Shown here piece by piece: positions 1-64,000 of a stretch of 64,000 nucleotides of DNA (positions are counted from its first letter, which is position 1; the number at the start of each line of letters is the position of its first letter). Made by a program: the position numbers and the translations under genes. This stretch comes from Patescibacteria group bacterium (GTDB lineage Bacteria; Patescibacteriota; Patescibacteriia; UBA9934): assembly GCA_041659765.1 (NCBI GenBank), contig JBAZXR010000001.1:108537-172536 (forward strand). The letters are read 5' to 3'. The notes under the pieces are model-generated. The model did no database searches. It was not told the DNA's origin and saw only the letters and a program-made list of their open reading frames with translations.

Positions 1-1329
1 TGGATCCACGCCCGCCGCGACATGGGAAAAGTGGCGTTTTTTGACCTTCGTGACAAGGAGGGCTTGATCCAGGTAGTTGCCGTTCCGGCAGAACTTGGTG
101 ACTCGGCGGAGATCTCGACCAAGCTACGTTCTGAATGGGTGGTCGCTATCACCGGTATCGTTCAAGCACGAGGAGCTAAGCAGGTGAACGACAAATTGAA
201 GACCGGCACCGTTGAGCTCTTGGCGAAGTCGATCGTCGTTCTGAACGAAGCAAAGACGCCTCCATTCGAGATAGACAAGGATACTCGACCAGTCAACGAA
301 GAGGCTCGGCTCACCTATCGCTATCTTGACCTCAGAAGCGAGCGCATGCAGAAGAACCTGCGTACGCGCCATGCGGTGTTCCAGGATATGCGTCACTATT
401 TCAACGAGAAAGGATTTATTGAGGTTGAAACTCCGATCTTGACGAAGGGAACCCCGGAGGGTGCTCGCGAGTTTATTGTTCCTTCACGACCGCACCCGGG
501 GAACTTTTACGTGCTCCCGCAGTCTCCCCAACAGTTTAAGCAGCTCCTCATGGTTGCTGGCGTAGAACGCTATTACCAGCTGGCCAAGTGTTTCCGTGAT
601 GAAGACCAGCGCGGCGACCGTCAGCCGGAATTCACCCAGCTCGACCTTGAAATGAGTTTCGTTGAGAGAGAAGACGTGATGGGCATGATCGAAGAGTTGC
701 TGATCCAGCTCGTGAAAACGCACCGTCCTGACGCGAAGATCCAGCAGTTGCCATTCCCACGGATGACCTACAAGGAATCCATGGAAAAGTACGGCAATGA
801 TCGCCCAGACATTCGTGAAGATAAGAATGACCCGAACCTGTTTGCGTTCTGCTGGGTGATTGATTTTCCGTTCTTCGAAAAGACGGAAGACGGTGGTTGG
901 ACTTTTACGCACAACCCATTCTCCGCAGCACTTCCTGAGTGGCGCGAGAAGCTGGCGAACAAAGAAGACATTGGCAATATTATTACGAGCCAGTACGACA
1001 TTGTGCTTAACGGTTTCGAAATTGGCGGTGGTTCTATCCGCAATCATCAGCCCGAAATGCTCCGTCGAGTCTTTGAGATCATGGGCTTCCCAGCTGAGAC
1101 TATCGATTCCCAGTTTGGCCACATGATGAAGGCCTTTGAGCTTGGCGCACCGCCTCACGGCGGCATTGCGCTCGGTGTAGACCGCGTCATGGCCCTCTTC
1201 CAGGGCGAGGCCAACATCCGCGAAGTCATGGCCTTCCCTAAGGACGGAAACGCCCGCGACCACATGATGGGCGCGCCGTCACCACTCCCTGAAAAGGCGC
1301 TAAAGGAAGCGAATATTAAGCTTTCATAG
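1..1329 (+). CDS. aspS: Aspartyl-tRNA synthetase, C-terminal ~440 aa; the 5' end lies upstream of the window
   Basis: The ORF runs off the window start. The translation carries class II aaRS core motifs (FRDEDxRxDRQPEFTQLD, GGGSIR, motif 3 GxALGxDR) and the anticodon-binding N-terminal part is missing. Confidence 0.9.
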   Translation, partial: WIHARRDMGKVAFFDLRDKEGLIQVVAVPAELGDSAEISTKLRSEWVVAITGIVQARGAKQVNDKLKTGTVELLAKSIVVLNEAKTPPFEIDKDTRPVNEEARLTYRYLDLRSERMQKNLRTRHAVFQDMRHYFNEKGFIEVETPILTKGTPEGAREFIVPSRPHPGNFYVLPQSPQQFKQLLMVAGVERYYQLAKCFRDEDQRGDRQPEFTQLDLEMSFVEREDVMGMIEELLIQLVKTHRPDAKIQQLPFPRMTYKESMEKYGNDRPDIREDKNDPNLFAFCWVIDFPFFEKTEDGGWTFTHNPFSAALPEWREKLANKEDIGNIITSQYDIVLNGFEIGGGSIRNHQPEMLRRVFEIMGFPAETIDSQFGHMMKAFELGAPPHGGIALGVDRVMALFQGEANIREVMAFPKDGNARDHMMGAPSPLPEKALKEANIKLS

Positions 1330-1330
1330 A

Positions 1331-1412
1331 GAAAACAAAAGACCACATATCGCTCGAAAATGGAGTCGGATTACCTCCTAACATTTTCTCGCGACATGTG
1401 GCTTTTGTTTTT
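1331..1412. repeat. Conserved-loop hairpin element, copy 1. An imperfect ~30-bp stem flanks the core TGGAGTCGGATTACCTCCTAACA (1361..1383), followed by a T-run
   Basis: Inverted repeat gaaaacaaaagaccacatatcgctcgaaaa / ttttctcgcgacatgtggcttttgtttt. It sits between convergent aspS and the 1464..1883 minus-strand gene. The same 21-23 nt core recurs at 14861, 14951(rc), 43636(rc), 46550(rc) and 59801. Confidence 0.85.
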
Positions 1413-1463
1413 GGGTGAAAATTAAACGCCCGAGCTAGGCTCGAGCGTGTAGGGCGAGGGGCA

Positions 1464-1883
1464 TCAACCTTCTGAGTTCTTCGTGAGAAGCCAGGCGGCG
1501 ACTGCGCCGAGGATGTAGCCGATGATTTTCTCCTTCGTGAGCGGCTCTCCCAGGATGAGAATGCCACCGAGAGATGTGACAACAAGGATGAGGATCACGT
1601 TCGTACTCATGAGGCCGGAGAAGGAGTACTTGCCTCCCAAGAGCATCGTGAACGTAATGAGTCCGATGATGTCCAACACGGCGCAGACGAAGATGAGGGC
1701 GAACTTTCGTTTATCCGGGACCTCGTTTAAAGTTCCCCGATTGATAATGAGGCTCACCACGGCGGCCGGGATGAAGATCAAGAGTGAGACCCACCCCTGG
1801 CTCACGCCAGCGTAGCGGGCGAGGAGAGGCCACAGGCTGATGCCAATGGCGGAGATGATACAAAGCGTAAGACCGGTGTCCAT
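1464..1883 (-). CDS. Small 4-TM membrane protein (EamA/DMT-like fold suggested)
   Basis: 139 aa ORF with four hydrophobic segments. There is no catalytic motif and similarity is only to the small-transporter pattern. Confidence 0.5.
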   Translation of the reverse strand: MDTGLTLCIISAIGISLWPLLARYAGVSQGWVSLLIFIPAAVVSLIINRGTLNEVPDKRKFALIFVCAVLDIIGLITFTMLLGGKYSFSGLMSTNVILILVVTSLGGILILGEPLTKEKIIGYILGAVAAWLLTKNSEG

Positions 1884-1975
1884 GGATGCTCCCAGGGTTG
1901 GTAAGACGGACGGCGAAGATTACCCAAAAATTGGACAATGGTCAATCTCCCGGGTTCTCTAGTAGAATGTGGGGT

Positions 1976-2677
1976 ATGGAATTCGCTGTTCAGCAAGAGG
2001 CGTTTACGGGGCCACTCGGGCTCTTGTTGGAGTTGATCGAAAGTAAGGAACTATCGATCTCGAAGGTTTCACTCGCCCAGGTGACGGACGAGTATCTGAA
2101 GCGGATGGAGACGGAGAAGGTGCCGATTGATGAACTTGCCGATTTCCTTCTCATTGCCTCGCGTCTCATTTATCTGAAGAGTCGTGAGCTGATGCCGTAC
2201 TTGATGCGGGATGACGATGCGGAAGAGGGAATTGATGAGCTGGAAGAACAGCTCCGAGTCTATAAAGAATTCGTCGAGGCCTCGAAGAAACTTGAGGAGC
2301 GATTCGGCAAGACGACGATGATGGCTCGGCCGTTCGTGAGAGTGAAGCTGACCGAGCCGGTATTTTCGCCGCCGCCATCACTTGATGTCGCGATTCTCTT
2401 TGACGCCTATCGGAACGTGATCAAGAGACTCGAGCCATTCTTTGCACTGCAAGAAACGTCGATGGAGCGCATCAAATCTGTGGAGGAGCGAATCGAAGAG
2501 ATGAAAGGCGCGCTTGAGGCGAGGGCTAAAGTTTCATTTTCAGAGGTTGTGAGCGGAGCCAGGAGTAAAATGGAGGTCGTGGTAAGCTTCTTGGCGCTTC
2601 TGGAACTTTTACGTCGGCAGATCGTGACGGTGGATCAGAAAGGTGCCTTTGGCGAGATTGAACTATCTAAAGTATGA
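1976..2677 (+). CDS. scpA: Segregation and condensation protein A (kleisin)
   Basis: N-terminal ScpA signature (GPLGLLLELIESKELSISKVSLAQVTDEYL) lies immediately upstream of scpB and overlaps it. Start chosen at ATG 1976 (MEFAVQQ...); the ORF track extends it to 1886. Confidence 0.8.
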   Translation: MEFAVQQEAFTGPLGLLLELIESKELSISKVSLAQVTDEYLKRMETEKVPIDELADFLLIASRLIYLKSRELMPYLMRDDDAEEGIDELEEQLRVYKEFVEASKKLEERFGKTTMMARPFVRVKLTEPVFSPPPSLDVAILFDAYRNVIKRLEPFFALQETSMERIKSVEERIEEMKGALEARAKVSFSEVVSGARSKMEVVVSFLALLELLRRQIVTVDQKGAFGEIELSKV

Positions 2678-3228
2678 CCCAGGCTAAGATTTCCGCGCTC
2701 CTTTTCCTTTCTACCAAGCCGCTTTCTGTGCGGTCAATTTCGCAATCTTTGAACCAGAAGGCGAGTGATGTTGAGGCTGATCTGATTACGCTCGCAGAGA
2801 AGATGAATGTGGAGGAATCCGGTATTCACCTTGTACGCACGGGCGACGAATGGCAGCTCGTGACAAACCCGTCTTGCGCCGATGTGGCGAATGCGCTCGT
2901 GAAAGATGAGGCGGGGGAGCTGACCCGGCCGTCACTTGAAGCGCTGACGATTATTGCGTATCGCGGTCCCATTACGAAGCCGGAGATCGAGGCTATTCGT
3001 GGCGTGAACTGCACGCTCATTCTTCGCAACCTGCTTATGCGTGGGCTCGTGACAGAGAAGGACGATTCGCTCAAAGGCCAGCAGGTGTATTCGCTGTCAC
3101 CGGACGCGATGCGGTACTTGGGCCTGCACGACGTGGCTGAGCTTCCGGAGTATGGCGAGCTGCATGCGAACGCGAAGATTGATAAACTGCTCGCGTCTTT
3201 GACGGCGAGTATGACGGACACCGTATGA
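2674..3228 (+). CDS. scpB: Segregation and condensation protein B
   Basis: 184 aa with a tandem winged-helix ScpB pattern (PLSVRSISQSL..., AYRGPITKPEIEAIRGV). Its start overlaps the scpA stop. Confidence 0.8.
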   Translation: MTQAKISALLFLSTKPLSVRSISQSLNQKASDVEADLITLAEKMNVEESGIHLVRTGDEWQLVTNPSCADVANALVKDEAGELTRPSLEALTIIAYRGPITKPEIEAIRGVNCTLILRNLLMRGLVTEKDDSLKGQQVYSLSPDAMRYLGLHDVAELPEYGELHANAKIDKLLASLTASMTDTV

Positions 3229-4193
3229 TCGCTCGCGCTTTAGCTCAACTTATTTTTGCGGCCAGTTTATTTTCGGTGGCACCAGTAGATGCTTCTTTGC
3301 TTGAGAACCAGGTGTCGGCCGCGCCTATTCCGCTTGACGCCGCTCATTTCTTGCTAGCCAGCGGTTATTCTCATCTGTCCCCAGCTGCCGAACGGACAAC
3401 TCCGCCGCCAAAGAAGGTAGTGAGCAACAGTTTTGGCGTGGTGACGAGTGCTGATAGCTCTATTGTGGTTGATGCGAAGAGCGGTGCAACGCTGTATGCA
3501 GAGAAGCCGGACGATGTTCGCCCGATGGGTAGCATAACCAAACTAATGACTGCCGTAGTTTTTCTTGATACGCATCCAGATCTCGCCTCGACGGTGAAGC
3601 TAGTTTCTGATGACTATGTTGGGGGTGGCCGAACATACCTCAAGTTTGATGACGGGGTGAAACTTCGCGATGTTCTTGGGACTGCGCTCGTGGGCTCTGA
3701 TAACACCGCCGCGCATGCGCTCGCTCGACTTTCCGGGATGACGGATGAAGATTTTGTAAAAAAAATGAATGAGAAAGCGCGCGAGCTTCGTATGGCGCAG
3801 TCAGTTTTTGTGGACCCGAGTGGTATTTCTTCGGAGAATGTTTCCACTGCTCGTGATTTGAGCCAACTTCTATTAGCCGCCCAACATTCCGAGGTGCTTA
3901 GAAAGTTTATGGTTTCGCCTACGTTTACTCCGACTCAATCGAGCGGTTTTAGCGTGAACATTGAGAGTACAAATCTTTTGCTTGGATCTGGCGCTAACAG
4001 TGCCTACCAGGTCATGGCGGGAAAAACGGGCTACATCCCGCAGGCTGGCTACTGTCTCGCGACGGTCATTGAACATGACGGCAATAGCGTGGTGATCGTA
4101 GTCCTAGGGGCGCAAAAGATTGACGACAGATTTACGGACGCTAAGAACCTGGCCGTCTGGGCCTTTAAAACTTTTGTATGGCCGAAGCCGTAG
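3225..4193 (+). CDS. D-alanyl-D-alanine carboxypeptidase (S11 / PBP5 family)
   Basis: SxxK (SITKLMTA), SxN (SDNTAA) and KTG (GKTGY) active-site motifs, with an N-terminal signal/anchor. Confidence 0.8.
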   Translation: MIARALAQLIFAASLFSVAPVDASLLENQVSAAPIPLDAAHFLLASGYSHLSPAAERTTPPPKKVVSNSFGVVTSADSSIVVDAKSGATLYAEKPDDVRPMGSITKLMTAVVFLDTHPDLASTVKLVSDDYVGGGRTYLKFDDGVKLRDVLGTALVGSDNTAAHALARLSGMTDEDFVKKMNEKARELRMAQSVFVDPSGISSENVSTARDLSQLLLAAQHSEVLRKFMVSPTFTPTQSSGFSVNIESTNLLLGSGANSAYQVMAGKTGYIPQAGYCLATVIEHDGNSVVIVVLGAQKIDDRFTDAKNLAVWAFKTFVWPKP

Positions 4194-4684
4194 CACATTT
4201 TGTCCTGTCGGTTCTTTCGGGGGTTCCGGCTTGGCTCAAGATAATCGTGCTAGCCATGGTTCCGGTTACCGAGTATCAGTTGGCCATCCCTTATGCGGTT
4301 GAGCGGTTCTATTTTTCACCGGCCGCGGCCTACGCCCTAGCGCTTGGCGGTAGTGCCCTCTTATTTTTTCCGCTTTTCTTCGGATTGGAGTTACTTCGGG
4401 CAGCGCTCACTAAAGTTTGTCCACCGCTTCTGCGGCCTTTGGACGCATTTCTTTTACGCGCGGAGCATAAGCTTAAGAACAGTTATGAGAAATATGGCGC
4501 GCTGGCCTTGTTCTTTTTTCTCGCCATCCCTTTTCCATTTACGGGTATTTGGACTGCGACCACGGCGGCGGTTGTACTAAAAATCCCCTTTCGCGGAGCC
4601 GCGGTGGGGATTTTTTTAGGGGTGCTTGTTGGGCAGGCAATCGTGCTGGCTGCGACGCTCGGAATCGGGACCCTCTTGGCGTAA
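4178..4684 (+). CDS. Polytopic membrane protein (COG2426-like small export protein fold, tentative)
   Basis: 168 aa with 4-5 TM helices. It overlaps the upstream stop by 16 nt. Confidence 0.4.
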   Translation: MAEAVAHFVLSVLSGVPAWLKIIVLAMVPVTEYQLAIPYAVERFYFSPAAAYALALGGSALLFFPLFFGLELLRAALTKVCPPLLRPLDAFLLRAEHKLKNSYEKYGALALFFFLAIPFPFTGIWTATTAAVVLKIPFRGAAVGIFLGVLVGQAIVLAATLGIGTLLA

Positions 4685-4687
4685 CTC

Positions 4688-5188
4688 TTACGCAATCTGT
4701 TCTATAAGTTTGACCACCAAGAGAACGAAGACTGCTTGTGCTACTAGCGCGTAGCGGAGTTTCACGTCACCATAGCTGCGGGAGAAATAATCGTGGAAGT
4801 AGAAGTGGAACTGTCGGTAGGATTTTAAAATACGATTCTTCTTCATGACGTCAGCGACCCCAACCATGAGGTCTGGGAGGACACTGCCGATCACCGCTGC
4901 CGCAAATGGAGTGTTAGCGATGCTATCTGGCTTGACGGCTACAAAGACCATCAATAAAACGATGGACAGAGCGCCGTCTATAGTGGCGTAGGCTACGGGA
5001 GCTAGTTTCTCGTGATTATTGTAGTACCGATCTGCTAACCCTGTATCTCCATGAGGGATCATGTCTACGAGAAAATGGGAAATGGCGCCCAACACAAAGC
5101 CGAGGGCCGGTTCGCCCGCTAAAACGCCAATTCCTGCGCCAATTGCTACGTGTGTCGTAAGGGTCATATTCGCCACGGAGAATAGCAC
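4688..5188 (-). CDS. YdjM-like membrane-bound metal-dependent hydrolase (DUF457) family protein
   Basis: HFLVDMIPH and a C-terminal His/Asp pattern on a hydrophobic protein. Confidence 0.5.
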   Translation of the reverse strand: MLFSVANMTLTTHVAIGAGIGVLAGEPALGFVLGAISHFLVDMIPHGDTGLADRYYNNHEKLAPVAYATIDGALSIVLLMVFVAVKPDSIANTPFAAAVIGSVLPDLMVGVADVMKKNRILKSYRQFHFYFHDYFSRSYGDVKLRYALVAQAVFVLLVVKLIEQIA

Positions 5189-5255
5189 AATTTAGAGAAA
5201 ATGTGAAGGGCGCGGAGGTTTTTTTGACTCGCCCTTGGCGGGGCTCGTTCAGAAC

Positions 5256-5286
5256 AAAAAAGATTCGTCCAAGGACGAATCTTTTT
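5256..5286. terminator. Bidirectional rho-independent terminator hairpin (gattcgtcc aa ggacgaatc) flanked by an A-run and a T-run
   Basis: Perfect 9-bp stem with A6 upstream and T6 downstream, immediately 3' of tRNA-fMet on the minus strand. Confidence 0.7.
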
Positions 5287-5363
5287 TGGTTGCGGGAGCT
5301 GGATTTGAACCAGCGACCTCCGGGTTATGAGCCCGACGAGCTGCCTGGCTGCTCTATCCCGCG
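5287..5363 (-). tRNA. tRNA-fMet (initiator, anticodon CAU)
   Basis: Reverse complement folds as a cloverleaf with a C1xA72 mismatch, three consecutive G-C pairs in the anticodon stem, a CAU anticodon and an encoded CCA. Confidence 0.85.
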
Positions 5364-5400
5364 ACAAAATGATAGCAGAATGTATTTAAAAATGCAACTT

Positions 5401-5477
5401 TGGTGGCCGGGGTGGGAATCGAACCCACGACCTAAGGCTTATGAGTCCTTCGCTCTAACCGACTGAGCTACCCGGCC
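5401..5477 (-). tRNA. tRNA with anticodon CAU (elongator Met or Ile2/lysidine)
   Basis: Acceptor GGCCGGG/CCCGGCC, T-loop TTCGATT and anticodon loop CTCATAA. Met and Ile2 cannot be distinguished by eye. Confidence 0.8.
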
Positions 5478-5492
5478 AAAATTGAATATCTG

Positions 5493-5579
5493 TGGTACCA
5501 CGGGAGGGACTCGAACCCTCAATCCCTTACGAGAAACGGATTTTGAGTCCGTCGCGTATACCATTCCGCCACCGTGGCA
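5493..5579 (-). tRNA. tRNA-Leu (anticodon CAA)
   Basis: 87 nt with a long variable arm, anticodon loop CTCAAAA and a G1-U72 wobble. Confidence 0.8.
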
Positions 5580-5642
5580 CAGATGGGGCACATGGTAGCA
5601 GAACTTAGTAAAAAGGCAAAGTATGTTAGAATATCCCCGACT

Positions 5643-6410
5643 ATGGTCCATGTAGTATCAGTTGTGAATCAAAAAGGAGGGGTAGGGAAGACCACCACGA
5701 GCATGAACTTGGCGGCTTTTTTGGCTGACTTTGGCAAACGGGTGTTATTGGTCGACCTCGACCCCCAGGGCAATGCCACGAGCGGACTCGGCTTCCAACC
5801 GTCTGAACTTTCGGGTACCTATGAGGTGCTCTCCGGCGAAAAGCAGATTCGGGATGTGATTATCCCCACTGCCCATGATCGACTATTCCTCTTGCCAGGA
5901 AATCCCGACCTCGCCGGCAGTCAGGTTGAGCTTGTGAACGAATTTAATCGCGAGCGAAAACTCCAGAATGCGATCGCGCCTCTGAAGGATGACTACGACT
6001 ACATTCTTGTGGATAACCCGCCGTCCCTCGGGCTCCTGACCATTAACGGTCTTGTGGCGAGCGATAGCGTGCTTGTTCCTGTGCAGGCGGAGTATTATGC
6101 TCTTGAAGGACTTGGCCAACTTTTACAAACCGTCGAGCTCGTAAAAACAAACATTAAGCCGGAACTTGCCGTCATGGGGGCAGTGATTACCATGTTTGAC
6201 CCGCGGACGAACCTGGCAAATCAGGTTTTGCAGGAGCTTTACAAGCATTTCCCCGGAAAGATCTTCCGCTCGGTCATTCCCCGCAGCATCAGACTCGCCG
6301 AGGCGCCAAGTTACGGTAAGTCCATCATCCACTACGATCCGCTGAGTAAAGCAGCTAAAGCGTATGAGCGATTGGCTCGTGAGTTCCTGGAACGTGAAAA
6401 AACCGACTAG
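5643..6410 (+). CDS. parA: Chromosome partitioning ATPase ParA/Soj
   Basis: Deviant Walker A KGGVGKTT. Start chosen at ATG 5643 (MVHVVSVVNQKGG...) to avoid overlap with tRNA-Leu; the track start at 5574 overlaps the tRNA. Confidence 0.85.
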   Translation: MVHVVSVVNQKGGVGKTTTSMNLAAFLADFGKRVLLVDLDPQGNATSGLGFQPSELSGTYEVLSGEKQIRDVIIPTAHDRLFLLPGNPDLAGSQVELVNEFNRERKLQNAIAPLKDDYDYILVDNPPSLGLLTINGLVASDSVLVPVQAEYYALEGLGQLLQTVELVKTNIKPELAVMGAVITMFDPRTNLANQVLQELYKHFPGKIFRSVIPRSIRLAEAPSYGKSIIHYDPLSKAAKAYERLAREFLEREKTD

Positions 6411-6447
6411 TTAGACAAAGCGGGGTTTCAAACCCCGCATTTACCAT

Positions 6448-7353
6448 ATGAACAAAGCCAAAGGAGGTTTGGGCAGGGGACTTGGATCACTACTGTCGCC
6501 AATGAGCGTCCCTGTTCAAGCACCGAGTGCTCCAGCTCCCGCCGACTTCACACCGGAACCGATCGATGTAGTGGCCGAGGGTGATTTGCGTATCAAGCAG
6601 GTTTCACCGAAGGATATCGTCGAGAATCCCCGCCAGCCACGCCGGCATTTTGCTCAAGAGGAACTCGCAGAGCTTGAAGAGAGCATTAAAGAGCACGGCA
6701 TTCTACAGCCACTCATCGTCTCTGAAATTTCCCCTGGCAAGTACGAGCTCATTGCCGGTGAACGCCGTCTGCGCGCCTCACGCGGTCTTGGACTCGATAA
6801 GATTCCAGTGGTCATCAGGCCCATGGAGGATGACCGGAAGAAGCTCGAGCTCGCCTTGATCGAAAACATTCAGCGCTCAGACTTGAACCCCGTTGAAGAA
6901 GCACAAGCGTATCGCGCTTTGATTGAGGAGTTCGATCTCCGTCAGGAAGACGTAGCTAAGCGCGTCGGCAAGAGCCGTCCGGCTGTGGCTAACGCCTTAC
7001 GATTGCTTGAGCTCGACGAAGAGATGCTTCAGGCGCTCATCGATGGTCGCATCATGAAAAGCCACGCTCGCACCCTCATGGCCGAGCCCGTTCTCAGCCG
7101 CCGCCAGGCTATTTTTCAGGACCTCTTGAAAGGCGGCGTCACCGTTCGCGAGGTGGAGGCTCGTGCCGGTTCGGCCCGTAACCGCGCCCGCTACGCCAAA
7201 GACCCCAATATCGGCGCCCTAGAAATGGAACTCCGCGAAAAGTTCGGCACAAAGGTTACTATCGACATGCAGAACAGCGGGGGCAAGATTTCTATCTATT
7301 TTTACGCGAAAGAGGATTTGAAGAGCTTAGTTGAGAGATTAGCGAAAGACTAG
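6448..7353 (+). CDS. parB: Chromosome partitioning protein ParB/Spo0J
   Basis: N-terminal GLGRGLGSLL, ParB box GERRLRAS and an HTH region. Confidence 0.85.
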   Translation: MNKAKGGLGRGLGSLLSPMSVPVQAPSAPAPADFTPEPIDVVAEGDLRIKQVSPKDIVENPRQPRRHFAQEELAELEESIKEHGILQPLIVSEISPGKYELIAGERRLRASRGLGLDKIPVVIRPMEDDRKKLELALIENIQRSDLNPVEEAQAYRALIEEFDLRQEDVAKRVGKSRPAVANALRLLELDEEMLQALIDGRIMKSHARTLMAEPVLSRRQAIFQDLLKGGVTVREVEARAGSARNRARYAKDPNIGALEMELREKFGTKVTIDMQNSGGKISIYFYAKEDLKSLVERLAKD

Positions 7354-7380
7354 AGTTGTAAAGTTATAAAGTTGTAAAGA

Positions 7381-7406
7381 AAGAGGCTAATATTGGCCTC
7401 TTTTTT
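7381..7406 (+). terminator. Rho-independent terminator of parB (gaggc taatattg gcctc + T6)
   Basis: Stem-loop followed by a T-run 30 nt after the parB stop. Confidence 0.6.
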
Positions 7407-7417
7407 GTATTAAATCA

Positions 7418-7446
7418 TTGACAAAAGCCCATTTTTCTGCTATAAT
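7418..7446 (+). promoter_or_regulatory. Near-consensus sigma70-type promoter P1 (TTGACA - 17 nt - TATAAT) with a conserved spacer AAAGCCCATTTTTCTGC
   Basis: Exact -35 and -10 hexamers at 17-nt spacing. The spacer is shared with promoters at 7850, 50995, 52460 and 54315. Confidence 0.7.
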
Positions 7447-7490
7447 TTCTTGTCAGAGTAACTCCAACATTCATCTATCGGGAGAAGCCA

Positions 7491-7724
7491 ATGTTTCATA
7501 ACGTTGTTGAAGTGATGCCGCTCGCCCTCGGGCTTACCGTACTGCTCAGCGCCTCAATGACGACGATCTGTACTCTGTCGCCGCTTGCGACGGGTCGAAC
7601 GTGGGGATCGGCGATGAAGGAGATCGGGTGGCTGCTTCCGGGGTCCCATATTCACTTCTGCTACATGTTCGCAATCCTGATCGTGCCTACCGTACTCGGC
7701 GTCATCGTCGGATCCACTCGATAA
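7491..7724 (+). CDS. Small hydrophobic protein (2 TM), function unknown; higher-GC cassette gene
   Basis: 77 aa with its own promoter (P1), an SD GGGAGAAG and a terminator. It has a GC3-rich codon pattern unlike its neighbours. Confidence 0.5.
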   Translation: MFHNVVEVMPLALGLTVLLSASMTTICTLSPLATGRTWGSAMKEIGWLLPGSHIHFCYMFAILIVPTVLGVIVGSTR

Positions 7725-7776
7725 CCGCATCACTTGCAACTCTTTACGAAGAGCCGCAAGGGAGGTGCGGTTTTTC
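7724..7776 (+). terminator. Compound stem-loop followed by a T-run (aaccgca ... tgcggttttt)
   Basis: 7-bp outer stem with an internal hairpin and a T5 run directly after the stop of 7491..7724. Confidence 0.45.
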
Positions 7777-7849
7777 TATTAGCCTCGATACTTTTTCACC
7801 TTTTCAATCTTTTTAACTTTTTTATCTAGTATTAGCTTAATTTTCGTAT

Positions 7850-7878
7850 TATTCCATTGACAAAAGGCCATTTTTCTG
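7850..7878 (+). promoter_or_regulatory. Promoter P2 (TTGACA - AAAGGCCATTTTTCTGC - TATACT)
   Basis: Near-identical copy of P1 including the spacer. Confidence 0.7.
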
Positions 7879-7930
7879 CTATACTAGAAGGGTTTTCTGA
7901 TAGCAAATTTCACATCCTTTTGGAGGCATC

Positions 7931-8329
7931 ATGAAGAACTGCATTTGGTGTGGCGGGAGTCTCGTACCTGTGGACCTGCTCATCAACCAGCCGGAGAACC
8001 GTCGCCACTACTCGAACGCTGAGCTCATCGGATTCACTGATTCGAATGGGTTCCGTTGTGAGAACAGCGAGACATGCGGTGCGTTCTACTGTACGTCGCC
8101 GGGCGGTACCATTGAGGTCCTCGTGGGCAAGGCACGCTACGAACCGCTCAAGGACGGTGACTCGGACTACATCTGGGAGATCGTGGACTCGTGGACCATG
8201 TTCATTGACACCGAAGCCGGAAAGCGGGTCCTCGAAGACGTCCAAATCGAACGGGATTTCAAGCGGTACGGCACGATGGTTGATGACTGCTGGGACTTTC
8301 AAGATCTCGACGACTACGATCCTCTGTAG
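7931..8329 (+). CDS. Cysteine-rich (CxxC ... C ... C) acidic small protein, zinc-ribbon-like N-terminus, function unknown
   Basis: 132 aa (MKNCIWCGG..., FRCENSETCGAFYC) with an acidic C-terminus. It has its own promoter (P2), an SD GGAGG and a higher-GC codon pattern. Confidence 0.5.
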   Translation: MKNCIWCGGSLVPVDLLINQPENRRHYSNAELIGFTDSNGFRCENSETCGAFYCTSPGGTIEVLVGKARYEPLKDGDSDYIWEIVDSWTMFIDTEAGKRVLEDVQIERDFKRYGTMVDDCWDFQDLDDYDPL

Positions 8330-8338
8330 CGGTAACTG

Positions 8339-8388
8339 ACCGCACCCGAAGAGCCTCACCGGCCTTCGCGGTGCGGTTCTTCTTTTTA
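8339..8388. terminator. Bidirectional terminator between the cassette gene and the RSH gene (accgcacc ... ggtgcggt + T-rich)
   Basis: 8-bp stem with a large loop and a T-rich tail, between convergent stops. Confidence 0.45.
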
Positions 8389-8389
8389 T

Positions 8390-9868
8390 TTAACCCCTAT
8401 ACTTTTTAATAAGACTCGAAATGATGCCCGTCTTGGAGTCCTTGAGGGCGTCTTTTATTTTGTCGCGGGCGTGGCGGGTTTTTACAAATTTCAACCAATC
8501 CTCGTTCGGAAATTTTCGATTCTTATCCGTGATGATTTCGCAGAGGTCGCCGGATTTGAGGGGAGTTGAGAGCGATGCGATTTCGCCGTTGATGCGAGCC
8601 TGAACCGCTTTGTTGCCGATTTCGGAGTGTACCGAGTAGGCGAGGTCGACCGGTGTCGATTCCTCAGGAAGATCGAGCACGTCACCACGGGGAGTAAAGA
8701 CGAAAATGCGATCACGGAACATGTCGAGCTTGAGCTCGTTCAAGTGCTTCATGAAATCGCTCGCAGAAAGTTCTTTTTGAATAACGGCCAGCTCTTCCAT
8801 CCAGCGGACTTGGCGGGCTTTTTGATCGTCGCCGGACTTGTACTTCCAGTGTGCGGCCACACCGTATTCGTTTTCTTCGTGCATCTGGCGGGTGCGAATC
8901 TGAAACTCAAGGATCGAGCCCTCGTTGTCGAATACCGTGGTGTGCAACGACTGATAGCCGTTTGGCTTAGGTTGGGCGATGTAATCCTTAATGCGTCCAG
9001 GCAGCGGCGTGTACATGCCGTGAAGAATGCCGAGCACGGCGTAACATTCCGGAATGTCCTTCACGATTACTCGTAAAGCCACGATGTCATAGACTTTACC
9101 AATGTCCTGTTTGTAACGGTCCAGCTTACGGTGCAGCGAGTACGCGTGTTTGACGCGGCCATGGACGTCAGCACCCGTGATTCCATGTTTTTTGAGCTCT
9201 ACGTCAACATCGTGCAACGCGCGATCTAGCGCCGGTCCGAATTTTTTTACCCGCTCTTCCAGAAGATGCTGCGTCCAGCTGTACTCTTTTGGCTCTAGAT
9301 ATTTAAAAGCGTAGTCCTCAAATTCTCCGCGGTATTCACCCATGCCAAGGCGGTTAGCAATAGGCGCGTAGATTTCTAGAACTTCTTTGGCTATACGCTG
9401 ACGCTTGGCTTCTGGTAGGGCGTAAAGCGTTTCCAGGTTATGCAAGCGGTCCGCAAACTTGATAAAGATTACGCGGACGTCTTCCGCCATAGCCACGAAC
9501 ATTTTTCGGAGGTTTTCCGCGTAACGTTCCTCGCCTCTATATTTTACTTTTCCGAGTTTCGTAATGGCGCCCACCATGCTCCGGATGTCTGCGCCGAATT
9601 CCACTTCAATGTCGTCCAGCGTTTTTTCTGTGTCTTCCGGAACGTCGTGCAAGAGACCTGCGGCAATGACTTCGCTTGGCAGTTTCAGGTTTGCGAGTTT
9701 TGTGCCGACGTTTGCACAGTGCGCAAAGTATGGTTCGCCAGTGTGACGAGCCTGTCCCGTATGGGCCATCTTGGCAAAATCAAACGCGCGTTCAACTAAC
9801 CGGACATCCTCTTCGGAGTACCGGTCATCAAGCGCTGCACGTAAAGTTGAAAATTCTAGTTCAGGCAT
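8390..9868 (-). CDS. rel: RelA/SpoT-homologue (RSH) (p)ppGpp synthetase/hydrolase, short form (HD + synthetase domains only)
   Basis: HD motif (LLHDVPEDT) and a synthetase region (RVKHAYSLHRKL, YQSLHTTV). At 492 aa it lacks the TGS/ACT C-terminal half of long RSH enzymes. Confidence 0.8.
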   Translation of the reverse strand: MPELEFSTLRAALDDRYSEEDVRLVERAFDFAKMAHTGQARHTGEPYFAHCANVGTKLANLKLPSEVIAAGLLHDVPEDTEKTLDDIEVEFGADIRSMVGAITKLGKVKYRGEERYAENLRKMFVAMAEDVRVIFIKFADRLHNLETLYALPEAKRQRIAKEVLEIYAPIANRLGMGEYRGEFEDYAFKYLEPKEYSWTQHLLEERVKKFGPALDRALHDVDVELKKHGITGADVHGRVKHAYSLHRKLDRYKQDIGKVYDIVALRVIVKDIPECYAVLGILHGMYTPLPGRIKDYIAQPKPNGYQSLHTTVFDNEGSILEFQIRTRQMHEENEYGVAAHWKYKSGDDQKARQVRWMEELAVIQKELSASDFMKHLNELKLDMFRDRIFVFTPRGDVLDLPEESTPVDLAYSVHSEIGNKAVQARINGEIASLSTPLKSGDLCEIITDKNRKFPNEDWLKFVKTRHARDKIKDALKDSKTGIISSLIKKYRG

Positions 9869-9945
9869 ATTTCAAACATAACTCGCCCTTGTTATCCCGT
9901 AAAGGGGAAGCGGTGGGGACGGAAACTGCGGTACAATAGCGCGGT

Positions 9946-10299
9946 ATGATGGGACACGGATCAGGGAAGGATTCCATGCAGAAAATAGCACATGACGCTC
10001 GCGCCACCGGTGAAGAACTGGCGCAGCTTCTTTTGGATTCCCCGCTTCCTCCTTCGGAAAAGAGCGCTTGGGCTGAACTTGTGCCTTTTATGACTGTGGA
10101 ACAGATCGGAAAATTCAGAGATATGCTGCTTTCTCACATGGAGCGTCAGATTTTTGATGAAGCCGAAGATATTATTTTGGCTATGAAAGCTGAGGAATTG
10201 AAGCGCCAGTTTGCGCATGCACATATCTTGGCAGATGCAAATAAAGCACTCGGCGTACTAGAGAAGGAAGTTGATGCTCTTGAGGGAGCTGTTAAATAG
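9946..10299 (+). CDS. Hypothetical alpha-helical protein
   Basis: 117 aa ORF with a TACAAT -10 upstream. It overlaps the next ORF by 29 nt in another frame. Confidence 0.4.
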   Translation: MMGHGSGKDSMQKIAHDARATGEELAQLLLDSPLPPSEKSAWAELVPFMTVEQIGKFRDMLLSHMERQIFDEAEDIILAMKAEELKRQFAHAHILADANKALGVLEKEVDALEGAVK

Positions 10300-12463
10300 T
10301 ATGGTTAAGAAGATGTCGAATATCGGCAGGGAACCCGTATGGCGCGGTTCCAATCGTGAGACGGAACCCGGCGAACCGGATGTATTAGAAGTGACAGAGG
10401 TGATTCATCGGCGAGATCTAAATACCTTAGCTCGGAAGCAGGAAGCTTTGGCTCGAGAGACGGATAATGAAAAAGAAACTGAACCATCCCTGGAGGGCGA
10501 GCTTTATGGACTTGAGCGTAGGGCGCGGATTTTGCAGGCTCACCGGCATGAACCAGCTGATTACGCTCATTTGCGGGAGCAGAAGAAGGCGCTGGCCAAG
10601 CGGATCAAGGGAGATAAAAAGTTAGAAGAACGACTTAGCCGAATCACGTTTAGCGAGATTGTTGGACAAGGCGAGCCGGTCGTGGGGCAAGATGTTGAAC
10701 GGCCTAGATCTAAGGAACTTGAACAGGCCGATTCGGCATATCGGGCCAAGCTAGATTATCTGGCTAACATGCTGGTTACCGTTGATCAGCTGCTTAATGC
10801 CGATGCTCCATCAAAAACAAAAATAAAAAAGATGCTGGATGGCGTGGTGAATGCGCTCGGCGGCGCTCATTTGACGTACGCGGCTGAGACGGAACGGGCG
10901 TTAACGAAGTCTTTGATTGAGCGGGCTGACATGCTGGCTAGAAAAATTATTCTTGATCAGCACCGGTTAGAAAATATTTTGGAAGTTGCACCAGCGCGGG
11001 AGACTAAGCTAAGAAAGCTTCCACGAAAAACGCGCCAAGGAAACCGAAAGAGGATATTGCCGGGGATGGTGCCAGAGCATTTACTTCGTACTGGCGTGAC
11101 ACTTCCGGAGAAACCAGACATCGCCCAGATCGTTCTTCCGTCTGAGGAGAGGCTAGGGAAGAAAACAGAGGGTTTTGGTGAGCGGTTGCGCCATGGTTTT
11201 GCATATTTATGGAATCGTGGGAAGCGTGAGGGCGCGGAGAAGGCTGAACTCAAGGAGATTGAGACATTCGGTGAAACCGCTAAGATGACTGCGGCCCTCG
11301 CGAGGACTGCGGTGACGTTTGGCGGTGCATATTTGGATCCGGAGCTCGTGAAACACATGCCCGCGTCTTTGTTGTCCAAAAAAGAAACTGAGCAGTTGGA
11401 ACTGATGCTGCGGGCTGTTGCGGAAGGTGGAACGAAGAGTCCGGATGAACAGGGGTATGACTCGTATAAGGAAGGAGTTCGCAGACTAGCAGAGCGCGTC
11501 AGTGCGTCGCGTTATGGTACGCCCAAAGAGAAGGGAAAAATTCTGGGGGACATCATGCGGGCAACCATTACTCCGCAGGATGATCGTACGCGTGCGGAGC
11601 GTGAACAACTCAAGGTTTCTGCTGAGCTTTTGACTAAGCCACGCGAGGAAATGACGAGCAATACGACACTTATTTTGGGTGAGCATTTGCTCCGCGCGCC
11701 AGCATATGACGGTGAGGCACTTATCGCTCGATTTAAAACTGTTGCGAGAGATGGTGCGACGGACGCAACGGCTCGCGAGCGCATTAGGAAATTCATCGCA
11801 GATCAGTTTGCGGAAACTGCTAAGACGTGGAACGGAGGCAGTACGAGACAGAAGGCATACGCAGGTCTGAAGACCATTGGGAAAGCGCTCGGTGCTGCTG
11901 GTTTTGCATATGCTACCCGCGAATTATGGGAAGTAATGCCGACGGTGGACACCTTAACGCAGGACGAGCTTCGCGTGCGGATTGACGACGCGCTTGAGGC
12001 TTCTGAAGCTCGCGATGACGTTCACGTGCTGCAGGAGCTTTCCGCTCATGAGGCGCTGTGGTCTGGTGCAGAAACGCTTGGCGAGCACGGGACCGTGAGC
12101 GTTCCCTTGGCTGAAGCGGAAATATCTGAATATTCTGCGGGGCAACTGGCGGCGGGCACGGTTAGGAAGGGCGATGGTATAACGCAGGCTTTGATCCGTG
12201 TGATTGCCGAGAACCCAAAACAGTTTGGCTATGTACACGACCAGTTGGCGTTTGATCTTAATGCCAGAAAACTCGCTCTTACGATGGTGAAGAATGACGG
12301 GCTCTTACGTACATGGCTGAATGATCAAGCCGTAGGGAATTTGCTAGTACTTCCGGTGATGAGATCGGACGGTTGGCATGTGGAGTTTTTAGACGCCAAG
12401 ACGCACGAGGAAATTTCTGGTAAAGCCTTGAAGGCATTTACAAAAGCACAACCGAGGCCTTAA
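10271..12463 (+). CDS. Large hypothetical protein (~720-730 aa, charged, predicted helical/coiled-coil)
   Basis: Long ORF with no recognisable catalytic motif. An alternative start at ATG 10301 lies 2 nt after the upstream stop. Confidence 0.5.
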   Translation: MMLLRELLNSMVKKMSNIGREPVWRGSNRETEPGEPDVLEVTEVIHRRDLNTLARKQEALARETDNEKETEPSLEGELYGLERRARILQAHRHEPADYAHLREQKKALAKRIKGDKKLEERLSRITFSEIVGQGEPVVGQDVERPRSKELEQADSAYRAKLDYLANMLVTVDQLLNADAPSKTKIKKMLDGVVNALGGAHLTYAAETERALTKSLIERADMLARKIILDQHRLENILEVAPARETKLRKLPRKTRQGNRKRILPGMVPEHLLRTGVTLPEKPDIAQIVLPSEERLGKKTEGFGERLRHGFAYLWNRGKREGAEKAELKEIETFGETAKMTAALARTAVTFGGAYLDPELVKHMPASLLSKKETEQLELMLRAVAEGGTKSPDEQGYDSYKEGVRRLAERVSASRYGTPKEKGKILGDIMRATITPQDDRTRAEREQLKVSAELLTKPREEMTSNTTLILGEHLLRAPAYDGEALIARFKTVARDGATDATARERIRKFIADQFAETAKTWNGGSTRQKAYAGLKTIGKALGAAGFAYATRELWEVMPTVDTLTQDELRVRIDDALEASEARDDVHVLQELSAHEALWSGAETLGEHGTVSVPLAEAEISEYSAGQLAAGTVRKGDGITQALIRVIAENPKQFGYVHDQLAFDLNARKLALTMVKNDGLLRTWLNDQAVGNLLVLPVMRSDGWHVEFLDAKTHEEISGKALKAFTKAQPRP

Positions 12464-12465
12464 GC
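12441..12465. terminator. Perfect 10-bp-stem hairpin (caaccgaggc cttaa gcctcggttg) spanning the overlapping stop codons of two convergent genes
   Basis: The TTAA centre holds the TAA stops of both the 10271..12463 ORF and topA. Confidence 0.5.
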
Positions 12466-14736
12466 CTCGGTTGTTTCTTTGGGTTTGCGGGTAAATTTGC
12501 GTTTGGGCGCTTTACGCTTTTTGATCAGCATTTCAATGGCCATTTCGCGGGTGACTGTGGCGGGGTCAACATCTTTTTTGATTGTGACGTTTGTCTTGCC
12601 GTCAGTTACGTAGGGACCGAAGCGACCATCTTTTACAAGTATTTTTCCCTTCGTTTCCGGGTCTTCGCCAAGGTCAGCGAGAGGCGTCATCTGTTTGATT
12701 TTTTTCTCGACGCCGGTCGTGCAAAGTTCTATAGCCTGCTCAAGGGTGATCGTTTTCGGATCCGTCCCTTCCGGCATGGAGATGTTCATTTCGCCGCACT
12801 TTAGATAGGGGCCAAAACGTCCGGTGTTCGCTACAATCTCATAGCCGTTTGGATGTGCGCCGAGCGTGCGGGGGAGGACAAGAAGGTGCAGCGCATCAGC
12901 AAGAGTGATAGTTTCCAGTGCTTGATGTTTTTCAAGCGAGGCGCGTTTGGGTTTGATTTCATCCGTCACTGGTCCTAACTGGACGAAGGGACCGAAACGG
13001 CCGTTTCTGGCAATAACTTCCAGCCCTGTTTTGGGATCAATACCGAGTGAACGTTCTTTCATGACATCTGAGCGGGAGAGATCCTTGGTCTTTTCCTCGA
13101 TGCGTTCGTGAAAGGGCGTGTAGAAATCGCCGATGGCTTTAACCCATGACTCCTGGCCGTCAGCGATATCGTCGAATTGCTTTTCCATCTTGGCGGTGAA
13201 TTCCAGGTCGACAATTTGTGGGAAGTGTTCGACGAGAAGGTCGATAACTATCATGGCGATGTCTGACGGGAATAATTTTTTATTGTCGTCGCGCAGGACG
13301 TACTCGCGCGCCTCGATAGTCGAAAGAGTCGGCGCGTAGGTTGAAGGCCGACCAATTCCGTGTTCCTCGAGTGCCTTAATAAGGGTGGCGTCTGAATATC
13401 TGGCCGGTGGTTCAGTGAAATGCTGTTCTGGTTTTATTTCTTTTGCTTGGCCAATGTCATCGCCCTTCATCATGCTTGGCAAGAGTTTATCTTCAGAGGC
13501 CTGCCAAACTTTCATGTAGCCGTCAAAAACAACCGTTGAGCCAGTGGTGCGGAAGGTGTGGCTATTGCCTTCAAGGTCAATAGCTGTACGACGAATTTTG
13601 GCAGCTGGCATCTGAGAAGCGAGCGTACGACGCCAAATGAGGTCGTAAAGTTTAGCCATGCCGGGATCCAGCGTCGCCTTGGCGTCATCAGGGGAGGCGT
13701 CAGCGTTTGTAGGCCTGATAGCTTCGTGGGCTTCCTGAGCGCCCTTCTTAGACGTGTGGTACGCTACGGAACCCTTGGCGTACTCTGTGCCGAATGACTT
13801 TTTAATGTACGCCTGTGCACCATCTAGGAACTGCGTGCTCAGGTTCAATGAGTCTGTACGCATGTAGGTGATGAAACCAGTTTCATACAGCTTTTGGGCG
13901 AGCGTCATGGTCTGCTTGGCACTCATTCCGAGTCGGTTGTACGCTTCCTGTTGGAGCGTCGAGGTCGTGAGCGGAGTAGGCGGTTTCTTGCTTGCATCTT
14001 TTTCTTCAACCGAAATAATCGAAAAGTTTGCATCTTTTACCGCGTCAACAATTGCTTGCGCATCCTTCTCATTTTTAATGTCGAGTTTATCGAGTTTCTT
14101 GTCTCCGATAGCATGAAGCTTGGCAGGGAATTCGGTGCCAGCTTTTTCGAACAGCCCTTCAATAGACCAGTACTCGTCTTGTTTAAAGGCGAGGCGCTCG
14201 CGTTCACGTTCAACCACTAGCCGAACAGCGACGGATTGTACGCGACCAGCGGAGAGGCCTCGGCGCACTTTTTTCCACAGGAGGGGAGACAACTCGTAGC
14301 CTACTAGACGATCCAAAATGCGGCGCGCCTGCTGGGCGTCCACTAGGTTCATATCCAGTGTGCGGGAGGTTTTGAGGGCGTGTTCAATAGCGCTCTTGGT
14401 GATTTCATGGAACGTAATGCGCTTCGCGGTCTTTTCATCTAGATCCAATACTTCAGCAATGTGCCAGGCAATAGCTTCCCCTTCGCGGTCTTCGTCGGTT
14501 GCGAGGTAGACCTCTGTGGCTTTTTTGGCTGCATCCTTGAGCGCCTTCACCTTATCTTTTTTATCATCAGGGACGATGTAGGTAGGCGCAAAATCATGTT
14601 CAATATCAACCCCCATTTTCCGTTCTGGGAGGTCACGGATGTGCCCGTAGGAGGAAATAACCGTGTAACTTGAGCCAAGAAACTTGTTAATGGTTTTGGC
14701 TTTGGTGGGTGACTCTACAATAAGGAGTGGCGGCAT
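12460..14736 (-). CDS. topA: DNA topoisomerase I
   Basis: TOPRIM N-terminus (LIVESPTKAKTI), an active-site Tyr region and C-terminal zinc-ribbon/repeat domains. Length is 758 aa. Confidence 0.9.
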   Translation of the reverse strand: MPPLLIVESPTKAKTINKFLGSSYTVISSYGHIRDLPERKMGVDIEHDFAPTYIVPDDKKDKVKALKDAAKKATEVYLATDEDREGEAIAWHIAEVLDLDEKTAKRITFHEITKSAIEHALKTSRTLDMNLVDAQQARRILDRLVGYELSPLLWKKVRRGLSAGRVQSVAVRLVVERERERLAFKQDEYWSIEGLFEKAGTEFPAKLHAIGDKKLDKLDIKNEKDAQAIVDAVKDANFSIISVEEKDASKKPPTPLTTSTLQQEAYNRLGMSAKQTMTLAQKLYETGFITYMRTDSLNLSTQFLDGAQAYIKKSFGTEYAKGSVAYHTSKKGAQEAHEAIRPTNADASPDDAKATLDPGMAKLYDLIWRRTLASQMPAAKIRRTAIDLEGNSHTFRTTGSTVVFDGYMKVWQASEDKLLPSMMKGDDIGQAKEIKPEQHFTEPPARYSDATLIKALEEHGIGRPSTYAPTLSTIEAREYVLRDDNKKLFPSDIAMIVIDLLVEHFPQIVDLEFTAKMEKQFDDIADGQESWVKAIGDFYTPFHERIEEKTKDLSRSDVMKERSLGIDPKTGLEVIARNGRFGPFVQLGPVTDEIKPKRASLEKHQALETITLADALHLLVLPRTLGAHPNGYEIVANTGRFGPYLKCGEMNISMPEGTDPKTITLEQAIELCTTGVEKKIKQMTPLADLGEDPETKGKILVKDGRFGPYVTDGKTNVTIKKDVDPATVTREMAIEMLIKKRKAPKRKFTRKPKETTEA

Positions 14737-14805
14737 AGAAGCAAAATTGATAGCCCGAATGATACCTCATCGTCAAGCTGTGGTCGGGGGATCCGCACAT
14801 TCCCT

Positions 14806-14836
14806 CCCGAAATTTGAGTCGGGTTACCTTTTTCGG
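14806..14836. repeat. Truncated or degenerate copy of the conserved-loop hairpin element (ccgaaa / tttcgg stem, loop TTTGAGTCGGGTTACCTT)
   Basis: Contains GAGTCGGGTTACC, matching the element core, within a 6-bp stem. It abuts copy 2. Confidence 0.5.
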
Positions 14837-14910
14837 CGGTGCACCCGTTTCCGTAAAAATTGGAGTCGGATTACCTCCTAACAATTTTTCCGGAAACGGG
14901 TGCACCGCCG
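14834..14910. repeat. Conserved-loop hairpin element, copy 2 (perfect 20-bp stem cggcggtgcacccgtttccg; core 14861..14883)
   Basis: Perfect inverted repeat around TGGAGTCGGATTACCTCCTAACA. It lies in the intergenic region between topA and dprA. Confidence 0.85.
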
Positions 14911-14929
14911 AATGGGATCCTAAGCCGAA

Positions 14930-14992
14930 GGGTGATATCCAAAATAAAATGTTAGGAGGTAACCCGACTCCATTTTATTTTGGATATCACCC
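14930..14992. repeat. Conserved-loop hairpin element, copy 3, core in opposite orientation (GTTAGGAGGTAACCCGACTCC, one substitution)
   Basis: Perfect 21-bp stem gggtgatatccaaaataaaat / attttattttggatatcaccc, immediately downstream of the dprA stop. Confidence 0.85.
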
Positions 14993-15001
14993 GCAGGCGA
15001 A

Positions 15002-16102
15002 TTACACGCGCTCATATCGTGTACCCCCGAGACTGCGCACAACACCCATGAGCTCGAGTTCGAGGAGCGCGCGCGACATGTCAGAAGCTGTCGAGCCTGT
15101 TTTGAGACATAGTTCATCGGCAAAGAGCGAGCTATGTTCGAGATAAGCGCAAATACTCCTATGAAAGGGAATAAGTTCAGGTAGAGGTTTCTTGAGTGCG
15201 ACGGGCTGTGGCGCAGGCGCGCCATCTGTTTTTCGCGGCGTAGCTATTCCAAAGGCTAAGAGGAGATCGTCGGGGCTCGTAGCTACGAACGCTCCATCTT
15301 TGATGAGATTGTTTGTTCCGGCCGAGGTGAGGGAATCAATCGGCCCCGGTACTGCAAAAACTTCTCGTCCAGCGTTAATCGCTGCGTGAGCGGTGAGGAG
15401 CGAACCAGACGGAAGACCGGCTTCCACAACGAGCGTGATTCTGCTCATGCCCGCAATAATTCTATTCCGCATGGGAAAGTGAAACCTGAGGAATGGCGAG
15501 TGAAGACCGTACTCCGTGACGAGCGTGCCTCCAGTTTCGATAATTTTTTCGGCGATATTTTCCTTGTCCATGCTGTTATGTGCGAGGAGCCCGCCGCCGA
15601 GGACGGCCGTAGTATGTCCTTTTGCTTCGATTGCACCCTTATGTGCAATGGTGTCAATTCCTAGCGCTAGCCCAGAGACAATCGACACACCGTGTGCGGC
15701 CAGTCCGTACGCAAAAGTTCTGGCGGTTTTCTTTCCGTATTCGCTGAGATTTCTGGAGCCGACAATAGAGACGCATTGTTCTCTCATTAACTCGCCCTGT
15801 ATAAACAGTGCGAACGGTGGGTCATAGATCGTTTTGAGAAGTGCAGGATATTCGGTATCATCTTTGGTGATGAGTCTGATACCGTGTTGTTCCATGCTTT
15901 TGACGTATACGTCGGGGCGGGCGGCTTGGCGGAACGTAAAAAATCCCGCCAGACGGGATTCGGGGATGCCGAGCTCAAGAAATTCGTGTTCGGGCGCTGC
16001 CCAGATAGCTTGCGCTGTCCCAAATTTGGCGAAGAGTTTTTCAAGTGTTCGCGAGCCAAAGACCGGACAGTTGGCGAGAGCGACCAGAAACGGATCCGTC
16101 AT
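15002..16102 (-). CDS. dprA: DNA processing protein DprA (Smf)
   Basis: Rossmann-like DprA core (GLALGIDTIAHKGA, VVEAGLPSGSLLTA) with a C-terminal winged-helix domain. Confidence 0.85.
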   Translation of the reverse strand: MTDPFLVALANCPVFGSRTLEKLFAKFGTAQAIWAAPEHEFLELGIPESRLAGFFTFRQAARPDVYVKSMEQHGIRLITKDDTEYPALLKTIYDPPFALFIQGELMREQCVSIVGSRNLSEYGKKTARTFAYGLAAHGVSIVSGLALGIDTIAHKGAIEAKGHTTAVLGGGLLAHNSMDKENIAEKIIETGGTLVTEYGLHSPFLRFHFPMRNRIIAGMSRITLVVEAGLPSGSLLTAHAAINAGREVFAVPGPIDSLTSAGTNNLIKDGAFVATSPDDLLLAFGIATPRKTDGAPAPQPVALKKPLPELIPFHRSICAYLEHSSLFADELCLKTGSTASDMSRALLELELMGVVRSLGGTRYERV

Positions 16103-16671
16103 AGCTTGCTGGTTCGGGGGGAGATACCGGCCTCTACGGCGTCGATCAATTCATCGACTGCCAGTGAGATCACTGGCGCGAGCAGCTTCATTTCGTCTTT
16201 TGAAAATTTTGAAAGAACCCAGGCGTCTAGCGGAACGTTTGCTGGCTGCGGATCAACGCCAATTTTTACTCGCGGAAATGCGTCGGTCTTGAACTGTTCA
16301 ATCACGGACTTTAGTCCATTATGTCCTCCAGCGGAGCCCCCCGTTCTGACACGCAGGGTGCCAAGTGGCAGTGCGACGTCATCTGATACCAGAATTACTT
16401 GCTCGGGTTTTACTTTGTAGAAATGAGCGAGGGCACTTGCGGATCTGCCGGACGCATTCATGAACGTCCAGGGTTTAGCGATAATGACTTTGTGTTCGCC
16501 GATTCGTCCTTCAGCAACTTCGGCTTGAAATGCGTCCATGTCCTTAAAAGAAGCGTCGAGTTTCTTGGCTAAGGCCTCGATCACGAGAAACCCGGCATTA
16601 TGCCGTGTCCGTTCGAACTCGTCACCAGGATTGCCAAGGCCGACAATGATGAACGTCATACTTTGCGCCAT
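16099..16671 (-). CDS. pth: Peptidyl-tRNA hydrolase
   Basis: GLGNPG and HNAGF motifs. It overlaps the dprA start. Confidence 0.9.
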   Translation of the reverse strand: MAQSMTFIIVGLGNPGDEFERTRHNAGFLVIEALAKKLDASFKDMDAFQAEVAEGRIGEHKVIIAKPWTFMNASGRSASALAHFYKVKPEQVILVSDDVALPLGTLRVRTGGSAGGHNGLKSVIEQFKTDAFPRVKIGVDPQPANVPLDAWVLSKFSKDEMKLLAPVISLAVDELIDAVEAGISPRTSKL

Positions 16672-16679
16672 TCTACCAT

Positions 16680-18050
16680 CTAGTAGGTGGTGTGTGACTT
16701 ACGACCCGCATCAATGCGGATTCTGATGGGTGTGCCAGTGAACTCGTAGTGCTCACGCATGACATTCTCTAGGAAACGAATATAGGAATCGGCTAGCGAG
16801 TCTTTTCTTGAAAGGTTCACGGACAGCACAAAACGCGGCGGGTTTACGCCCACCTGAACAAATTTTTCAATCTTTGGATGTTTGACTCCCTTGCCCTTTA
16901 CTGGGCGGTGGCGTGAAATTGCTTGAGACATGAACTTTTTAGCTTCGTCATCGGATAGTTCTGTGAAGCGGCTCTTGAAGACACCGTCAATCATCGGAAA
17001 AACCTTCTTGGCTCGCTGGCCAGTTAAGGCTGAAGTAAAGAGAATGGGGGCGTACTTGAGCTGGGGCAGCCAACCGCGGACTTGAGCTTCGAAATCATTA
17101 ACAGAGTTTGTTCCCTTGTTCTCGTAGAGATCCCACTTGTTTACCACGATGACCGTAGAGACGCCCGATTCCGCGAGTACGCCCGCTAGATGTTTGTCTT
17201 GTCCGGTAATCCCTCGGGTTACGTCAATAACAAACAGCGCAACTTCAATACGGCGGAGAATATCCAGCGTCTTTTCTACCCCCTGTGCCTCGAGCTTAGT
17301 GCCGGATCGGACCATGGCGGCATGCTTGCGAATGCCGGCGGTATCAATAAAAATGTAAGTTTTTCCGTCGAACTCAACTGTTGCATCGTTTGGTTCGCGG
17401 GTGGTGTGCGGGAGGTCTGCGGCGATGAATCTTTTCTCTCCGAGAATAGCATTTAAGAGAGTGGATTTGCCGACGTTTGGTTCGCCAAGAACGGCGACGC
17501 GCATGGGTAGAACCTCTGTGATTTCGGCTGGAGCCTTGCCGGTCTTCTCAAGCGCCACGTAGATTTCGTCTAGGAGATCGCCTACGCCTGTTCCTTGTTT
17601 GGCAGAAATGGCTAATGGTTTATTGAGTGGCCAGTTGGCCCACTCTTCAGAATTTGGCTTGGCGCGAATGGCCGCTGAGTCTGCCTTGTTGCCCACTACG
17701 ATGACCGGCTTTTTTCCTGCTACGAGTTCTTTGGCGATGGTTAGATCGTCTGCTGTACAGCCAATTGTAAGATCAACAACCAGTAGAATGACATCGGCTT
17801 GCTTCATTGCTTCCCGCGATTGATCGATGACGTTCTTTTCGATTTCATCCGCTTTGTTCACATCGAGTCCACCAGTGTCGACCACTGTAACTACGTGTCC
17901 GCGCCACAGGCAGGGTGCTTCAAAACGGTCGCGGGTGGTGCCAGCAACATCCGAAACTAGAGACTTTTCTTCTTCAACGAGTTTGTTAAAAAGAGAAGAT
18001 TTGCCAACGTTCGTTCGCCCAATTAGAGCGACTTTCGGTGGTTTGACCAT
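16680..18050 (-). CDS. der: Ribosome-associated GTPase Der/EngA (tandem GTPase domains + KH-like domain)
   Basis: Two G-domains (GRTNVGKSSLFN and GEPNVGKSTLLN) and a C-terminal KH-like domain. Confidence 0.9.
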   Translation of the reverse strand: MVKPPKVALIGRTNVGKSSLFNKLVEEEKSLVSDVAGTTRDRFEAPCLWRGHVVTVVDTGGLDVNKADEIEKNVIDQSREAMKQADVILLVVDLTIGCTADDLTIAKELVAGKKPVIVVGNKADSAAIRAKPNSEEWANWPLNKPLAISAKQGTGVGDLLDEIYVALEKTGKAPAEITEVLPMRVAVLGEPNVGKSTLLNAILGEKRFIAADLPHTTREPNDATVEFDGKTYIFIDTAGIRKHAAMVRSGTKLEAQGVEKTLDILRRIEVALFVIDVTRGITGQDKHLAGVLAESGVSTVIVVNKWDLYENKGTNSVNDFEAQVRGWLPQLKYAPILFTSALTGQRAKKVFPMIDGVFKSRFTELSDDEAKKFMSQAISRHRPVKGKGVKHPKIEKFVQVGVNPPRFVLSVNLSRKDSLADSYIRFLENVMREHYEFTGTPIRIRIDAGRKSHTTY

Positions 18051-18060
18051 ACTTGTGGGG

Positions 18061-19563
18061 TTATCTGAAGGAGAGTGACGTCGAATCCTGCCCTAAGACC
18101 ACCAGAAAGTCAATTGGACTCGCGCTTTTTTTTATCGCTTCGAGGGCTGTCTTTTCCATGACGGCATCCGGGATGACATCATGGGTTTTCATGGAACCAA
18201 GTTTGGTCATGACCACGGCAGCTTTTAAATAGCTCTTCAGGGCGGATAATTCCGCGCCTTTAGTGCCGTCAGTGAAATCGTAGATGGTAGTTTTGGCCGT
18301 GTCACGCTTTTCAGCGTTGGTAACTAGCGAAACGGTGAAGCCTGAGGATTGCAGGAGCTGAGCGGTGTCTCCGCCCAGTCCGGTGGTCAGTGTTCCGTTT
18401 TGAATCTCAATAGTTAATGACTCTGTGGGGGCTTGACCTGGGGAAGGGAGAGGCGTTCGAGTACCGGGAATGTCATGCGCGTAGATATTTGTGGCGAGCG
18501 ATTTTAAATCGCTCCAGTCTTCCTCGTACGGCAATAGTACGTATGCGCCGTTGATGTTTGTCTCATAGAGCAAGCCGCCGGTGGCGTCAAGCACGTGGAG
18601 AGAGATTCTCTCGGTTGAAATGTCCGGGATATATTTGGCAAATTTAATCATCTCAAAAGCGCTCATGTTCGTTTGAACATTTTTCTGGATGATGGCCATG
18701 ATCCGTGAGAGTTTAGTGGGATTCAAGATGACGTCCATGCTGAGCGCGCGTTCTTTGAGTGCTAGGAGAATCTTTTGTTGCCGAGCTGCTCGAGCGAAGT
18801 CCGTACCCTCTCCGCTGCCGCCGTGGCGGGAGCGCGCGTATTCCAAAGCGAGAGCGCCATCCATGTGCGTCCAGCCTTTTACGAAAGCCACGGTCTTCAC
18901 ACTGCCCAAGTCATCGTCAACGGGATAGGTGCTGTCCGTAAAGCTTCGGTCCACATAAACATCTACTCCGCCCAAGGCGTCAATTACATCGGCGAAACCG
19001 TGAAAGTCGATTTTGACACTGTAGGGAGCTGGCTGTCCTAAGATGCCGCTGACTATTTTGGCGGACGCATCCCGACCAGTGCCGGATTTCTCTTGTTCTG
19101 CGAGTGCGTTGACGGCGTTGATTTTGCGGTAGCCCTGGCCAGGTACAAAGACCGTGAGGTCTCGGGGAATGGAGATGAGTCCCAGCTCCTTGGTGCTTGG
19201 CCGGTAACTCCCAAAAATCATAGTATCAGTAAGCTCTGCGCCGTCATGTCCAGCTCCGCCAATGCCTAGAAGTAGGATATTTACGCGGTCTTCGGTTTCA
19301 CCTGAAATAGCCTTTTCACCGGACCGGACGAGACGGGCGAGTGTGTCAAAGATGGAGAGCGGGGCGCCGTCCTCGTAGTTAGTGCTTTTGGCGATGCCGG
19401 CAAATAACAGGAAACCTCCTACCCCTATAATGCAAGCACCAAAAAAGAACAGCTGAAAAATGGACTGAGATTTTTGTTGTTTTCTAACGGGCAGCGCCTC
19501 GGCCTGAGCTGAGACCAGCAGTTCGTCTGAAGGATGAAGAAGATCCATGGGTTTGTGATCCAT
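18061..19563 (-). CDS. LytR-CpsA-Psr (LCP) family cell-envelope phosphotransferase
   Basis: LCP core (NILLLGIGGAGHDGAELTDTMIF ... ISIPRDL) after an N-terminal TM helix. Start chosen at ATG 19563 (MDHKPMDL); the track ORF extends to 19647, abutting tRNA-Val. Confidence 0.75.
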   Translation of the reverse strand: MDHKPMDLLHPSDELLVSAQAEALPVRKQQKSQSIFQLFFFGACIIGVGGFLLFAGIAKSTNYEDGAPLSIFDTLARLVRSGEKAISGETEDRVNILLLGIGGAGHDGAELTDTMIFGSYRPSTKELGLISIPRDLTVFVPGQGYRKINAVNALAEQEKSGTGRDASAKIVSGILGQPAPYSVKIDFHGFADVIDALGGVDVYVDRSFTDSTYPVDDDLGSVKTVAFVKGWTHMDGALALEYARSRHGGSGEGTDFARAARQQKILLALKERALSMDVILNPTKLSRIMAIIQKNVQTNMSAFEMIKFAKYIPDISTERISLHVLDATGGLLYETNINGAYVLLPYEEDWSDLKSLATNIYAHDIPGTRTPLPSPGQAPTESLTIEIQNGTLTTGLGGDTAQLLQSSGFTVSLVTNAEKRDTAKTTIYDFTDGTKGAELSALKSYLKAAVVMTKLGSMKTHDVIPDAVMEKTALEAIKKSASPIDFLVVLGQDSTSLSFR

Positions 19564-19649
19564 AGCGGTAGCAATGAGTATAGCTTGCTTTTTATGTCTT
19601 GAGAAGGACTCTCGACAAGCGTGAAAAATTACGATAAACTGCCACACGC

Positions 19650-19726
19650 GGATGTTTAGCTCAGCTGGTTAGAGCGCTGTACTCACACTGCAGAGGTCGC
19701 AGGTTCGAGTCCTGCAACATCCACCA
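19650..19726 (+). tRNA. tRNA-Val (anticodon CAC)
   Basis: Cloverleaf with GGATGTT/AACATCC acceptor, anticodon loop CTCACAC, T-loop TTCGAGT and an encoded CCA. Confidence 0.85.
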
Positions 19727-19809
19727 CTTGATTCGCTACGCTCGCTCATGGTCTTTGACCATAAATGTCGGAGCTACGAGTTGACTGCTCGTGCTATTAT
19801 TCGCTTACT

Positions 19810-20424
19810 ATGCTGTTTAGAAAAAGATCGGAGCCGGTTGGTCCGAGCACCCTCGAAAGAATGTTTGGTCCAACAGTGGGTGCGGTTGGTAATTTTTTTC
19901 TAGAGATCGCCCAGATTGCCATCTTGGCTTTGGTCATTATTCTTATCACTCGGCATTTTCTCATTTTGCCTTTTATTGTGAAAGGTGCGTCCATGGAGCC
20001 GAATTTTCATGACAATGAATATTTGATTGTGGACGAGGTGACTTATCGGTTTCGCGCGCCTGAACGTGGCGAGATAGTCGTGTTTCATCCGCCCGAAAAC
20101 GAGGGTCAGTATTACATCAAGAGAATTATCGGCTTGCCAAAAGAACGGGTTGAAGTTAAGAACGGCAAGATAACTATCTATAATGATAAGTATCCGTCCG
20201 GAATTGTTTTACCGGAGGAGTACTTGACGGAAACCACGACCGGTAGCGATAGTGTGACGCTTGGGCCGGACCAGTACTATGTAATGGGAGATAACCGCAA
20301 CGCTAGTCTTGACTCCAGATCGTTTGGTTATGTGCCCAAGGATCATATTATTGGCCGAGTGTGGATCCGTGGTTTGCCACTTGAGAAAGCAGGAACTTTC
20401 ATGACCCCGGTTTATCAGTATTAA
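19810..20424 (+). CDS. lepB: Signal peptidase I
   Basis: Catalytic Ser box (KGASMEPN), Lys box (YIKRIIGLP) and GDNR motif. The start is ambiguous (ATG 19765, 19810 or 19861). Confidence 0.85.
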   Translation: MLFRKRSEPVGPSTLERMFGPTVGAVGNFFLEIAQIAILALVIILITRHFLILPFIVKGASMEPNFHDNEYLIVDEVTYRFRAPERGEIVVFHPPENEGQYYIKRIIGLPKERVEVKNGKITIYNDKYPSGIVLPEEYLTETTTGSDSVTLGPDQYYVMGDNRNASLDSRSFGYVPKDHIIGRVWIRGLPLEKAGTFMTPVYQY

Positions 20425-20438
20425 CCATCTTCTTCCCT

Positions 20439-21824
20439 ATGCCGTCTAAACCGACTTCCGCCCCGAAAGTTGAAAAACCTGTTGCTCCGGTTACCAGCGC
20501 CAAGAAAGCGAAAGTACCTGAAACATTGCGCGGCTTCCGAGATATACTCCCGGAAGAGCAGGCTGCTTGGGATAAAATGGATGCGGTCATGCAATCCCTT
20601 TCTAGGGCCTATGGTTTTGGGCGTATTCGCCTGCCGGTAGCTGAACAAACAGCACTTTTTGAGCGAGGGGTTGGTAAGGATACGGATGTGGTAGAGAAAG
20701 AGATGTTTACGTTTACTGATCAGGGCGGCGTGCGCATGACCATGCGTCCAGAAGGCACGGCCCAGATTGCCCGCGCCTACATTGAGCACGGTATGTTGAA
20801 CCAACCGCAACCGGTGAAGCTGTGGTATGCGGAACAGTTTTTCCGCCACGAACGTCCGCAGGCTGGCCGCTACCGCCAATTCTGGCAGTTCGGTTTGGAA
20901 TCTATTGGTTCTGATGATCCGGTGCTTGATGCACAGATCATCCTCATGTGCGAGCGTTTTTGTCGGGATATGGGGCTCGATGTCACCATTCAGGTGAACT
21001 CGCTTGGTACGCCAGTTTCTCGCCGTTCTTATGTGGCGGAGTTGGTAAAGTTTTTTAAAGCGAACAAGAAGAAGTTGTCCGAAACTGATCAGAAGCGTTT
21101 GGCGAAGAATCCGCTTCGCTTGCTCGATTCGAAGGAGCCGGGCATGGAAGAATTGAAGGCGGAAGCTCCTCAGATTATTGACTACCTTGATGATGAATCC
21201 AAGCAGCACTTTATGAAAGTGCTTGAGTACCTTGATGAGGCTGAGGTGCAGTACACCTTAAACCCGTACTTGGTACGCGGACTCGACTATTACACGAAGA
21301 CTGTGTTTGAGGTTGTACTTACTAACCCAACTGCCGAAGAGGGCGCGCAGAGCTCACTCGGTGGAGGCGGACGGTATGATGGGTTGATCCCACTTTTTGG
21401 CGGACGCGAAGGCACGAGTGCGGTAGGTGCAGCAATTGGACTGGAACGGGTGCTCATGGCGGCACGTGCCGCGGGGAAACTTCCTGATCCTCGCCGTCGG
21501 TCGGAAGTATTTTTCTGCCAGTTGGGCGAAGCTGCCCGCCGCAAGGGTCTTAAGACATTCGAAAAGTTCCGCGAGGCCGGAATCGATGTAGCTGAAGCAT
21601 TCTCGAAGTCGAACCTAAAGGCACAGCTTGAAATCGCTGATAAGGTAAAAGCGCCTATTGCGGTCATCCTTGGCCAGAAAGAAGTGCTTGATGGCACGAT
21701 CATTATCCGTGACATGGAATCCGGCGCGCAGGAGATTGTGGACGTAGAAAAGGTGGTGAGTATTGTGGCGAAACGGCTCATGGAGCTTAAGGCCAAGGCT
21801 CTCGCGAAAGCAGAGGTTAAGTAA
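20439..21824 (+). CDS. hisS: Histidyl-tRNA synthetase
   Basis: Class II motifs with HisRS-specific regions (GGRYDGL), 461 aa. Confidence 0.9.
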   Translation: MPSKPTSAPKVEKPVAPVTSAKKAKVPETLRGFRDILPEEQAAWDKMDAVMQSLSRAYGFGRIRLPVAEQTALFERGVGKDTDVVEKEMFTFTDQGGVRMTMRPEGTAQIARAYIEHGMLNQPQPVKLWYAEQFFRHERPQAGRYRQFWQFGLESIGSDDPVLDAQIILMCERFCRDMGLDVTIQVNSLGTPVSRRSYVAELVKFFKANKKKLSETDQKRLAKNPLRLLDSKEPGMEELKAEAPQIIDYLDDESKQHFMKVLEYLDEAEVQYTLNPYLVRGLDYYTKTVFEVVLTNPTAEEGAQSSLGGGGRYDGLIPLFGGREGTSAVGAAIGLERVLMAARAAGKLPDPRRRSEVFFCQLGEAARRKGLKTFEKFREAGIDVAEAFSKSNLKAQLEIADKVKAPIAVILGQKEVLDGTIIIRDMESGAQEIVDVEKVVSIVAKRLMELKAKALAKAEVK

Positions 21825-21888
21825 TTTGCCATGTTTGGGGCCTTGTGCTAACCTTCCGCCAACCTTGAAAGGAAGGTCAAAATATATT

Positions 21889-22149
21889 GTGGCATCATCT
21901 ATAGAAGTCAAACGAAAGAAAGGGGAGAGCTTTGAAGCGGTTTTTCGCCGTTTCTCCCGCCGTCTCCAACAGAGCGGTAAAGTATTAGACGTCCGCGCCG
22001 GCCGCTTCTTTGAGAAAACTCCAAAGAAGAACCGCGTGCACGGTTCCGCACTCCGCCGTCTTGAAATGGGCGAGAGACGCGAATTCCTTCTCAAAACAGG
22101 CAAGATTAAAGAAGAAGATCTCCGCGCTAAAAAGCACGGAAGTCGGTAG
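21889..22149 (+). CDS. rpsU: 30S ribosomal protein S21
   Basis: SIEVKRKKGESFEAVFRRFSRR matches the S21 N-terminus. A GTG start at 21889 is preceded by AAGGAAGG; the track ORF is an upstream extension. Confidence 0.8.
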   Translation: MASSIEVKRKKGESFEAVFRRFSRRLQQSGKVLDVRAGRFFEKTPKKNRVHGSALRRLEMGERREFLLKTGKIKEEDLRAKKHGSR

Positions 22150-22156
22150 GCATAAA

Positions 22157-22177
22157 GGAGCCGCAAGGCTCTTTTGT
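22157..22177 (+). terminator. Rho-independent terminator of rpsU (gagcc gcaa ggctc + T-run)
   Basis: 5-bp stem with a tetraloop and T4 just after the stop. Confidence 0.5.
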
Positions 22178-22194
22178 GTTAATATACCCATCAT

Positions 22195-22641
22195 ATGAAA
22201 CTCATCGACAAACTCTCAGAAGACATGAAGGCGGCCATGAAGGGGAAGGACGTGAAAACGCTTGAGGTTCTGCGTATGGTCATTTCCTCTATTCGCAACA
22301 AGGCGATCGAACTCAACAAGGAGCTTGAGGATGCCGAAGTTATTGCGGTTATTAAGAGTGATGCGAAGAAGATCAGGGACGCCATGGAGACGTTTGCGCA
22401 AAATGCTCGACAAGATTTGGCTGACGAAGCGAAACGCGAAATTGCAATTCTTGAAACATACTTGCCGGAACAGATGCCGGATGCTGAGCTTGAAGCAAAG
22501 GTGAAGGCGAAGATTGAAGAGTTGGGTGCTAAGGCATCGAGTGAAGTTGGAAAAGTTGTCGGCGCGCTCGCAAAAGAATTGAAGGGATTGGTTGACGGCT
22601 CCCGGATTAAAGAAAAAGTAGAAAAGTTTTTGAATGAGTAA
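22195..22641 (+). CDS. GatB/YqeY domain protein
   Basis: 148 aa matching the YqeY family N-terminus (LSEDMKAAMKGKD...LRMV). Confidence 0.75.
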   Translation: MKLIDKLSEDMKAAMKGKDVKTLEVLRMVISSIRNKAIELNKELEDAEVIAVIKSDAKKIRDAMETFAQNARQDLADEAKREIAILETYLPEQMPDAELEAKVKAKIEELGAKASSEVGKVVGALAKELKGLVDGSRIKEKVEKFLNE

Positions 22642-23719
22642 TCCTGCCGGGGCGTACAAGGCAATTTTAGCCGACGTAGTTCATTTTTCGGTCACTAAAG
22701 CGGAAGCGCTGGAACGGATGGCCGAGCTTGAAGCTCTGACGCAAACATACGGTGGTATTGCGGTGGTTAAAGCTATTCAGCGCCGGGACAAGCCGGATTT
22801 TCAAACCTTTATTGGTAGTGGAAAATTGGAGGAGATAATTGCTGAGGCCAAGGACACTGGGGCGAACGTACTTATAGTGAATGACATTCTAAAACCCGGT
22901 CAGCTGTTCAGGCTCGAAGAAGCGCTTGAGCCCGTAAAGATGAAAGTCTGGGATAGAGTTGATCTCATTTTGCATATCTTTGACCGTCATGCCACGAGTG
23001 CGGAGGCGAAGCTCGAGATCGAATTGGCTCGCTTGCGCCATATTGGCCCGCGTATTTACAACATGGGGGCGCAGTTGGGCAAGCAGGGTGGAGGAACGGG
23101 CGTCCGCGGAGGTGCCGGCGAAAGTAACACGGAAAAGATGAAGCGCCATATTAAGGAGCGCGAGCGGGCGATTGTGAAGAAGCTCGAGGGTTATGAGAGC
23201 GGTCGAGCAGAACACCGGAAAAGCCGGGTACGGGCGGGTTTTAAGACGGTGGCGTTGGTCGGCTATACAAATGCTGGAAAGACGGCGCTGTTAAACGTGC
23301 TGACTAAGCGTAAAGAGATTTCTGCAAACAAACTATTCGCGACGCTTGATACTCGCGTCGGCGAGATATATCTGCCTGAGCTCGGAGCCTCGGCGCTCTT
23401 GTCTGACACTATTGGTTTTATCCGCGATCTTCCGCCTTCGCTCATTAAGGCCTTCCGCTCTACTTTGTCTGAGGCAGTTCATGCTGACCTTCTTTTGCAT
23501 GTTATTGACTCCGCAGACCCGAAGCTTGATCTCAAGCGCGCGGTGGTTGAAAACATCTTGGCGTCTCTTGGGCTGGCTGATCGCCCGACCATTTTGGTTT
23601 ACAACAAGTGTGATTTATTGCCTAAAAATTTGAAAAGAGAAGATGGGATTTGTGTTTCAGCGGTCACGAAAGACGGTCTACCCACACTTAAGGAAAAAAT
23701 TGCAGCCATGCTTCGATAG
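22634..23719 (+). CDS. hflX: GTPase HflX
   Basis: HflX N-domain and G-domain (GYTNAGKTALLN, DTIGFI). Confidence 0.85.
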   Translation: MSNPAGAYKAILADVVHFSVTKAEALERMAELEALTQTYGGIAVVKAIQRRDKPDFQTFIGSGKLEEIIAEAKDTGANVLIVNDILKPGQLFRLEEALEPVKMKVWDRVDLILHIFDRHATSAEAKLEIELARLRHIGPRIYNMGAQLGKQGGGTGVRGGAGESNTEKMKRHIKERERAIVKKLEGYESGRAEHRKSRVRAGFKTVALVGYTNAGKTALLNVLTKRKEISANKLFATLDTRVGEIYLPELGASALLSDTIGFIRDLPPSLIKAFRSTLSEAVHADLLLHVIDSADPKLDLKRAVVENILASLGLADRPTILVYNKCDLLPKNLKREDGICVSAVTKDGLPTLKEKIAAMLR

Positions 23720-23746
23720 TTCGTGGTAAAATGTGTGGGAGTTATG

Positions 23747-25471
23747 CTAAGCCGTTGGGCTCAGAATACGTTTGCAGTAATCCTTGTTATGGCAGGGGGC
23801 TTTTTATTTTCTGCGCCACAGGTTTTCGCTCAAGCTGATCAAACGGCTCAGGTGGCTGCTACGGCCGGGTTTGGGACAGCTGATCTACCGACTATTATTG
23901 GCCAGATCATCAGTGTTTTTCTGGGACTACTTGGCGTAGTTTTTCTGGTCCTGACTATTTACGCCGGCACCATGTGGATGACGGCCGCCGGTGATCCTAA
24001 GAAAGTTGAGAAGGCTAAGAATATTTTGATTCAGGCGGCCGTTGGGTTATTAATTACGATCAGTGCTTACGGAATCACCACCTTTATAGTCAATGCGATT
24101 ACGGGCGGAACTGGCGGCGGTGGGGGCGGGACAGGCGGTGGAAGTAATGGCGGAGTCTCGGTCGAGAGCCTGTCTGGTGCTTTGGGCGCCGGACCAATTC
24201 GCGACCATTACCCAACCAGAAATCAGACTGATGTGGCCCGGAACGCTAAAATAATGATTACGTTTAAGGAGGCCATTGACCCGGCCTCGGTGACGGTTAA
24301 TTCCGTGAAGATTTTCCCTGCCTCCACGGGTGTTACTGGTGCGCTCACGGACACGGTTATTAACTTTACAGACGATCACAAGACTTTTGTCTTTAGGCCG
24401 GCCGCCTATTTGGGCTCGCCGACCGCTAAGGTCCAGTACACCGTCCAATTAACTACTGACATTAAAAATGCCGGTGGTGCCAAGCTGTTCTCCGGCTCAT
24501 ACAGCAGTGGGTATAAGTGGTCATTTGAAACTGGCACGGTGCTTGATCTGACGCCGCCGACAATTGTGTCCGTTACTCCTGCTAACTCTGGCGCCTATGC
24601 TCGGAACATCGTAGTGCAGGCTACTTTTTCCGAACCGGTTGACCCAACTTCTGCTTCGGGCGTCCGAACATCTTCCGGAGGTTTCTCGAACATTGGGATT
24701 ACAAGTAATGCGACTGTGCAGGTGCCTGGCGAATATCAGATTTCCAATGGCTATACTTCTGTAACCTTCATCTCGGCTGAGCCTTGTGGCACTAACTCTT
24801 GCGGAGAAAAGATTGTCTGCTTGCCGGCTAGCAGCAGTTTGAATGTCACCGTTAAGGGTGCAAGTACTACGGCTAATCCTCCGCAGGCAGATACCTTTCC
24901 GTATGACGGTGTGGTAGACATGGCCGGTAATTCTTTTGATGGCAACCACGACGGCACGGCTGGAGACTTTTTTGGCTGGAGTTTTACGACCACCGGGGAT
25001 ATCGCGCTCGCGGGGCCAAAGATTGTGTCTGTTTCGCCGAATATTTCCGAAGAAGATGTGCCGCTTGATCAGCCGGTCACGATTACGTTTGGCGATGTCC
25101 TGATGACCTCTAGCGTTTCTCAAGACACAGTCCAGTTATCTAATAAAGAACAGGTGTCTGGCATTTCTCATGAAATGTGGTTTTCGCCGAGCACCTCCTA
25201 TTTGACGAGCGATGATCAGGTGGTGACTTCGGCTGCTCAGATTCCGGCCAAGACGGTGGTTGAAGTGACTCACGGAACGTTCTTGCAGTCGGTGGACGGC
25301 AAGTCATATTTGTATGGCTCGACAGTCACGAGTGGTTTGTTGAACCAGTATCAAAATTGTTATGTGCCCGGAGCGGGACCTGATGCGGTTGGCGGATTGT
25401 GCGGTGTGTCGGCCGCAGAGCCGTACTGCTGCAACGGTATCCCATCTTCCTCGGCTTGCATCCTCTTCTAA
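23747..25471 (+). CDS. Secreted surface protein with a TrbC/VirB2-like two-helix N-terminal anchor, Gly-rich linker and Ig-like (Big) domains
   Basis: Signal peptide, then two hydrophobic helices separated by GDPKKVEKAKN (VirB2/TrbC pilin-like), a G-rich stretch and beta-rich repeats. A TGnTAAAAT -10 precedes it and its stop abuts the giant gene. The track start at 23723 is possible. Confidence 0.65.
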   Translation, partial: LSRWAQNTFAVILVMAGGFLFSAPQVFAQADQTAQVAATAGFGTADLPTIIGQIISVFLGLLGVVFLVLTIYAGTMWMTAAGDPKKVEKAKNILIQAAVGLLITISAYGITTFIVNAITGGTGGGGGGTGGGSNGGVSVESLSGALGAGPIRDHYPTRNQTDVARNAKIMITFKEAIDPASVTVNSVKIFPASTGVTGALTDTVINFTDDHKTFVFRPAAYLGSPTAKVQYTVQLTTDIKNAGGAKLFSGSYSSGYKWSFETGTVLDLTPPTIVSVTPANSGAYARNIVVQATFSEPVDPTSASGVRTSSGGFSNIGITSNATVQVPGEYQISNGYTSVTFISAEPCGTNSCGEKIVCLPASSSLNVTVKGASTTANPPQADTFPYDGVVDMAGNSFDGNHDGTAGDFFGWSFTTTGDIALAGPKIVSVSPNISEEDVPLDQPVTITFGDVLMTSSVSQDTVQLSNKEQVSGISHEMWFSPSTSYLTSDDQVVTSAAQIPAKTVVEVTHGTFLQSVDGKSYLYGSTVTSGLLNQYQNCYVPGAGPDAVGGLCGVSAAEPYCCNGIPSSSACILF

Positions 25472-25477
25472 AACATT

Positions 25478-28400
25478 GTGAACATAAACCGCTTAAAACA
25501 CTTGGTTGTCGGGTTACTCGTCGCTACGAGCTCGGCTTTGCCGTTGGCTTTGCCAATGATCGCTTCCGCGCAGACGGACACGGTGACGAGCGGGCTTGAG
25601 ACCGTGGGTACAGCTACTGGTTTAGGAAATGAGGATCCGCGGATTATAGTGGCGAGAATTATTAGAGTAGTGATTTCTTCGCTCGGCGTAATCGCCGTGG
25701 TTATTGTTCTTTACGGCGGTTTCGTCTGGATGACCTCGGCTGGCAATGAAGAGAAGGTGAGTAAAGCTAAGAAGATTTTGTTGAGCGGCGGTATCGGTCT
25801 AATGATTATTCTGATGTCATGGTCCATCACCACCTTCATTATTAGTTCACTTTTGAGTGCAACTGGCGGTGGTGGTGGCGGTTCTGGCGGCGCAGGTGAC
25901 GGTGTAGGCGGAACTAGTCTGGGTGGCGGTTCTGGCAGTGGCTTTGTAGTAACCGGTATTGTTCCTAAGGGTGAGGTGACGATTAGAAATGTGCAGGTTC
26001 GTGTAACATTCTCGAAGAATGTTGATCCTGCAAGCATTGCTAACGCCTTTACGGTTAAAAATACCCTGACGGGTGCAGTCATTGCTGGTACGCCATCTGT
26101 TTCCGGAAACACCATTACTTTCAAACCTAGCACGCCTTGTTCGGACGCGGCACCAGCTCCGCTTTGTTTTGACGCGAGCACTCAGTTTACGGTCACCATG
26201 ACTACGGCCATTAAGAGTACCTCGGCGGTTGCTTTGACGTGTCCGACTAGCCGTCCCTGTGCTGGCAGCTTCACGACTGGAACTATAGTCGACGAGGTTC
26301 CGCCAACAGCTTTGATTACTGACCCTGACGCTGGACAGCGCGTGCCAGCCAATAGCTTTCAGAACGTTCAGGTGGTTGGTACTGATGATGTTGGTGTCGC
26401 TAGTGCTACCTTCTTGGCCGGTACTGTCAGTTTTGACGAAGTTCCGGCTACCGGAGCGGATCTCACGAGCGTAACAATTAGCGCTGATTGGGATACGAGC
26501 AACGAGGATGCTGGAAACTCGGTAAAATTGTCTTCCACTATTACTGACCTGGCTGGTAACACGGCTGAAGACTCAGTTGGGGTGCTCTTAGCACCAGCTT
26601 CATGCCAAAATAACGTCTTAGATTCCGGCAGTGGAGAAACGGGGATTGATTGTGGCGGTGATCCGACTAGCGCGAACTATTGTGGCGCGTGTGACGGCTC
26701 GGCTTGTACTTCTTCTACTGATTGTCAGTCCGGTTCTTGTGTGAGCGGTGTTTGTCGGGCTACGACCGTTATTAGAGCGGTTTCGCCATTGTCGGGTGCG
26801 CCTGGTACTTACGTCACAATTTCTGGTAATTCTTTTGGGGCAACGCCGGGCAAAGTTTTGTTTGTTGGTCCGGGCGCGCCAGTTGAGGCGGTTCTAGCTC
26901 CGTGTGCTGATGGTTGGACAGACCGCCAGGTAGTAGTCATGGTGCCGCCAGGTCCGGCTGGAACTGGTCCGATTACTATTGTGCGAGCAAATGCGGTAGA
27001 TGATTTTGATAAGGATTTAACTAATGATAATCGGGGTCCGCTCATTGCTAACTTCGTCGTGAACACGGTGGCGCATCCAAATCTGTGTGGTCTTTCGGCT
27101 ACCAGTGCCAAAGCTGGCGATTCGCTCACGCTTACCGGATCCGGTTTCGGCGCTAGTCGAGGGACTTCGGTAGTGGCCTTTGGTAGTAATCGTCCCGCCT
27201 CCACCTATTCGTCATGGTCTGATTCTTCCGCTCAGGTAGTGGTGCCGGTCGTAGCCTCTCGTGATGGCTCGTACGCTGTACATGTGGTTTCCGACGCCGG
27301 CATTTCGTCGAATAGCATTAGCTTACGCTTTACCTCGGCCGCTTCTTCTGGCGGATCTACAACCTCAGGTGGGACAACTACGCCGGGAGGCGTGACTACA
27401 CCAGGCGGGACTACTACTCCCGGTGGAACCACAACTCCAGGCGGAACCACTACGCCTGGCGGTTCAGCCGCCTCTGCACTTGTTCCGTCGCTCGTTTCGA
27501 TTGATCCTGGTCAGGGTGGAATAGGGCGTTACGTTAGTTTGACGGGCACAAATTTTGGTTCCGCTAAGGGGATTGTCAAGTTCACTAATACCGCGACCGG
27601 CGATACTGCGGTGGCTAGCTTGGATGTTTCTGCAGCCTGCGGTGCGGAAAACCCATGGGGTAACACGCTGATCAGATTTGTCGTTCCCGGCACCTATACA
27701 AATGGCACGGCCATCGCGGTCGCCGCACATACTGTGTCTATCACCTCAGCCAGTGGCCAGATTTCTAATACTGTTCCATTTACTATAATCGCTGATGATA
27801 CAAGACCGAATGTGTGCGGAATCGTGCCCGCTACTGGCCAGGCCGGGGATACGATAAAAATTGTTGGCGATCGGTTTGGCTCAACCAATGGCGCGGTTAC
27901 TTTTTCGTCGAGTGTGACTTCAGTCATCACCTCTTGGAGTAATACCGAAGTCAAAGTGACCGTTCCGGCCAGTGCTCAGAGCGGCAGTGTCACCCTAGCC
28001 AACGCCGCCGGAGTAAAAGGTAACAATGTTTATTTCAGCGTGGCTTCGCCTACTTCATCGGCTGGCGCGGTGGGCGGCGGCTATGCTTGGAGTTTTTCTT
28101 CCGGTTCCATTCCTAAAGTTCCAAGTTTGGTAACTGAGTGTTCGGCTTCGGTCGTTTCTGCTGTGCCGAATAACCGGTTTACGGACTCGGTTTGTACCAA
28201 TGCTGTGGTGTATGCCGAATTCACTCAGCCGATGAACCAGGCCACAGTGCAGGGTGCGGTGAAGGTTGACCGCTGTACCGGCGAAGGCTCTAACCCGTGT
28301 TCTTCGGTGATGGCGGTGACAGGTCAGACGCTCACTACTTTAAAATCTTTTACTTTTACGCCAAGCACGCCGCTGGCTATAAGTTCAACTTACCGCGTGA

Positions 28401-31400
28401 CCGTGGCCGCTACGGCTGAATCCGCCGATGGGGCAACTTTGGCTAGAGACGCTGAGTGGACTTTTGTGACAGCATCAACTAATACAGCTTGTTTAGTTGA
28501 TAGTGTCAGAGTGTCACCGGCCAAGGCGACTATTAACGTAAAGAACGGGACGGAAAGCTTCTCGGCCCTGCCGACGGCTGGTTGTGTGGTGCTTGACCCA
28601 GCTGGGGTTGAGTGGGATTGGGCACTGAATCCTAGTTTTGCGGCTCGTAATACAACGGCCAATCCGTCCTGTGTGGGCGGGTCTACGGCTTGTTTGACTG
28701 CTGAGGCTTTGGCCGAGGGTGTGACACCGGTCACGGCCACGGTGAGCAATACAGCGACAAACAGTTCAGCTAGTTTGACAATCGAGTTTACAGATCCGTA
28801 CGTCACCGGCGTTTGGCCTGATTGTGACGCCGCCTGCATGAACGCACAGATTGGGGCGAGCTTTAACATTCCAATGAATAAGCAGAGTCTTGAGGCCTCG
28901 GGGAACGTTCGGCTGTTTGAGTGTACAAACGAACTTTGCTCCGCTACTTCAGAGATTACGAGCCCGGACGCTAGATGTATGACGGTGACCGGTCAGTCTC
29001 CTGAGTGTACGGGCTTCGCCTTGAAGACCGTTACGCTCAACCCCGGTAAGTTTTATAAAGCACGGATTAGCGGCTCGGTTAGAAGCGTAAGCGGGGTGCC
29101 GTTGACTAGAACTAATGACGGAGGCGATTATTCTTGGGTGTTCCGCGCTCGGGAAGACGCTAGTGCTTGCGTGGTCAGCCGAGTTTCTATTTCTCCGGCC
29201 ACTGCTCTAGCCAAGGCGGTTGGTGACAAAACAACCTTTACGAGTACGGCCTTTGGCGAAGCTGATAGCTGTTCACAGTCTGGTCAGCGACTAACCGGCT
29301 TCTCTTACTCATGGACCTGGGCCAACCCGATTATTGATGAGGATCTGGATAGCAATCCGGCTACTAAAGTAGCAGAGTGGCTAGGTTCTTCACTTCGAGA
29401 CACTTCTCCTTCAGCTATTCCATCTGCCTGCTCCGCATCATGTACTCCTGGTGGCAGCGTGCCTTATGAAGCGATTTGCGGTGACGGGGTGCTTGATCTT
29501 ACAGGCGGCGAGGAATGTGAAGATGGCAACGTGGCCAATGGCGACGGTTGTTCAGCTTCTTGTTTGCATGAGGGGACTAGCGCGCCAACTTGTGGCAACG
29601 GCCTTATTGATACCGCCGAGGATTGCGATGACCGTAATCTGATTGATGGTGACGGTTGTTCAAATAGGTGTCAGTCCGAAGGTTCGCGCTCAGTTGGCGC
29701 AACCTGTGGAAATAATGATATCGCTCGTAACGCCACCACAAAAGCTGGCGAAGAATGTGATGATAGTAACGCTAAAAATGGTGATGGCTGTTCTTCCAAC
29801 TGTACCAATGAGGGGACACCGTCATTAGCGTCTATCGGCGGGGCGGTTTGCGGTGACCGCGTAGTCAACATACCGGGCGAGGGTTGCGACGATGGAAACA
29901 TTATTAACGGCGATGGTTGTTCGTCGGTTTGTTTGCATGAAGGCTCGCTTACGACTTGTGGAGTTGGCGGGGTTGACGCTGGCGAGGATTGTGATGATGG
30001 AAACGGGTTGAACGGTGACGGCTGTTCCTCCAGATGTTTGTTTGAGGGCTCTTCGGTGGCTTACTCGCTGCCATCTTTCTGTGGCGATGGCGTGGTTGGA
30101 ACGGGCGAATATCCGGCCTGCGAAGCTGGTGTAACAGGTGACGGTCGAATTGATCCTTTGCAAACCGCCATCATCAGTAGTGATGCAGCTTTTGAGGTAG
30201 ACTTGGCGACCAAGCGGGCGCACGCTACGGTTGAGGTTAAAGAAAACTCCTCTGGTCTATCTACTACCGCTGATCTTTCTTTGTCGTGCGTAGCCACCTC
30301 TGATGCCAGCTGTTCGGACCCTGCTCACAACGGCGTCGGTTCAGCTAGCTGCTGCATGCCACGGCCAACGGTGACGCTGATCCCAACCTCTGCTTCTACA
30401 ACCTGCCGTAATCCGGCCTTGTACGGTATCTTTTCTCAGAAGATGGATCTAGAATCATTTACTACTACCAACACTGACAGAGCGCTGACGGTTGAGACTG
30501 ACCACTTGTACCTGCAACTGGACTTGCCGGCTACCACTGCTCTTCCTGGAATGCCAGGTTCTGAGATTAGGTGTCCAAGTGGGTATCGCGTAGCTTTTGG
30601 TCATGATCCAAAGGGCTTCTTAGCTCGGGCAAAAAATACCATCGTTCGCTTCTTCGTTGGTGATTCAGCAGTCGCCGCGGAAGGTAAATGCTTGCTGCCG
30701 GTTACTGGCTACGAGCAGGTTGAACAGGACGATGGAACGTACAAAATTTATCTAAAATACGCTAAAGCGCTTGAGCCAAATGCGTCTTATACCCTTGTGG
30801 TTGATGGTGATCCAAATGTTCAAGATGGAGTAATAGTTGGAGTTACTTCAGTTTCAGGTGTTGGTTTGAACGGCACGGCCTCGTCTACATTTAGAACTGG
30901 CCCGAACCTATGTTCGTTAGATGAGGTCAAGGTGACCGACAACTACCGTGCGTCGCCCTACCTCTTTACGCGGGGTGATGAGGTGCATGCGTTTACGGCT
31001 GCAGGTATTTCTCATACGAATGGCCTAATTCAGGAAATCCAACCGATTCTCGGAGTCTACGATTGGGATTTTGATAAATGGAAGATTGCTGATGAGACCC
31101 TGTTTGGAGTGTCAGCTATCGGACCCAATATTCCTCATGACACTGTTGATATTAAATCCTTAGCGAAAAACGGCTCGACGAGTCTTTCAGCGCAGGCCAC
31201 TATTGGAGCAGACACGTTTGGCGGCACGACAGGCAAGAAAGTGATCGGTTCGACTGGGATAACGGCATTTTTATGTGAGAATCCTTGGCCGCCTCTACCT
31301 AAGTTCCCGTGGTCTGATGACCCGGCGGGCGAAGCTAACGGACTCGCATCGCAGGGGACTGAGGGCTGGATGAACATTTCTAGTTATTACTGTCGCGATC

Positions 31401-34400
31401 AGGGAGCGGTGGGCGTAGCTGCTGATCTGCCGACTGTTACGCCGGTTCGTCCGCCGGTAGCCGGAACTTCAAATATTATCAAGCAATACTTGTTTGAGGT
31501 GAGTGATGGTTCTGGCGACGCAATCGGCCTTCGAGTGGTGAGCAATCCGGGCTACCTCTCGCCGATGGCTTGGTATCGGGCTCAGAACTTCAAGGGCGGT
31601 CCCAAGGAGACTGTAGTGGATGGTTTTGCGGCGGTACAGGACGGCAGTACGGTGTATGTGGCTGCTCCTAACTATGCCAATGGCAAGTTCTATTCCAATA
31701 TCTACGTTTTGTCTGCCAATGAGGGGGCGAACGAAGCGACGCTAAAGATTTTTGCGAGCATGCTTGAGAATCTTAAGTTTGCGATTGACCTGAATGACGT
31801 GACTGTCTGTACTATTGGCGGATCCTTGTCGGATACAAGCTGCTCTTCGGATGATGATTGTCTGGCTCTTGGGGCTGGTGCAGTTTGTCCGTCTTTAAAG
31901 GCGAAGGTGCGCCGTGATACTCAGAGACTATCTGATTTGACGACTATCCGTTCAGCTATTACAGCCTACGGCGTGGATAATAGAGTATGTTCCATCACCA
32001 GGTCTCAGTCTTGCGCTTCAAATATTGAATGTCCGGTTGGCGAGTCCTGCGCATCAATTATTCCGGCGCTGTCTGCTGGAACCTTCGTGCGCAATTTCTC
32101 TGCTAGCCCGTGGACTAGCTGGGGCGACATGCTGGGTGGCGCGCTTGGCGCGAAGGAACTGCCAGTTGACCCGTTGAATGCCTTCACACCTAATACTTGC
32201 GGAGTAGTGGGTGGGCCATTAGCTAGTTTTGATCAGGCCAACTGCGTTGACCAGTCAAAGGGAACGTATACATGTCCGTTTGGTTCTCACGTGTACCAGT
32301 ATTTGGCGCAGGGAGACAGCTCGGTGAAACTATCGGCTAACCTTGAATTCTTTGAGGTGTGGGCTAGTCCAATTGATAATAATGGTTCGGCCGATGGAGT
32401 GGATATTACAGTTGGTAGAGCTAACGTGTCGGCTGATGGCTTTAGCACGGGGGACGTATGTTCAGGCGCGGTGCTTGGCAGTTCTGCCGTTTGCGGCGAC
32501 GGCGTAGTGGGCAGTGGCGAGGCCTGTGAACTTGGTCAGCGTGAGACTACAGTCGCCATCTGTGATGGTAATAATGATGGAATTATTGATGGTTTCAAGA
32601 CCAGGGTTTGTAATTCATCCTGTACCGCTTTTGTGGATGATCCTCAAGCCGTCTGCGTTTCACCTACTTGCGGGAATGCGGTCAAAGAGGGTTCTGAAGA
32701 GTGCGATGACGGTTCAAAAAATGGCTCGTACGGTTTCTGTGGAGCTGACTGTAGACGAGCCAGCGCCTTCTCTTGCGGAGATGGCTCTTTGGCCGGTGGC
32801 GAGAAATGTGATTGTGGCTCAAGCGGATCTCTGACTGGTCGTCGGGCTAATGGCAACGGCATCTGTCAGGTTTATAACGGCGTGTATCAGTCCAGTCCTT
32901 CAGCCTCATGTGCTTGGGATTGTTCCGGTCCAGCGCCATACTGCGGCGACAAGCATGTTGATAGCGGCGAACAATGCGATGGTACAGATGAGTTCTGGGA
33001 CGGAAAGTTGTGTTCAAGCGGCTCGCTGATTGGCCAGCCATGTACATCTGACAGTATGTGCGGAACCGCTGGCTTATGTGGCGGAACTAGCGCCTATGCG
33101 GCTTGTCCGGTCGGGGAGACGCGCACTCATGATTGTAATGACGCCGTGGGTGCTAGCTGTGCCTACTCAAATACTTGGCTAGCTGCTACCTGCGTCAGGG
33201 TAGGAACTTGCGGAGATGGTGTTGTCCAGAGCGGTCTAGAGCAGTGTGACGACGGAAATCAAAATGACACTGACGCCTGCACTCATTTGTGTAAGGTTAA
33301 CGTTTGCGGTGACGCTGCTCTTAACCCGCAGACAGAAGAATGTGACCTGGGCACGCAGAACGGCGGTTCTTGCAGCTCATCTTACGGCTCTACTTGCACC
33401 GCTTGTTCTGTGACCTGCCGCAACGTTATTTCATCCGGCGCGTTCTGTGGTGACGGCGTGAAGAATGGCACGGAGTTCTGTGATGGTTCTGACGTGCCAC
33501 TGACTTACTTCGATTCTGCCACCATGAAGGCCGGTGGGTCATGTGCTACGGACGGGGCAACGTCCAGCATTTATACCTGTCGTAGTTTAGGCGTGTGTAA
33601 CGGTGGAGCTAAGAATGGTCAGCTCTGTACAGCCGGATATATTGGTAGCACTGGTCCTGATTCCTACGCTCTTGATGTAGCTGACTGTACAGATTTAACC
33701 GGCAGTTACGAATGCGTTAAGCCGGCTTGTTCCGGTACTTGTTCTTCCTCCTGCCCGCTAACCTTTGCTAGTACCAGCTTGCTCATGACAGCTAATCAGC
33801 CAGGTTCGCGCCCAAGCCCAAGTGTCGATCTCTACTCGTACAACACGAGCTCTACCTCAACTCTGCCCAACGCGGCTACTATTACGGTTCCTGCTTGTAC
33901 GGTATTGCCCTCGGTTTCCGCGAACATCCGTTACGCCGAGAACTATGAACCACCGCAGGTGTACGTGATGTTCATCACTGATCTTTCGCAAACGATGAAA
34001 TACCGGGTCCGTGACGATGTTCTTCCTGGTTCAGGCGAAAAATCTCGGTTGGCTGTGGCGCAGGCTTCCATGGACTCAGCAACTGCAAGTTTGTATGAGA
34101 AGTTTGGTGCTAACGTGCATATCGGTTCGATCGGCTTCAAAGGTTTGGCGCAAGGAACTTGCTACAATAAAACCAACACATCCTGCACGGCGGGGACGGC
34201 TGCGGGCGATACTACTTGTTCAAACTTAACTCCGGGTGACTTCTGCTTGGACAAAACATCTCAGATTTCTGCTTCAACTATTACCTATCCGTTCGGTGAT
34301 ATCTATAGCTATAAGCTTGCTGATAGCACGGGGGCGTATTCGTTCGCTGATCAGCCGCAGATGTCTTCGCTAGTTTCGGCTATTGACTCAATGTTCGTTG

Positions 34401-35020
34401 ACAAAACGGGACCAACTGGTTGTACATCTAGTCCTTGTCAGTCAACAAATATCCATGGGACGAGAACTTATGAAGGTTTGGTTGAAGCTCGTCAGATGTT
34501 TAAGAAGATTAATGATTTGTCGACCACGGATAAGACTAATACCCGGTACATCGGGATCCTGCTATCTGATGGCGAGTATACGAACACAGACCCGCTCATT
34601 GAAGCAGCTGCATGGAAGGATAAATACGAGCTTTATACGGCCACAATCGGCAATGATTCGGCGTTCATTGCGCAGATGAACAGGTGGTCGACGAATAGTT
34701 GGGATGGAACTACGGCCAACACGAGTTCTGACACGTACAATGGCGTTGATTATTCCTTTACGGCATCAACGGATACGCAATTAACGGGCATTTATAGCCA
34801 GATAGTTAATACGATCCAAAATATTAGCGTTAAACTGGTTGTTGATAGTGGAGCTGCCTCGACTAGCGTGAATACTGGAAACGGAATCTCGCTCGTTTTG
34901 CCGCAAGGCTTTGCCTGCGACAAGCTTCACTCACAGAACGTGCCTATTCAGGTGACCTTTGCAGGCAAGGGGCAAATGACTATTAGTGACGTGCGTGTAA
35001 ATTATTGTGCGGCTCCATAG
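25478..35020 (+). CDS. Giant (3180 aa) VirB2/TrbC-anchored surface protein with Ig-like/IPT domains, Myxococcus-type cysteine-rich repeats (DUF4215-like) and a vWA domain with MIDAS
   Basis: GTG start 7 nt after the upstream stop. Its N-terminus is paralogous to the 23747 gene. It has IPT/Big-like segments, a (TTPGG)n linker, about six CG(D/N)GxxDxxEECDDGNxxxGDGCSxxC repeats (aa ~1330-1530) plus a second array (aa ~2340-2660), and DxSxS (ITDLSQTM) of a vWA/MIDAS at aa ~2830. Confidence 0.75.
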
Positions 35021-35900
35021 TATGGAAGACCTAGAGACCCAACAACCGCCAGTTGCCCAGCCAACGGTAGCTACTACCGCGCCGGTCTTTTATTCGCTCG
35101 CTCCAGAAGAAGCCCCAAGACCGACTCCGTGGTACAGGAAGCGTCAGCTGGTGGTGATGGCGGTTTCGTTCGCGGTTGCCCTTTTTGTGATCGGAGGGGT
35201 GGTGATCTTTGCGTCTAATTGGTTCGCTCAAAAAAATGCCCCGGCTAAAATAGCGGCTGAGGAAGCTTCCTCTATGTTGGCTGATAAAGTGTCGGCTTGT
35301 GATCAGGCGCTGGATCCAGAGACATGCAAAAACGGAGCCGGGATGCAGGTGGCGAACGCTACGGGTACGGCTGAGGTTTGTAACGGTTTGACGGGGGAGC
35401 TGCTTGATTCTTGCGTGTCCTTGGCCGCTCGGGCTGCGGCGAGCATCTCTGCCTGCGGTAAGCTAGATGGAGCTGCTAAGACGGCTTGTGAAGACGGTGC
35501 TTATAACGCTGAGGCTCAGACAAAGAATGATTTGACCTTGTGTGCCAAGATTGTAGACCAGGCTTTGGCTCTCGGTTGCGGATCTCGTGTGACGGAGGCA
35601 GCTTTGGCGAATAACTCCTGTGTTGCATCACACGTTGACCCGGTTCTTTGTTCCGATAGGCAGAGTTTATTAACAGCTATGAATTCTGGATTAGAGAGCG
35701 CCTGCACGGCACTATCTGATGAAGAAGCGAGGATAGATTGCATAAACGGTATCCATTCACTTGATGTAGACGGCGATGGTCTATCCGTTTTTGACGAAGT
35801 AAATACCCACCACACAGATCCTGTAAAACCGGACACTGATGGAGACGGGTATACTGATGGAGACGAGGTATCCACCGGACATGATCCTTTAAAGAAATAA
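35007..35900 (+). CDS. Bitopic membrane protein with Cys-containing extracellular domain and C-terminal Ca-binding DxDxDG (thrombospondin-type-3 / dockerin-like) repeats
   Basis: Pro-rich N-terminus, one TM helix, then DVDGDGLSVFDE and DTDGDGYTDGDE repeats. Overlaps the giant gene by 14 nt. Confidence 0.6.
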   Translation: MRLHSMEDLETQQPPVAQPTVATTAPVFYSLAPEEAPRPTPWYRKRQLVVMAVSFAVALFVIGGVVIFASNWFAQKNAPAKIAAEEASSMLADKVSACDQALDPETCKNGAGMQVANATGTAEVCNGLTGELLDSCVSLAARAAASISACGKLDGAAKTACEDGAYNAEAQTKNDLTLCAKIVDQALALGCGSRVTEAALANNSCVASHVDPVLCSDRQSLLTAMNSGLESACTALSDEEARIDCINGIHSLDVDGDGLSVFDEVNTHHTDPVKPDTDGDGYTDGDEVSTGHDPLKK

Positions 35901-35901
35901 T

Positions 35902-36549
35902 ATGTTTGACCAAGAACCTCAGGATATCTTTGCTGGAACGGATAAAGCTCCGGCGCCAGTTCAACCGCCAAGCGCAGTAGAGCGCGCTTCGGTTAATGCG
36001 TCACCAAGGCCGGCCCCAGCTATGGCTCCTGCTCCGGTTATGTCTGCTCCAAGGCAGCCTATGGAACCTTCGCCAACCTCTCATTTAATGAGAAATTTGG
36101 TGATCATCGTGATCGTAATTGCGGCTGTAGGCGGAGGAGCATACTTGGCTTATGCGCTTATGATTAAGCCGATCATGAATGCTAGCGTAGCGCCGGTGAT
36201 TCCGTCGGCCGTTAAGACTCCGGTTGTGCCAGCGGAGGAGACGCCACTCGCACCAGTTGAAACTCCGGTGGAGACTCCAGTGGCGGCTCCAGCCGAGCTA
36301 AACCCAAATTTCCTTGATAGTGATGGTGACGGTTTAAATAACGCCGCTGAACTTGAGGCGGGAACTTCGTCAACCAATCCTGACACTGACGGTGATGGTT
36401 TGGGAGATAGAGAAGAGGTGAGGGTTTATGGAACTGACCCTAATCGTACTGACACTGATGGCGATGGCTTCCTCGATGGGGCCGAAGTTCAGGGCGGTTA
36501 TAATCCGAACGGACCAGGCAAGCTCATGCAGATTCCAACCACCCCATAA
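35902..36549 (+). CDS. Paralogous bitopic membrane protein with Pro-rich linker and DxDxDG Ca-binding repeats
   Basis: TM helix, PV/PA-rich linker, then DSDGDGLNNAAE, DTDGDGLGDREE and DTDGDGFLDGAE. Confidence 0.6.
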   Translation: MFDQEPQDIFAGTDKAPAPVQPPSAVERASVNASPRPAPAMAPAPVMSAPRQPMEPSPTSHLMRNLVIIVIVIAAVGGGAYLAYALMIKPIMNASVAPVIPSAVKTPVVPAEETPLAPVETPVETPVAAPAELNPNFLDSDGDGLNNAAELEAGTSSTNPDTDGDGLGDREEVRVYGTDPNRTDTDGDGFLDGAEVQGGYNPNGPGKLMQIPTTP

Positions 36550-36552
36550 ATT

Positions 36553-37536
36553 ATGTTCGGATCTAAGGAGGCTCAACCGGTGACTCCAGCGGTGCCGGCA
36601 GTTAAAACTGACGACATGATTATTCATGTCATGCCCAAGGATTTTGCGGGAAAGCCGGCGTCTGCGGCAAGCGCGGGGTTGCAAACCCCGCCTTCTCAGG
36701 CGCCGATTCCGGCCCCGCAGCCTATGCCCGCACCAAAGCCGGTGGCAGCTCCCGCCCCGGCTGCACCAAAGCCGGCCGTGATTCCGCCTCCTAGGCGGAA
36801 GTTTGGCTTTGTTATCTTCCTGTTTGTTTTTCTTTTTGTCCTGTCACTTGGGGCTGCCGGAACCGTTTACTATCTCTATTTTATGCCGGTCGCGCCGTCT
36901 GAGAACGCGGGGTTAGTAACCCCGCCTTTACCGGCGCCTATTCCTGAACCCACCCCAATTCCGGTCGCGACGGAACCTGAGCCAGGCAAGGACACGGACT
37001 CAGACGGGCTGACTGATGTTGAAGAATTGCTATACGGAACTGATTACCGCAATCCAGACACTGACGGCGATACCTTCCTGGATGGCAACGAAGTCTTCCA
37101 CCGCTATAACCCGAACGGCCCGGCGCCGTTGACGCTCCTTGATACTGGCGCGGTGCGGGTGTTCGAATCGCCTGACATGCCGTTTACTATTTATTATCCG
37201 TCGGCTTGGACTCCGGTGGCTGACCCTATTGAAAAGAAGGTCACGTTCCGATCGCCCTCAACCGCGTCCGTGCTCATTACGGTTGAACTCAAAGATGCGA
37301 CCGCTAGCCTGGAAGGTTGGTATCAACAGAACGTACCAGACGAAAGCTCGCAGAAGCTTGAGGCGACATATACGTCTGAGGGCCTGCTCGCGCTGGCTCG
37401 TCGAGACCAGAGAATCGCGTATATTGATGGTGGTAGTAACGTCTTCACGCTCACTTATGACCTTGGAGATGAAAAAACCATTGAATTCCTATCTACCTTC
37501 CAGATGATGCTCAATGGTTTAAATCTTCTCCCATGA
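36553..37536 (+). CDS. Third paralogue: bitopic membrane protein with Pro-rich linkers, DxDxDG repeats and a C-terminal beta domain
   Basis: TM helix, PAP-rich linkers, DTDSDGLTDVEE and DTDGDTFLDGNE. Confidence 0.6.
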   Translation: MFGSKEAQPVTPAVPAVKTDDMIIHVMPKDFAGKPASAASAGLQTPPSQAPIPAPQPMPAPKPVAAPAPAAPKPAVIPPPRRKFGFVIFLFVFLFVLSLGAAGTVYYLYFMPVAPSENAGLVTPPLPAPIPEPTPIPVATEPEPGKDTDSDGLTDVEELLYGTDYRNPDTDGDTFLDGNEVFHRYNPNGPAPLTLLDTGAVRVFESPDMPFTIYYPSAWTPVADPIEKKVTFRSPSTASVLITVELKDATASLEGWYQQNVPDESSQKLEATYTSEGLLALARRDQRIAYIDGGSNVFTLTYDLGDEKTIEFLSTFQMMLNGLNLLP

Positions 37537-37958
37537 TTACTTTCGACGTCGAGCAAGAGTCTATCCCGAAGGGGAGCCGATTCTCTGGAGCGAGACTTAA
37601 GAAGATCGCCGGCGAGTTTGACGTTGCTCTGCGGAAGAAAGTAACCGGCATTGTTTCCTTGAGTTTTGTCGACGACCTAGAAATTCGTCGGCTTAACCGC
37701 ATGTACCGCAAGAAGGACAAGGTAACCGATGTTTTATCGTTTGGTTCCCCAGATGGCGATCGATCCGGGTATCTCGGTGACGTGATCATTTCGTACGAGC
37801 AGGCGGTGCGGCAGGCCGAAGACGAAGACCTCGAGCTTGAGCTGACTGATCTTCTCGTTCACGGCATCCTTCATGTGCTTGGTTACGACCACGAAAAGGC
37901 GGAAGATGCGGATGAGATGTTTCCTCTTCAGGATAAAATTGTGGCCGAAGTCCTATGA
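37533..37958 (+). CDS. ybeY: Endoribonuclease YbeY
   Basis: HGILHVLGYDHE metal-binding motif, 141 aa. Confidence 0.85.
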   Translation: MITFDVEQESIPKGSRFSGARLKKIAGEFDVALRKKVTGIVSLSFVDDLEIRRLNRMYRKKDKVTDVLSFGSPDGDRSGYLGDVIISYEQAVRQAEDEDLELELTDLLVHGILHVLGYDHEKAEDADEMFPLQDKIVAEVL

Positions 37959-38347
37959 TTTCTTTGCGAGCATTTTTCAAAAGTTTCCACCATGCTCTTC
38001 GCGGTCTCGCCGAATTATTTAAGACCGAACAAAGTTTTCGCCTTCAGGTGCTGGCGACAATTATCGTTGGCGGTCTCTTGATTGGGCTTGATCTCGCCGC
38101 TTGGCAAAGAATTCTGCTTATTTTGTTATGTTCCGCCGTCTTGATTCTCGAAATAATCAACAGCATCATCGAACGGGTCGCTGATGCAGTCCAGCCTCGG
38201 TTGAGTCCGATGGTGAAGGATGTTAAGGACATGATGGCGGGCGCAGTTCTTTTGACGGCGCTAACCGCGCTCGTGGTCGGGACGGCGATTTTGTACCTCC
38301 CGGTATGGGAAAAGGTCTGTGCTATAATTCAGTACTGTAAGCCCTAA
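37955..38347 (+). CDS. dgkA: Diacylglycerol/undecaprenol kinase (DgkA family)
   Basis: 130 aa, 3 TM, conserved ExxNSxIERxxD region. Confidence 0.7.
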   Translation: MISLRAFFKSFHHALRGLAELFKTEQSFRLQVLATIIVGGLLIGLDLAAWQRILLILLCSAVLILEIINSIIERVADAVQPRLSPMVKDVKDMMAGAVLLTALTALVVGTAILYLPVWEKVCAIIQYCKP

Positions 38348-38354
38348 ACTTCTC

Positions 38355-39635
38355 TTGATTGCTCCTTTTTTGGCTATGGCCGATGAGATTATCACGGGCT
38401 TGGACATTGGAACCTCCTCCATTCGTATTGCTATTTGCAAGGTTTCGCCAGGGGAAGATGGTAAACCGGCCCTCCATGTGATTGGGGCGGTTTCTTCACC
38501 GTCTGCAGGTATGCATCGCGGAGCAGTCTCCAGTATGGAGGATGCAGTTTCGGCGGTGTCTAAAGCCCTTGAGAAATCTGAACGCATGACAGGAATCGGC
38601 GTGAACACCGTTTGGGCGAGCATTGCCGGGCAGAGCATTTTGGTTCAGGAGAGCCGTGGCGCCGTGGCGGTTGCACGTCCCGAGGGCGAGATTTCTGAGG
38701 GGGATGTGGAGCGATCTATGGAAGCAGCTCGTACAGTAGCTGTTCCTTCGAATTATGAAATTCTCCATGTTATTCCGAAGGGCTTTGCCGTTGATGGGCA
38801 GCGTGGGATCAAGGACCCAGTAGGGATGTCCGGCATTCGGCTAGAGGTCGATGCAGTGATCATCGAGGCGCTCAATTCGCACATGAAGAATCTGACTAAG
38901 TGTGTTTATCGCACGGGTCTTGATATTGAAGATTTGGTCTACGCTCCACTTGCGACCGCGGAAGCCGTGCTTACGCAGCGGCAAAAGGAGCTTGGCGTGT
39001 GCCTGGTGACGGTGGGTTCAGCCACGACGTCTCTGGCTGTGTTTGAGGAGGGCGATCTGTTGCATACCGCTGTGCTTCCGCTCGGCGGTGACCACGTGAC
39101 GAATGATATTGCTATCGGCTTGCGTACCTCCATTGATATTGCTGAGCAGGTTAAGATAGCTTATGGCCACGCCGTGCCAGACGCTGTAGATAAAAAAGAC
39201 CAGTTTATTCTGCGTGACTTTGGAGCTGAGGCTGATGATGAAGTGAAGCGCCGATTTGTCGCAGAAATCATGGAAGCTAGAATGGAGGAGATCTTTGAGG
39301 CGATTGATAATGAACTTAGAAAGATTGATCGTTCGGGAATGCTTCCTGTCGGTGTTGTCTTTACCGGGGGAGCTATGAAGACTCCAGGTGCAATTGAAGT
39401 AGCGAAACGCGTACTCCGGCTGCCGTGCGCTGTAGGCGCTCCGGTCGGCGTTACGAGTGTTATCGACGAGGTTCAGGATCCTGCCTTTGCCACGGCTATC
39501 GGTCTGGCTGCTTGGGGTTTTGGTATCAGGCAGGTTTCGGGCAGTAAGTTTAACTTTGGAAAAATGATCCCGCTCAAGTCAATGGACAAAGTGGCCGACC
39601 AATTGCGAAAGTGGATGAAATCCTTGATTCCTTAG
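38355..39635 (+). CDS. ftsA: Cell division protein FtsA
   Basis: Actin-like ATPase motifs (GLDIGTSSIR, VVFTGGAAM). An alternative start at 38376 is possible. Confidence 0.85.
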   Translation: MIAPFLAMADEIITGLDIGTSSIRIAICKVSPGEDGKPALHVIGAVSSPSAGMHRGAVSSMEDAVSAVSKALEKSERMTGIGVNTVWASIAGQSILVQESRGAVAVARPEGEISEGDVERSMEAARTVAVPSNYEILHVIPKGFAVDGQRGIKDPVGMSGIRLEVDAVIIEALNSHMKNLTKCVYRTGLDIEDLVYAPLATAEAVLTQRQKELGVCLVTVGSATTSLAVFEEGDLLHTAVLPLGGDHVTNDIAIGLRTSIDIAEQVKIAYGHAVPDAVDKKDQFILRDFGAEADDEVKRRFVAEIMEARMEEIFEAIDNELRKIDRSGMLPVGVVFTGGAMKTPGAIEVAKRVLRLPCAVGAPVGVTSVIDEVQDPAFATAIGLAAWGFGIRQVSGSKFNFGKMIPLKSMDKVADQLRKWMKSLIP

Positions 39636-39718
39636 ATGGTGTACTATACGGTAGGGTACGAAACGTACTCATAGAAACAGAGGACTGAACACACTTGGTG
39701 TTCAACATCTACTGCCGT

Positions 39719-41035
39719 ATGGCTGAGTTCAAGCCGGAAATAGAAACCTGTGCAAAAATTAAAGTGGTGGGGGTAGGCGGCGGAGGAGGCTCCGCCATTA
39801 ACCGCATGATCACGGAGAAAATCCGTGGTATTGAGTTTTTGGCAGTAAATACTGACGCCCAGGCGCTTCACGGCAGTTTAGCAAGCACGAAAATTCCGAT
39901 CGGTAAGACGGTCACGAGGGGTCTCGGTGCTGGCATGAACCCGGAGATGGGTCGCCGAGCGGTAGAGGAGAACGCAAATGATATTCGGAACGCCATCACC
40001 GGTGCGGACATGGTTTTCTTGACTGCCGGCCTTGGCGGAGGAACTGGCTCGGGGGCTGTCTCTGAGATCGCCAAAATCGCTAAGGAGATCGGGGCGTTGA
40101 CCGTGGCGGTTGTGACTAAGCCTTTTTCTTTTGAGGGGGCTCAACGTCGAAGAATCGCTGAAGACGCACACCATGAGCTGGCTCAGCATGTAGACACTAT
40201 TATCACCATTCCGAACGACCGAGTTTTACAAATTATCGATAAGAAAACATCTTGGGCTGAATCTTTTAGAATTATTGATGACGTTTTGCGGCAGGGCGTG
40301 CAGGGCATTGCGGAGATGATCACCGTTCCTGGGCAGATCAATGTGGACTTTGCTGACGTAAAAGCCATCATGCAGAACGCGGGCAGCGCCCTCATGGGTA
40401 TCGGCAAGGCGTCTGGCGAGTCCAGAGCTGTTGACGCTGCTAAGCAGGCTATCGCGAGTCCGCTCCTCGAAATCTCGATTGATGGTGCGAAGGGCATTCT
40501 CTTCACTGTCGCAGGCTCATCGGACGTGACTATGTTCGAGGTCCAAGAAGCTGCGAAGATTATTACTGGTTCAGCTGACGACGACGCTAAGGTAATCTTC
40601 GGCATCATCCAGGATGACACCCTCGGCGACGAGGTTCGCATTACTGTTGTGGCCACCGGATTCGATAGTCGGGATCACCGCCGAGCTCCGTCGCTTGGCG
40701 GGGAGATTGGTATTGCGCCGAAGTCCGGCTGGCGCCCGCAGGCAGAACTAGAGCCGGTTAGACGCTATACACCTCCGCCACCGCCATTTAACCCGCCACC
40801 TGAACCAGTCCAGAAGCAAGAAGCACCTGCTTCCCCTTTTGGTCGCCGGCCGGTTTCACAGTTTACCCCATCGGAGCCGTCTCCTGAGCCGTCAGTTTCC
40901 TCATTTAACCCATCTCCAGTTTCTCAGCAGAATAGAGTGACCCCGGCTCAATCTTCGCCTTCCGCCCAAAATTCCCAAAAAGAAGATGATGGAGAGTTTG
41001 GCATCCCGGCTTTTATTCGCAGAAAGATGATGTAG
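39719..41035 (+). CDS. ftsZ: Cell division protein FtsZ
   Basis: Tubulin signature GGGTGSG and T7 loop, with a Pro-rich C-terminal linker and conserved C-terminal peptide (DDGEFGIPAFIRRK). Start at MAEFKPE...; the track start at 39695 is 8 codons upstream. Confidence 0.9.
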   Translation: MAEFKPEIETCAKIKVVGVGGGGGSAINRMITEKIRGIEFLAVNTDAQALHGSLASTKIPIGKTVTRGLGAGMNPEMGRRAVEENANDIRNAITGADMVFLTAGLGGGTGSGAVSEIAKIAKEIGALTVAVVTKPFSFEGAQRRRIAEDAHHELAQHVDTIITIPNDRVLQIIDKKTSWAESFRIIDDVLRQGVQGIAEMITVPGQINVDFADVKAIMQNAGSALMGIGKASGESRAVDAAKQAIASPLLEISIDGAKGILFTVAGSSDVTMFEVQEAAKIITGSADDDAKVIFGIIQDDTLGDEVRITVVATGFDSRDHRRAPSLGGEIGIAPKSGWRPQAELEPVRRYTPPPPPFNPPPEPVQKQEAPASPFGRRPVSQFTPSEPSPEPSVSSFNPSPVSQQNRVTPAQSSPSAQNSQKEDDGEFGIPAFIRRKMM

Positions 41036-41039
41036 CCGT

Positions 41040-41492
41040 ATGCGCTGTCCAGTCTGTAACTTTAAGTCCACCCGCGTCGTTGATTCCCGCTTGTTGTCGG
41101 ATGGACAAGGAGTTCGTCGGCGCCGGGAGTGTGAGAAAGAGAAATGCGGTTTTCGGTTTTCTACAGTAGAAGAAATTGAATTGTTGGATGTAACCGTAGT
41201 GAAGAGGAACGGCAAGCGTGAAGCATACTCGCGCGAGAAGCTGATCAATGGGCTCAAGCAAGCCTTACAGAAGCGCCCTTACACGGATATTCAGCTGCAA
41301 CATTTAGTGCATGCTATTGAGCGTGATATTCAGAAGATTCGCGGGGGGGAGCTGACGAGTACTGAGATCGGCGAGATCGTGATGAAGCGACTTAGGACTT
41401 TCGATAAGGTTGCTTATATTCGTTTTGCTTCAGTCTATAGATCATTTGAAGACGTGGGTGCTTTTGCCAAAGAATTGAAGAACATTTCTTGA
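41040..41492 (+). CDS. nrdR: Transcriptional repressor NrdR
   Basis: N-terminal zinc ribbon (CPVC...C..C) and an ATP-cone. Confidence 0.85.
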   Translation: MRCPVCNFKSTRVVDSRLLSDGQGVRRRRECEKEKCGFRFSTVEEIELLDVTVVKRNGKREAYSREKLINGLKQALQKRPYTDIQLQHLVHAIERDIQKIRGGELTSTEIGEIVMKRLRTFDKVAYIRFASVYRSFEDVGAFAKELKNIS

Positions 41493-41511
41493 GGTATACT
41501 TTGAGGGCTCT

Positions 41512-42918
41512 ATGGAGGATGCCCGAACACGTATTGTATGCACAGTTGGGCCAGCGTCAAACACCCGCGTCATGCTGGCTCGCATGATGAGGGAAGGGAT
41601 GGACGTGGCGCGTTTGAATTTCTCCCACGGAACATATCCTCAGCACGCAGCACTTTTACGTGAGGTGCGTGGAGCGGCCAAGAAGACGGGGAAAACCATT
41701 GCTATTCTCCAGGATCTCCAGGGGCCAAAGATTCGCGTTGGGGACTTGGGCGAAGGGATTCAGCTTCATGCGGGGGAAACGGTGACGTTTTCGGCGGCCA
41801 AGAATGTCAAAGCGGGGAAGGGAATTATTCCGTTGTCGTATGATCGACTCGGTAAGGACGTGAAGGTGGGGGATCGAATCTTGCTCGACGATGGCTATTT
41901 GGAAGTCGAGGTTATTAAATCCGGCGGGATGACGGCGACAGCCGTAGTAAAAGTAGCGGGACTTTTGAAATCTCATAAGGGGGCGAATTTTCCCGATTCA
42001 ACGTTATACGTCAGCTCGTTTACTGAGAAAGATAAGGCAGACCTTTTATTCGGTGTTGAACATGGAGTTGATTATATTTGTTTGTCGTTTGTGACTGGTC
42101 CTGAGGTACTGCACAAAGTGAGAGCCCTTATTTTGAAGACTGCGAGATCGTTCGGCGTTCGTCCGCCACTGTTGATGGCTAAAGTTGAGCGCAAGGCTGC
42201 TTTAGCTAGAATCGACGAAATCATTGACGCGTCTGATGCGATTATGCTCGGTCGAGGCGACCTTGGAGTCGAGATCCCACCGGAAGAAGTGCCAGAAGTG
42301 CAGAAGGACATAGTCGAGCGTTGCCGGTTGTCTGGGAAGCCGATTATTGTCGCTACACAGATGCTCGAGAGTATGCGAGAGGCGCCGAGAGCCACGCGGG
42401 CCGAGGTTTCCGATGTTGCGAATGCTGTTTTCGATCATGCCGACGCCGTCATGCTGTCCGCCGAATCTGCTGCGGGTAAATATCCGGCCGTCACCGTTAA
42501 AGTAATGGCTTCGGTTATTAGAGAAGCGGAGGCATCTCGGTTTGACTCGGTTCACGAAGATGATGCTGACGTGAATTGTTTGCCTTCAGCCATCGCTCAT
42601 ACGTTGTCCATGATGGCGCGGCTGGAGATTATTCGCGCAATCGTTGTCGCATCCTCGCTTGGCCAGGCTGCGGGGGCGCTTTCCATGTTCAGACCAAGAG
42701 CACCGCTTATCATTGTTGTTCCTGACGAGGCTGCGGCTAGGCAGGCAATCCTCCGAGCCGGCGCAGTTCCACTGGTGCTAGACGACCACGGTGGCACGTT
42801 TGTCCCGCGCCTGCACGCCATCCTTCACGCTCGACTCAATCTTCCAAAAGGGAAGTGCGTGGCGTATTTAACGAAGACTGGATACGGCGGGATATCACTG
42901 ACCCTCATTCCTGTTTAG
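41512..42918 (+). CDS. pyk: Pyruvate kinase
   Basis: PK barrel motifs (TRIVCTVGPAS, MLGRGDLGVEIP, MLSAESAAGKYP), 468 aa. Confidence 0.9.
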   Translation: MEDARTRIVCTVGPASNTRVMLARMMREGMDVARLNFSHGTYPQHAALLREVRGAAKKTGKTIAILQDLQGPKIRVGDLGEGIQLHAGETVTFSAAKNVKAGKGIIPLSYDRLGKDVKVGDRILLDDGYLEVEVIKSGGMTATAVVKVAGLLKSHKGANFPDSTLYVSSFTEKDKADLLFGVEHGVDYICLSFVTGPEVLHKVRALILKTARSFGVRPPLLMAKVERKAALARIDEIIDASDAIMLGRGDLGVEIPPEEVPEVQKDIVERCRLSGKPIIVATQMLESMREAPRATRAEVSDVANAVFDHADAVMLSAESAAGKYPAVTVKVMASVIREAEASRFDSVHEDDADVNCLPSAIAHTLSMMARLEIIRAIVVASSLGQAAGALSMFRPRAPLIIVVPDEAAARQAILRAGAVPLVLDDHGGTFVPRLHAILHARLNLPKGKCVAYLTKTGYGGISLTLIPV

Positions 42919-42919
42919 T

Positions 42920-43387
42920 ATGAAGACCGTCTGGCTCATTCCTGGATTTGCGGTGCTCCTCTTGGGCGCCGGTTGCGCGTTGTCAAAATCGCAAACGAAC
43001 CAGGTACCCTCAGAGACAACCCCCATCGCTGAAAAGAAAATGGATGCTCCGGTGTCCGGTGTCCGAGCTCCGGATCCCGGATCCAGGGAATCGGAAGAAG
43101 CTTCTTCCGAGCCTTCTTCCCCTCACATCGTCACCGTTGACGGCGGAGAGTTCTTTTTTGATCCTTCGAGCATTACTGCAAAAACCGGAGAGACGTTGAT
43201 GATCAATTTCGGGACAGTCACTGGTCACCATATTTTCACCATTGACGAACTCAATATCGCTCAGGCTATGACTCCAGGAGGGTCTGTGACGTTTACGGTT
43301 CCCTCCACGCCCGGTCGATACACCTACTATTGCTCAGTCGGACCACATCGCACGCTAGGGATGACGGGAACGTTGATTGTTGAGTAA
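42920..43387 (+). CDS. Cupredoxin (plastocyanin/azurin-like type-1 blue copper) lipoprotein
   Basis: Lipobox LLGAGC and type-1 Cu ligand pattern H...YYCSVGPHRTLGM. Confidence 0.7.
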   Translation: MKTVWLIPGFAVLLLGAGCALSKSQTNQVPSETTPIAEKKMDAPVSGVRAPDPGSRESEEASSEPSSPHIVTVDGGEFFFDPSSITAKTGETLMINFGTVTGHHIFTIDELNIAQAMTPGGSVTFTVPSTPGRYTYYCSVGPHRTLGMTGTLIVE

Positions 43388-43488
43388 CCCGATCTCCGCG
43401 AGTTCCGGGACACCTGTAAGCGCTAATGTTGGCGAGTCTTGCCAATAATTGGCGGTATGTTAAACTACTGCCGTTCGAAAAACAGGTT

Positions 43489-43565
43489 GGGACGGTAGCT
43501 CAATTGGTTAGAGCGCTGCCCTGTCACGGCAGAGGTTGCGGGTTCGATCCCCGTCCGTCCCGCCA
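43489..43565 (+). tRNA. tRNA-Asp (anticodon GUC)
   Basis: GGGACGG/CCGTCCC acceptor, anticodon loop CTGTCAC, T-loop TTCGATC and an encoded CCA. Confidence 0.85.
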
Positions 43566-43567
43566 GA

Positions 43568-43600
43568 AAGTCGCTTCCTTTACGGAGGCGATTTTCATTT
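43568..43600 (+). terminator. Terminator hairpin after tRNA-Asp (tcgcttcc tttac ggaggcga + T-run)
   Basis: 8-bp stem with one mismatch, followed by TTTT. Confidence 0.4.
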
Positions 43601-43609
43601 TCTTCAAAA

Positions 43610-43682
43610 GCAGATGAATATCCTGTTGAGAAAATGTTAGGAGGTAATCCGACTCCATTTTCGAGACAGGAGATTCATCTGC
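43610..43682. repeat. Conserved-loop hairpin element, copy 4 (core GTTAGGAGGTAATCCGACTCC at 43636..43656)
   Basis: Stem gcagatgaatatcctg / acaggagattcatctgc, between tRNA-Asp and the convergent 43736..45175 gene. Confidence 0.85.
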
Positions 43683-43735
43683 TTAAAAAAAGAAGTCGGA
43701 GATCCGCGTGGGGATCTCCGACCGTTACGTTCTGG

Positions 43736-45175
43736 TCACTTGCGGGTGCAGGCCGTTTGGCCTTGAGTAGTGGGGCAGTACACGGTGGCGCCGAGGATGT
43801 TGATTTCCACGAGCTCGCCGCTTTTCTGCTTGCGCATCTCGTCCACGATCGCTTCGGGGGCGAGTTTGGCGCCATGCAGCGTGATCAGACCTTTGCCTGT
43901 GGCGCTGGCCGCTACTCCCTGGCCGCAGATGGTGATTTCCTCCTGCCCGTTGGTGGTGACATCCACGTTTTTGAGCGTGGCTACCACACAGTTCTGACCG
44001 TCGCCGAGCGCATAGCTTGAGATCACCGTGAAGGTGGGTTTAGCTGCGGTCGTTTCAGGCGGCAGTGTCGGGAGGCTGATCTTCGGCGGTTCGGCCGGGG
44101 CCACGGGTGCGGTAGGCACTTGCTCCACGTTGGTCGGCTGAGCTGTGGTGGCTTGAACCTCCGTGGCCGGTTTCTCGGTTAGGCTGATGCCGTAACCAAT
44201 CAACCCGAGCGCTCCGATGACGGCTATCACCCCCAGGCTGATGCCGAGGATTGCGCCGAGGTTACTTACTTCCTTCGACTCCGGGCGGATCAGACGAGTC
44301 GCTGGAGCGACCGGCGTTTCAAGGTCGCTCGCCAGGTCAATCAGGGTAATGTTCTGATCATCCTGTTGCTCTTTGAACCGGTTACGGGTGGTGGGGGAGA
44401 CTTCCTTGTCGTCCAGACCCGGTTCATCTTTGGGGAACTGCCGGTGCGGTTTGACCGGCGCAATGGCCGGGGCAGCCGTCGCTGCTTCCGCCTTGAGCGT
44501 TTCCACCATCTTCGCCGTTTGTTCTTCCAGTTCGGCCTTGGCTTGATCCACCGCCGATCCCAGGGTAGGGGCGGGCATTTGTACGGCCCTTGGCTGGGCT
44601 GGTGCCGGGGTCGGCTCCATCATGGGCGGGGCAATGTCCGGCGGTACCGTGTCCGTTCTGGCTGCCGAGGATTGCACAGACCTGAGCCTCTCCATAAAAT
44701 CCACGAGGTTGTCTCGGGGCTCAATTTTTTTACTGACTGGCTCAGTGGTCGAGATAGGTCCGACCCGTTCCACCATCTCAGCTGGTGAGCGTGCAGCACC
44801 ACCAGAAGGTGGCGACATGACAGCGTCATCCCAGACGACATCTGATGAACCAATGTACTCGGTCGTTACGGGATGTTGACCCGTGTACGGACTTGGACCA
44901 GGGTCGTCATCGTCAGGAATCCTGGTCGGTTTCCGTTCGATGATCTGTTCCGCCTTTTTCTTGAAGTGCTCAAGGCGCTCCAGCTCTTTGGGGCTAAGCT
45001 TGCTCACGAAGATGATGGCCCCCATGAGAATAGTGGCATTCGGGGCGGGCGTACCTTCTTCCCCCGCCTTCCCGGTTACCACGAGCTCCTCAATGAATTC
45101 AAGACAAGCTTCTCGGTCATCGGGGTTGAACCCGTCATCGCTGATGATCGTTTGACCATTGGAATTGCTGGACAT
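43736..45175 (-). CDS. Hypothetical bitopic membrane protein: ~300 aa cytoplasmic N-terminal region with Pro-rich linker, one TM helix, ~150 aa extracellular Cys-containing C-terminal domain
   Basis: 479 aa with a single strong hydrophobic helix (LGAILGISLGVIAVIGALGLIGYGI). Its own promoter is at 45246..45275. Confidence 0.55.
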   Translation of the reverse strand: MSSNSNGQTIISDDGFNPDDREACLEFIEELVVTGKAGEEGTPAPNATILMGAIIFVSKLSPKELERLEHFKKKAEQIIERKPTRIPDDDDPGPSPYTGQHPVTTEYIGSSDVVWDDAVMSPPSGGAARSPAEMVERVGPISTTEPVSKKIEPRDNLVDFMERLRSVQSSAARTDTVPPDIAPPMMEPTPAPAQPRAVQMPAPTLGSAVDQAKAELEEQTAKMVETLKAEAATAAPAIAPVKPHRQFPKDEPGLDDKEVSPTTRNRFKEQQDDQNITLIDLASDLETPVAPATRLIRPESKEVSNLGAILGISLGVIAVIGALGLIGYGISLTEKPATEVQATTAQPTNVEQVPTAPVAPAEPPKISLPTLPPETTAAKPTFTVISSYALGDGQNCVVATLKNVDVTTNGQEEITICGQGVAASATGKGLITLHGAKLAPEAIVDEMRKQKSGELVEINILGATVYCPTTQGQTACTRK

Positions 45176-45245
45176 GGTCCACCTCAGAGTGAAAAAGGAC
45201 GCAAGTCGCGCCCAAATGGTTATTGGGCAGTTGACTTGACCGCCA

Positions 45246-45275
45246 ATATTAGCAACAAAAAAGTGATTTTGTCAA
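45246..45275 (-). promoter_or_regulatory. Promoter for the 45175 gene (minus strand: TTGACA - 18 nt - TAATAT), related to the shared promoter consensus
   Basis: Reverse complement reads ATTGACAAAATCACTTTTTTGTTGCTAATAT. Confidence 0.55.
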
Positions 45276-45277
45276 TC

Positions 45278-45303
45278 AAAAAGTCCCCAATCGGGGACTT
45301 TTT
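45278..45303. terminator. Bidirectional terminator downstream of rplT (A5 gtcccc aatc ggggac T5)
   Basis: Perfect 6-bp GC stem with an A-run and a T-run. Confidence 0.7.
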
Positions 45304-45310
45304 GCTGATC

Positions 45311-45658
45311 TTAGCTTTTTACTGAAGAAACTACTTTCGAGAAGATGGCTGGATGGTTTTCTGCCAGATCGGCCAGTACCTTGCGGTCCAAACCTACGTT
45401 TGCCTTCTTGAGCATATCAATGAAGCGGGAGTAGGAAAGACCAAATTCACGAACCGCGGCATTGATCTTCAGGTTCCAGAGGCCACGGAAAGTGCGCTTC
45501 TTGGCCCGGCGATCGCGGAAAGCGTAGACACCAGCTTTCAGCATGGCTGGGCGAGCGAGACGGATCTTGCTCTTACGTCCCCACTTGTAGCCCTTAACGC
45601 GCTTCAAGAGTGACTTTCTGCGCTTTACATGTTGTGTACCTCGTTTGACTCTTGGCAT
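45311..45658 (-). CDS. rplT: 50S ribosomal protein L20
   Basis: MPRVKRGxxxxKRRKxxLKxxKGY N-terminus. Confidence 0.9.
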   Translation of the reverse strand: MPRVKRGTQHVKRRKSLLKRVKGYKWGRKSKIRLARPAMLKAGVYAFRDRRAKKRTFRGLWNLKINAAVREFGLSYSRFIDMLKKANVGLDRKVLADLAENHPAIFSKVVSSVKS

Positions 45659-45661
45659 AGA

Positions 45662-45859
45662 TTAAAGGCTATAAGGGAGAGAAGTCTTGATTATTCCCCG
45701 GAGGGCTTTTGACACGGAGACATCCGTGCGCTTGGCGCGGGTGGTATCTCCGCTTTCGCGAGAGTTAAAGTGGCCTTGGCCGGCTTTTCGCTTAATGATT
45801 TTGCCGGTGCGCGTGATGGTGATGCGCTTGGCCATTGCTTTGTGCGTTTTCATTGCCAT
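45662..45859 (-). CDS. rpmI: 50S ribosomal protein L35
   Basis: MAMKTHKAMAKRI matches the L35 N-terminus. The track ORF extends to a TTG at 45874. Confidence 0.8.
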   Translation of the reverse strand: MAMKTHKAMAKRITITRTGKIIKRKAGQGHFNSRESGDTTRAKRTDVSVSKALRGIIKTSLPYSL

Positions 45860-45914
45860 ATGGGGGTCAAACAATAGTGGGCGGAGTGTACGTTAGAGGC
45901 AAACTTCGGTCAAG

Positions 45915-46472
45915 TTAGCTTTCCCGAGCCAGGATCATACTCATGCGGCCTTCCTGGTTTTTGATTGGCTGTTCAACTTTTACAGGGTAATGCACCTTGA
46001 GCTTAGCTAGGAAAGAATCAAAGACGGCACGGGCCACGTCCATGTGGGCGCGTTCGCGTCCGCGGAGGATCATTTCGGCCTTAATCTTATCTCCCTGTTC
46101 AAAGAATTTCTTGGCTTGCTCAACGCGGATATCCAGGTCTCCTACGCCAATACGTGGCGTCAAACGGATACCCTTAATTTCAACTTCCTTGCTCTGAGCG
46201 CGCTGTTTTCTGGCTTCCTTCTCCTTTTGATATTTGAACTGGCTGTAATCGCCAAATCGGCAGACCGGCGGTTCGGCCTTAGGTGAAACCTCAATCAAAT
46301 CAAGTCCGCGTTCTTTGGCTTGAGAAACGGCATCTTTAGTGCTCATCACGCCGAGTGACTTGTCTTCCTCGTCAATCACTCTGACCTCTTCCGCTAAAAT
46401 AGCCGCATTGGCGCGGTACTCAACAACGGAGAACTTTGGCTTTTGAAAACGTCGGTGTCTATGAATGCGCAT
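45915..46472 (-). CDS. infC: Translation initiation factor IF-3
   Basis: IF3 N- and C-domain patterns (EVRVIDEEDKSLGV, VSPKAEPPVCRFGDY, GRMSMILA). The true start may be a downstream non-ATG codon. Confidence 0.85.
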   Translation of the reverse strand: MRIHRHRRFQKPKFSVVEYRANAAILAEEVRVIDEEDKSLGVMSTKDAVSQAKERGLDLIEVSPKAEPPVCRFGDYSQFKYQKEKEARKQRAQSKEVEIKGIRLTPRIGVGDLDIRVEQAKKFFEQGDKIKAEMILRGRERAHMDVARAVFDSFLAKLKVHYPVKVEQPIKNQEGRMSMILARES

Positions 46473-46530
46473 GGCCGTGGGGTTAATTGGTCGAAAGTAT
46501 AGGTAAGGAATGTGTTTTTGTCGAGCTGGA

Positions 46531-46589
46531 GGATATGTTCGAAAAATTTGTTAGGAGGTAATCCGACTCCAAATTTTTTGGACATATCC
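46531..46589. repeat. Conserved-loop hairpin element, copy 5 (core 46550..46570, rc orientation)
   Basis: Stem ggatatgttcgaaaaatttg / caaattttttggacatatcc, located between ssrA and infC. Confidence 0.85.
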
Positions 46590-46603
46590 GTAAGCTCTAA
46601 CAA

Positions 46604-46632
46604 TTGGTGGACCACGTCGTTCGCGAACGACG
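46604..46632 (-). terminator. Palindromic terminator hairpin (ccacgtcgttcg cgaacgacgtgg) immediately 3' of tmRNA
   Basis: 12-bp perfect palindrome abutting the CCA end of ssrA on the minus strand. Confidence 0.55.
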
Positions 46633-47027
46633 TGGTGGACCTGGCGGGAGTTGAACCCGCGTCCGAAAGTGATTAGAGAATGACTTGTTACATGCTTTGC
46701 CCGGCTGGGTAATGAAATCGCTCGAGCCGAGCAAAAGACGATTTCATATGTCTCTGAACCGTAATCGCAGTGAAGGCAGAGACGCCCTATACTGCACAGT
46801 CAGTCTTTATAGCACCCGGACTCTTCCCGATTGACATGGAAGGCGGATGTGGCAAGGGCGCTTAGGCCGTGGCCATGGAAAGTGATGGGGCAAATGCGAA
46901 ACGCATTGCTTCCTTCACCTTAGAGAATACATTGGCGTGTATGTCGTTGTACCAGGTGATACGGAGTCCGGTACCTCTCCTGCATGATCATTTCCCCTCA
47001 CAGCTTTCGTCGAAGCCTGGCAGGCCC
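46633..47027 (-). ncRNA. ssrA: tmRNA (SsrA), ~395 nt
   Basis: Reverse complement begins GGGCCUGCCAGGCUUCGACG and ends GGACGCGGGUUCAACUCCCGCCAGGUCCACCA. The acceptor stem GGGCCUG/CAGGUCC includes the G3-U70 wobble, with T-arm GCGGG-UUCAACU-CCCGC. An internal ORF ends ...SLSMATA-UAA. It lies directly downstream of smpB. Confidence 0.85.
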
Positions 47028-47032
47028 AGCAT

Positions 47033-47482
47033 CTATACATCGAACTCACTATGTCGTCGCACGTCGCGGTCAAGGTCTCGCTGTTTGATGCTATCCCGTT
47101 TTTCGAATTGCTTCTTACCTCGGGCTAGCGCGAACTTGACCTTAACAAGCGACCGCGCAGTATAGAGCGAAAGTGGGACAATAGTCAACCGTTCAATTTC
47201 CCGTTTTGCTTGAAGTTTAGCAATTTCTTTTTTGTTGACCAAGACCACTCTATCCCTGATGGGATTATAGGCTTCCAGATGTCCGGCCGGAGCGTATGCA
47301 CCTATGTGCATGCCTTTGAGAATCAACTGTCCTCGTTCGACTAATAGAAAAGCGCCTTTGAGGTTTACGTTTCCACCTTTGGCTGATTTTACTTCCGCGC
47401 CAGTCAGCACTAAGCCGCCCTCGAAAGTTTCCAGGATTTCAAAGTCGTGCAGGGCTTTGCGGTTTTGGGCTAAGTCAGCCAT
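47033..47482 (-). CDS. smpB: SsrA-binding protein SmpB
   Basis: 149 aa with the conserved SmpB core (GAEVKS, RVVLVNKKEIAKL). Confidence 0.9.
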   Translation of the reverse strand: MADLAQNRKALHDFEILETFEGGLVLTGAEVKSAKGGNVNLKGAFLLVERGQLILKGMHIGAYAPAGHLEAYNPIRDRVVLVNKKEIAKLQAKREIERLTIVPLSLYTARSLVKVKFALARGKKQFEKRDSIKQRDLDRDVRRHSEFDV

Positions 47483-47506
47483 ACGGGTGCTACAATACAG
47501 TCATCT

Positions 47507-48562
47507 ATGGCACAAAGCCAAATTAAGGATAGTCGGGAGCGAGTTCTGGTAGTTTCGTCGGGGACTGTCATTCGTGTTTGTTTAACTCTCTTAGCGATCG
47601 TGGTTATTTACTTGATAAGGGATATTGTTGCCTTATTTTGTGCCGCTTTATTTCTGGCAGCGCTGATTGACCCCTTTGCTGATTTTTTTGAGGATCATAA
47701 AGTACCAAGAGGTTTGGCCGTACTTTTGGTGTACATAGTTGGGATCGTGGCGCTTGCCTCGGCTATTGTCCTCCTTTTGCCTCCGGTCTTGAGCGAGCTA
47801 AAAACGGTGTCGACTATCTTTGCGCCGCTCCTACCACAGGTCTTTGGCCAAAACGCCGATCTCTCAGTTATCCTCCAGGGCTCGGTCACTGAGTCGGTTA
47901 CCAAGTTTATAAACACTTTGCGCGGGTCAGGCATTTCAGCAGCTGTCCCTCAGTTATTGGCGATTGGTTCCACTGCCTTCGGGGCGATCGCGGCCCTGCT
48001 CGTTGTGCTTATTCTCGCCTTTTATTTGGTCAGCGAAAAAGAAGCCTTAGTGAAAGCGCTGTCATCTGTTACTCCGGACGACTATCAATCATTCGTGTCT
48101 CAGGCTGCGATGAAAATTCGGGTCCGACTAGGCGCTTGGCTGCGGGGAGAACTGATGCTTATGACGAGCATTTTCTTGTTGACGTATATTGCGCTGTCCC
48201 TCATTGGCATTCCGTATGCGATCGTGTTAGCACTACTGGCTGGGCTGTTTGAAATCATTCCATTTGTGGGGCCGTTGCTCGCCGGTATCCCATCGGTAAT
48301 TCTAGCTTTCGCCATTTCGCCCATCCTCGGAGTCGTCACCATCCTTGCCTATATTCTTATCCAGGTGCTCGAGGGCAACGTCCTGGTGCCCAAAATTATG
48401 CAACGGGCAACCGGGCTCAATCCCATCATTACTCTCTTGGTTGTCTTGATCGGACTAAGATTGGGCGGTATTGTGGGGGCGATCCTGTCTATTCCACTAG
48501 CTAACGCTGCCGCTGTCTTTATTCAGGAAGTATATAGAGAAAGAAAATCCCATCTAGCCTAA
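47507..48562 (+). CDS. AI-2E family transporter (PerM/YhhT-like)
   Basis: 351 aa, 8 TM, with the characteristic C-terminal PxxG (IPFVGPLLAGIP) region. Confidence 0.7.
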   Translation: MAQSQIKDSRERVLVVSSGTVIRVCLTLLAIVVIYLIRDIVALFCAALFLAALIDPFADFFEDHKVPRGLAVLLVYIVGIVALASAIVLLLPPVLSELKTVSTIFAPLLPQVFGQNADLSVILQGSVTESVTKFINTLRGSGISAAVPQLLAIGSTAFGAIAALLVVLILAFYLVSEKEALVKALSSVTPDDYQSFVSQAAMKIRVRLGAWLRGELMLMTSIFLLTYIALSLIGIPYAIVLALLAGLFEIIPFVGPLLAGIPSVILAFAISPILGVVTILAYILIQVLEGNVLVPKIMQRATGLNPIITLLVVLIGLRLGGIVGAILSIPLANAAAVFIQEVYRERKSHLA

Positions 48563-48566
48563 CTAT

Positions 48567-48932
48567 ATGAATCATCGCTCGTGGTTTCCCTCTATTCTCA
48601 TGGGTCTGTCACTAATGTTGGCTTTAGTATTTTTAGTCGTGATGAAAGGCTCGCCTATCAGTTTTTCAGGCGGGTCTATTAGCGAGTCCATCCCTACAGT
48701 GACAGTCGGTGATTATCGTACCGCGGTTAATTCCATTCTTGATGCTTACGCTGTTAGCCACGATGCCGGTAAAACACACAGTGCTTTAATTTTACTGCGC
48801 GTGCCTAAGGAAGATCAGATTGTGCATTTTGATCTGGTGGTCGCCTTCGGTAAACTTGTCACCAAAGAAACTAAAGACGGGGAAGCGCGCTTGGCTGCGG
48901 TTAAAGCTGCAAATTCCTGGCTTCATCTGTGA
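48567..48932 (+). CDS. Hypothetical protein with N-terminal TM anchor
   Basis: 121 aa, immediately downstream of the transporter. Its stop overlaps the next start. Confidence 0.4.
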   Translation: MNHRSWFPSILMGLSLMLALVFLVVMKGSPISFSGGSISESIPTVTVGDYRTAVNSILDAYAVSHDAGKTHSALILLRVPKEDQIVHFDLVVAFGKLVTKETKDGEARLAAVKAANSWLHL

Positions 48933-49693
48933 TCCTTCTTCACCGCTTCACCCCCTTTGCCATAGCTCTCGCTTCTTGCGTGCTTTTTTTGGTCTTGTCC
49001 GTGGCGCCGTTCACCCTCTATCCGGTAGCGATCGTGGCTGGTTTGCTCGTGCCTATTTTGTTCGCACGTCTCTTGCTGTTTGAAGTTAAGCGTCCGGCAT
49101 TTTACGTTTTTCTTGGGACGCCTTTTCTTCTTTTATTGTCTTCACTCATGTTTTTTCTGCTACTCGAATCTTCGGAGGCAAAGTGGGTACTGGGAGGAAT
49201 CGTGACCATCGCTTTGTTCCTCTACGCTGAGAATCTGTTTGCGTTCTATCACTTGCCTAGTACTTATCAGGCCTATTCTCTCGAGTACCTGACACTCATG
49301 ATGTACATCGGGAGTGCGTTCTTCTTCACGAGTAGCGCCTATATGGGCCAGCTCTTCTTGGAACTGCCTCTCTGGGTGCCGGCTATTATGGTTTTTGCGA
49401 GCATCCTGTATGCTATGCTGGCGGTTTTTTGGGTCAGTAAAATTGGTTTTGAAACTGGTATTCCGTACGCAGTACTCGGAGCTATCTTGATGACCGAGCT
49501 CTATATCTCGCTCGCTTTCCTGCCGGTCAGTTTCATCGCTAACGCCGCCGCCTTTTCGGTCTGTTTGTCTACGTATTTTGGTCTAACACGGGCGCACGTG
49601 CTCGAAAAACTGTCGCCTACGGTTACTAAAAGGTATTTAGCTTTTGGTCTTTTGCTCTTGGTCGTAATTTTTGGTACAGCTACCTGGATATAA
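48929..49693 (+). CDS. Hypothetical polytopic membrane protein
   Basis: 254 aa, ~7 TM. Confidence 0.45.
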   Translation: MILLHRFTPFAIALASCVLFLVLSVAPFTLYPVAIVAGLLVPILFARLLLFEVKRPAFYVFLGTPFLLLLSSLMFFLLLESSEAKWVLGGIVTIALFLYAENLFAFYHLPSTYQAYSLEYLTLMMYIGSAFFFTSSAYMGQLFLELPLWVPAIMVFASILYAMLAVFWVSKIGFETGIPYAVLGAILMTELYISLAFLPVSFIANAAAFSVCLSTYFGLTRAHVLEKLSPTVTKRYLAFGLLLLVVIFGTATWI

Positions 49694-49696
49694 CCT

Positions 49697-50758
49697 ATGA
49701 AAACAGATCAACGAATATTTGGCGCGGTCATTGTCCTGTCCATTATTTTAGGCGGGGGAGCGGGCATTATTAGCTCGACTATGACGTCTAGAGCTATCGA
49801 GTCTTATGCGGCTCAACTGCTAAATGATCAAAAGTTGATTTCACTTATTCCTCGGAAGTCACCGGCCATTCCGGGAACTTTTGAAGAAGCAATGAAGAAA
49901 AATAGAGAAGCGAGTCTTCGTTCGCTGGCTGTTTTGCTTCCGGCGAGTACGCCAAGCACCGCTGCTTCCGGTTGGATTTTTCCGGAAGGTGCTTTGAAAC
50001 TGGGCGTGCCAGTGACGAGTGACGGTTGGATTTTGACCTCCAGCGCTACTTTTAGTTCTAAGCTTTTGCCAAAAGATTGGGATGTTTATGTAGAGGGTAA
50101 GAGATTTGTGATTGATCGAGTCGTCCGGGATCCGCATTCAACCTTGGTTCTATTAAAACTGCAGAATGCGAGTGGACTTTTAACCGTTAGCTTTGGTAAA
50201 CCTGAAGATGTAGAAAGCGGCAGTACGGTTATTGGTTGGGGCGGGGAAGAAGATGTTCGAGCCACCCTGCTCGAAGCTGCCGATGCTGACACCAGACAGG
50301 GTCCGCAGAGCGCTGAGGTTTTTGCTACTACTTGGCGAGTTGGTTCGAGCTTACCGGCCGGCGTGCCAGTTTTTTCTTCTGACGCTGAACTCTTAGGCTT
50401 TGTGACTAGCGGAACGGATATCTTCCCGCTCCATCACTCCGGTGAGTTTGTGCAGGATGTACTTAAGAGCGGTTCGCCTAAGCTGGCTAAACTTGGGGTG
50501 ACGGTACTTGATCTCTCGCGCTCCTATAATGTGAGCGCTGAGGTGACTCAGGGCAGAGGGGAGGGCGCGTTGGTTCTGAATGCGGTTGGTCTGCTCCAGG
50601 CGTTGGACATCATTCTGGATGTAGACGGCCGGGCGGTCACCCATGCGGATACGCTGGCTGAGATATTGGCCGATTATGAACCGGGCGAAATAGCTAACAT
50701 TCATGTACTTAGAGCGGGCCAAAATGTGCAATTGGCCGTTACTTTGGGAGAATTATAG
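49697..50758 (+). CDS. HtrA/trypsin-like fold protein with C-terminal PDZ domain; canonical GNSGGP catalytic motif not seen (possibly inactive)
   Basis: N-terminal TM, a beta-rich middle region and a PDZ-like C-terminus (GVTVLDLS...GALVLNAV...LRAGQNVQLAVTLGEL). Confidence 0.5.
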   Translation: MKTDQRIFGAVIVLSIILGGGAGIISSTMTSRAIESYAAQLLNDQKLISLIPRKSPAIPGTFEEAMKKNREASLRSLAVLLPASTPSTAASGWIFPEGALKLGVPVTSDGWILTSSATFSSKLLPKDWDVYVEGKRFVIDRVVRDPHSTLVLLKLQNASGLLTVSFGKPEDVESGSTVIGWGGEEDVRATLLEAADADTRQGPQSAEVFATTWRVGSSLPAGVPVFSSDAELLGFVTSGTDIFPLHHSGEFVQDVLKSGSPKLAKLGVTVLDLSRSYNVSAEVTQGRGEGALVLNAVGLLQALDIILDVDGRAVTHADTLAEILADYEPGEIANIHVLRAGQNVQLAVTLGEL

Positions 50759-50994
50759 TCCCCAGCCTCTCTTGCGGGTTTTTTGCATCCCTGTTAATTT
50801 TCTGCGGACATGCCCCTTTTGAGGGCCCGATGGAACGGTCGTGACGCCTCCTCCTCGTCGCGATTTGTGACCGTTGGGCCTTCAAAGGGGGTATTGTAAT
50901 TTTGGCTAACAATAGCCTATAAAATCGTTTTCGGGATCCGGTTTCCGGTTTCATGGATCCGGAGTCCCGGACATCGGACACCGGACGCAAATAC

Positions 50995-51023
50995 TTGACA
51001 AAAGCCTGTTTTTTTGCTATTAT
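50995..51023 (+). promoter_or_regulatory. Promoter P3 (TTGACA - AAAGCCTGTTTTTTTGC - TATTAT)
   Basis: Copy of the shared promoter. It is preceded by CGGACA-type direct repeats (50967..50988). Confidence 0.65.
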
Positions 51024-51220
51024 AGGTTGTTCTTTCAAACGAAAGAATTGGCTAACAAAACCTCCAGAATCGTCGCTCCGACGGCTTGGTATCCTTTGGC
51101 GTTCCTCCTCCAAACGCTAAGGTTGATGCCAGGTCATTGGAGCGCCGATTGCAGGCGCCGGTAAACTGACGTGTTGTCAGAACCGTCTTGCAGCGGACTC
51201 AAAAATCCCTTGGAGGGTAC

Positions 51221-52381
51221 ATGTTGACCATGATCCTGTGCGTCTTGACGAATTTTGCTCTGGCGACCGGCCCTGCGCCGACGCCTCCGGCCGCCACCGA
51301 GCCGGCCCCTGCGGTTTTGGTCGAGCCCCCGGATGAAAAGCCGGAGTGCAAGATCCAGGACGCCTGCACGGAGGCCGAACTGGCCGCGATGAAGCTGTGG
51401 ATGGCGGACATGGATGCCTGGCGCGCCCGTATGGGCAAGCCGAGCGCCACGACCGTCGAATTCCGCAAGAAGGTGGCGTGGTTGTGCGCTCAGCACAACG
51501 ACTGCCTCGACCCTGTCGCGGCAGCCCCGGCAGTCACGCGGCCGCCGGTGGTCACGCCCGTGGAGCCGCCCAAGAAGACCCCCCTCGAACAGCTCAAGGG
51601 GATCGTGACCGGTACGCCGAAGCCCGACGAGGGCGGAACGCGGCCGAGCCCGGACATGCCGACGACCATCGATCCGACGCCGACGATGCCGAGCGCAACT
51701 GCGACGGGTGGCCAGGCCACCGCCACGAACATCGTGGAAACGGTGGAACCAGCCACGACGGTCGAGCCCGGTCCGTCGAGCGCCTCCATCACCCGCACGG
51801 TGACGGAAGCGGACGGCCCCCGGCTCGGTCCCATCGCTGGGATCGAGTTCGTGCGCCAGGCTGAGATCCGCGGCGTGACCGCTCCGAGCATGCTCACTGA
51901 GCTGATCGGTGCGTCCCTCCGTCTGGGTGACAGCCATGGTCCGTTCGTGTCCGGTCGAGGCGCAGGCTTCGTCGGTTCGGAAGGGGCGCAGGGCGCGCTC
52001 GGTGGTCTGACCATCGGTGCCGGCCTGGACGGCCTGCTGGAATTCGGGGTTCTCTCCGAGTTCTACGTGTACGAGGTGCGCGGTGCTGGCGAACGGAGCA
52101 ATCCGTACGTCCAGGCCAAGTACTCCGGCCTCCGTAACGGCTTGAGCCTCTCGCTCTCGCCGGGTTCGGAAGACCGCGTCCTCCTCACCGCCAGTGGCTC
52201 CGTCGACCTGTTCCATGGTCGGGTGGAGACCAAGGACGGCCGGTGGGCGGACCTGTCGCCCACGCTCGGCCTCAGCCTCACCTGGTTCCCGAAGATCAGC
52301 GATCGGACGGAAACGGTGACGGTCACCGGTATGGCTTCGGACTCGAAGCCGCCCCGTGGTCAGGAAGTCCCGCTGCACTAG
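51221..52381 (+). CDS. Secreted Pro/Thr-rich protein with C-terminal beta-rich domain (high-GC island gene 1)
   Basis: Signal peptide (MLTMILCVLTNFALA), PAPTPP linkers, a Cys pair and a Gly/Ser-rich alternating C-terminus. SD GGAGGG precedes it. The coding sequence is much more G+C rich than its neighbours. Confidence 0.6.
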   Translation: MLTMILCVLTNFALATGPAPTPPAATEPAPAVLVEPPDEKPECKIQDACTEAELAAMKLWMADMDAWRARMGKPSATTVEFRKKVAWLCAQHNDCLDPVAAAPAVTRPPVVTPVEPPKKTPLEQLKGIVTGTPKPDEGGTRPSPDMPTTIDPTPTMPSATATGGQATATNIVETVEPATTVEPGPSSASITRTVTEADGPRLGPIAGIEFVRQAEIRGVTAPSMLTELIGASLRLGDSHGPFVSGRGAGFVGSEGAQGALGGLTIGAGLDGLLEFGVLSEFYVYEVRGAGERSNPYVQAKYSGLRNGLSLSLSPGSEDRVLLTASGSVDLFHGRVETKDGRWADLSPTLGLSLTWFPKISDRTETVTVTGMASDSKPPRGQEVPLH

Positions 52382-52401
52382 CGGGCAATCGAATGGGCGG
52401 C

Positions 52402-52438
52402 GGCTCTGGTGAAGGATCGAATCCTTGTCACCAGAGCC
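52402..52438 (+). terminator. Long GC-rich hairpin (ggctctggtga...tcaccagagcc) after island gene 1
   Basis: ~16-bp stem. No T-run follows, which is typical of high-GC donor-type terminators. Confidence 0.4.
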
Positions 52439-52459
52439 GTCGCACCTCTCTTTCAATGA

Positions 52460-52488
52460 TTGACAAAAGTCTAAAAATCTGCTATAGT
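52460..52488 (+). promoter_or_regulatory. Promoter P4 (TTGACA - AAAGTCTAAAAATCTGC - TATAGT)
   Basis: Shared promoter consensus inside the high-GC island, followed by a ~180-nt structured 5' UTR. Confidence 0.65.
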
Positions 52489-52671
52489 AGTTCGTTACAG
52501 AATTAGTGAAATCCCGTGATGTTAGCGCATGAAGTTCATGCCCTGACATCGCCGGATTTCTCTCACGGCGATAAGCGAGTAATCGCGAATTGCTTGTGAG
52601 AGAGTGTTCCGGAGTGTTCCTTTCCTGCTAGACAAACAACCCGGGCCATCGTGCCCTATACGAGGTGACTA

Positions 52672-54225
52672 ATGTCACGCTTTGCAACGATTGCTGTTCT
52701 GTTCTTGGGTGCGTGCGGTGGGCAGTTCGCCCCCGACGAAATCGAGACCGGCGGCAACGACACCGGTTCCAACGCTGACGCCGACACCGACGCCGACTCG
52801 GACTCCGATACGGACTCCGATACGGACGCCGACGCCGACGTCGACACGGGCACCAACGAGGTCCCGTTCTACGACATCGACGGCGACGGGCGCGAGGACA
52901 AGCCGGCCACGGACGGCCTCATCCCGGTTGGGATGAACGTCTCGATCGCCGAGTTCAACACGCCGCCCGCGTTCCTGGACGAGTTGTACTTCGTTCCGTA
53001 CGGCGAGAACTGCAGCACCAGCTACAAGCTGTGGCGCGTCACGACCGTCGACGGCGCGGGCTACTTCGCCTGGACGCTCCGGAGCAATACCGGAACGATC
53101 GCAGGGAACGTCCGCAAGGTCACCTGGAACGAAGACGGCAGCTGCTACCTGGACGACGGATCGCTCGACTTCTGGGGCAACCTGGAAGCGGACAACATGG
53201 TCGGTGATCCGGCCATCGTTCCGAGCCTCGTGGACACCTACGAGGACGAGCAGACCCACGAGGTCAAGCACCGCATGATGGTGTGCCTCGAAGTCCGCGG
53301 CATGAGCACGATCCCGGGCAACCCGCTCGCCTGCCAGCAGATGCAGCAGGACGCTGGGCCGGTCGTGGATCCGGTCGAGACCATCTGGTACCGCGACTTC
53401 GACAACGACGGGTACGGCGATGCGGGAACCACCAAGTGGTCCGTGGCGCAGCCGGCAGAATACATCGGAGTCCCCGGCGATTGCTGGGATGACAACGACG
53501 AGGTTCACCCCGGTGCGACCGAAGTGGTCGATGGCCTCGACAACGACTGCGACGTGGTCAAGGACTGCGCCGACGCGAACGTGTCGAAGGTCTCGGAGAT
53601 CACGGGCGACGGCTACGACAACGACTGCAACACGTCGACGTCGGACACCGTTCCCTCGGCTACCCCGACCGACTGGTACCTGGACTCGGACGGCGACGGC
53701 TTCGGCAGCGCAGTCTCGAAGCTCTCGGCCGTGGCGCAGCCTGCGGGCTACGTCAGCAACGGCACCGACTGCGACGATGCGAAGAGGGACCGCTTCCCCG
53801 GCGCGACCGAGATCGCGGGCGACGGCATCGACCAGGACTGCAACGGCAGCGACCTGGCGACGGTACCTTCGGGTGACGGCCGCACGCTCGGCACGTGGAC
53901 CTTCACGTTGGATTCCAACGTGTCGGCGAGCGTGACCCAGTTCGAGATCCGGAACACGACCGCGAGCACCGTGGTCAGCCAGCTCAGCCGGAGCGGCAAC
54001 GTCTTCACCGTGCAGATCATGGGGAAGACGGGGGACGATCTGTCCGCGCAGTGCTGGTACACGAAGCCGGACGGGGTCACCGAGTGGTGCGCAAGCAACA
54101 ACCACTCGGGCAAGATCCTCTCGGCCACCGGTCCCGGCGGCGCGTACACGGTCGGTCAGCTCACGGGCGACTTCAAGTACGCCTCCGTGGACTCCGGTAA
54201 GCGGTACAACGGCAAGGTCAAGTAA
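52672..54225 (+). CDS. Lipoprotein with poly-Asp/Thr/Ser acidic linker and MopE-like putative metal-binding repeats (high-GC island gene 2)
   Basis: Lipobox LFLGAC, a (DxDx)n acidic tract, and repeats DNDGYGDAG...PGDCWDDNDEVHPGATEVVDGLDNDCD and DSDGDGFG...GTDCDDAKRDRFPGATEIAGDGIDQDCNG. Confidence 0.65.
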   Translation: MSRFATIAVLFLGACGGQFAPDEIETGGNDTGSNADADTDADSDSDTDSDTDADADVDTGTNEVPFYDIDGDGREDKPATDGLIPVGMNVSIAEFNTPPAFLDELYFVPYGENCSTSYKLWRVTTVDGAGYFAWTLRSNTGTIAGNVRKVTWNEDGSCYLDDGSLDFWGNLEADNMVGDPAIVPSLVDTYEDEQTHEVKHRMMVCLEVRGMSTIPGNPLACQQMQQDAGPVVDPVETIWYRDFDNDGYGDAGTTKWSVAQPAEYIGVPGDCWDDNDEVHPGATEVVDGLDNDCDVVKDCADANVSKVSEITGDGYDNDCNTSTSDTVPSATPTDWYLDSDGDGFGSAVSKLSAVAQPAGYVSNGTDCDDAKRDRFPGATEIAGDGIDQDCNGSDLATVPSGDGRTLGTWTFTLDSNVSASVTQFEIRNTTASTVVSQLSRSGNVFTVQIMGKTGDDLSAQCWYTKPDGVTEWCASNNHSGKILSATGPGGAYTVGQLTGDFKYASVDSGKRYNGKVK

Positions 54226-54250
54226 GCTAGGCATTCGGCCTGGCACGTAA

Positions 54251-54300
54251 AAGGGCGGCTATCGCGAGACATCATCGCGAAGCCGCCCTTCTTCTATTTT
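54251..54300 (+). terminator. Terminator after island gene 2 (aagggcggc ... gccgccctt + T-rich)
   Basis: 9-bp stem enclosing an inner hairpin, followed by a T-rich stretch. Confidence 0.5.
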
Positions 54301-54314
54301 AGGGGTTGTCAGGC

Positions 54315-54343
54315 TTGACGAAAGCCATTTTTTAGACTACAGT
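54315..54343 (+). promoter_or_regulatory. Promoter P5 (TTGACG - AAAGCCATTTTTTAGAC - TACAGT)
   Basis: A diverged copy of the shared promoter. Confidence 0.55.
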
Positions 54344-54384
54344 TCTCGGTCCGTTCGGATAGCATCCGTCGGCAAGGAGGACTC

Positions 54385-54921
54385 ATGAATCGCATTCTGT
54401 TCTTGGCCGTTCTGGCCTTCACCGCGCTCACTGGTTGCCAGATGCATCCGGATGCGCCCAATGGGAACCAGTCCGGCGGCGGCAACAACGATCAAGGCGA
54501 CGACATCATCCAGCAGGAGCCTGCGCTCGTCGAGATCATCGCCACGCAGGAGGACATCGACGGCACGAACGTCAGCCTCTACGCGAAGGGCGAGGGCAAC
54601 GACAACGTCAACTGGATCGCGAACCCGAACGCCGTCCCGATCGACACGGACTCGGACGGCCGCGGCGAGATCGGCAACTGGACCCAGTTCGAGGTGGCCT
54701 GCGGGGAGGAAATCACCCTCCAGTGCAACTTCCGCGACCGACAGGGTCGCGAGCGTTGGTGCTTCGAGAACGACCCGGACGACGGCGGGACCAACCAGTT
54801 CCTCGCGGACGACGTTTGGGTGGACGGCGTGGTGTCCAGGCTCCGGCCCGTCTTCAACGAGTGGACCGGCGCCAACGACTCCCACGGCTACAACGCCGTC
54901 ATCACCCGGAACTGCCGGTAG
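54385..54921 (+). CDS. Small Cys-containing lipoprotein (high-GC island gene 3)
   Basis: Lipobox LTGC, a Gly/Asn-rich linker and SD AAGGAGG. Confidence 0.6.
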   Translation: MNRILFLAVLAFTALTGCQMHPDAPNGNQSGGGNNDQGDDIIQQEPALVEIIATQEDIDGTNVSLYAKGEGNDNVNWIANPNAVPIDTDSDGRGEIGNWTQFEVACGEEITLQCNFRDRQGRERWCFENDPDDGGTNQFLADDVWVDGVVSRLRPVFNEWTGANDSHGYNAVITRNCR

Positions 54922-55090
54922 ATCGTCACGTTCGGCTCGTCCCCTGGGGCGCTGTGCAGCAATGCATGGCGCTCTTTTTTATTGGGCGTGGCGAGCCACG
55001 CCCTTACAGCGAACTTGCTATGTACAGCTCGGCTTGCCCGTTTAGCTCGTTCTGCTACCCTCAACAGAGATATCTTAGAGGAGGCTTTTT

Positions 55091-55621
55091 ATGACTACAC
55101 GCTTGATTGCAGGGATTATTACTAGCGCGGTGCTTTTGACGGCGGGTTGGGGATGTGCAAAGACCACCCCCTCTATCCCCCTGGAAGGGGGAAGCGGCGA
55201 ACCCGAGGTGAAGGGCGTAGTCGACGAGTTGCCCGACGGAAAGGGGCCGGCGCCTTTTGAACTGTGCATCAGTACTGATGGCCCGGTTACCGGCGCGGTT
55301 TGGTTGTACGCCGCAAACAATACGGCGCCTCGTCTTAACTGGACGCAGTGGTTTTCTGCAGACCCAGTTGCGGCTGGGGATGCCGGCCAAGAAATTTGCG
55401 GAGCCCTTAATTTCTCCATTGAATCTGGCGATACCCTTTATTTGAACGGCACCTGGTCCAAAGGCAAGAACTTCCTAGTTAACAATCGCGGCGAGCAGGG
55501 CACACCAAGCGATCAGATCAAAGAAATTTGGCTTGATGATCAATTCTACGAGATTGGTAGGGATTGCGCTTACGAGAATAATAATATGGGAGGATATAAC
55601 CTAGCCTGCACGGTTCGGTAA
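55091..55621 (+). CDS. Small Cys-containing lipoprotein, distant paralogue of 54385..54921 but with host-like GC
   Basis: Lipobox TAGWGC, shared NWTQ(W)F and C-terminal Cys patterns, and SD GAGGAGG. Confidence 0.55.
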   Translation: MTTRLIAGIITSAVLLTAGWGCAKTTPSIPLEGGSGEPEVKGVVDELPDGKGPAPFELCISTDGPVTGAVWLYAANNTAPRLNWTQWFSADPVAAGDAGQEICGALNFSIESGDTLYLNGTWSKGKNFLVNNRGEQGTPSDQIKEIWLDDQFYEIGRDCAYENNNMGGYNLACTVR

Positions 55622-55642
55622 GGAGTTCGGTATACTGTCAGC

Positions 55643-56818
55643 ATGAAGATTCTACACGTTCATAAATACTTTCATGCCAAAGACGGTGCTGGGCGCTATT
55701 TGTTTGATTTGATGCGGTTGCAGGAGGGCGCGGGACATACCGTTGCAGGTTTTGCGATGGAGGATCCGCGGAATGCACCGAACGCCTGGAGCAAGTATTA
55801 CGTCTCTAACCTGGATACCACAGGAGTGGGAGGAATAAGGAGCTCGCTGAAGCAAATCGGCCGAGCTTGGTGGAGCTTGGAGGCTAAGGATAAAATGGAG
55901 GACATGCTGGAGGCGTTCCGGCCAGATATTGTGCACATTCATAACATTTACACGCATCTTTCGCCGTCCGTTCTCGTCCCTTGTAAGAAGCGTGGGATTC
56001 CCGTGGTGATGACCGTCCATGATTACGCACTGTTATCCGCGGACTATACGCTGAGCGGTGACCAGCGGTTCATTAAGGGATCGAGGCTGGCTACTTTAGT
56101 TTTGAATTTCATCACACAGGCTCAGCGAGTATTGAAACTGTACGACAGAGGGATCGCGCGATACTTTCCGGTGTCAGCATTTGTGAAGGGTAAACTGGTT
56201 CACGGCGGATATCCTGAGGAAAAGATGGCGGTGATTCAGCCTGCAGTTTCTCCAGCGCTGTATGGCCGAACATTCGACCACGTTCGTGAAGATGCGGTGT
56301 TGTTCGTCGGGCGCCTTGAGGCGTATAAGGGTGTGGGTGTGTATCTGGAGGCGGCTGCCTTGCGGCCGGACCTGACGTTCTATGTGGTCGGTACCGGTCC
56401 GCTTGCTTCTACGGTTCAAGCCTTCTCCCAAAACCACACGAACGTTTCATACTTAGGATATCTTGAGCCGGAAGAGGTTTATAAAAAAATGGCGAGCGTG
56501 AAAGCTGGTATTTTCCCGAGTGTGTGGCAAGAGCCTTTTGGAATGGTGGCGCTTGAATCTCTGGCCGTTGGCACGCCGATTATTGTGAGCGACATTGGCG
56601 GATTAGGCGAGCTTGCGGTAAAGAGCGGGGGAGGCAAAGCGTTTACACCGGGGAATGCAGACGCACTCGTGGGCGCCATCGATGCCATGCTTTCGGATCC
56701 CGATTACGAAAAGATGGCAGAGCAGGGGATTGCGTACGCCAACAAAGAACATTCGCCGGAAGCATTCCTCAGAAAGATTATGGTTGAATATGGACGAGCC
56801 GAAGATTTTATCCGTTAA
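55643..56818 (+). CDS. Glycosyltransferase family 4 (GT-B, Glycos_transf_1)
   Basis: EPFGMVALESLAVGTPIIVSDIGGLGE motif and N-terminal GT4 region. Confidence 0.8.
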   Translation: MKILHVHKYFHAKDGAGRYLFDLMRLQEGAGHTVAGFAMEDPRNAPNAWSKYYVSNLDTTGVGGIRSSLKQIGRAWWSLEAKDKMEDMLEAFRPDIVHIHNIYTHLSPSVLVPCKKRGIPVVMTVHDYALLSADYTLSGDQRFIKGSRLATLVLNFITQAQRVLKLYDRGIARYFPVSAFVKGKLVHGGYPEEKMAVIQPAVSPALYGRTFDHVREDAVLFVGRLEAYKGVGVYLEAAALRPDLTFYVVGTGPLASTVQAFSQNHTNVSYLGYLEPEEVYKKMASVKAGIFPSVWQEPFGMVALESLAVGTPIIVSDIGGLGELAVKSGGGKAFTPGNADALVGAIDAMLSDPDYEKMAEQGIAYANKEHSPEAFLRKIMVEYGRAEDFIR

Positions 56819-58070
56819 AGATTTCTTAGCCCTGGTAAATGACACGCTGGCGATGATTCCGTCAGAGGCTTTTGTGATTGAGGGTGAGGTTTCGGATTTT
56901 AAGATTAGTCAGGGCAAGTGGATCAACTTTGATCTGAAGGACGAATCCGTAGACATGAAAGTGCCGTGTTTCACGACCATCTACAAGCTGGGTATTCCTA
57001 TTCAGAGCGGCATGCGCGTGCGGGCCAGGGGGAATGCGCGGGTCTTTGAGCGCTTCGGCAAGTTCTCGCTCAACGTTGACGAGGTAATTCCGGTGGGCGA
57101 GGGGGCTCTCCAAAAGGCCTATCTCGAATTGAAAAAGAAACTCACCGCTGAAGGGATTTTCGATGTACGTCGCAAACGACTAGTTCCTCAGTTTCCGGAG
57201 CGGATCGGTCTCATTACCTCGAAAGAAGCTGCGGCATATGGTGACTTCATGCGATTACTCGGCAACAGAATGGGGGGTTTAACCGTCATCCATGCTGATT
57301 GTCATGTGCAGGGTCAACACGCGGTCTCCGAAATCCTCGGCGCGTTTCAATCGCTCGCCGCGTTGCCGGAAAGCGAACGGCCACAAGTGATTGTGCTCAC
57401 GCGTGGGGGAGGCAGCCTTGAGGATCTGCACGCCTTTAATGATGAGCGAGTAGTGCGTGCTGTGTTTTCGTCGAGCATCCCGGTCATTGTCGGCGTAGGG
57501 CACGAGCGCGACGAGAGTTTATGTGACTTCGCTGCTGATGTTCGAGCCTCGACACCGTCTAATGCGGCCGAGCTACTAGTGCAGTCACGCAGCGAGTTGC
57601 TACGACTCGTTCATATTAGTGAAGACCGCATGTGGTACGGGATGAGTGAGCGGATTCGAAAATACAATAATAGAATTGAGCGCTCGCTACAGGTTTTTGA
57701 CCACGCAATTTCTCGGACTTCGCACGGCATTCACGACACGATTATGCGGTTCACGAATTCGTTTGACCGGTATCGGTTGAGCGTCGTTCAGACTCGCGAT
57801 CACATTGAACGTCGAGAGCGGGCGGTCATGACGCTGTTCGAGTCTTCGGTGATGCAAGTGAGGGCGAAGGTAGATGGGCTTGCTCGGCTGATTAAGAATG
57901 TTGACCCTACGCTTGTCCTTGCCCGAGGTTACTCGATCATTCGAAAGAACGGGGAATTAGTGCGCTCAGCTTCGGCGCTTGCTCCCGGAGACGCTTTCTC
58001 GGTACAGTTGTCACAAGGGACGCTCGACGCTGAAGTAATCGGCAAGCGAAGACAAGAACGATTATTGTAG
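56790..58070 (+). CDS. xseA: Exodeoxyribonuclease VII large subunit
   Basis: OB-fold N-terminus (ILSVKDFLALVNDTL...FVIEGEVSDFK) and catalytic core (RGGGSLEDL). Start chosen at ATG 56790; the track ORF begins 45 codons upstream inside the GT gene. Confidence 0.8.
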   Translation: MDEPKILSVKDFLALVNDTLAMIPSEAFVIEGEVSDFKISQGKWINFDLKDESVDMKVPCFTTIYKLGIPIQSGMRVRARGNARVFERFGKFSLNVDEVIPVGEGALQKAYLELKKKLTAEGIFDVRRKRLVPQFPERIGLITSKEAAAYGDFMRLLGNRMGGLTVIHADCHVQGQHAVSEILGAFQSLAALPESERPQVIVLTRGGGSLEDLHAFNDERVVRAVFSSSIPVIVGVGHERDESLCDFAADVRASTPSNAAELLVQSRSELLRLVHISEDRMWYGMSERIRKYNNRIERSLQVFDHAISRTSHGIHDTIMRFTNSFDRYRLSVVQTRDHIERRERAVMTLFESSVMQVRAKVDGLARLIKNVDPTLVLARGYSIIRKNGELVRSASALAPGDAFSVQLSQGTLDAEVIGKRRQERLL

Positions 58071-58074
58071 TATT

Positions 58075-58308
58075 ATGGCAAAGAAAGCAGCATCATTTGG
58101 CGAGGCATTTCAGGAGCTGGAAGAAATCACCGCTTGGTTTGAGCGTGGCGATGTAGATCTTGATGAAGGCTTGAAGAAATTTGAGCGCGGACTCGAGCTC
58201 GCTGGAGTGTGTAAGGCAAAGTTGTCCGAGGTAGAAAATACCGTCATTGCTTTAAAGAAAAAATTCGCAGTTCTCTCTCTAGAGGACGATAACCAAACGA
58301 TCGTATGA
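58075..58308 (+). CDS. xseB: Exodeoxyribonuclease VII small subunit
   Basis: 77 aa helical protein with the XseB pattern (FEEALxELEEIV..LE). Confidence 0.8.
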   Translation: MAKKAASFGEAFQELEEITAWFERGDVDLDEGLKKFERGLELAGVCKAKLSEVENTVIALKKKFAVLSLEDDNQTIV

Positions 58309-58655
58309 TGAAACTTCTCTTGCGTTGGGTCATTACTGCCTTGGTACTTTTGGCGGCGACGCAGTTTGTGACTGGTTTCCATGTAGCTAACTTCTACGCA
58401 GCGCTCGTCGCAGCATTGATTCTAGGGCTCTTGAACGCCATCGTTCGACCAGTCCTTGTCGTTCTGACCTTGCCGGTGACGGTGGTTACTCTCGGCCTTT
58501 TCCTCTTTGTTATCAACGGCCTTCTTATTTGGTTCATGAGCTCCTTTGTAAAAGGTGTGACAGTTGAGGGATTCCTTCCGGCCTTGTTCGTCGCAATCCT
58601 CCTTTGGGCCACGGGCGTGGTCACGAACTGGTTTTTGAAGGCGGACAAGGAATAA
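58305..58655 (+). CDS. Phage-holin-family-4 / YvlD-like small membrane protein
   Basis: 116 aa, 4 TM, with LNAIVRPVLVVLTLPVTVVTLGLFLFVING matching the YvlD/holin-4 pattern. Confidence 0.6.
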   Translation: MMKLLLRWVITALVLLAATQFVTGFHVANFYAALVAALILGLLNAIVRPVLVVLTLPVTVVTLGLFLFVINGLLIWFMSSFVKGVTVEGFLPALFVAILLWATGVVTNWFLKADKE

Positions 58656-58662
58656 TGGGTGT

Positions 58663-58691
58663 TTGGCTAGGTTGACAAGATTTTTGTAATT
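58663..58691 (+). promoter_or_regulatory. Promoter P7 upstream of rplJ (TTGACA - 17 nt - TAATCT)
   Basis: Consensus -35 with an appropriately spaced -10-like hexamer. Confidence 0.5.
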
Positions 58692-58832
58692 GGGTAATCT
58701 CCTCGCACCATCGAATTCGTAGAACGCCAGTAGTGGTTAAACCCACGTAAGCCTGGTCGAGAAATCGATGAATCCACCATCTGGTGGGTTCATATTCTAC
58801 GGCCTCATGGCCGTAATTTTTAATCTCCGCGT
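58692..58832 (+). promoter_or_regulatory. rplJ 5' leader (candidate L10(L12)4 autoregulatory leader)
   Basis: ~140-nt untranslated leader with hairpins (gaatccacca/tggtgggttc and cggcc tcat ggccg) between the promoter and the rplJ start. Confidence 0.4.
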
Positions 58833-59357
58833 ATGCCAAAATCACGCGCTCAAAAAGCCGGCATCGTGGAAGAGATCGCCGCTCGTTTCCGTGGAATGAA
58901 AGCCGCCGCCTTTTCGGAGGTGTCGGGACTGACCATGGAAGACGCAGACAAGCTCCGCGCTAAAGCAGCGCTCCAGAACGTAGAGGTCTTCATTGCCAAG
59001 AAGACGCTCCTCGCGATGGCCGCTAAAGAGGCAGGAATTGAAGGTCTCTCCGCGAACACGCTTTCAGGTTCTATCCTGACAGCGGTCGGTATGAGTGACG
59101 AAGTCTCCGCAGCGAAGCTCTTGAAGGAGCTCATGAAGGAGAAAGAAACGATTAAGCTGGTAGCCGGCGTCCTAGACGGACGCATGATGAGCAAGGAAGA
59201 AGTCACGCAACTGGCGTCGCTTCCGTCCAAGCAGGAACTCCTCCAGAAGCTGGTGGGAACCCTGAACGCTCCGGTTTCTGGTTTCGTCAATGTCCTTGCA
59301 GGTAACCTGCGCGGGCTGGTCACGGTACTTGGTGCAATTAACGAAAAGAAAGCTTAA
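58833..59357 (+). CDS. rplJ: 50S ribosomal protein L10
   Basis: 174 aa matching the L10 family pattern. Confidence 0.85.
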   Translation: MPKSRAQKAGIVEEIAARFRGMKAAAFSEVSGLTMEDADKLRAKAALQNVEVFIAKKTLLAMAAKEAGIEGLSANTLSGSILTAVGMSDEVSAAKLLKELMKEKETIKLVAGVLDGRMMSKEEVTQLASLPSKQELLQKLVGTLNAPVSGFVNVLAGNLRGLVTVLGAINEKKA

Positions 59358-59366
59358 CTTTATCTT

Positions 59367-59771
59367 ATGTCCGACGAAATGAAGTCAGTTGAGGTGCCAG
59401 CTAAGTTCTCCGCTTTGGTCGAATCTATTGAAAAGATGTCCGTTCTTGACTTGGCAGAACTCGTGAAGGTTTTGGAAGGAAAGTTTGGCGTGTCCGCTTC
59501 CGCTCCAGCTATGATGATGGCTGCTCCAGCTGCTGGTGGCGCCGCTGCCGCAGAAGAGAAGTCCTCTTTCACGGTTGAATTGACCTCCGCTGGCGAGAGC
59601 AAGATCAACGTGATCAAGGTCGTTCGTGAAATCACGGGTCTTGGACTTAAGGAAGCTAAGGACATTGTAGACGCTGCTCCAAAGGCAGTGAAGGAAGGCG
59701 CAAGCAAGGCAGAAGCAGAAGACATGCAGAAGAAGATCGAAGCCGCTGGCGGTAAGGTCACCTTGAAGTAA
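59367..59771 (+). CDS. rplL: 50S ribosomal protein L7/L12
   Basis: N-terminal dimerisation region, an Ala/Pro hinge and a C-terminal domain ([16 protein letters not shown]). Confidence 0.9.
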
Positions 59772-59853
59772 GCAAAACAAAATAGCACTCTCTCTCGGAA
59801 ATGGAGTCGGATTACCTCCTAACATTTCCTCGAAAGAGTGCTTTTTGTTTTGC
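59772..59853. repeat. Conserved-loop hairpin element, copy 6 (core 59802..59823)
   Basis: Stem agcaaaacaaaatagcactc / gagtgctttttgttttgct. It exactly fills the gap between the rplL stop and the stop of the convergent 59854 gene. Confidence 0.85.
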
Positions 59854-61953
59854 TTACTTCACCAGGTGGTCGGCGGTAAATCCGAGTGCTTTGTCGCCGG
59901 TGACGACTATGATGCGGTTTGCAGATTCCTCGACGGTGAAGCCGACGGCGTTTTTGAAGCTGTCATTTGTGTATTGTGCTTCTAGGTTGCCTGTTGTTTT
60001 ATCAAGGACCACTACGCGACTAGTGCCTGGATCGAGGACGTATAGATATTTACTAGCAACGTCTGTCCAGATGTCTGTTGGATTTATGAGAGCCGGATCA
60101 AAGCTGGCGTGAGTCCAGGCGACTTCTTTGCCAGCATGGAACTTCACGACGTCATGCTTGAGGAGCACATATACGTCGCCGTCAATCGTCAGCGCTTGGG
60201 CGGTAGAAAGATCGCTGTCCTTGGAGATGATCCAAGGTGTACCCGCTTCATAGGCGGTGCCGATGGGGCGCATCTTTACAATCTGTCCGCTGCCGGCCGA
60301 GAGCGCGTAGAGGTTTGAGCCGTAGGTAATGATGTCTTCAACGCTGAGCATGGCGTTCGTGCCGCTTTGGAGCGGGTTTACGGTGTGGGCGGTGAGATCA
60401 ACGCGGCCGAGCTGTTTGTTCAAATCCATGACGAGCGCGTTGCCGCCTTCCGGGGTCATGCTACGGACGGATTCCAGGATTCCCTTCGTAGCTTCTTCTT
60501 TTGTCCAGGCACTCTTAAGTCCGTCTAAACGGTAAACGTCCAGATTTGAGGTAATGGCGAATAGCGAACCGCTGGTTTCCGTGATGCTCGTGATCCCGTT
60601 GCCGTTCGCGCTATCCGCCATGGTGGCGAGTGTTTGCGGACTGACGGCGATGATGCCTCTGATTTTATCTTCGACCACGTGAAGTTTGACTAACAGATCA
60701 GTCACCTGCTTTTTTTGATCGGCAGTATTTTTTGGCAGTGTTTCTAAGATGCTTTGGGCTTCTGTCAGGGATTTTCTCGCTTCTTCCGTGTTGCGGTAGA
60801 TCAAGCTAGCTTGAGCGGCCAGAATTCGGTCATCAATGCTCTTAACCGTCTGTGAGAACTGGAGCTCGGCTTTGGCTCGTTCGCCTCTGCCTTTTGAGAG
60901 GTAGAAGAGGCCGGTACCGAGCACGATGACGAGCAGGATAGAGAAGAGAATGCCGGCCCGGAGGGGAGTTATTACGGGAGCGCCTTTTCGGCCCTTGGTG
61001 TTGGCGAGGAAGATATTGGAAGCTAAGGCGGCTACTGCAGTGAAGGTTTTTTGAGCCAGAGTGAGCATTAACGCTAAGCCGCGTTTTAAAATGGCTACGG
61101 CGCCTCTAGTTCCCGGCGCGGAGAGTGATTGGCGAATGCTTTGGGTGACATTTTTTACCAGACTGGAGAGCTCGGTGTTTGATTCGCCGAGCACATTGGC
61201 GGTTCTGTCTTTTGATGATTGCAAAGCGGTTAGTGAACCGATCGGGTTGGCTTTTTTTGGAGGGCCGGACGGTTTTTCTTCTTCCGCAAAGGAGAAGCTT
61301 ACGGCCGCGTAGACATCCCCCGGCGGAACGAACTGTTTGATTCGTTGGAGGGCTGAGGCCGGGGGGAGCGTGACTAAGATGTCATGCAGTTCGTCTGATC
61401 TGAGAGCGTGAGTCGAAACGGGCGTGGCGACATAAAAAACATCACCGCCGTGGGTTTCGCCGTCTAGGATAGTGTGAAAATACCTAGGGTCATCCGGGGT
61501 TCGTCCCTCTCCAAACTGATCATGAAGCTCGTAGACGCTAAAGCGCTTATCTGCGGTTTTGTGCAGAAAGAGAGCATCGATATTGCCGATGCCGGAGAAA
61601 AAAATCTGGTCTCTAGTGGCCATGCCAACCACGCCCTGCACTTGAATCATTTTCAAGTTCATCTCATGGGCTGCGGCGAGTAAATCTGTGTTCAAAGCAC
61701 CTAACATTTGTTCGAATCTACGGGCCGAGTTTAATTCCGAGGAAGCGTCAGCGGAAAGATGTTCAAGATGACTGGCGGTCATGTGTAGCAGGCGATCTCG
61801 ACCTTCTTCATCCTTGGAATCAATCACCATGACGCCAAAAATCGCACTCTTTCCTCCGGGGAGAGAGTGAAGCATTGTTTTGGCGCCCATCTGCGGACGC
61901 TGGGGGAGCACAAGCAGCTCGCCACTTTTCACGCTGTGTTGGTATTCCGCCAT
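59854..61953 (-). CDS. Hypothetical bitopic membrane protein: ~330 aa cytoplasmic domain, TM helix, coiled-coil, beta-rich extracellular C-terminal domain
   Basis: 699 aa with a single TM (ILFSILLVIVLGTGLFYL). No catalytic motif recognised. Confidence 0.5.
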   Translation of the reverse strand: MAEYQHSVKSGELLVLPQRPQMGAKTMLHSLPGGKSAIFGVMVIDSKDEEGRDRLLHMTASHLEHLSADASSELNSARRFEQMLGALNTDLLAAAHEMNLKMIQVQGVVGMATRDQIFFSGIGNIDALFLHKTADKRFSVYELHDQFGEGRTPDDPRYFHTILDGETHGGDVFYVATPVSTHALRSDELHDILVTLPPASALQRIKQFVPPGDVYAAVSFSFAEEEKPSGPPKKANPIGSLTALQSSKDRTANVLGESNTELSSLVKNVTQSIRQSLSAPGTRGAVAILKRGLALMLTLAQKTFTAVAALASNIFLANTKGRKGAPVITPLRAGILFSILLVIVLGTGLFYLSKGRGERAKAELQFSQTVKSIDDRILAAQASLIYRNTEEARKSLTEAQSILETLPKNTADQKKQVTDLLVKLHVVEDKIRGIIAVSPQTLATMADSANGNGITSITETSGSLFAITSNLDVYRLDGLKSAWTKEEATKGILESVRSMTPEGGNALVMDLNKQLGRVDLTAHTVNPLQSGTNAMLSVEDIITYGSNLYALSAGSGQIVKMRPIGTAYEAGTPWIISKDSDLSTAQALTIDGDVYVLLKHDVVKFHAGKEVAWTHASFDPALINPTDIWTDVASKYLYVLDPGTSRVVVLDKTTGNLEAQYTNDSFKNAVGFTVEESANRIIVVTGDKALGFTADHLVK

Positions 61954-62004
61954 GGTTGCTATTCTTCTGAACTTTCAGTATACAGTATACTCAAAGTACT
62001 CATT

Positions 62005-62634
62005 ATGGATACCCCTAAGAGTGAAGAAGAGTTCGAAGGCGGGGCTTTTCGCATAGAACAACTCTTTGGTTCGCGAACGCGTGCTCGGCTATTGAGCGTC
62101 TTTTTGGAGCATGCGGATCGCGCTTTTTATGTTCGAGAATTGGCACGGCGAGTGGATGCCCAGATTAACGCTGTACGCCGTGAACTTAAGAACCTTCTCG
62201 CGATTGGGATTGTTATTGAAGGCGAGGAGAAGGAATCAACTGATAAAGAAAATAAGAGGTTCTATCGGGCGGACTCGAATTTTCCACTATTTGATGACTT
62301 AAAAGCGGTGATGAAAAAAGCGGCGGTTCTTATGAATCGTTCCTTGCTTGAAGCGCTCAAGGCCGCGGGAGAAGTTGATCTTGTGCTCCTTACGGGAAAG
62401 TTTACGGAGTCGGCCAATGTTCCTACTGATGTGCTGATTGTGGGCGATATTGTTCCGGACGCCGTGCAGAAAGCCGTGCAGGAGTTCGAGCGCGAGATTG
62501 GCCGAGAAGTGAACTACACTTTTATGCCGCGCGAAGAGTTCAAATATCGCTCGGACGTAGGCGATCGGTTTTTGACTTCGCTCTTGAGCGGCAAGCGAAT
62601 AGTGCTTTTAGATGCGCTTGAAAAGAAGCTATGA
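62005..62634 (+). CDS. Winged-helix DNA-binding protein with C-terminal nucleotidyltransferase-like region (hypothetical)
   Basis: HTH-like FYVRELARRVDAQINAVRRELKNL. Start chosen at ATG 62005; the track ORF starts at 61867 inside the divergent gene. Confidence 0.45.
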   Translation: MDTPKSEEEFEGGAFRIEQLFGSRTRARLLSVFLEHADRAFYVRELARRVDAQINAVRRELKNLLAIGIVIEGEEKESTDKENKRFYRADSNFPLFDDLKAVMKKAAVLMNRSLLEALKAAGEVDLVLLTGKFTESANVPTDVLIVGDIVPDAVQKAVQEFEREIGREVNYTFMPREEFKYRSDVGDRFLTSLLSGKRIVLLDALEKKL

Positions 62635-63002
62635 TTTTGACGCTCGATGGTCACGACATCACGCAGCTCTCGCTCGGTCTCGTCAACGACGACCGAACGG
62701 AGTTTGTGCCCCCGCAAATCATTCCCTGCGTCCCAGAGGGTTATCTTGGTATCATTGATGGGTTTTTGCAGGCCCATGAGCTAGGGCTATCTAGGGTGAC
62801 CGGGATCGTAGTGTCCTCGACCGACGGTTCGGCAACCGCGTTACGCGTTTCCCACGCGATTGCTAATGCCTGGGGATTTGCCCGCGGGATTCCGCTTTAC
62901 CGATCGCTTGAGGCTTCTCCGCTGGCCATTCTTCTGCCTGAATATAGGGAGACTGCACATGTGACGGCGAGAAAGAAGGATGCATTGTATAGAAAAACAT
63001 GA
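62631..63002 (+). CDS. tsaB: TsaB/YeaZ-like protein, short (N-terminal domain only)
   Basis: MILTLDGH... and GSATALRVSHAIANAWGFARGIPL resemble the TsaB N-terminus. At 123 aa it is about half the typical length. Confidence 0.5.
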   Translation: MILTLDGHDITQLSLGLVNDDRTEFVPPQIIPCVPEGYLGIIDGFLQAHELGLSRVTGIVVSSTDGSATALRVSHAIANAWGFARGIPLYRSLEASPLAILLPEYRETAHVTARKKDALYRKT

Positions 63003-64000
63003 ACCAAACTTTTGGCCAATACGGGAAACACAGATTCTGGGAAATGGTCCCGGGAGCTTTAGTCTGGTCGGTTTTGCTGAGCTCGCTTTTCTTGTCGCTC
63101 TTTGCGCCGACTGTGGCGATTGTTTGTATCATCATCTTTGATCTTTATTGGATGCTGCGGGTATTTTATTTTGTTATTCACGTGGTAGCGGCTTACAGTT
63201 CTTACAGACAGACTTTGAAGGTTGATTGGCGGAAGAAGGTGGAGGAATTGCCGGGTTACGAACGTCTGTACCACGTAATCATGCTGCCGACGTTCCAAGA
63301 AGATCTTCAGATTGTCGAGGAAGCTTTCGAATCACTCCTGCGTACGAAGTATCGAACTGACCGCATGATTGTGGTACTCGGCGGCGAAGAACGTGATGAG
63401 GTTAATTTCCGTAGCTATCAACAGGTGATCGAAGGGCGTTACGCGGGGAAGTTTGCGAAGTTGTTATTTACAGTTCATCCGAAAGATATTCCCGGCGAGA
63501 TTCCGGGCAAAGGTTCGAACTTGAAACACATGGCCACCGTTCTTCAGGGGGTGATCGACGAGCTCCAGATTCCGTACGAGGACATTGTTGTCTCTGCCTT
63601 TGATGTTGATACGGTGGCGCATGAAATGTACTTTGCGCGGCTGGCGCATTTGTACCTCACTGAGCCGAATCCGACGCGCAGCTCTTATCAGCCGGTGACG
63701 CTTTTTTCCAACAACATTTGGTCCGCGGCCGCGCCGATCCGTATTGCCGCGTTCGGTACGACTTTTTGGTTGCTCGGCGAACTAGTTCGACCGGAAAGAA
63801 TGTGGACCTTTTCTTCGCACTCCATGCCGTGGCAGATGCTTGTCGATGTCGGTTTTTGGGAGCCGGATTTGGTGAGCGAAGACTCGCGCATCTTCATGCA
63901 GGCACTTTTACATTATGACGGCGCATATCGGGTGACTCCGGTGTTCTTGCCGGTCTCGATGGACACTGTCGCAGGCGGCTCGTATCTTCAAAGCCTGGTT
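62999..64000 (+). CDS. Membrane glycosyltransferase (GT2-like), 5' portion; continues beyond window end
   Basis: Open frame from ATG 62999 with no stop to 64000. It has N-terminal TM helices then VIMLPTFQEDL...VVLGGEERDE. It overlaps the TsaB stop (ATGA) and is not in the supplied ORF track. Confidence 0.55.
   Translation, partial: MNQTFGQYGKHRFWEMVPGALVWSVLLSSLFLSLFAPTVAIVCIIIFDLYWMLRVFYFVIHVVAAYSSYRQTLKVDWRKKVEELPGYERLYHVIMLPTFQEDLQIVEEAFESLLRTKYRTDRMIVVLGGEERDEVNFRSYQQVIEGRYAGKFAKLLFTVHPKDIPGEIPGKGSNLKHMATVLQGVIDELQIPYEDIVVSAFDVDTVAHEMYFARLAHLYLTEPNPTRSSYQPVTLFSNNIWSAAAPIRIAAFGTTFWLLGELVRPERMWTFSSHSMPWQMLVDVGFWEPDLVSEDSRIFMQALLHYDGAYRVTPVFLPVSMDTVAGGSYLQSLV

Follow-up and report, generated by a model that had tools for sequence, protein, structure and literature searches.

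A conserved block of envelope-protein genes with G/C-ending codons and near-consensus promoters in Patescibacteria

Three adjacent genes for exported proteins, designated A, B and C, form a sharply G+C-rich block in the 64,000-nucleotide stretch of Patescibacteria DNA that was analyzed here (the window). We favor, with a probability of about 0.6, the reading that these are vertically inherited, fast-evolving envelope genes, in which G/C-ending codons are kept by selection at synonymous sites tied to very strong expression. A preliminary description of the sequence had interpreted the block as cargo gained by horizontal transfer and supplied with native promoters or, failing that, as a compositionally distinct set of secreted-protein cassettes. 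Its compositional step and exported proteins stood up to analysis and the horizontal acquisition did not, leaving the fallback closer to the data.

The region from 51.2 to 54.9 kb has a G+C content of 61–66%, against ~52% in the rest of the window; sliding-window G+C and GC3 thus bear out the step initially put at ~63% versus ~50%. In 1-kb windows, 51–55 kb spans 0.606–0.659 G+C and 59 of the 60 others 0.474–0.557, the lone outlier being 44–45 kb (0.598). At 200-nt resolution G+C climbs from ~51.1–51.2 kb, dips to 0.465–0.55 in every spacer of the block and comes back down at ~54.95 kb. The excess sits almost wholly at third codon positions of the three genes, with a GC3 of 0.82 or 0.83 for A (counted from TTG 51188 or ATG 51221), 0.90 for B and 0.91 for C, against a background of 0.549 ± 0.047 (maximum 0.665; 29 background genes), while B and C stay close to background in GC1 and GC2. 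The spacers separating the genes have 0.50–0.55 G+C, and variable non-coding columns within the block are at 0.48–0.53; hence only the coding sequence is enriched, beginning with each start codon and ending with each stop. At four-fold sites the frequencies are A 0.03, C 0.47, G 0.39 and T 0.11, a usage like that of a 65–67% G+C genome, and the roughly equal use of C-ending and G-ending codons looks like the general G+C pressure of such a genome. Other surface proteins in the window, for example a 3180-aa pilin/Ig-like protein, have normal GC3. Genes for ribosomal proteins in the window are also near background (L7/L12 0.56, L20 0.57, L10 0.62, L35 0.63), and have in common with the block a preference for C over T but not for G over A. 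The pattern is thus not accounted for by ordinary translational selection, barring a vast excess of envelope over ribosomal proteins in such ultra-small cells.

Eight other Patescibacteria contigs carry this block, whole or in part, in an unchanged position (HtrA-like, A, B, C, D, GT4, XseA), namely L002, L003/L005, L007 and L017 and the deeper relatives L008, L013, L014 and L015, whose GT4 proteins are 43–52% identical. On these related contigs GC3 is 0.75–0.94 in the block genes and 0.39–0.65 in their neighbors. Synonymous sites of the flanks are saturated between contigs (pS 0.67–0.80, dS at least 1.7), and the block proteins evolve ~2–10 times faster than the flanks (dN 0.22–0.69 versus 0.06–0.16). 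Given this recurrence at one position, the block looks inherited and actively maintained rather than recently imported from a foreign source. An internal control was provided by gene D (55091..55621, + strand), a weak paralogue of C that lies 170 bp from it, between C and the GT4 gene, and encodes a 176-aa lipoprotein. D evolves at a rate similar to that of C (dN 0.15–0.25 versus 0.22–0.32), has no consensus promoter, and shows normal GC3 (0.565 in the window) and saturated dS in every lineage. A, B and C all encode exported products as originally described, but a fourth lipoprotein gene also precedes the GT4 gene.

As previously proposed, each of A, B and C has its own promoter (P3, P4 and P5, scoring 11/12, 11/12 and 9/12), leader and terminator, with hairpins after each; the leaders of A (~190 nt) and B (~177 nt) are structured and conserved. 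All features described below lie on the + strand. P3 (50995..51023; TTGACA-17-TATTAT with a TG-extended −10) is kept in L007, L017 and L008. Between the HtrA-like gene and P3 lies a 36-bp imperfect hairpin, H1 (50810..50894), with the apical loop CCUCCUCCU and a T-rich tail. H1 is almost invariant across six lineages, with 97% of cells pairing and compensatory changes at 10 pairs, values matched by 0–1 of 500 shuffles, and slid controls pair at 44–56%. A covariance model of H1 scores 103–112 bits on the + strand and ~32 on the − strand, finding a single copy per locus, and no matching Rfam family was found. A further conserved hairpin, H2 (51076..51142), lies in the 5' UTR of A and presents the apical loop CCUCCUCCA, with an anti-Shine-Dalgarno-like motif at 51104–51111. 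Across six lineages 9 of its 27 stem pairs are changed on both sides, and in the complete fold that contains it 10 of the 30 pairs show double changes. C-rich-loop regulatory RNAs and anti-Shine-Dalgarno leader hairpins, such as those of the RsaE/RoxS type, provide a comparison. Like them, H1 and H2 have a CCUCC-containing apical loop that could potentially pair with GGAGG ribosome-binding sites, but they have no sequence or Rfam relationship to these RNAs. The two hairpins may act on mRNA stability or on access to the Shine-Dalgarno sequence.

Gene A (51221..52381) encodes a 386-aa secreted protein; its real start is ATG 51221, with GGAGG upstream of it, and not the start first assigned to the gene. 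The protein has a signal peptide, a short helical region that contains Cys, a linker rich in Pro and Thr, and a Gly-rich C-terminal domain predicted to be β-rich by a low-confidence model. It belongs to an orphan family, with only 4 matching proteins among 1.84 billion representatives. The gene is followed by a terminator-like hairpin with a weak U tract (52395..52443; −43.1 kcal/mol, z = −6.7). Gene C (54385..54921) encodes a 178-aa Cys-containing lipoprotein with the lipobox LTGC, for which only two homologue clusters were found, each in syntenic loci. It is preceded by P5 (54315..54343; TTGACG-17-TACAGT), kept in L002, L003, L008 and L017, and followed by an intrinsic terminator (54946..54975) with a 13-bp stem and UUUUUU.

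Gene B (52672..54225) encodes a 517-aa lipoprotein (lipobox LGAC) with a (D-x)n acidic tract at residues 35–58 (52774–52845), an N-terminal domain, two MopE-type Cys/Asp-rich repeats (~53386–53559 and ~53668–53849) and a C-terminal domain. The MopE-type assignment, made at first from the sequence alone, was confirmed by a family search against PF11617 (57.2 bits, cut-off 27). As in other proteins with this 'putative metal-binding motif', both repeats are above threshold, and the repeat part is matched by thousands of repeat-containing proteins from Myxococcota, Bacteroidota and Patescibacteria. However, the repeats make up only about a third of B, and its terminal domains and acidic tract are matched in syntenic loci only; full-length homologues are confined to these loci. 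Between lineages B is a mosaic of domains, with the N-terminal domain resembling the L017 allele and the C-terminal domain the L002 allele, showing that recombination acts at this locus. P4 (52460..52488; TTGACA-17-TATAGT with a TG-extended −10) has its spacer and −10 region kept in L002, L003/L005, L007, L017 and L015. In the leader, 18 of 21 pairs fall in two conserved 5'-proximal hairpins (52518..52569), the first changed on both sides at 8 of 13 pairs and the second at none. A terminator hairpin with a U-rich tail (54251..54290; z = −7.7) follows B and is kept in L002 and L003.

The promoter class TTGACAAAAG...TGCTATAnT precedes six genes in the window, all with raised GC3 (0.67–0.91), and five of these six are among the six genes of highest GC3 in the window (Mann-Whitney p = 3e-7), an association that was spotted post hoc. 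Across nine loci, in which orthologues are not independent, genes with a promoter of at least 10/12 average +0.21 GC3 and the remaining genes 0.00 (p = 5e-8). The L017 orthologue of gene X has the class promoter and a GC3 of just 0.56.

Several other processes could produce such a compositional step. Acquisition from a high-G+C donor, either in one ancient event with slow amelioration or by recurrent allele replacement from an unsampled pool such as a host, would accord with the donor-like codon usage, with the frequency of MopE-type repeats in Myxococcota and other phyla, and with the very high divergence of orthologues and the mosaic nature of B. However, under a simple two-state decay model a neutrally ameliorating insert should sit at a GC3 of ~0.65 or lower, and because the block genes exceed this at a syntenic position on eight contigs with saturated flanks, the foreign-insert reading is unsupported. 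Searches of collections of 5.8 billion and 1.84 billion proteins yielded essentially no homologue of A or C beyond these loci, so no donor is visible for them, and B matches other phyla in its repeats only. The boundaries of enrichment are those of the coding sequences, between native spacers, which would require three precise replacements per lineage, and even the signal-peptide codons are G/C-enriched. Genomic islands likewise show a sharp compositional deviation over several kb and encode surface proteins; the block differs from them in being syntenic across lineages and unameliorated, with spacers of native composition, and in having neither mobility genes nor donor homologues. A search at the block upheld the earlier statement that it has no integrase, tRNA or direct-repeat borders: there is no integrase-sized ORF, no tRNA within ~4 kb and no flanking direct repeat. 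We thus consider a foreign origin distinctly unlikely. Mis-joining of a contaminant high-G+C fragment into the contig is suggested by nothing other than the step itself. A separate assembly, made from sequencing run SRR18595301, is identical over 52547–55195, across the spacer-to-B and C-to-D transitions, and eight other assemblies from other samples share the same junctions, which makes a chimeric assembly very unlikely, bordering on negligible; moreover, the block spacers carry the promoter type of the genome itself.

GC-biased gene conversion at a recombination hot spot, with diversifying envelope alleles being exchanged and heteroduplex repair favoring G/C, would agree with the rapid evolution of the block proteins, the mosaic structure of B and the enrichment of both C- and G-ending codons, as predicted for a composition-level force. 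It remains unlikely, given that the enrichment ends at start and stop codons, with variable positions of the A|B and B|C spacers at 0.48–0.53 G+C, that D, so close to C and equally fast, is unaffected in every lineage, and that B and C, for all their rapid amino-acid turnover, show no increase in GC1 or GC2. Recombination effects reported on bacterial GC3 are also far below +0.35. The coupling of raised GC3 to a strong promoter class might alternatively reflect a mutational or repair bias, by which heavy transcription shifts the mutation spectrum of transcribed DNA to G/C. This appears highly improbable, since the untranslated leaders and 3' regions are ~50% G+C, variable positions included, and it is mainly third codon positions that are affected; the damage known to accompany transcription, deamination of the non-template strand, acts in the opposite direction and lowers G+C.

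Under our favored reading of vertical inheritance with synonymous-site selection, A, B and C would form three separate transcription units that are conserved throughout the lineage, their products, one secreted protein (A) and two lipoproteins (B and C), being fast-evolving cell-envelope proteins. Each unit would be geared to very high output by its near-consensus promoter with an extended −10, its terminator hairpin and, in A and B, its structured leader; judging from promoter quality, they may be the most highly expressed genes in the cell. Selection on the translated sequence, scaling with expression, would probably be what holds the G/C-ending codons in place, and the codon pattern would then be neither leftover donor composition nor a regional mutational or recombinational bias. 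The selected property could be a G+C-rich mRNA or the codons themselves, through stability or translation with few ribosomes.

Genes for S-layer and other major envelope proteins, such as Lactobacillus slpA and Caulobacter rsaA, are comparable in several respects. Like the block genes, they are monocistronic with a very strong promoter and a strong terminator, have a long structured 5' leader of a kind thought to stabilize mRNA, and combine signal peptides and marked codon bias with fast protein divergence between close relatives. In contrast to them, two of the three block products are lipoproteins, and the block genes favor G/C-ending codons across the board, which ribosomal protein genes do not; the block proteins matched no known S-layer or anchoring domain. 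Experiments have shown that selection favors higher G+C at the synonymous sites of genes, regardless of the codon preference of the species (Kelkar et al. 2015, PMC4478552), an enrichment that, as in the block, is independent of usual translational codon preference and plausibly tied to gene expression. Studies of this type dealt with genome-wide composition and laboratory constructs, whereas here the effect is limited to a few genes of a genome with 52% G+C, reaches +0.35 GC3 and lasts across deeply diverged lineages. In other Patescibacteria, highly expressed genes are reported to include those for signal-peptide proteins of unknown function (PMC10936435).

Elsewhere in the window, a background gene for an EamA-like transporter (1464–1883) has a GC3 of 0.76 and lacks a consensus-class promoter. 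The long spurious antisense ORFs that had been noted in the block are present and arise from its codon usage. Of the 6 genes that have one across the whole gene, 4 retain it in synonymous-codon shuffles; for the other cases, W_B and L008_A, the observed length was reached in only 5/200 and 13/200 shuffles, and in two orthologues the antisense ORF is interrupted.

In 1-kb windows the G+C content is 0.606-0.659 between 51 and 55 kb, against 0.474-0.557 in 59 of the 60 windows making up the rest of the window; the single outlier, at 44-45 kb (0.598), is accounted for by a gene for a 479-residue protein (43736-45175, minus strand). In 200-nt windows the increase starts around 51.1-51.2 kb, is interrupted at every spacer, where values fall back to 0.465-0.55, and is over near 54.95 kb. 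The elevated stretch corresponds to a block of three plus-strand genes, A (51221-52381), B (52672-54225) and C (54385-54921), with G+C at third codon positions (GC3) of 0.83, 0.90 and 0.91, respectively; the predicted lipoprotein gene that follows C, termed D (55091-55621), has a GC3 of 0.565. The 29 other genes of the window lie at 0.549 ± 0.047, none exceeding 0.665, and sliding-window G+C and GC3 (0.83-0.91 in the block) thus confirmed the compositional step noted in the preliminary description. The excess is a third-position effect, B and C having background levels of GC1 and GC2, and A-ending codons are almost absent from the block: frequencies of A, C, G and T at its four-fold sites are 0.03, 0.47, 0.39 and 0.11, as against 0.17, 0.28, 0.27 and 0.28 in the background. 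The four spacers have a G+C content of 0.50-0.55, and the enrichment sets in within the signal-peptide codons and ends at the stop codon. Given that the first 25 codons are already enriched (0.64-0.96, slightly below the remainder), chimeric genes joining a native signal peptide to a foreign mature part were ruled out. The codon usage of the block also explains its long antisense ORFs, which span the whole gene in six genes and survive synonymous-codon shuffling in four of the six; the exceptions are those of B in the window and of A in the related locus L008, whose observed lengths were reached in just 5/200 and 13/200 shuffles. As these ORFs mostly persist under shuffling and are interrupted in some orthologues, functional antisense genes were rejected; their products had no match in Pfam, and the earlier reading of them as spurious was upheld.

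The products of A, B and C are, as judged from their sequences, predicted exported envelope proteins. A combines a signal peptide, a Cys-containing helical stretch, a Pro/Thr-rich linker and a Gly-rich, beta-rich C-terminal part, while B has a (D-x)n tract and two MopE-type repeats. Putative lipoboxes were assigned by inspection against the pattern [LVI][ASTVI][GAS]C, namely L-G-A-C in B, L-T-G-C in C and a non-canonical G-W-G-C in D. Homology checks bore out the MopE-type repeats described earlier in B, where two stretches match the putative metal-binding motif Cu-binding_MopE (PF11617; 57.2 bits, gathering threshold 27, E = 2e-15), and gave no family for A or C. Beyond this motif, the only Pfam hit among the products of the four genes was a sub-threshold one of C to the lipoprotein site PF08139 (16.8 bits; cut-off 20); NCBIfam had no match for any of the four, and searching PDB sequences with A, B or C recovered no meaningful match. 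The predicted structures of A and C are of too low a quality for fold searches (mean pLDDT 31.6 and 47.3). D and C are weakly paralogous, sharing 26% identity across 151 residues (E = 0.006 in a single comparison). B is a domain mosaic, with an N-terminal domain near the allele of locus L017 (8513-9907) and a C-terminal domain near that of L002 (1412-2887), indicating recombination between diverged alleles; the pattern suggests both exchange of domains and diversifying pressure, as would be expected of a surface adhesin. The neighbor preceding A (49697-50758) weakly resembles HtrA (PDZ_2 23.9 versus a threshold of 27, Trypsin_2 20.4 versus 27.6). Elsewhere upstream of the block we observed a gene for a small cupredoxin/plastocyanin-like lipoprotein (PF00127; 42920-43387, plus strand) and two large proteins of 582 and 3180 residues (23723-35020, plus strand) with N-termini like those of type IV secretion pilins, Ig-like (Big_5), TIG and DUF4215 domains, and GC3 of 0.49-0.53.

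A, B and C each form a separate transcription unit, with the promoter, leader and terminator attributed to them earlier found in every case. Their promoter-like sites are TTGACA-17-TATTAT at 50995 (A; P3), TTGACA-17-TATAGT at 52460 (B; P4) and TTGACG-17-TACAGT at 54315 (C; P5), and belong to an extended class of the form TTGACAAAAGnC...TTTTT..TGCTATAnT, or in short TTGACAAAAG...TGCTATAnT. The leaders are about 190, 177 and 35 nt long in A, B and C, respectively, that of B bearing conserved 5'-proximal hairpins. Stable hairpins 3' of the stop codons form the terminators (A, 52395-52443; B, 54251-54290; C, 54946-54975, with a clean U-run). A strong promoter, a long structured leader and a terminator are features shared with S-layer and other major envelope genes; in A and C, however, searches of Pfam, NCBIfam and PDB found no SLH or similar anchoring domain. 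Just four sites in the 64 kb score at least 11/12, two of them at the block. The other two lie on the plus strand at 7418-7446 (12/12), before an ORF for a 77-residue membrane protein (7491-7724, GC3 0.69), and at 7857-7885 (11/12), before one for a 132-residue Cys-rich protein (7931-8329, GC3 0.74); neither ORF has a family match. A looser version occurs at about 45275 on the minus strand, before the 479-residue protein mentioned above, which has a Pro-rich region and a C-terminal transmembrane segment; the GC3 of this gene is 0.67, climbing from about 0.57 to 0.78 along its length, and that of its L017 orthologue just 0.56.

Two further conserved elements are RNA hairpins, which we designated H1 and H2. 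H1 (50810-50894, plus strand) is a deeply conserved hairpin of 36 bp whose apical loop is CCUCCUCCU and whose tail is rich in T; it is located between the terminator of the HtrA-like gene and P3. In its alignment pairing holds in 97% of cells, and changes on both sides are seen at 10 pairs; 0-1 of 500 shuffles exceed the observed values, and slid controls gave 44-56% pairing. It is specific to the plus strand and present once per locus, a covariance model detecting no additional copies in the window or the other loci. The shorter H2 (51076-51142, plus strand) lies in the leader of A, and its apical loop, CCUCCUCCA, contains CCUCC. Its fold has 10 pairs with compensatory changes in six lineages, and it is kept even where the neighboring glycosyltransferase (GT4) gene is only 43-45% identical (L014, about 2740-2810; L015, about 2830-2900). 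Rfam searches with the leaders and H1, at gathering and permissive thresholds, returned no family, only chance matches to microRNA hairpins. H1 might be either a 3'-UTR element or a small RNA, with Shine-Dalgarno sequences as its target; both hairpins represent new conserved elements with anti-Shine-Dalgarno-like loops that can be studied directly. In L015 an insert of about 950 nt (1800-2750) separates H1 from the promoter that serves the first gene of the block, and contains short repeats (cgaaactagcctaaaataaaa) and a putative tRNA-like stretch near 2618-2695.

Local spikes in G+C or codon usage are routinely read as horizontal transfer, and the preliminary description had proposed that the block is acquired cargo. 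By composition the block does deviate as genomic islands do (GC3 0.82-0.91 versus 0.55 ± 0.05). However, acquisition was not supported, because the block occupies the same site on eight related contigs and has neither a donor nor a mobility signature. As noted earlier, it lacks borders of the usual kind: we found no integrase- or transposase-like ORF at the block and no direct repeats flanking it, and over 4 kb, including conserved genes, separate the block from the nearest tRNA or tmRNA. The tmRNA gene upstream (46633-47027, minus strand) was dismissed as an integration site, since the genes separating it from the block are conserved in L017. No compositionally matching donor lineage was found, the homologues of A and C being confined to syntenic Patescibacteria loci. 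A (WC813_00875 in NCBI; C is WC813_00885, both from a MAG on an 897-kb contig) hits a single homologue cluster in 5.8 billion proteins, and a profile search of 1.84 billion representatives retrieves just four proteins in all; C has two clusters, both from syntenic loci. Full-length relatives of B are likewise restricted to such loci, while its repeat third matches thousands of proteins from many phyla. The misassembly that had been considered is very unlikely, as a separate assembly of run SRR18595301 reproduces 52547-55195 without mismatch across two composition boundaries.

The eight related contigs were recovered by exact-protein look-ups and by scans with the GT4 gene, which returned 4 and 5 loci from genomes and metagenomes, respectively, and hence sample the phylogeny thinly. 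L002, L003 (with L004/L005), L007 and L017 preserve, in whole or in part, the order HtrA-like gene, A, B, C, D, GT4, XseA and XseB; the deeper relatives L008, L013, L014 and L015 (GT4 43-52% identical) have exported-protein genes at the equivalent site. The comparison of relatives called for earlier thus placed the block at an equivalent position on all eight contigs, a small sample without any empty site, with block genes at GC3 0.75-0.94 on every contig and neighbors, including D, at 0.39-0.65; the L017 spacers have a G+C content of 0.49-0.52. Between the window and L002, L003 and L007, flanking proteins are 82-95% identical and their synonymous sites saturated (pS 0.67-0.80; dS from 1.7 to unmeasurable), while the block proteins are 35-70% identical, with dN of 0.22-0.69 versus 0.06-0.13 in the flanks. 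By a back-of-envelope two-state estimate of decay, a neutral insert starting from GC3 0.95 would by now have fallen in every lineage to about 0.65 at most, and further in the deeper ones. The observed values exceed this expectation at saturated divergence, so that high GC3 must be being maintained; our confidence in the conservation of the block and in the maintenance of its composition is high. A separate case is the ribosomal protein L10 gene (58833-59357; L003 6709-7233), whose pS of 0.32, against 0.67-0.80 in its neighbors, suggests strong synonymous or RNA-level constraint of another kind than in the block. We also noted that the L003/L011 contig (GCA_964348985.1, CAYGEQ010000007.1) is labelled 'uncultured Gammaproteobacteria bacterium'; as its gene content matches that of the Patescibacteria locus in full synteny, with 83% identity in GT4, it is probably mis-binned.

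Within the window, the six genes with the promoter class have GC3 of 0.67-0.91 and include five of the six highest values (Mann-Whitney p = 3e-7). In the nine loci taken together, those genes that have a promoter of 10/12 or better within 330 nt lie on average 0.21 above the locus median in GC3, and the others 0.00 (p = 5e-8, in a test devised post hoc on non-independent orthologues). This association points to selection on synonymous sites scaling with expression, as far as expression can be judged from promoters. D serves as a control, lying 170 bp from C, encoding a paralogous protein of the same class and evolving at a dN (0.15-0.25) similar to that of C; in all lineages it has normal GC3, saturated dS and no consensus promoter. 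Other surface proteins of the window, including the 3180-residue pilin-like/Ig-like protein, also have normal GC3. Classical tRNA-matching codon selection was excluded, because ribosomal protein and IF3 genes, a small sample, are near background (GC3 0.53-0.63; L7/L12 0.56, L20 0.57, L10 0.62, L35 0.63). They share with the block only a preference for C over T (0.64, versus 0.48 in the background and 0.90 in the block), and not that for G over A (0.53, 0.55 and 0.84, respectively); the block thereby differs from translationally optimized highly expressed genes, whose codon preferences are common with those of ribosomal protein genes. Biased gene conversion raising the GC3 of the block is an unlikely explanation, old or recurrent transfer of the block an improbable one, and a mutational bias linked to transcription more improbable still. 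Processes acting on a whole region, such as transfer of a block, biased conversion or a mutational bias of this kind, predict G+C-rich spacers, whereas those columns of the spacer alignments that vary or contain gaps have a G+C content of 0.48-0.53.

The best reading is that A, B and C are vertically inherited, clade-wide, strongly promoted envelope genes whose codons are held by expression-linked selection, which we regard with moderate confidence as the driver of their high GC3. Ultra-small groundwater cells of the Patescibacteria possess just a few tens of ribosomes, along with a prominent surface layer. In such cells envelope proteins would far outnumber ribosomal proteins and a few transcripts might dominate expression, so that long-lived G+C-rich mRNAs with protective leaders could be favored. 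Signal-peptide proteins of unassigned function are reported to be among the highly expressed genes of other Patescibacteria (PMC10936435). Experiments have revealed a second kind of codon bias, in which selection favors higher genic G+C independently of the codon preference of the species (Kelkar et al. 2015, PMC4478552), and the pattern of the block fits it. To the fuller proposal, that a small envelope regulon of this clade has been recoded almost wholly to G/C-ending codons and has stayed so over saturating divergence, that the G+C-rich coding mRNA itself rather than tRNA matching confers the advantage, and that the CCUCC-loop hairpins H1 and H2 take part in a shared post-transcriptional control of the block genes, we tentatively give a probability of about 0.35.

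Literature searches that paired Patescibacteria with codon usage, GC3 or MopE brought up no earlier description. The GC3 spike, of about +0.35, is conserved in position and size across lineages with saturated neutral sites and is limited to coding sequence, and therefore has to be maintained; with D as a built-in control, the locus offers a natural test of selection on G+C. If the proposal is correct, the locus would demonstrate direct selection on genic G+C in nature, with replication, and would caution against taking every compositional island in a reduced genome for foreign DNA. A, B and C stand out as probable major surface proteins of an uncultured, ultra-small bacterium, and proteins of this kind are the most likely mediators of host attachment. 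In a different Patescibacteria genome (L009), at a site not orthologous to the block, lipoprotein genes at 2221-4086 (plus strand) and 4485-6374 (minus strand) have GC3 of 0.76-0.77 versus a locus median of 0.54, and raised GC3 in exported-protein genes may thus be more widespread in the group.
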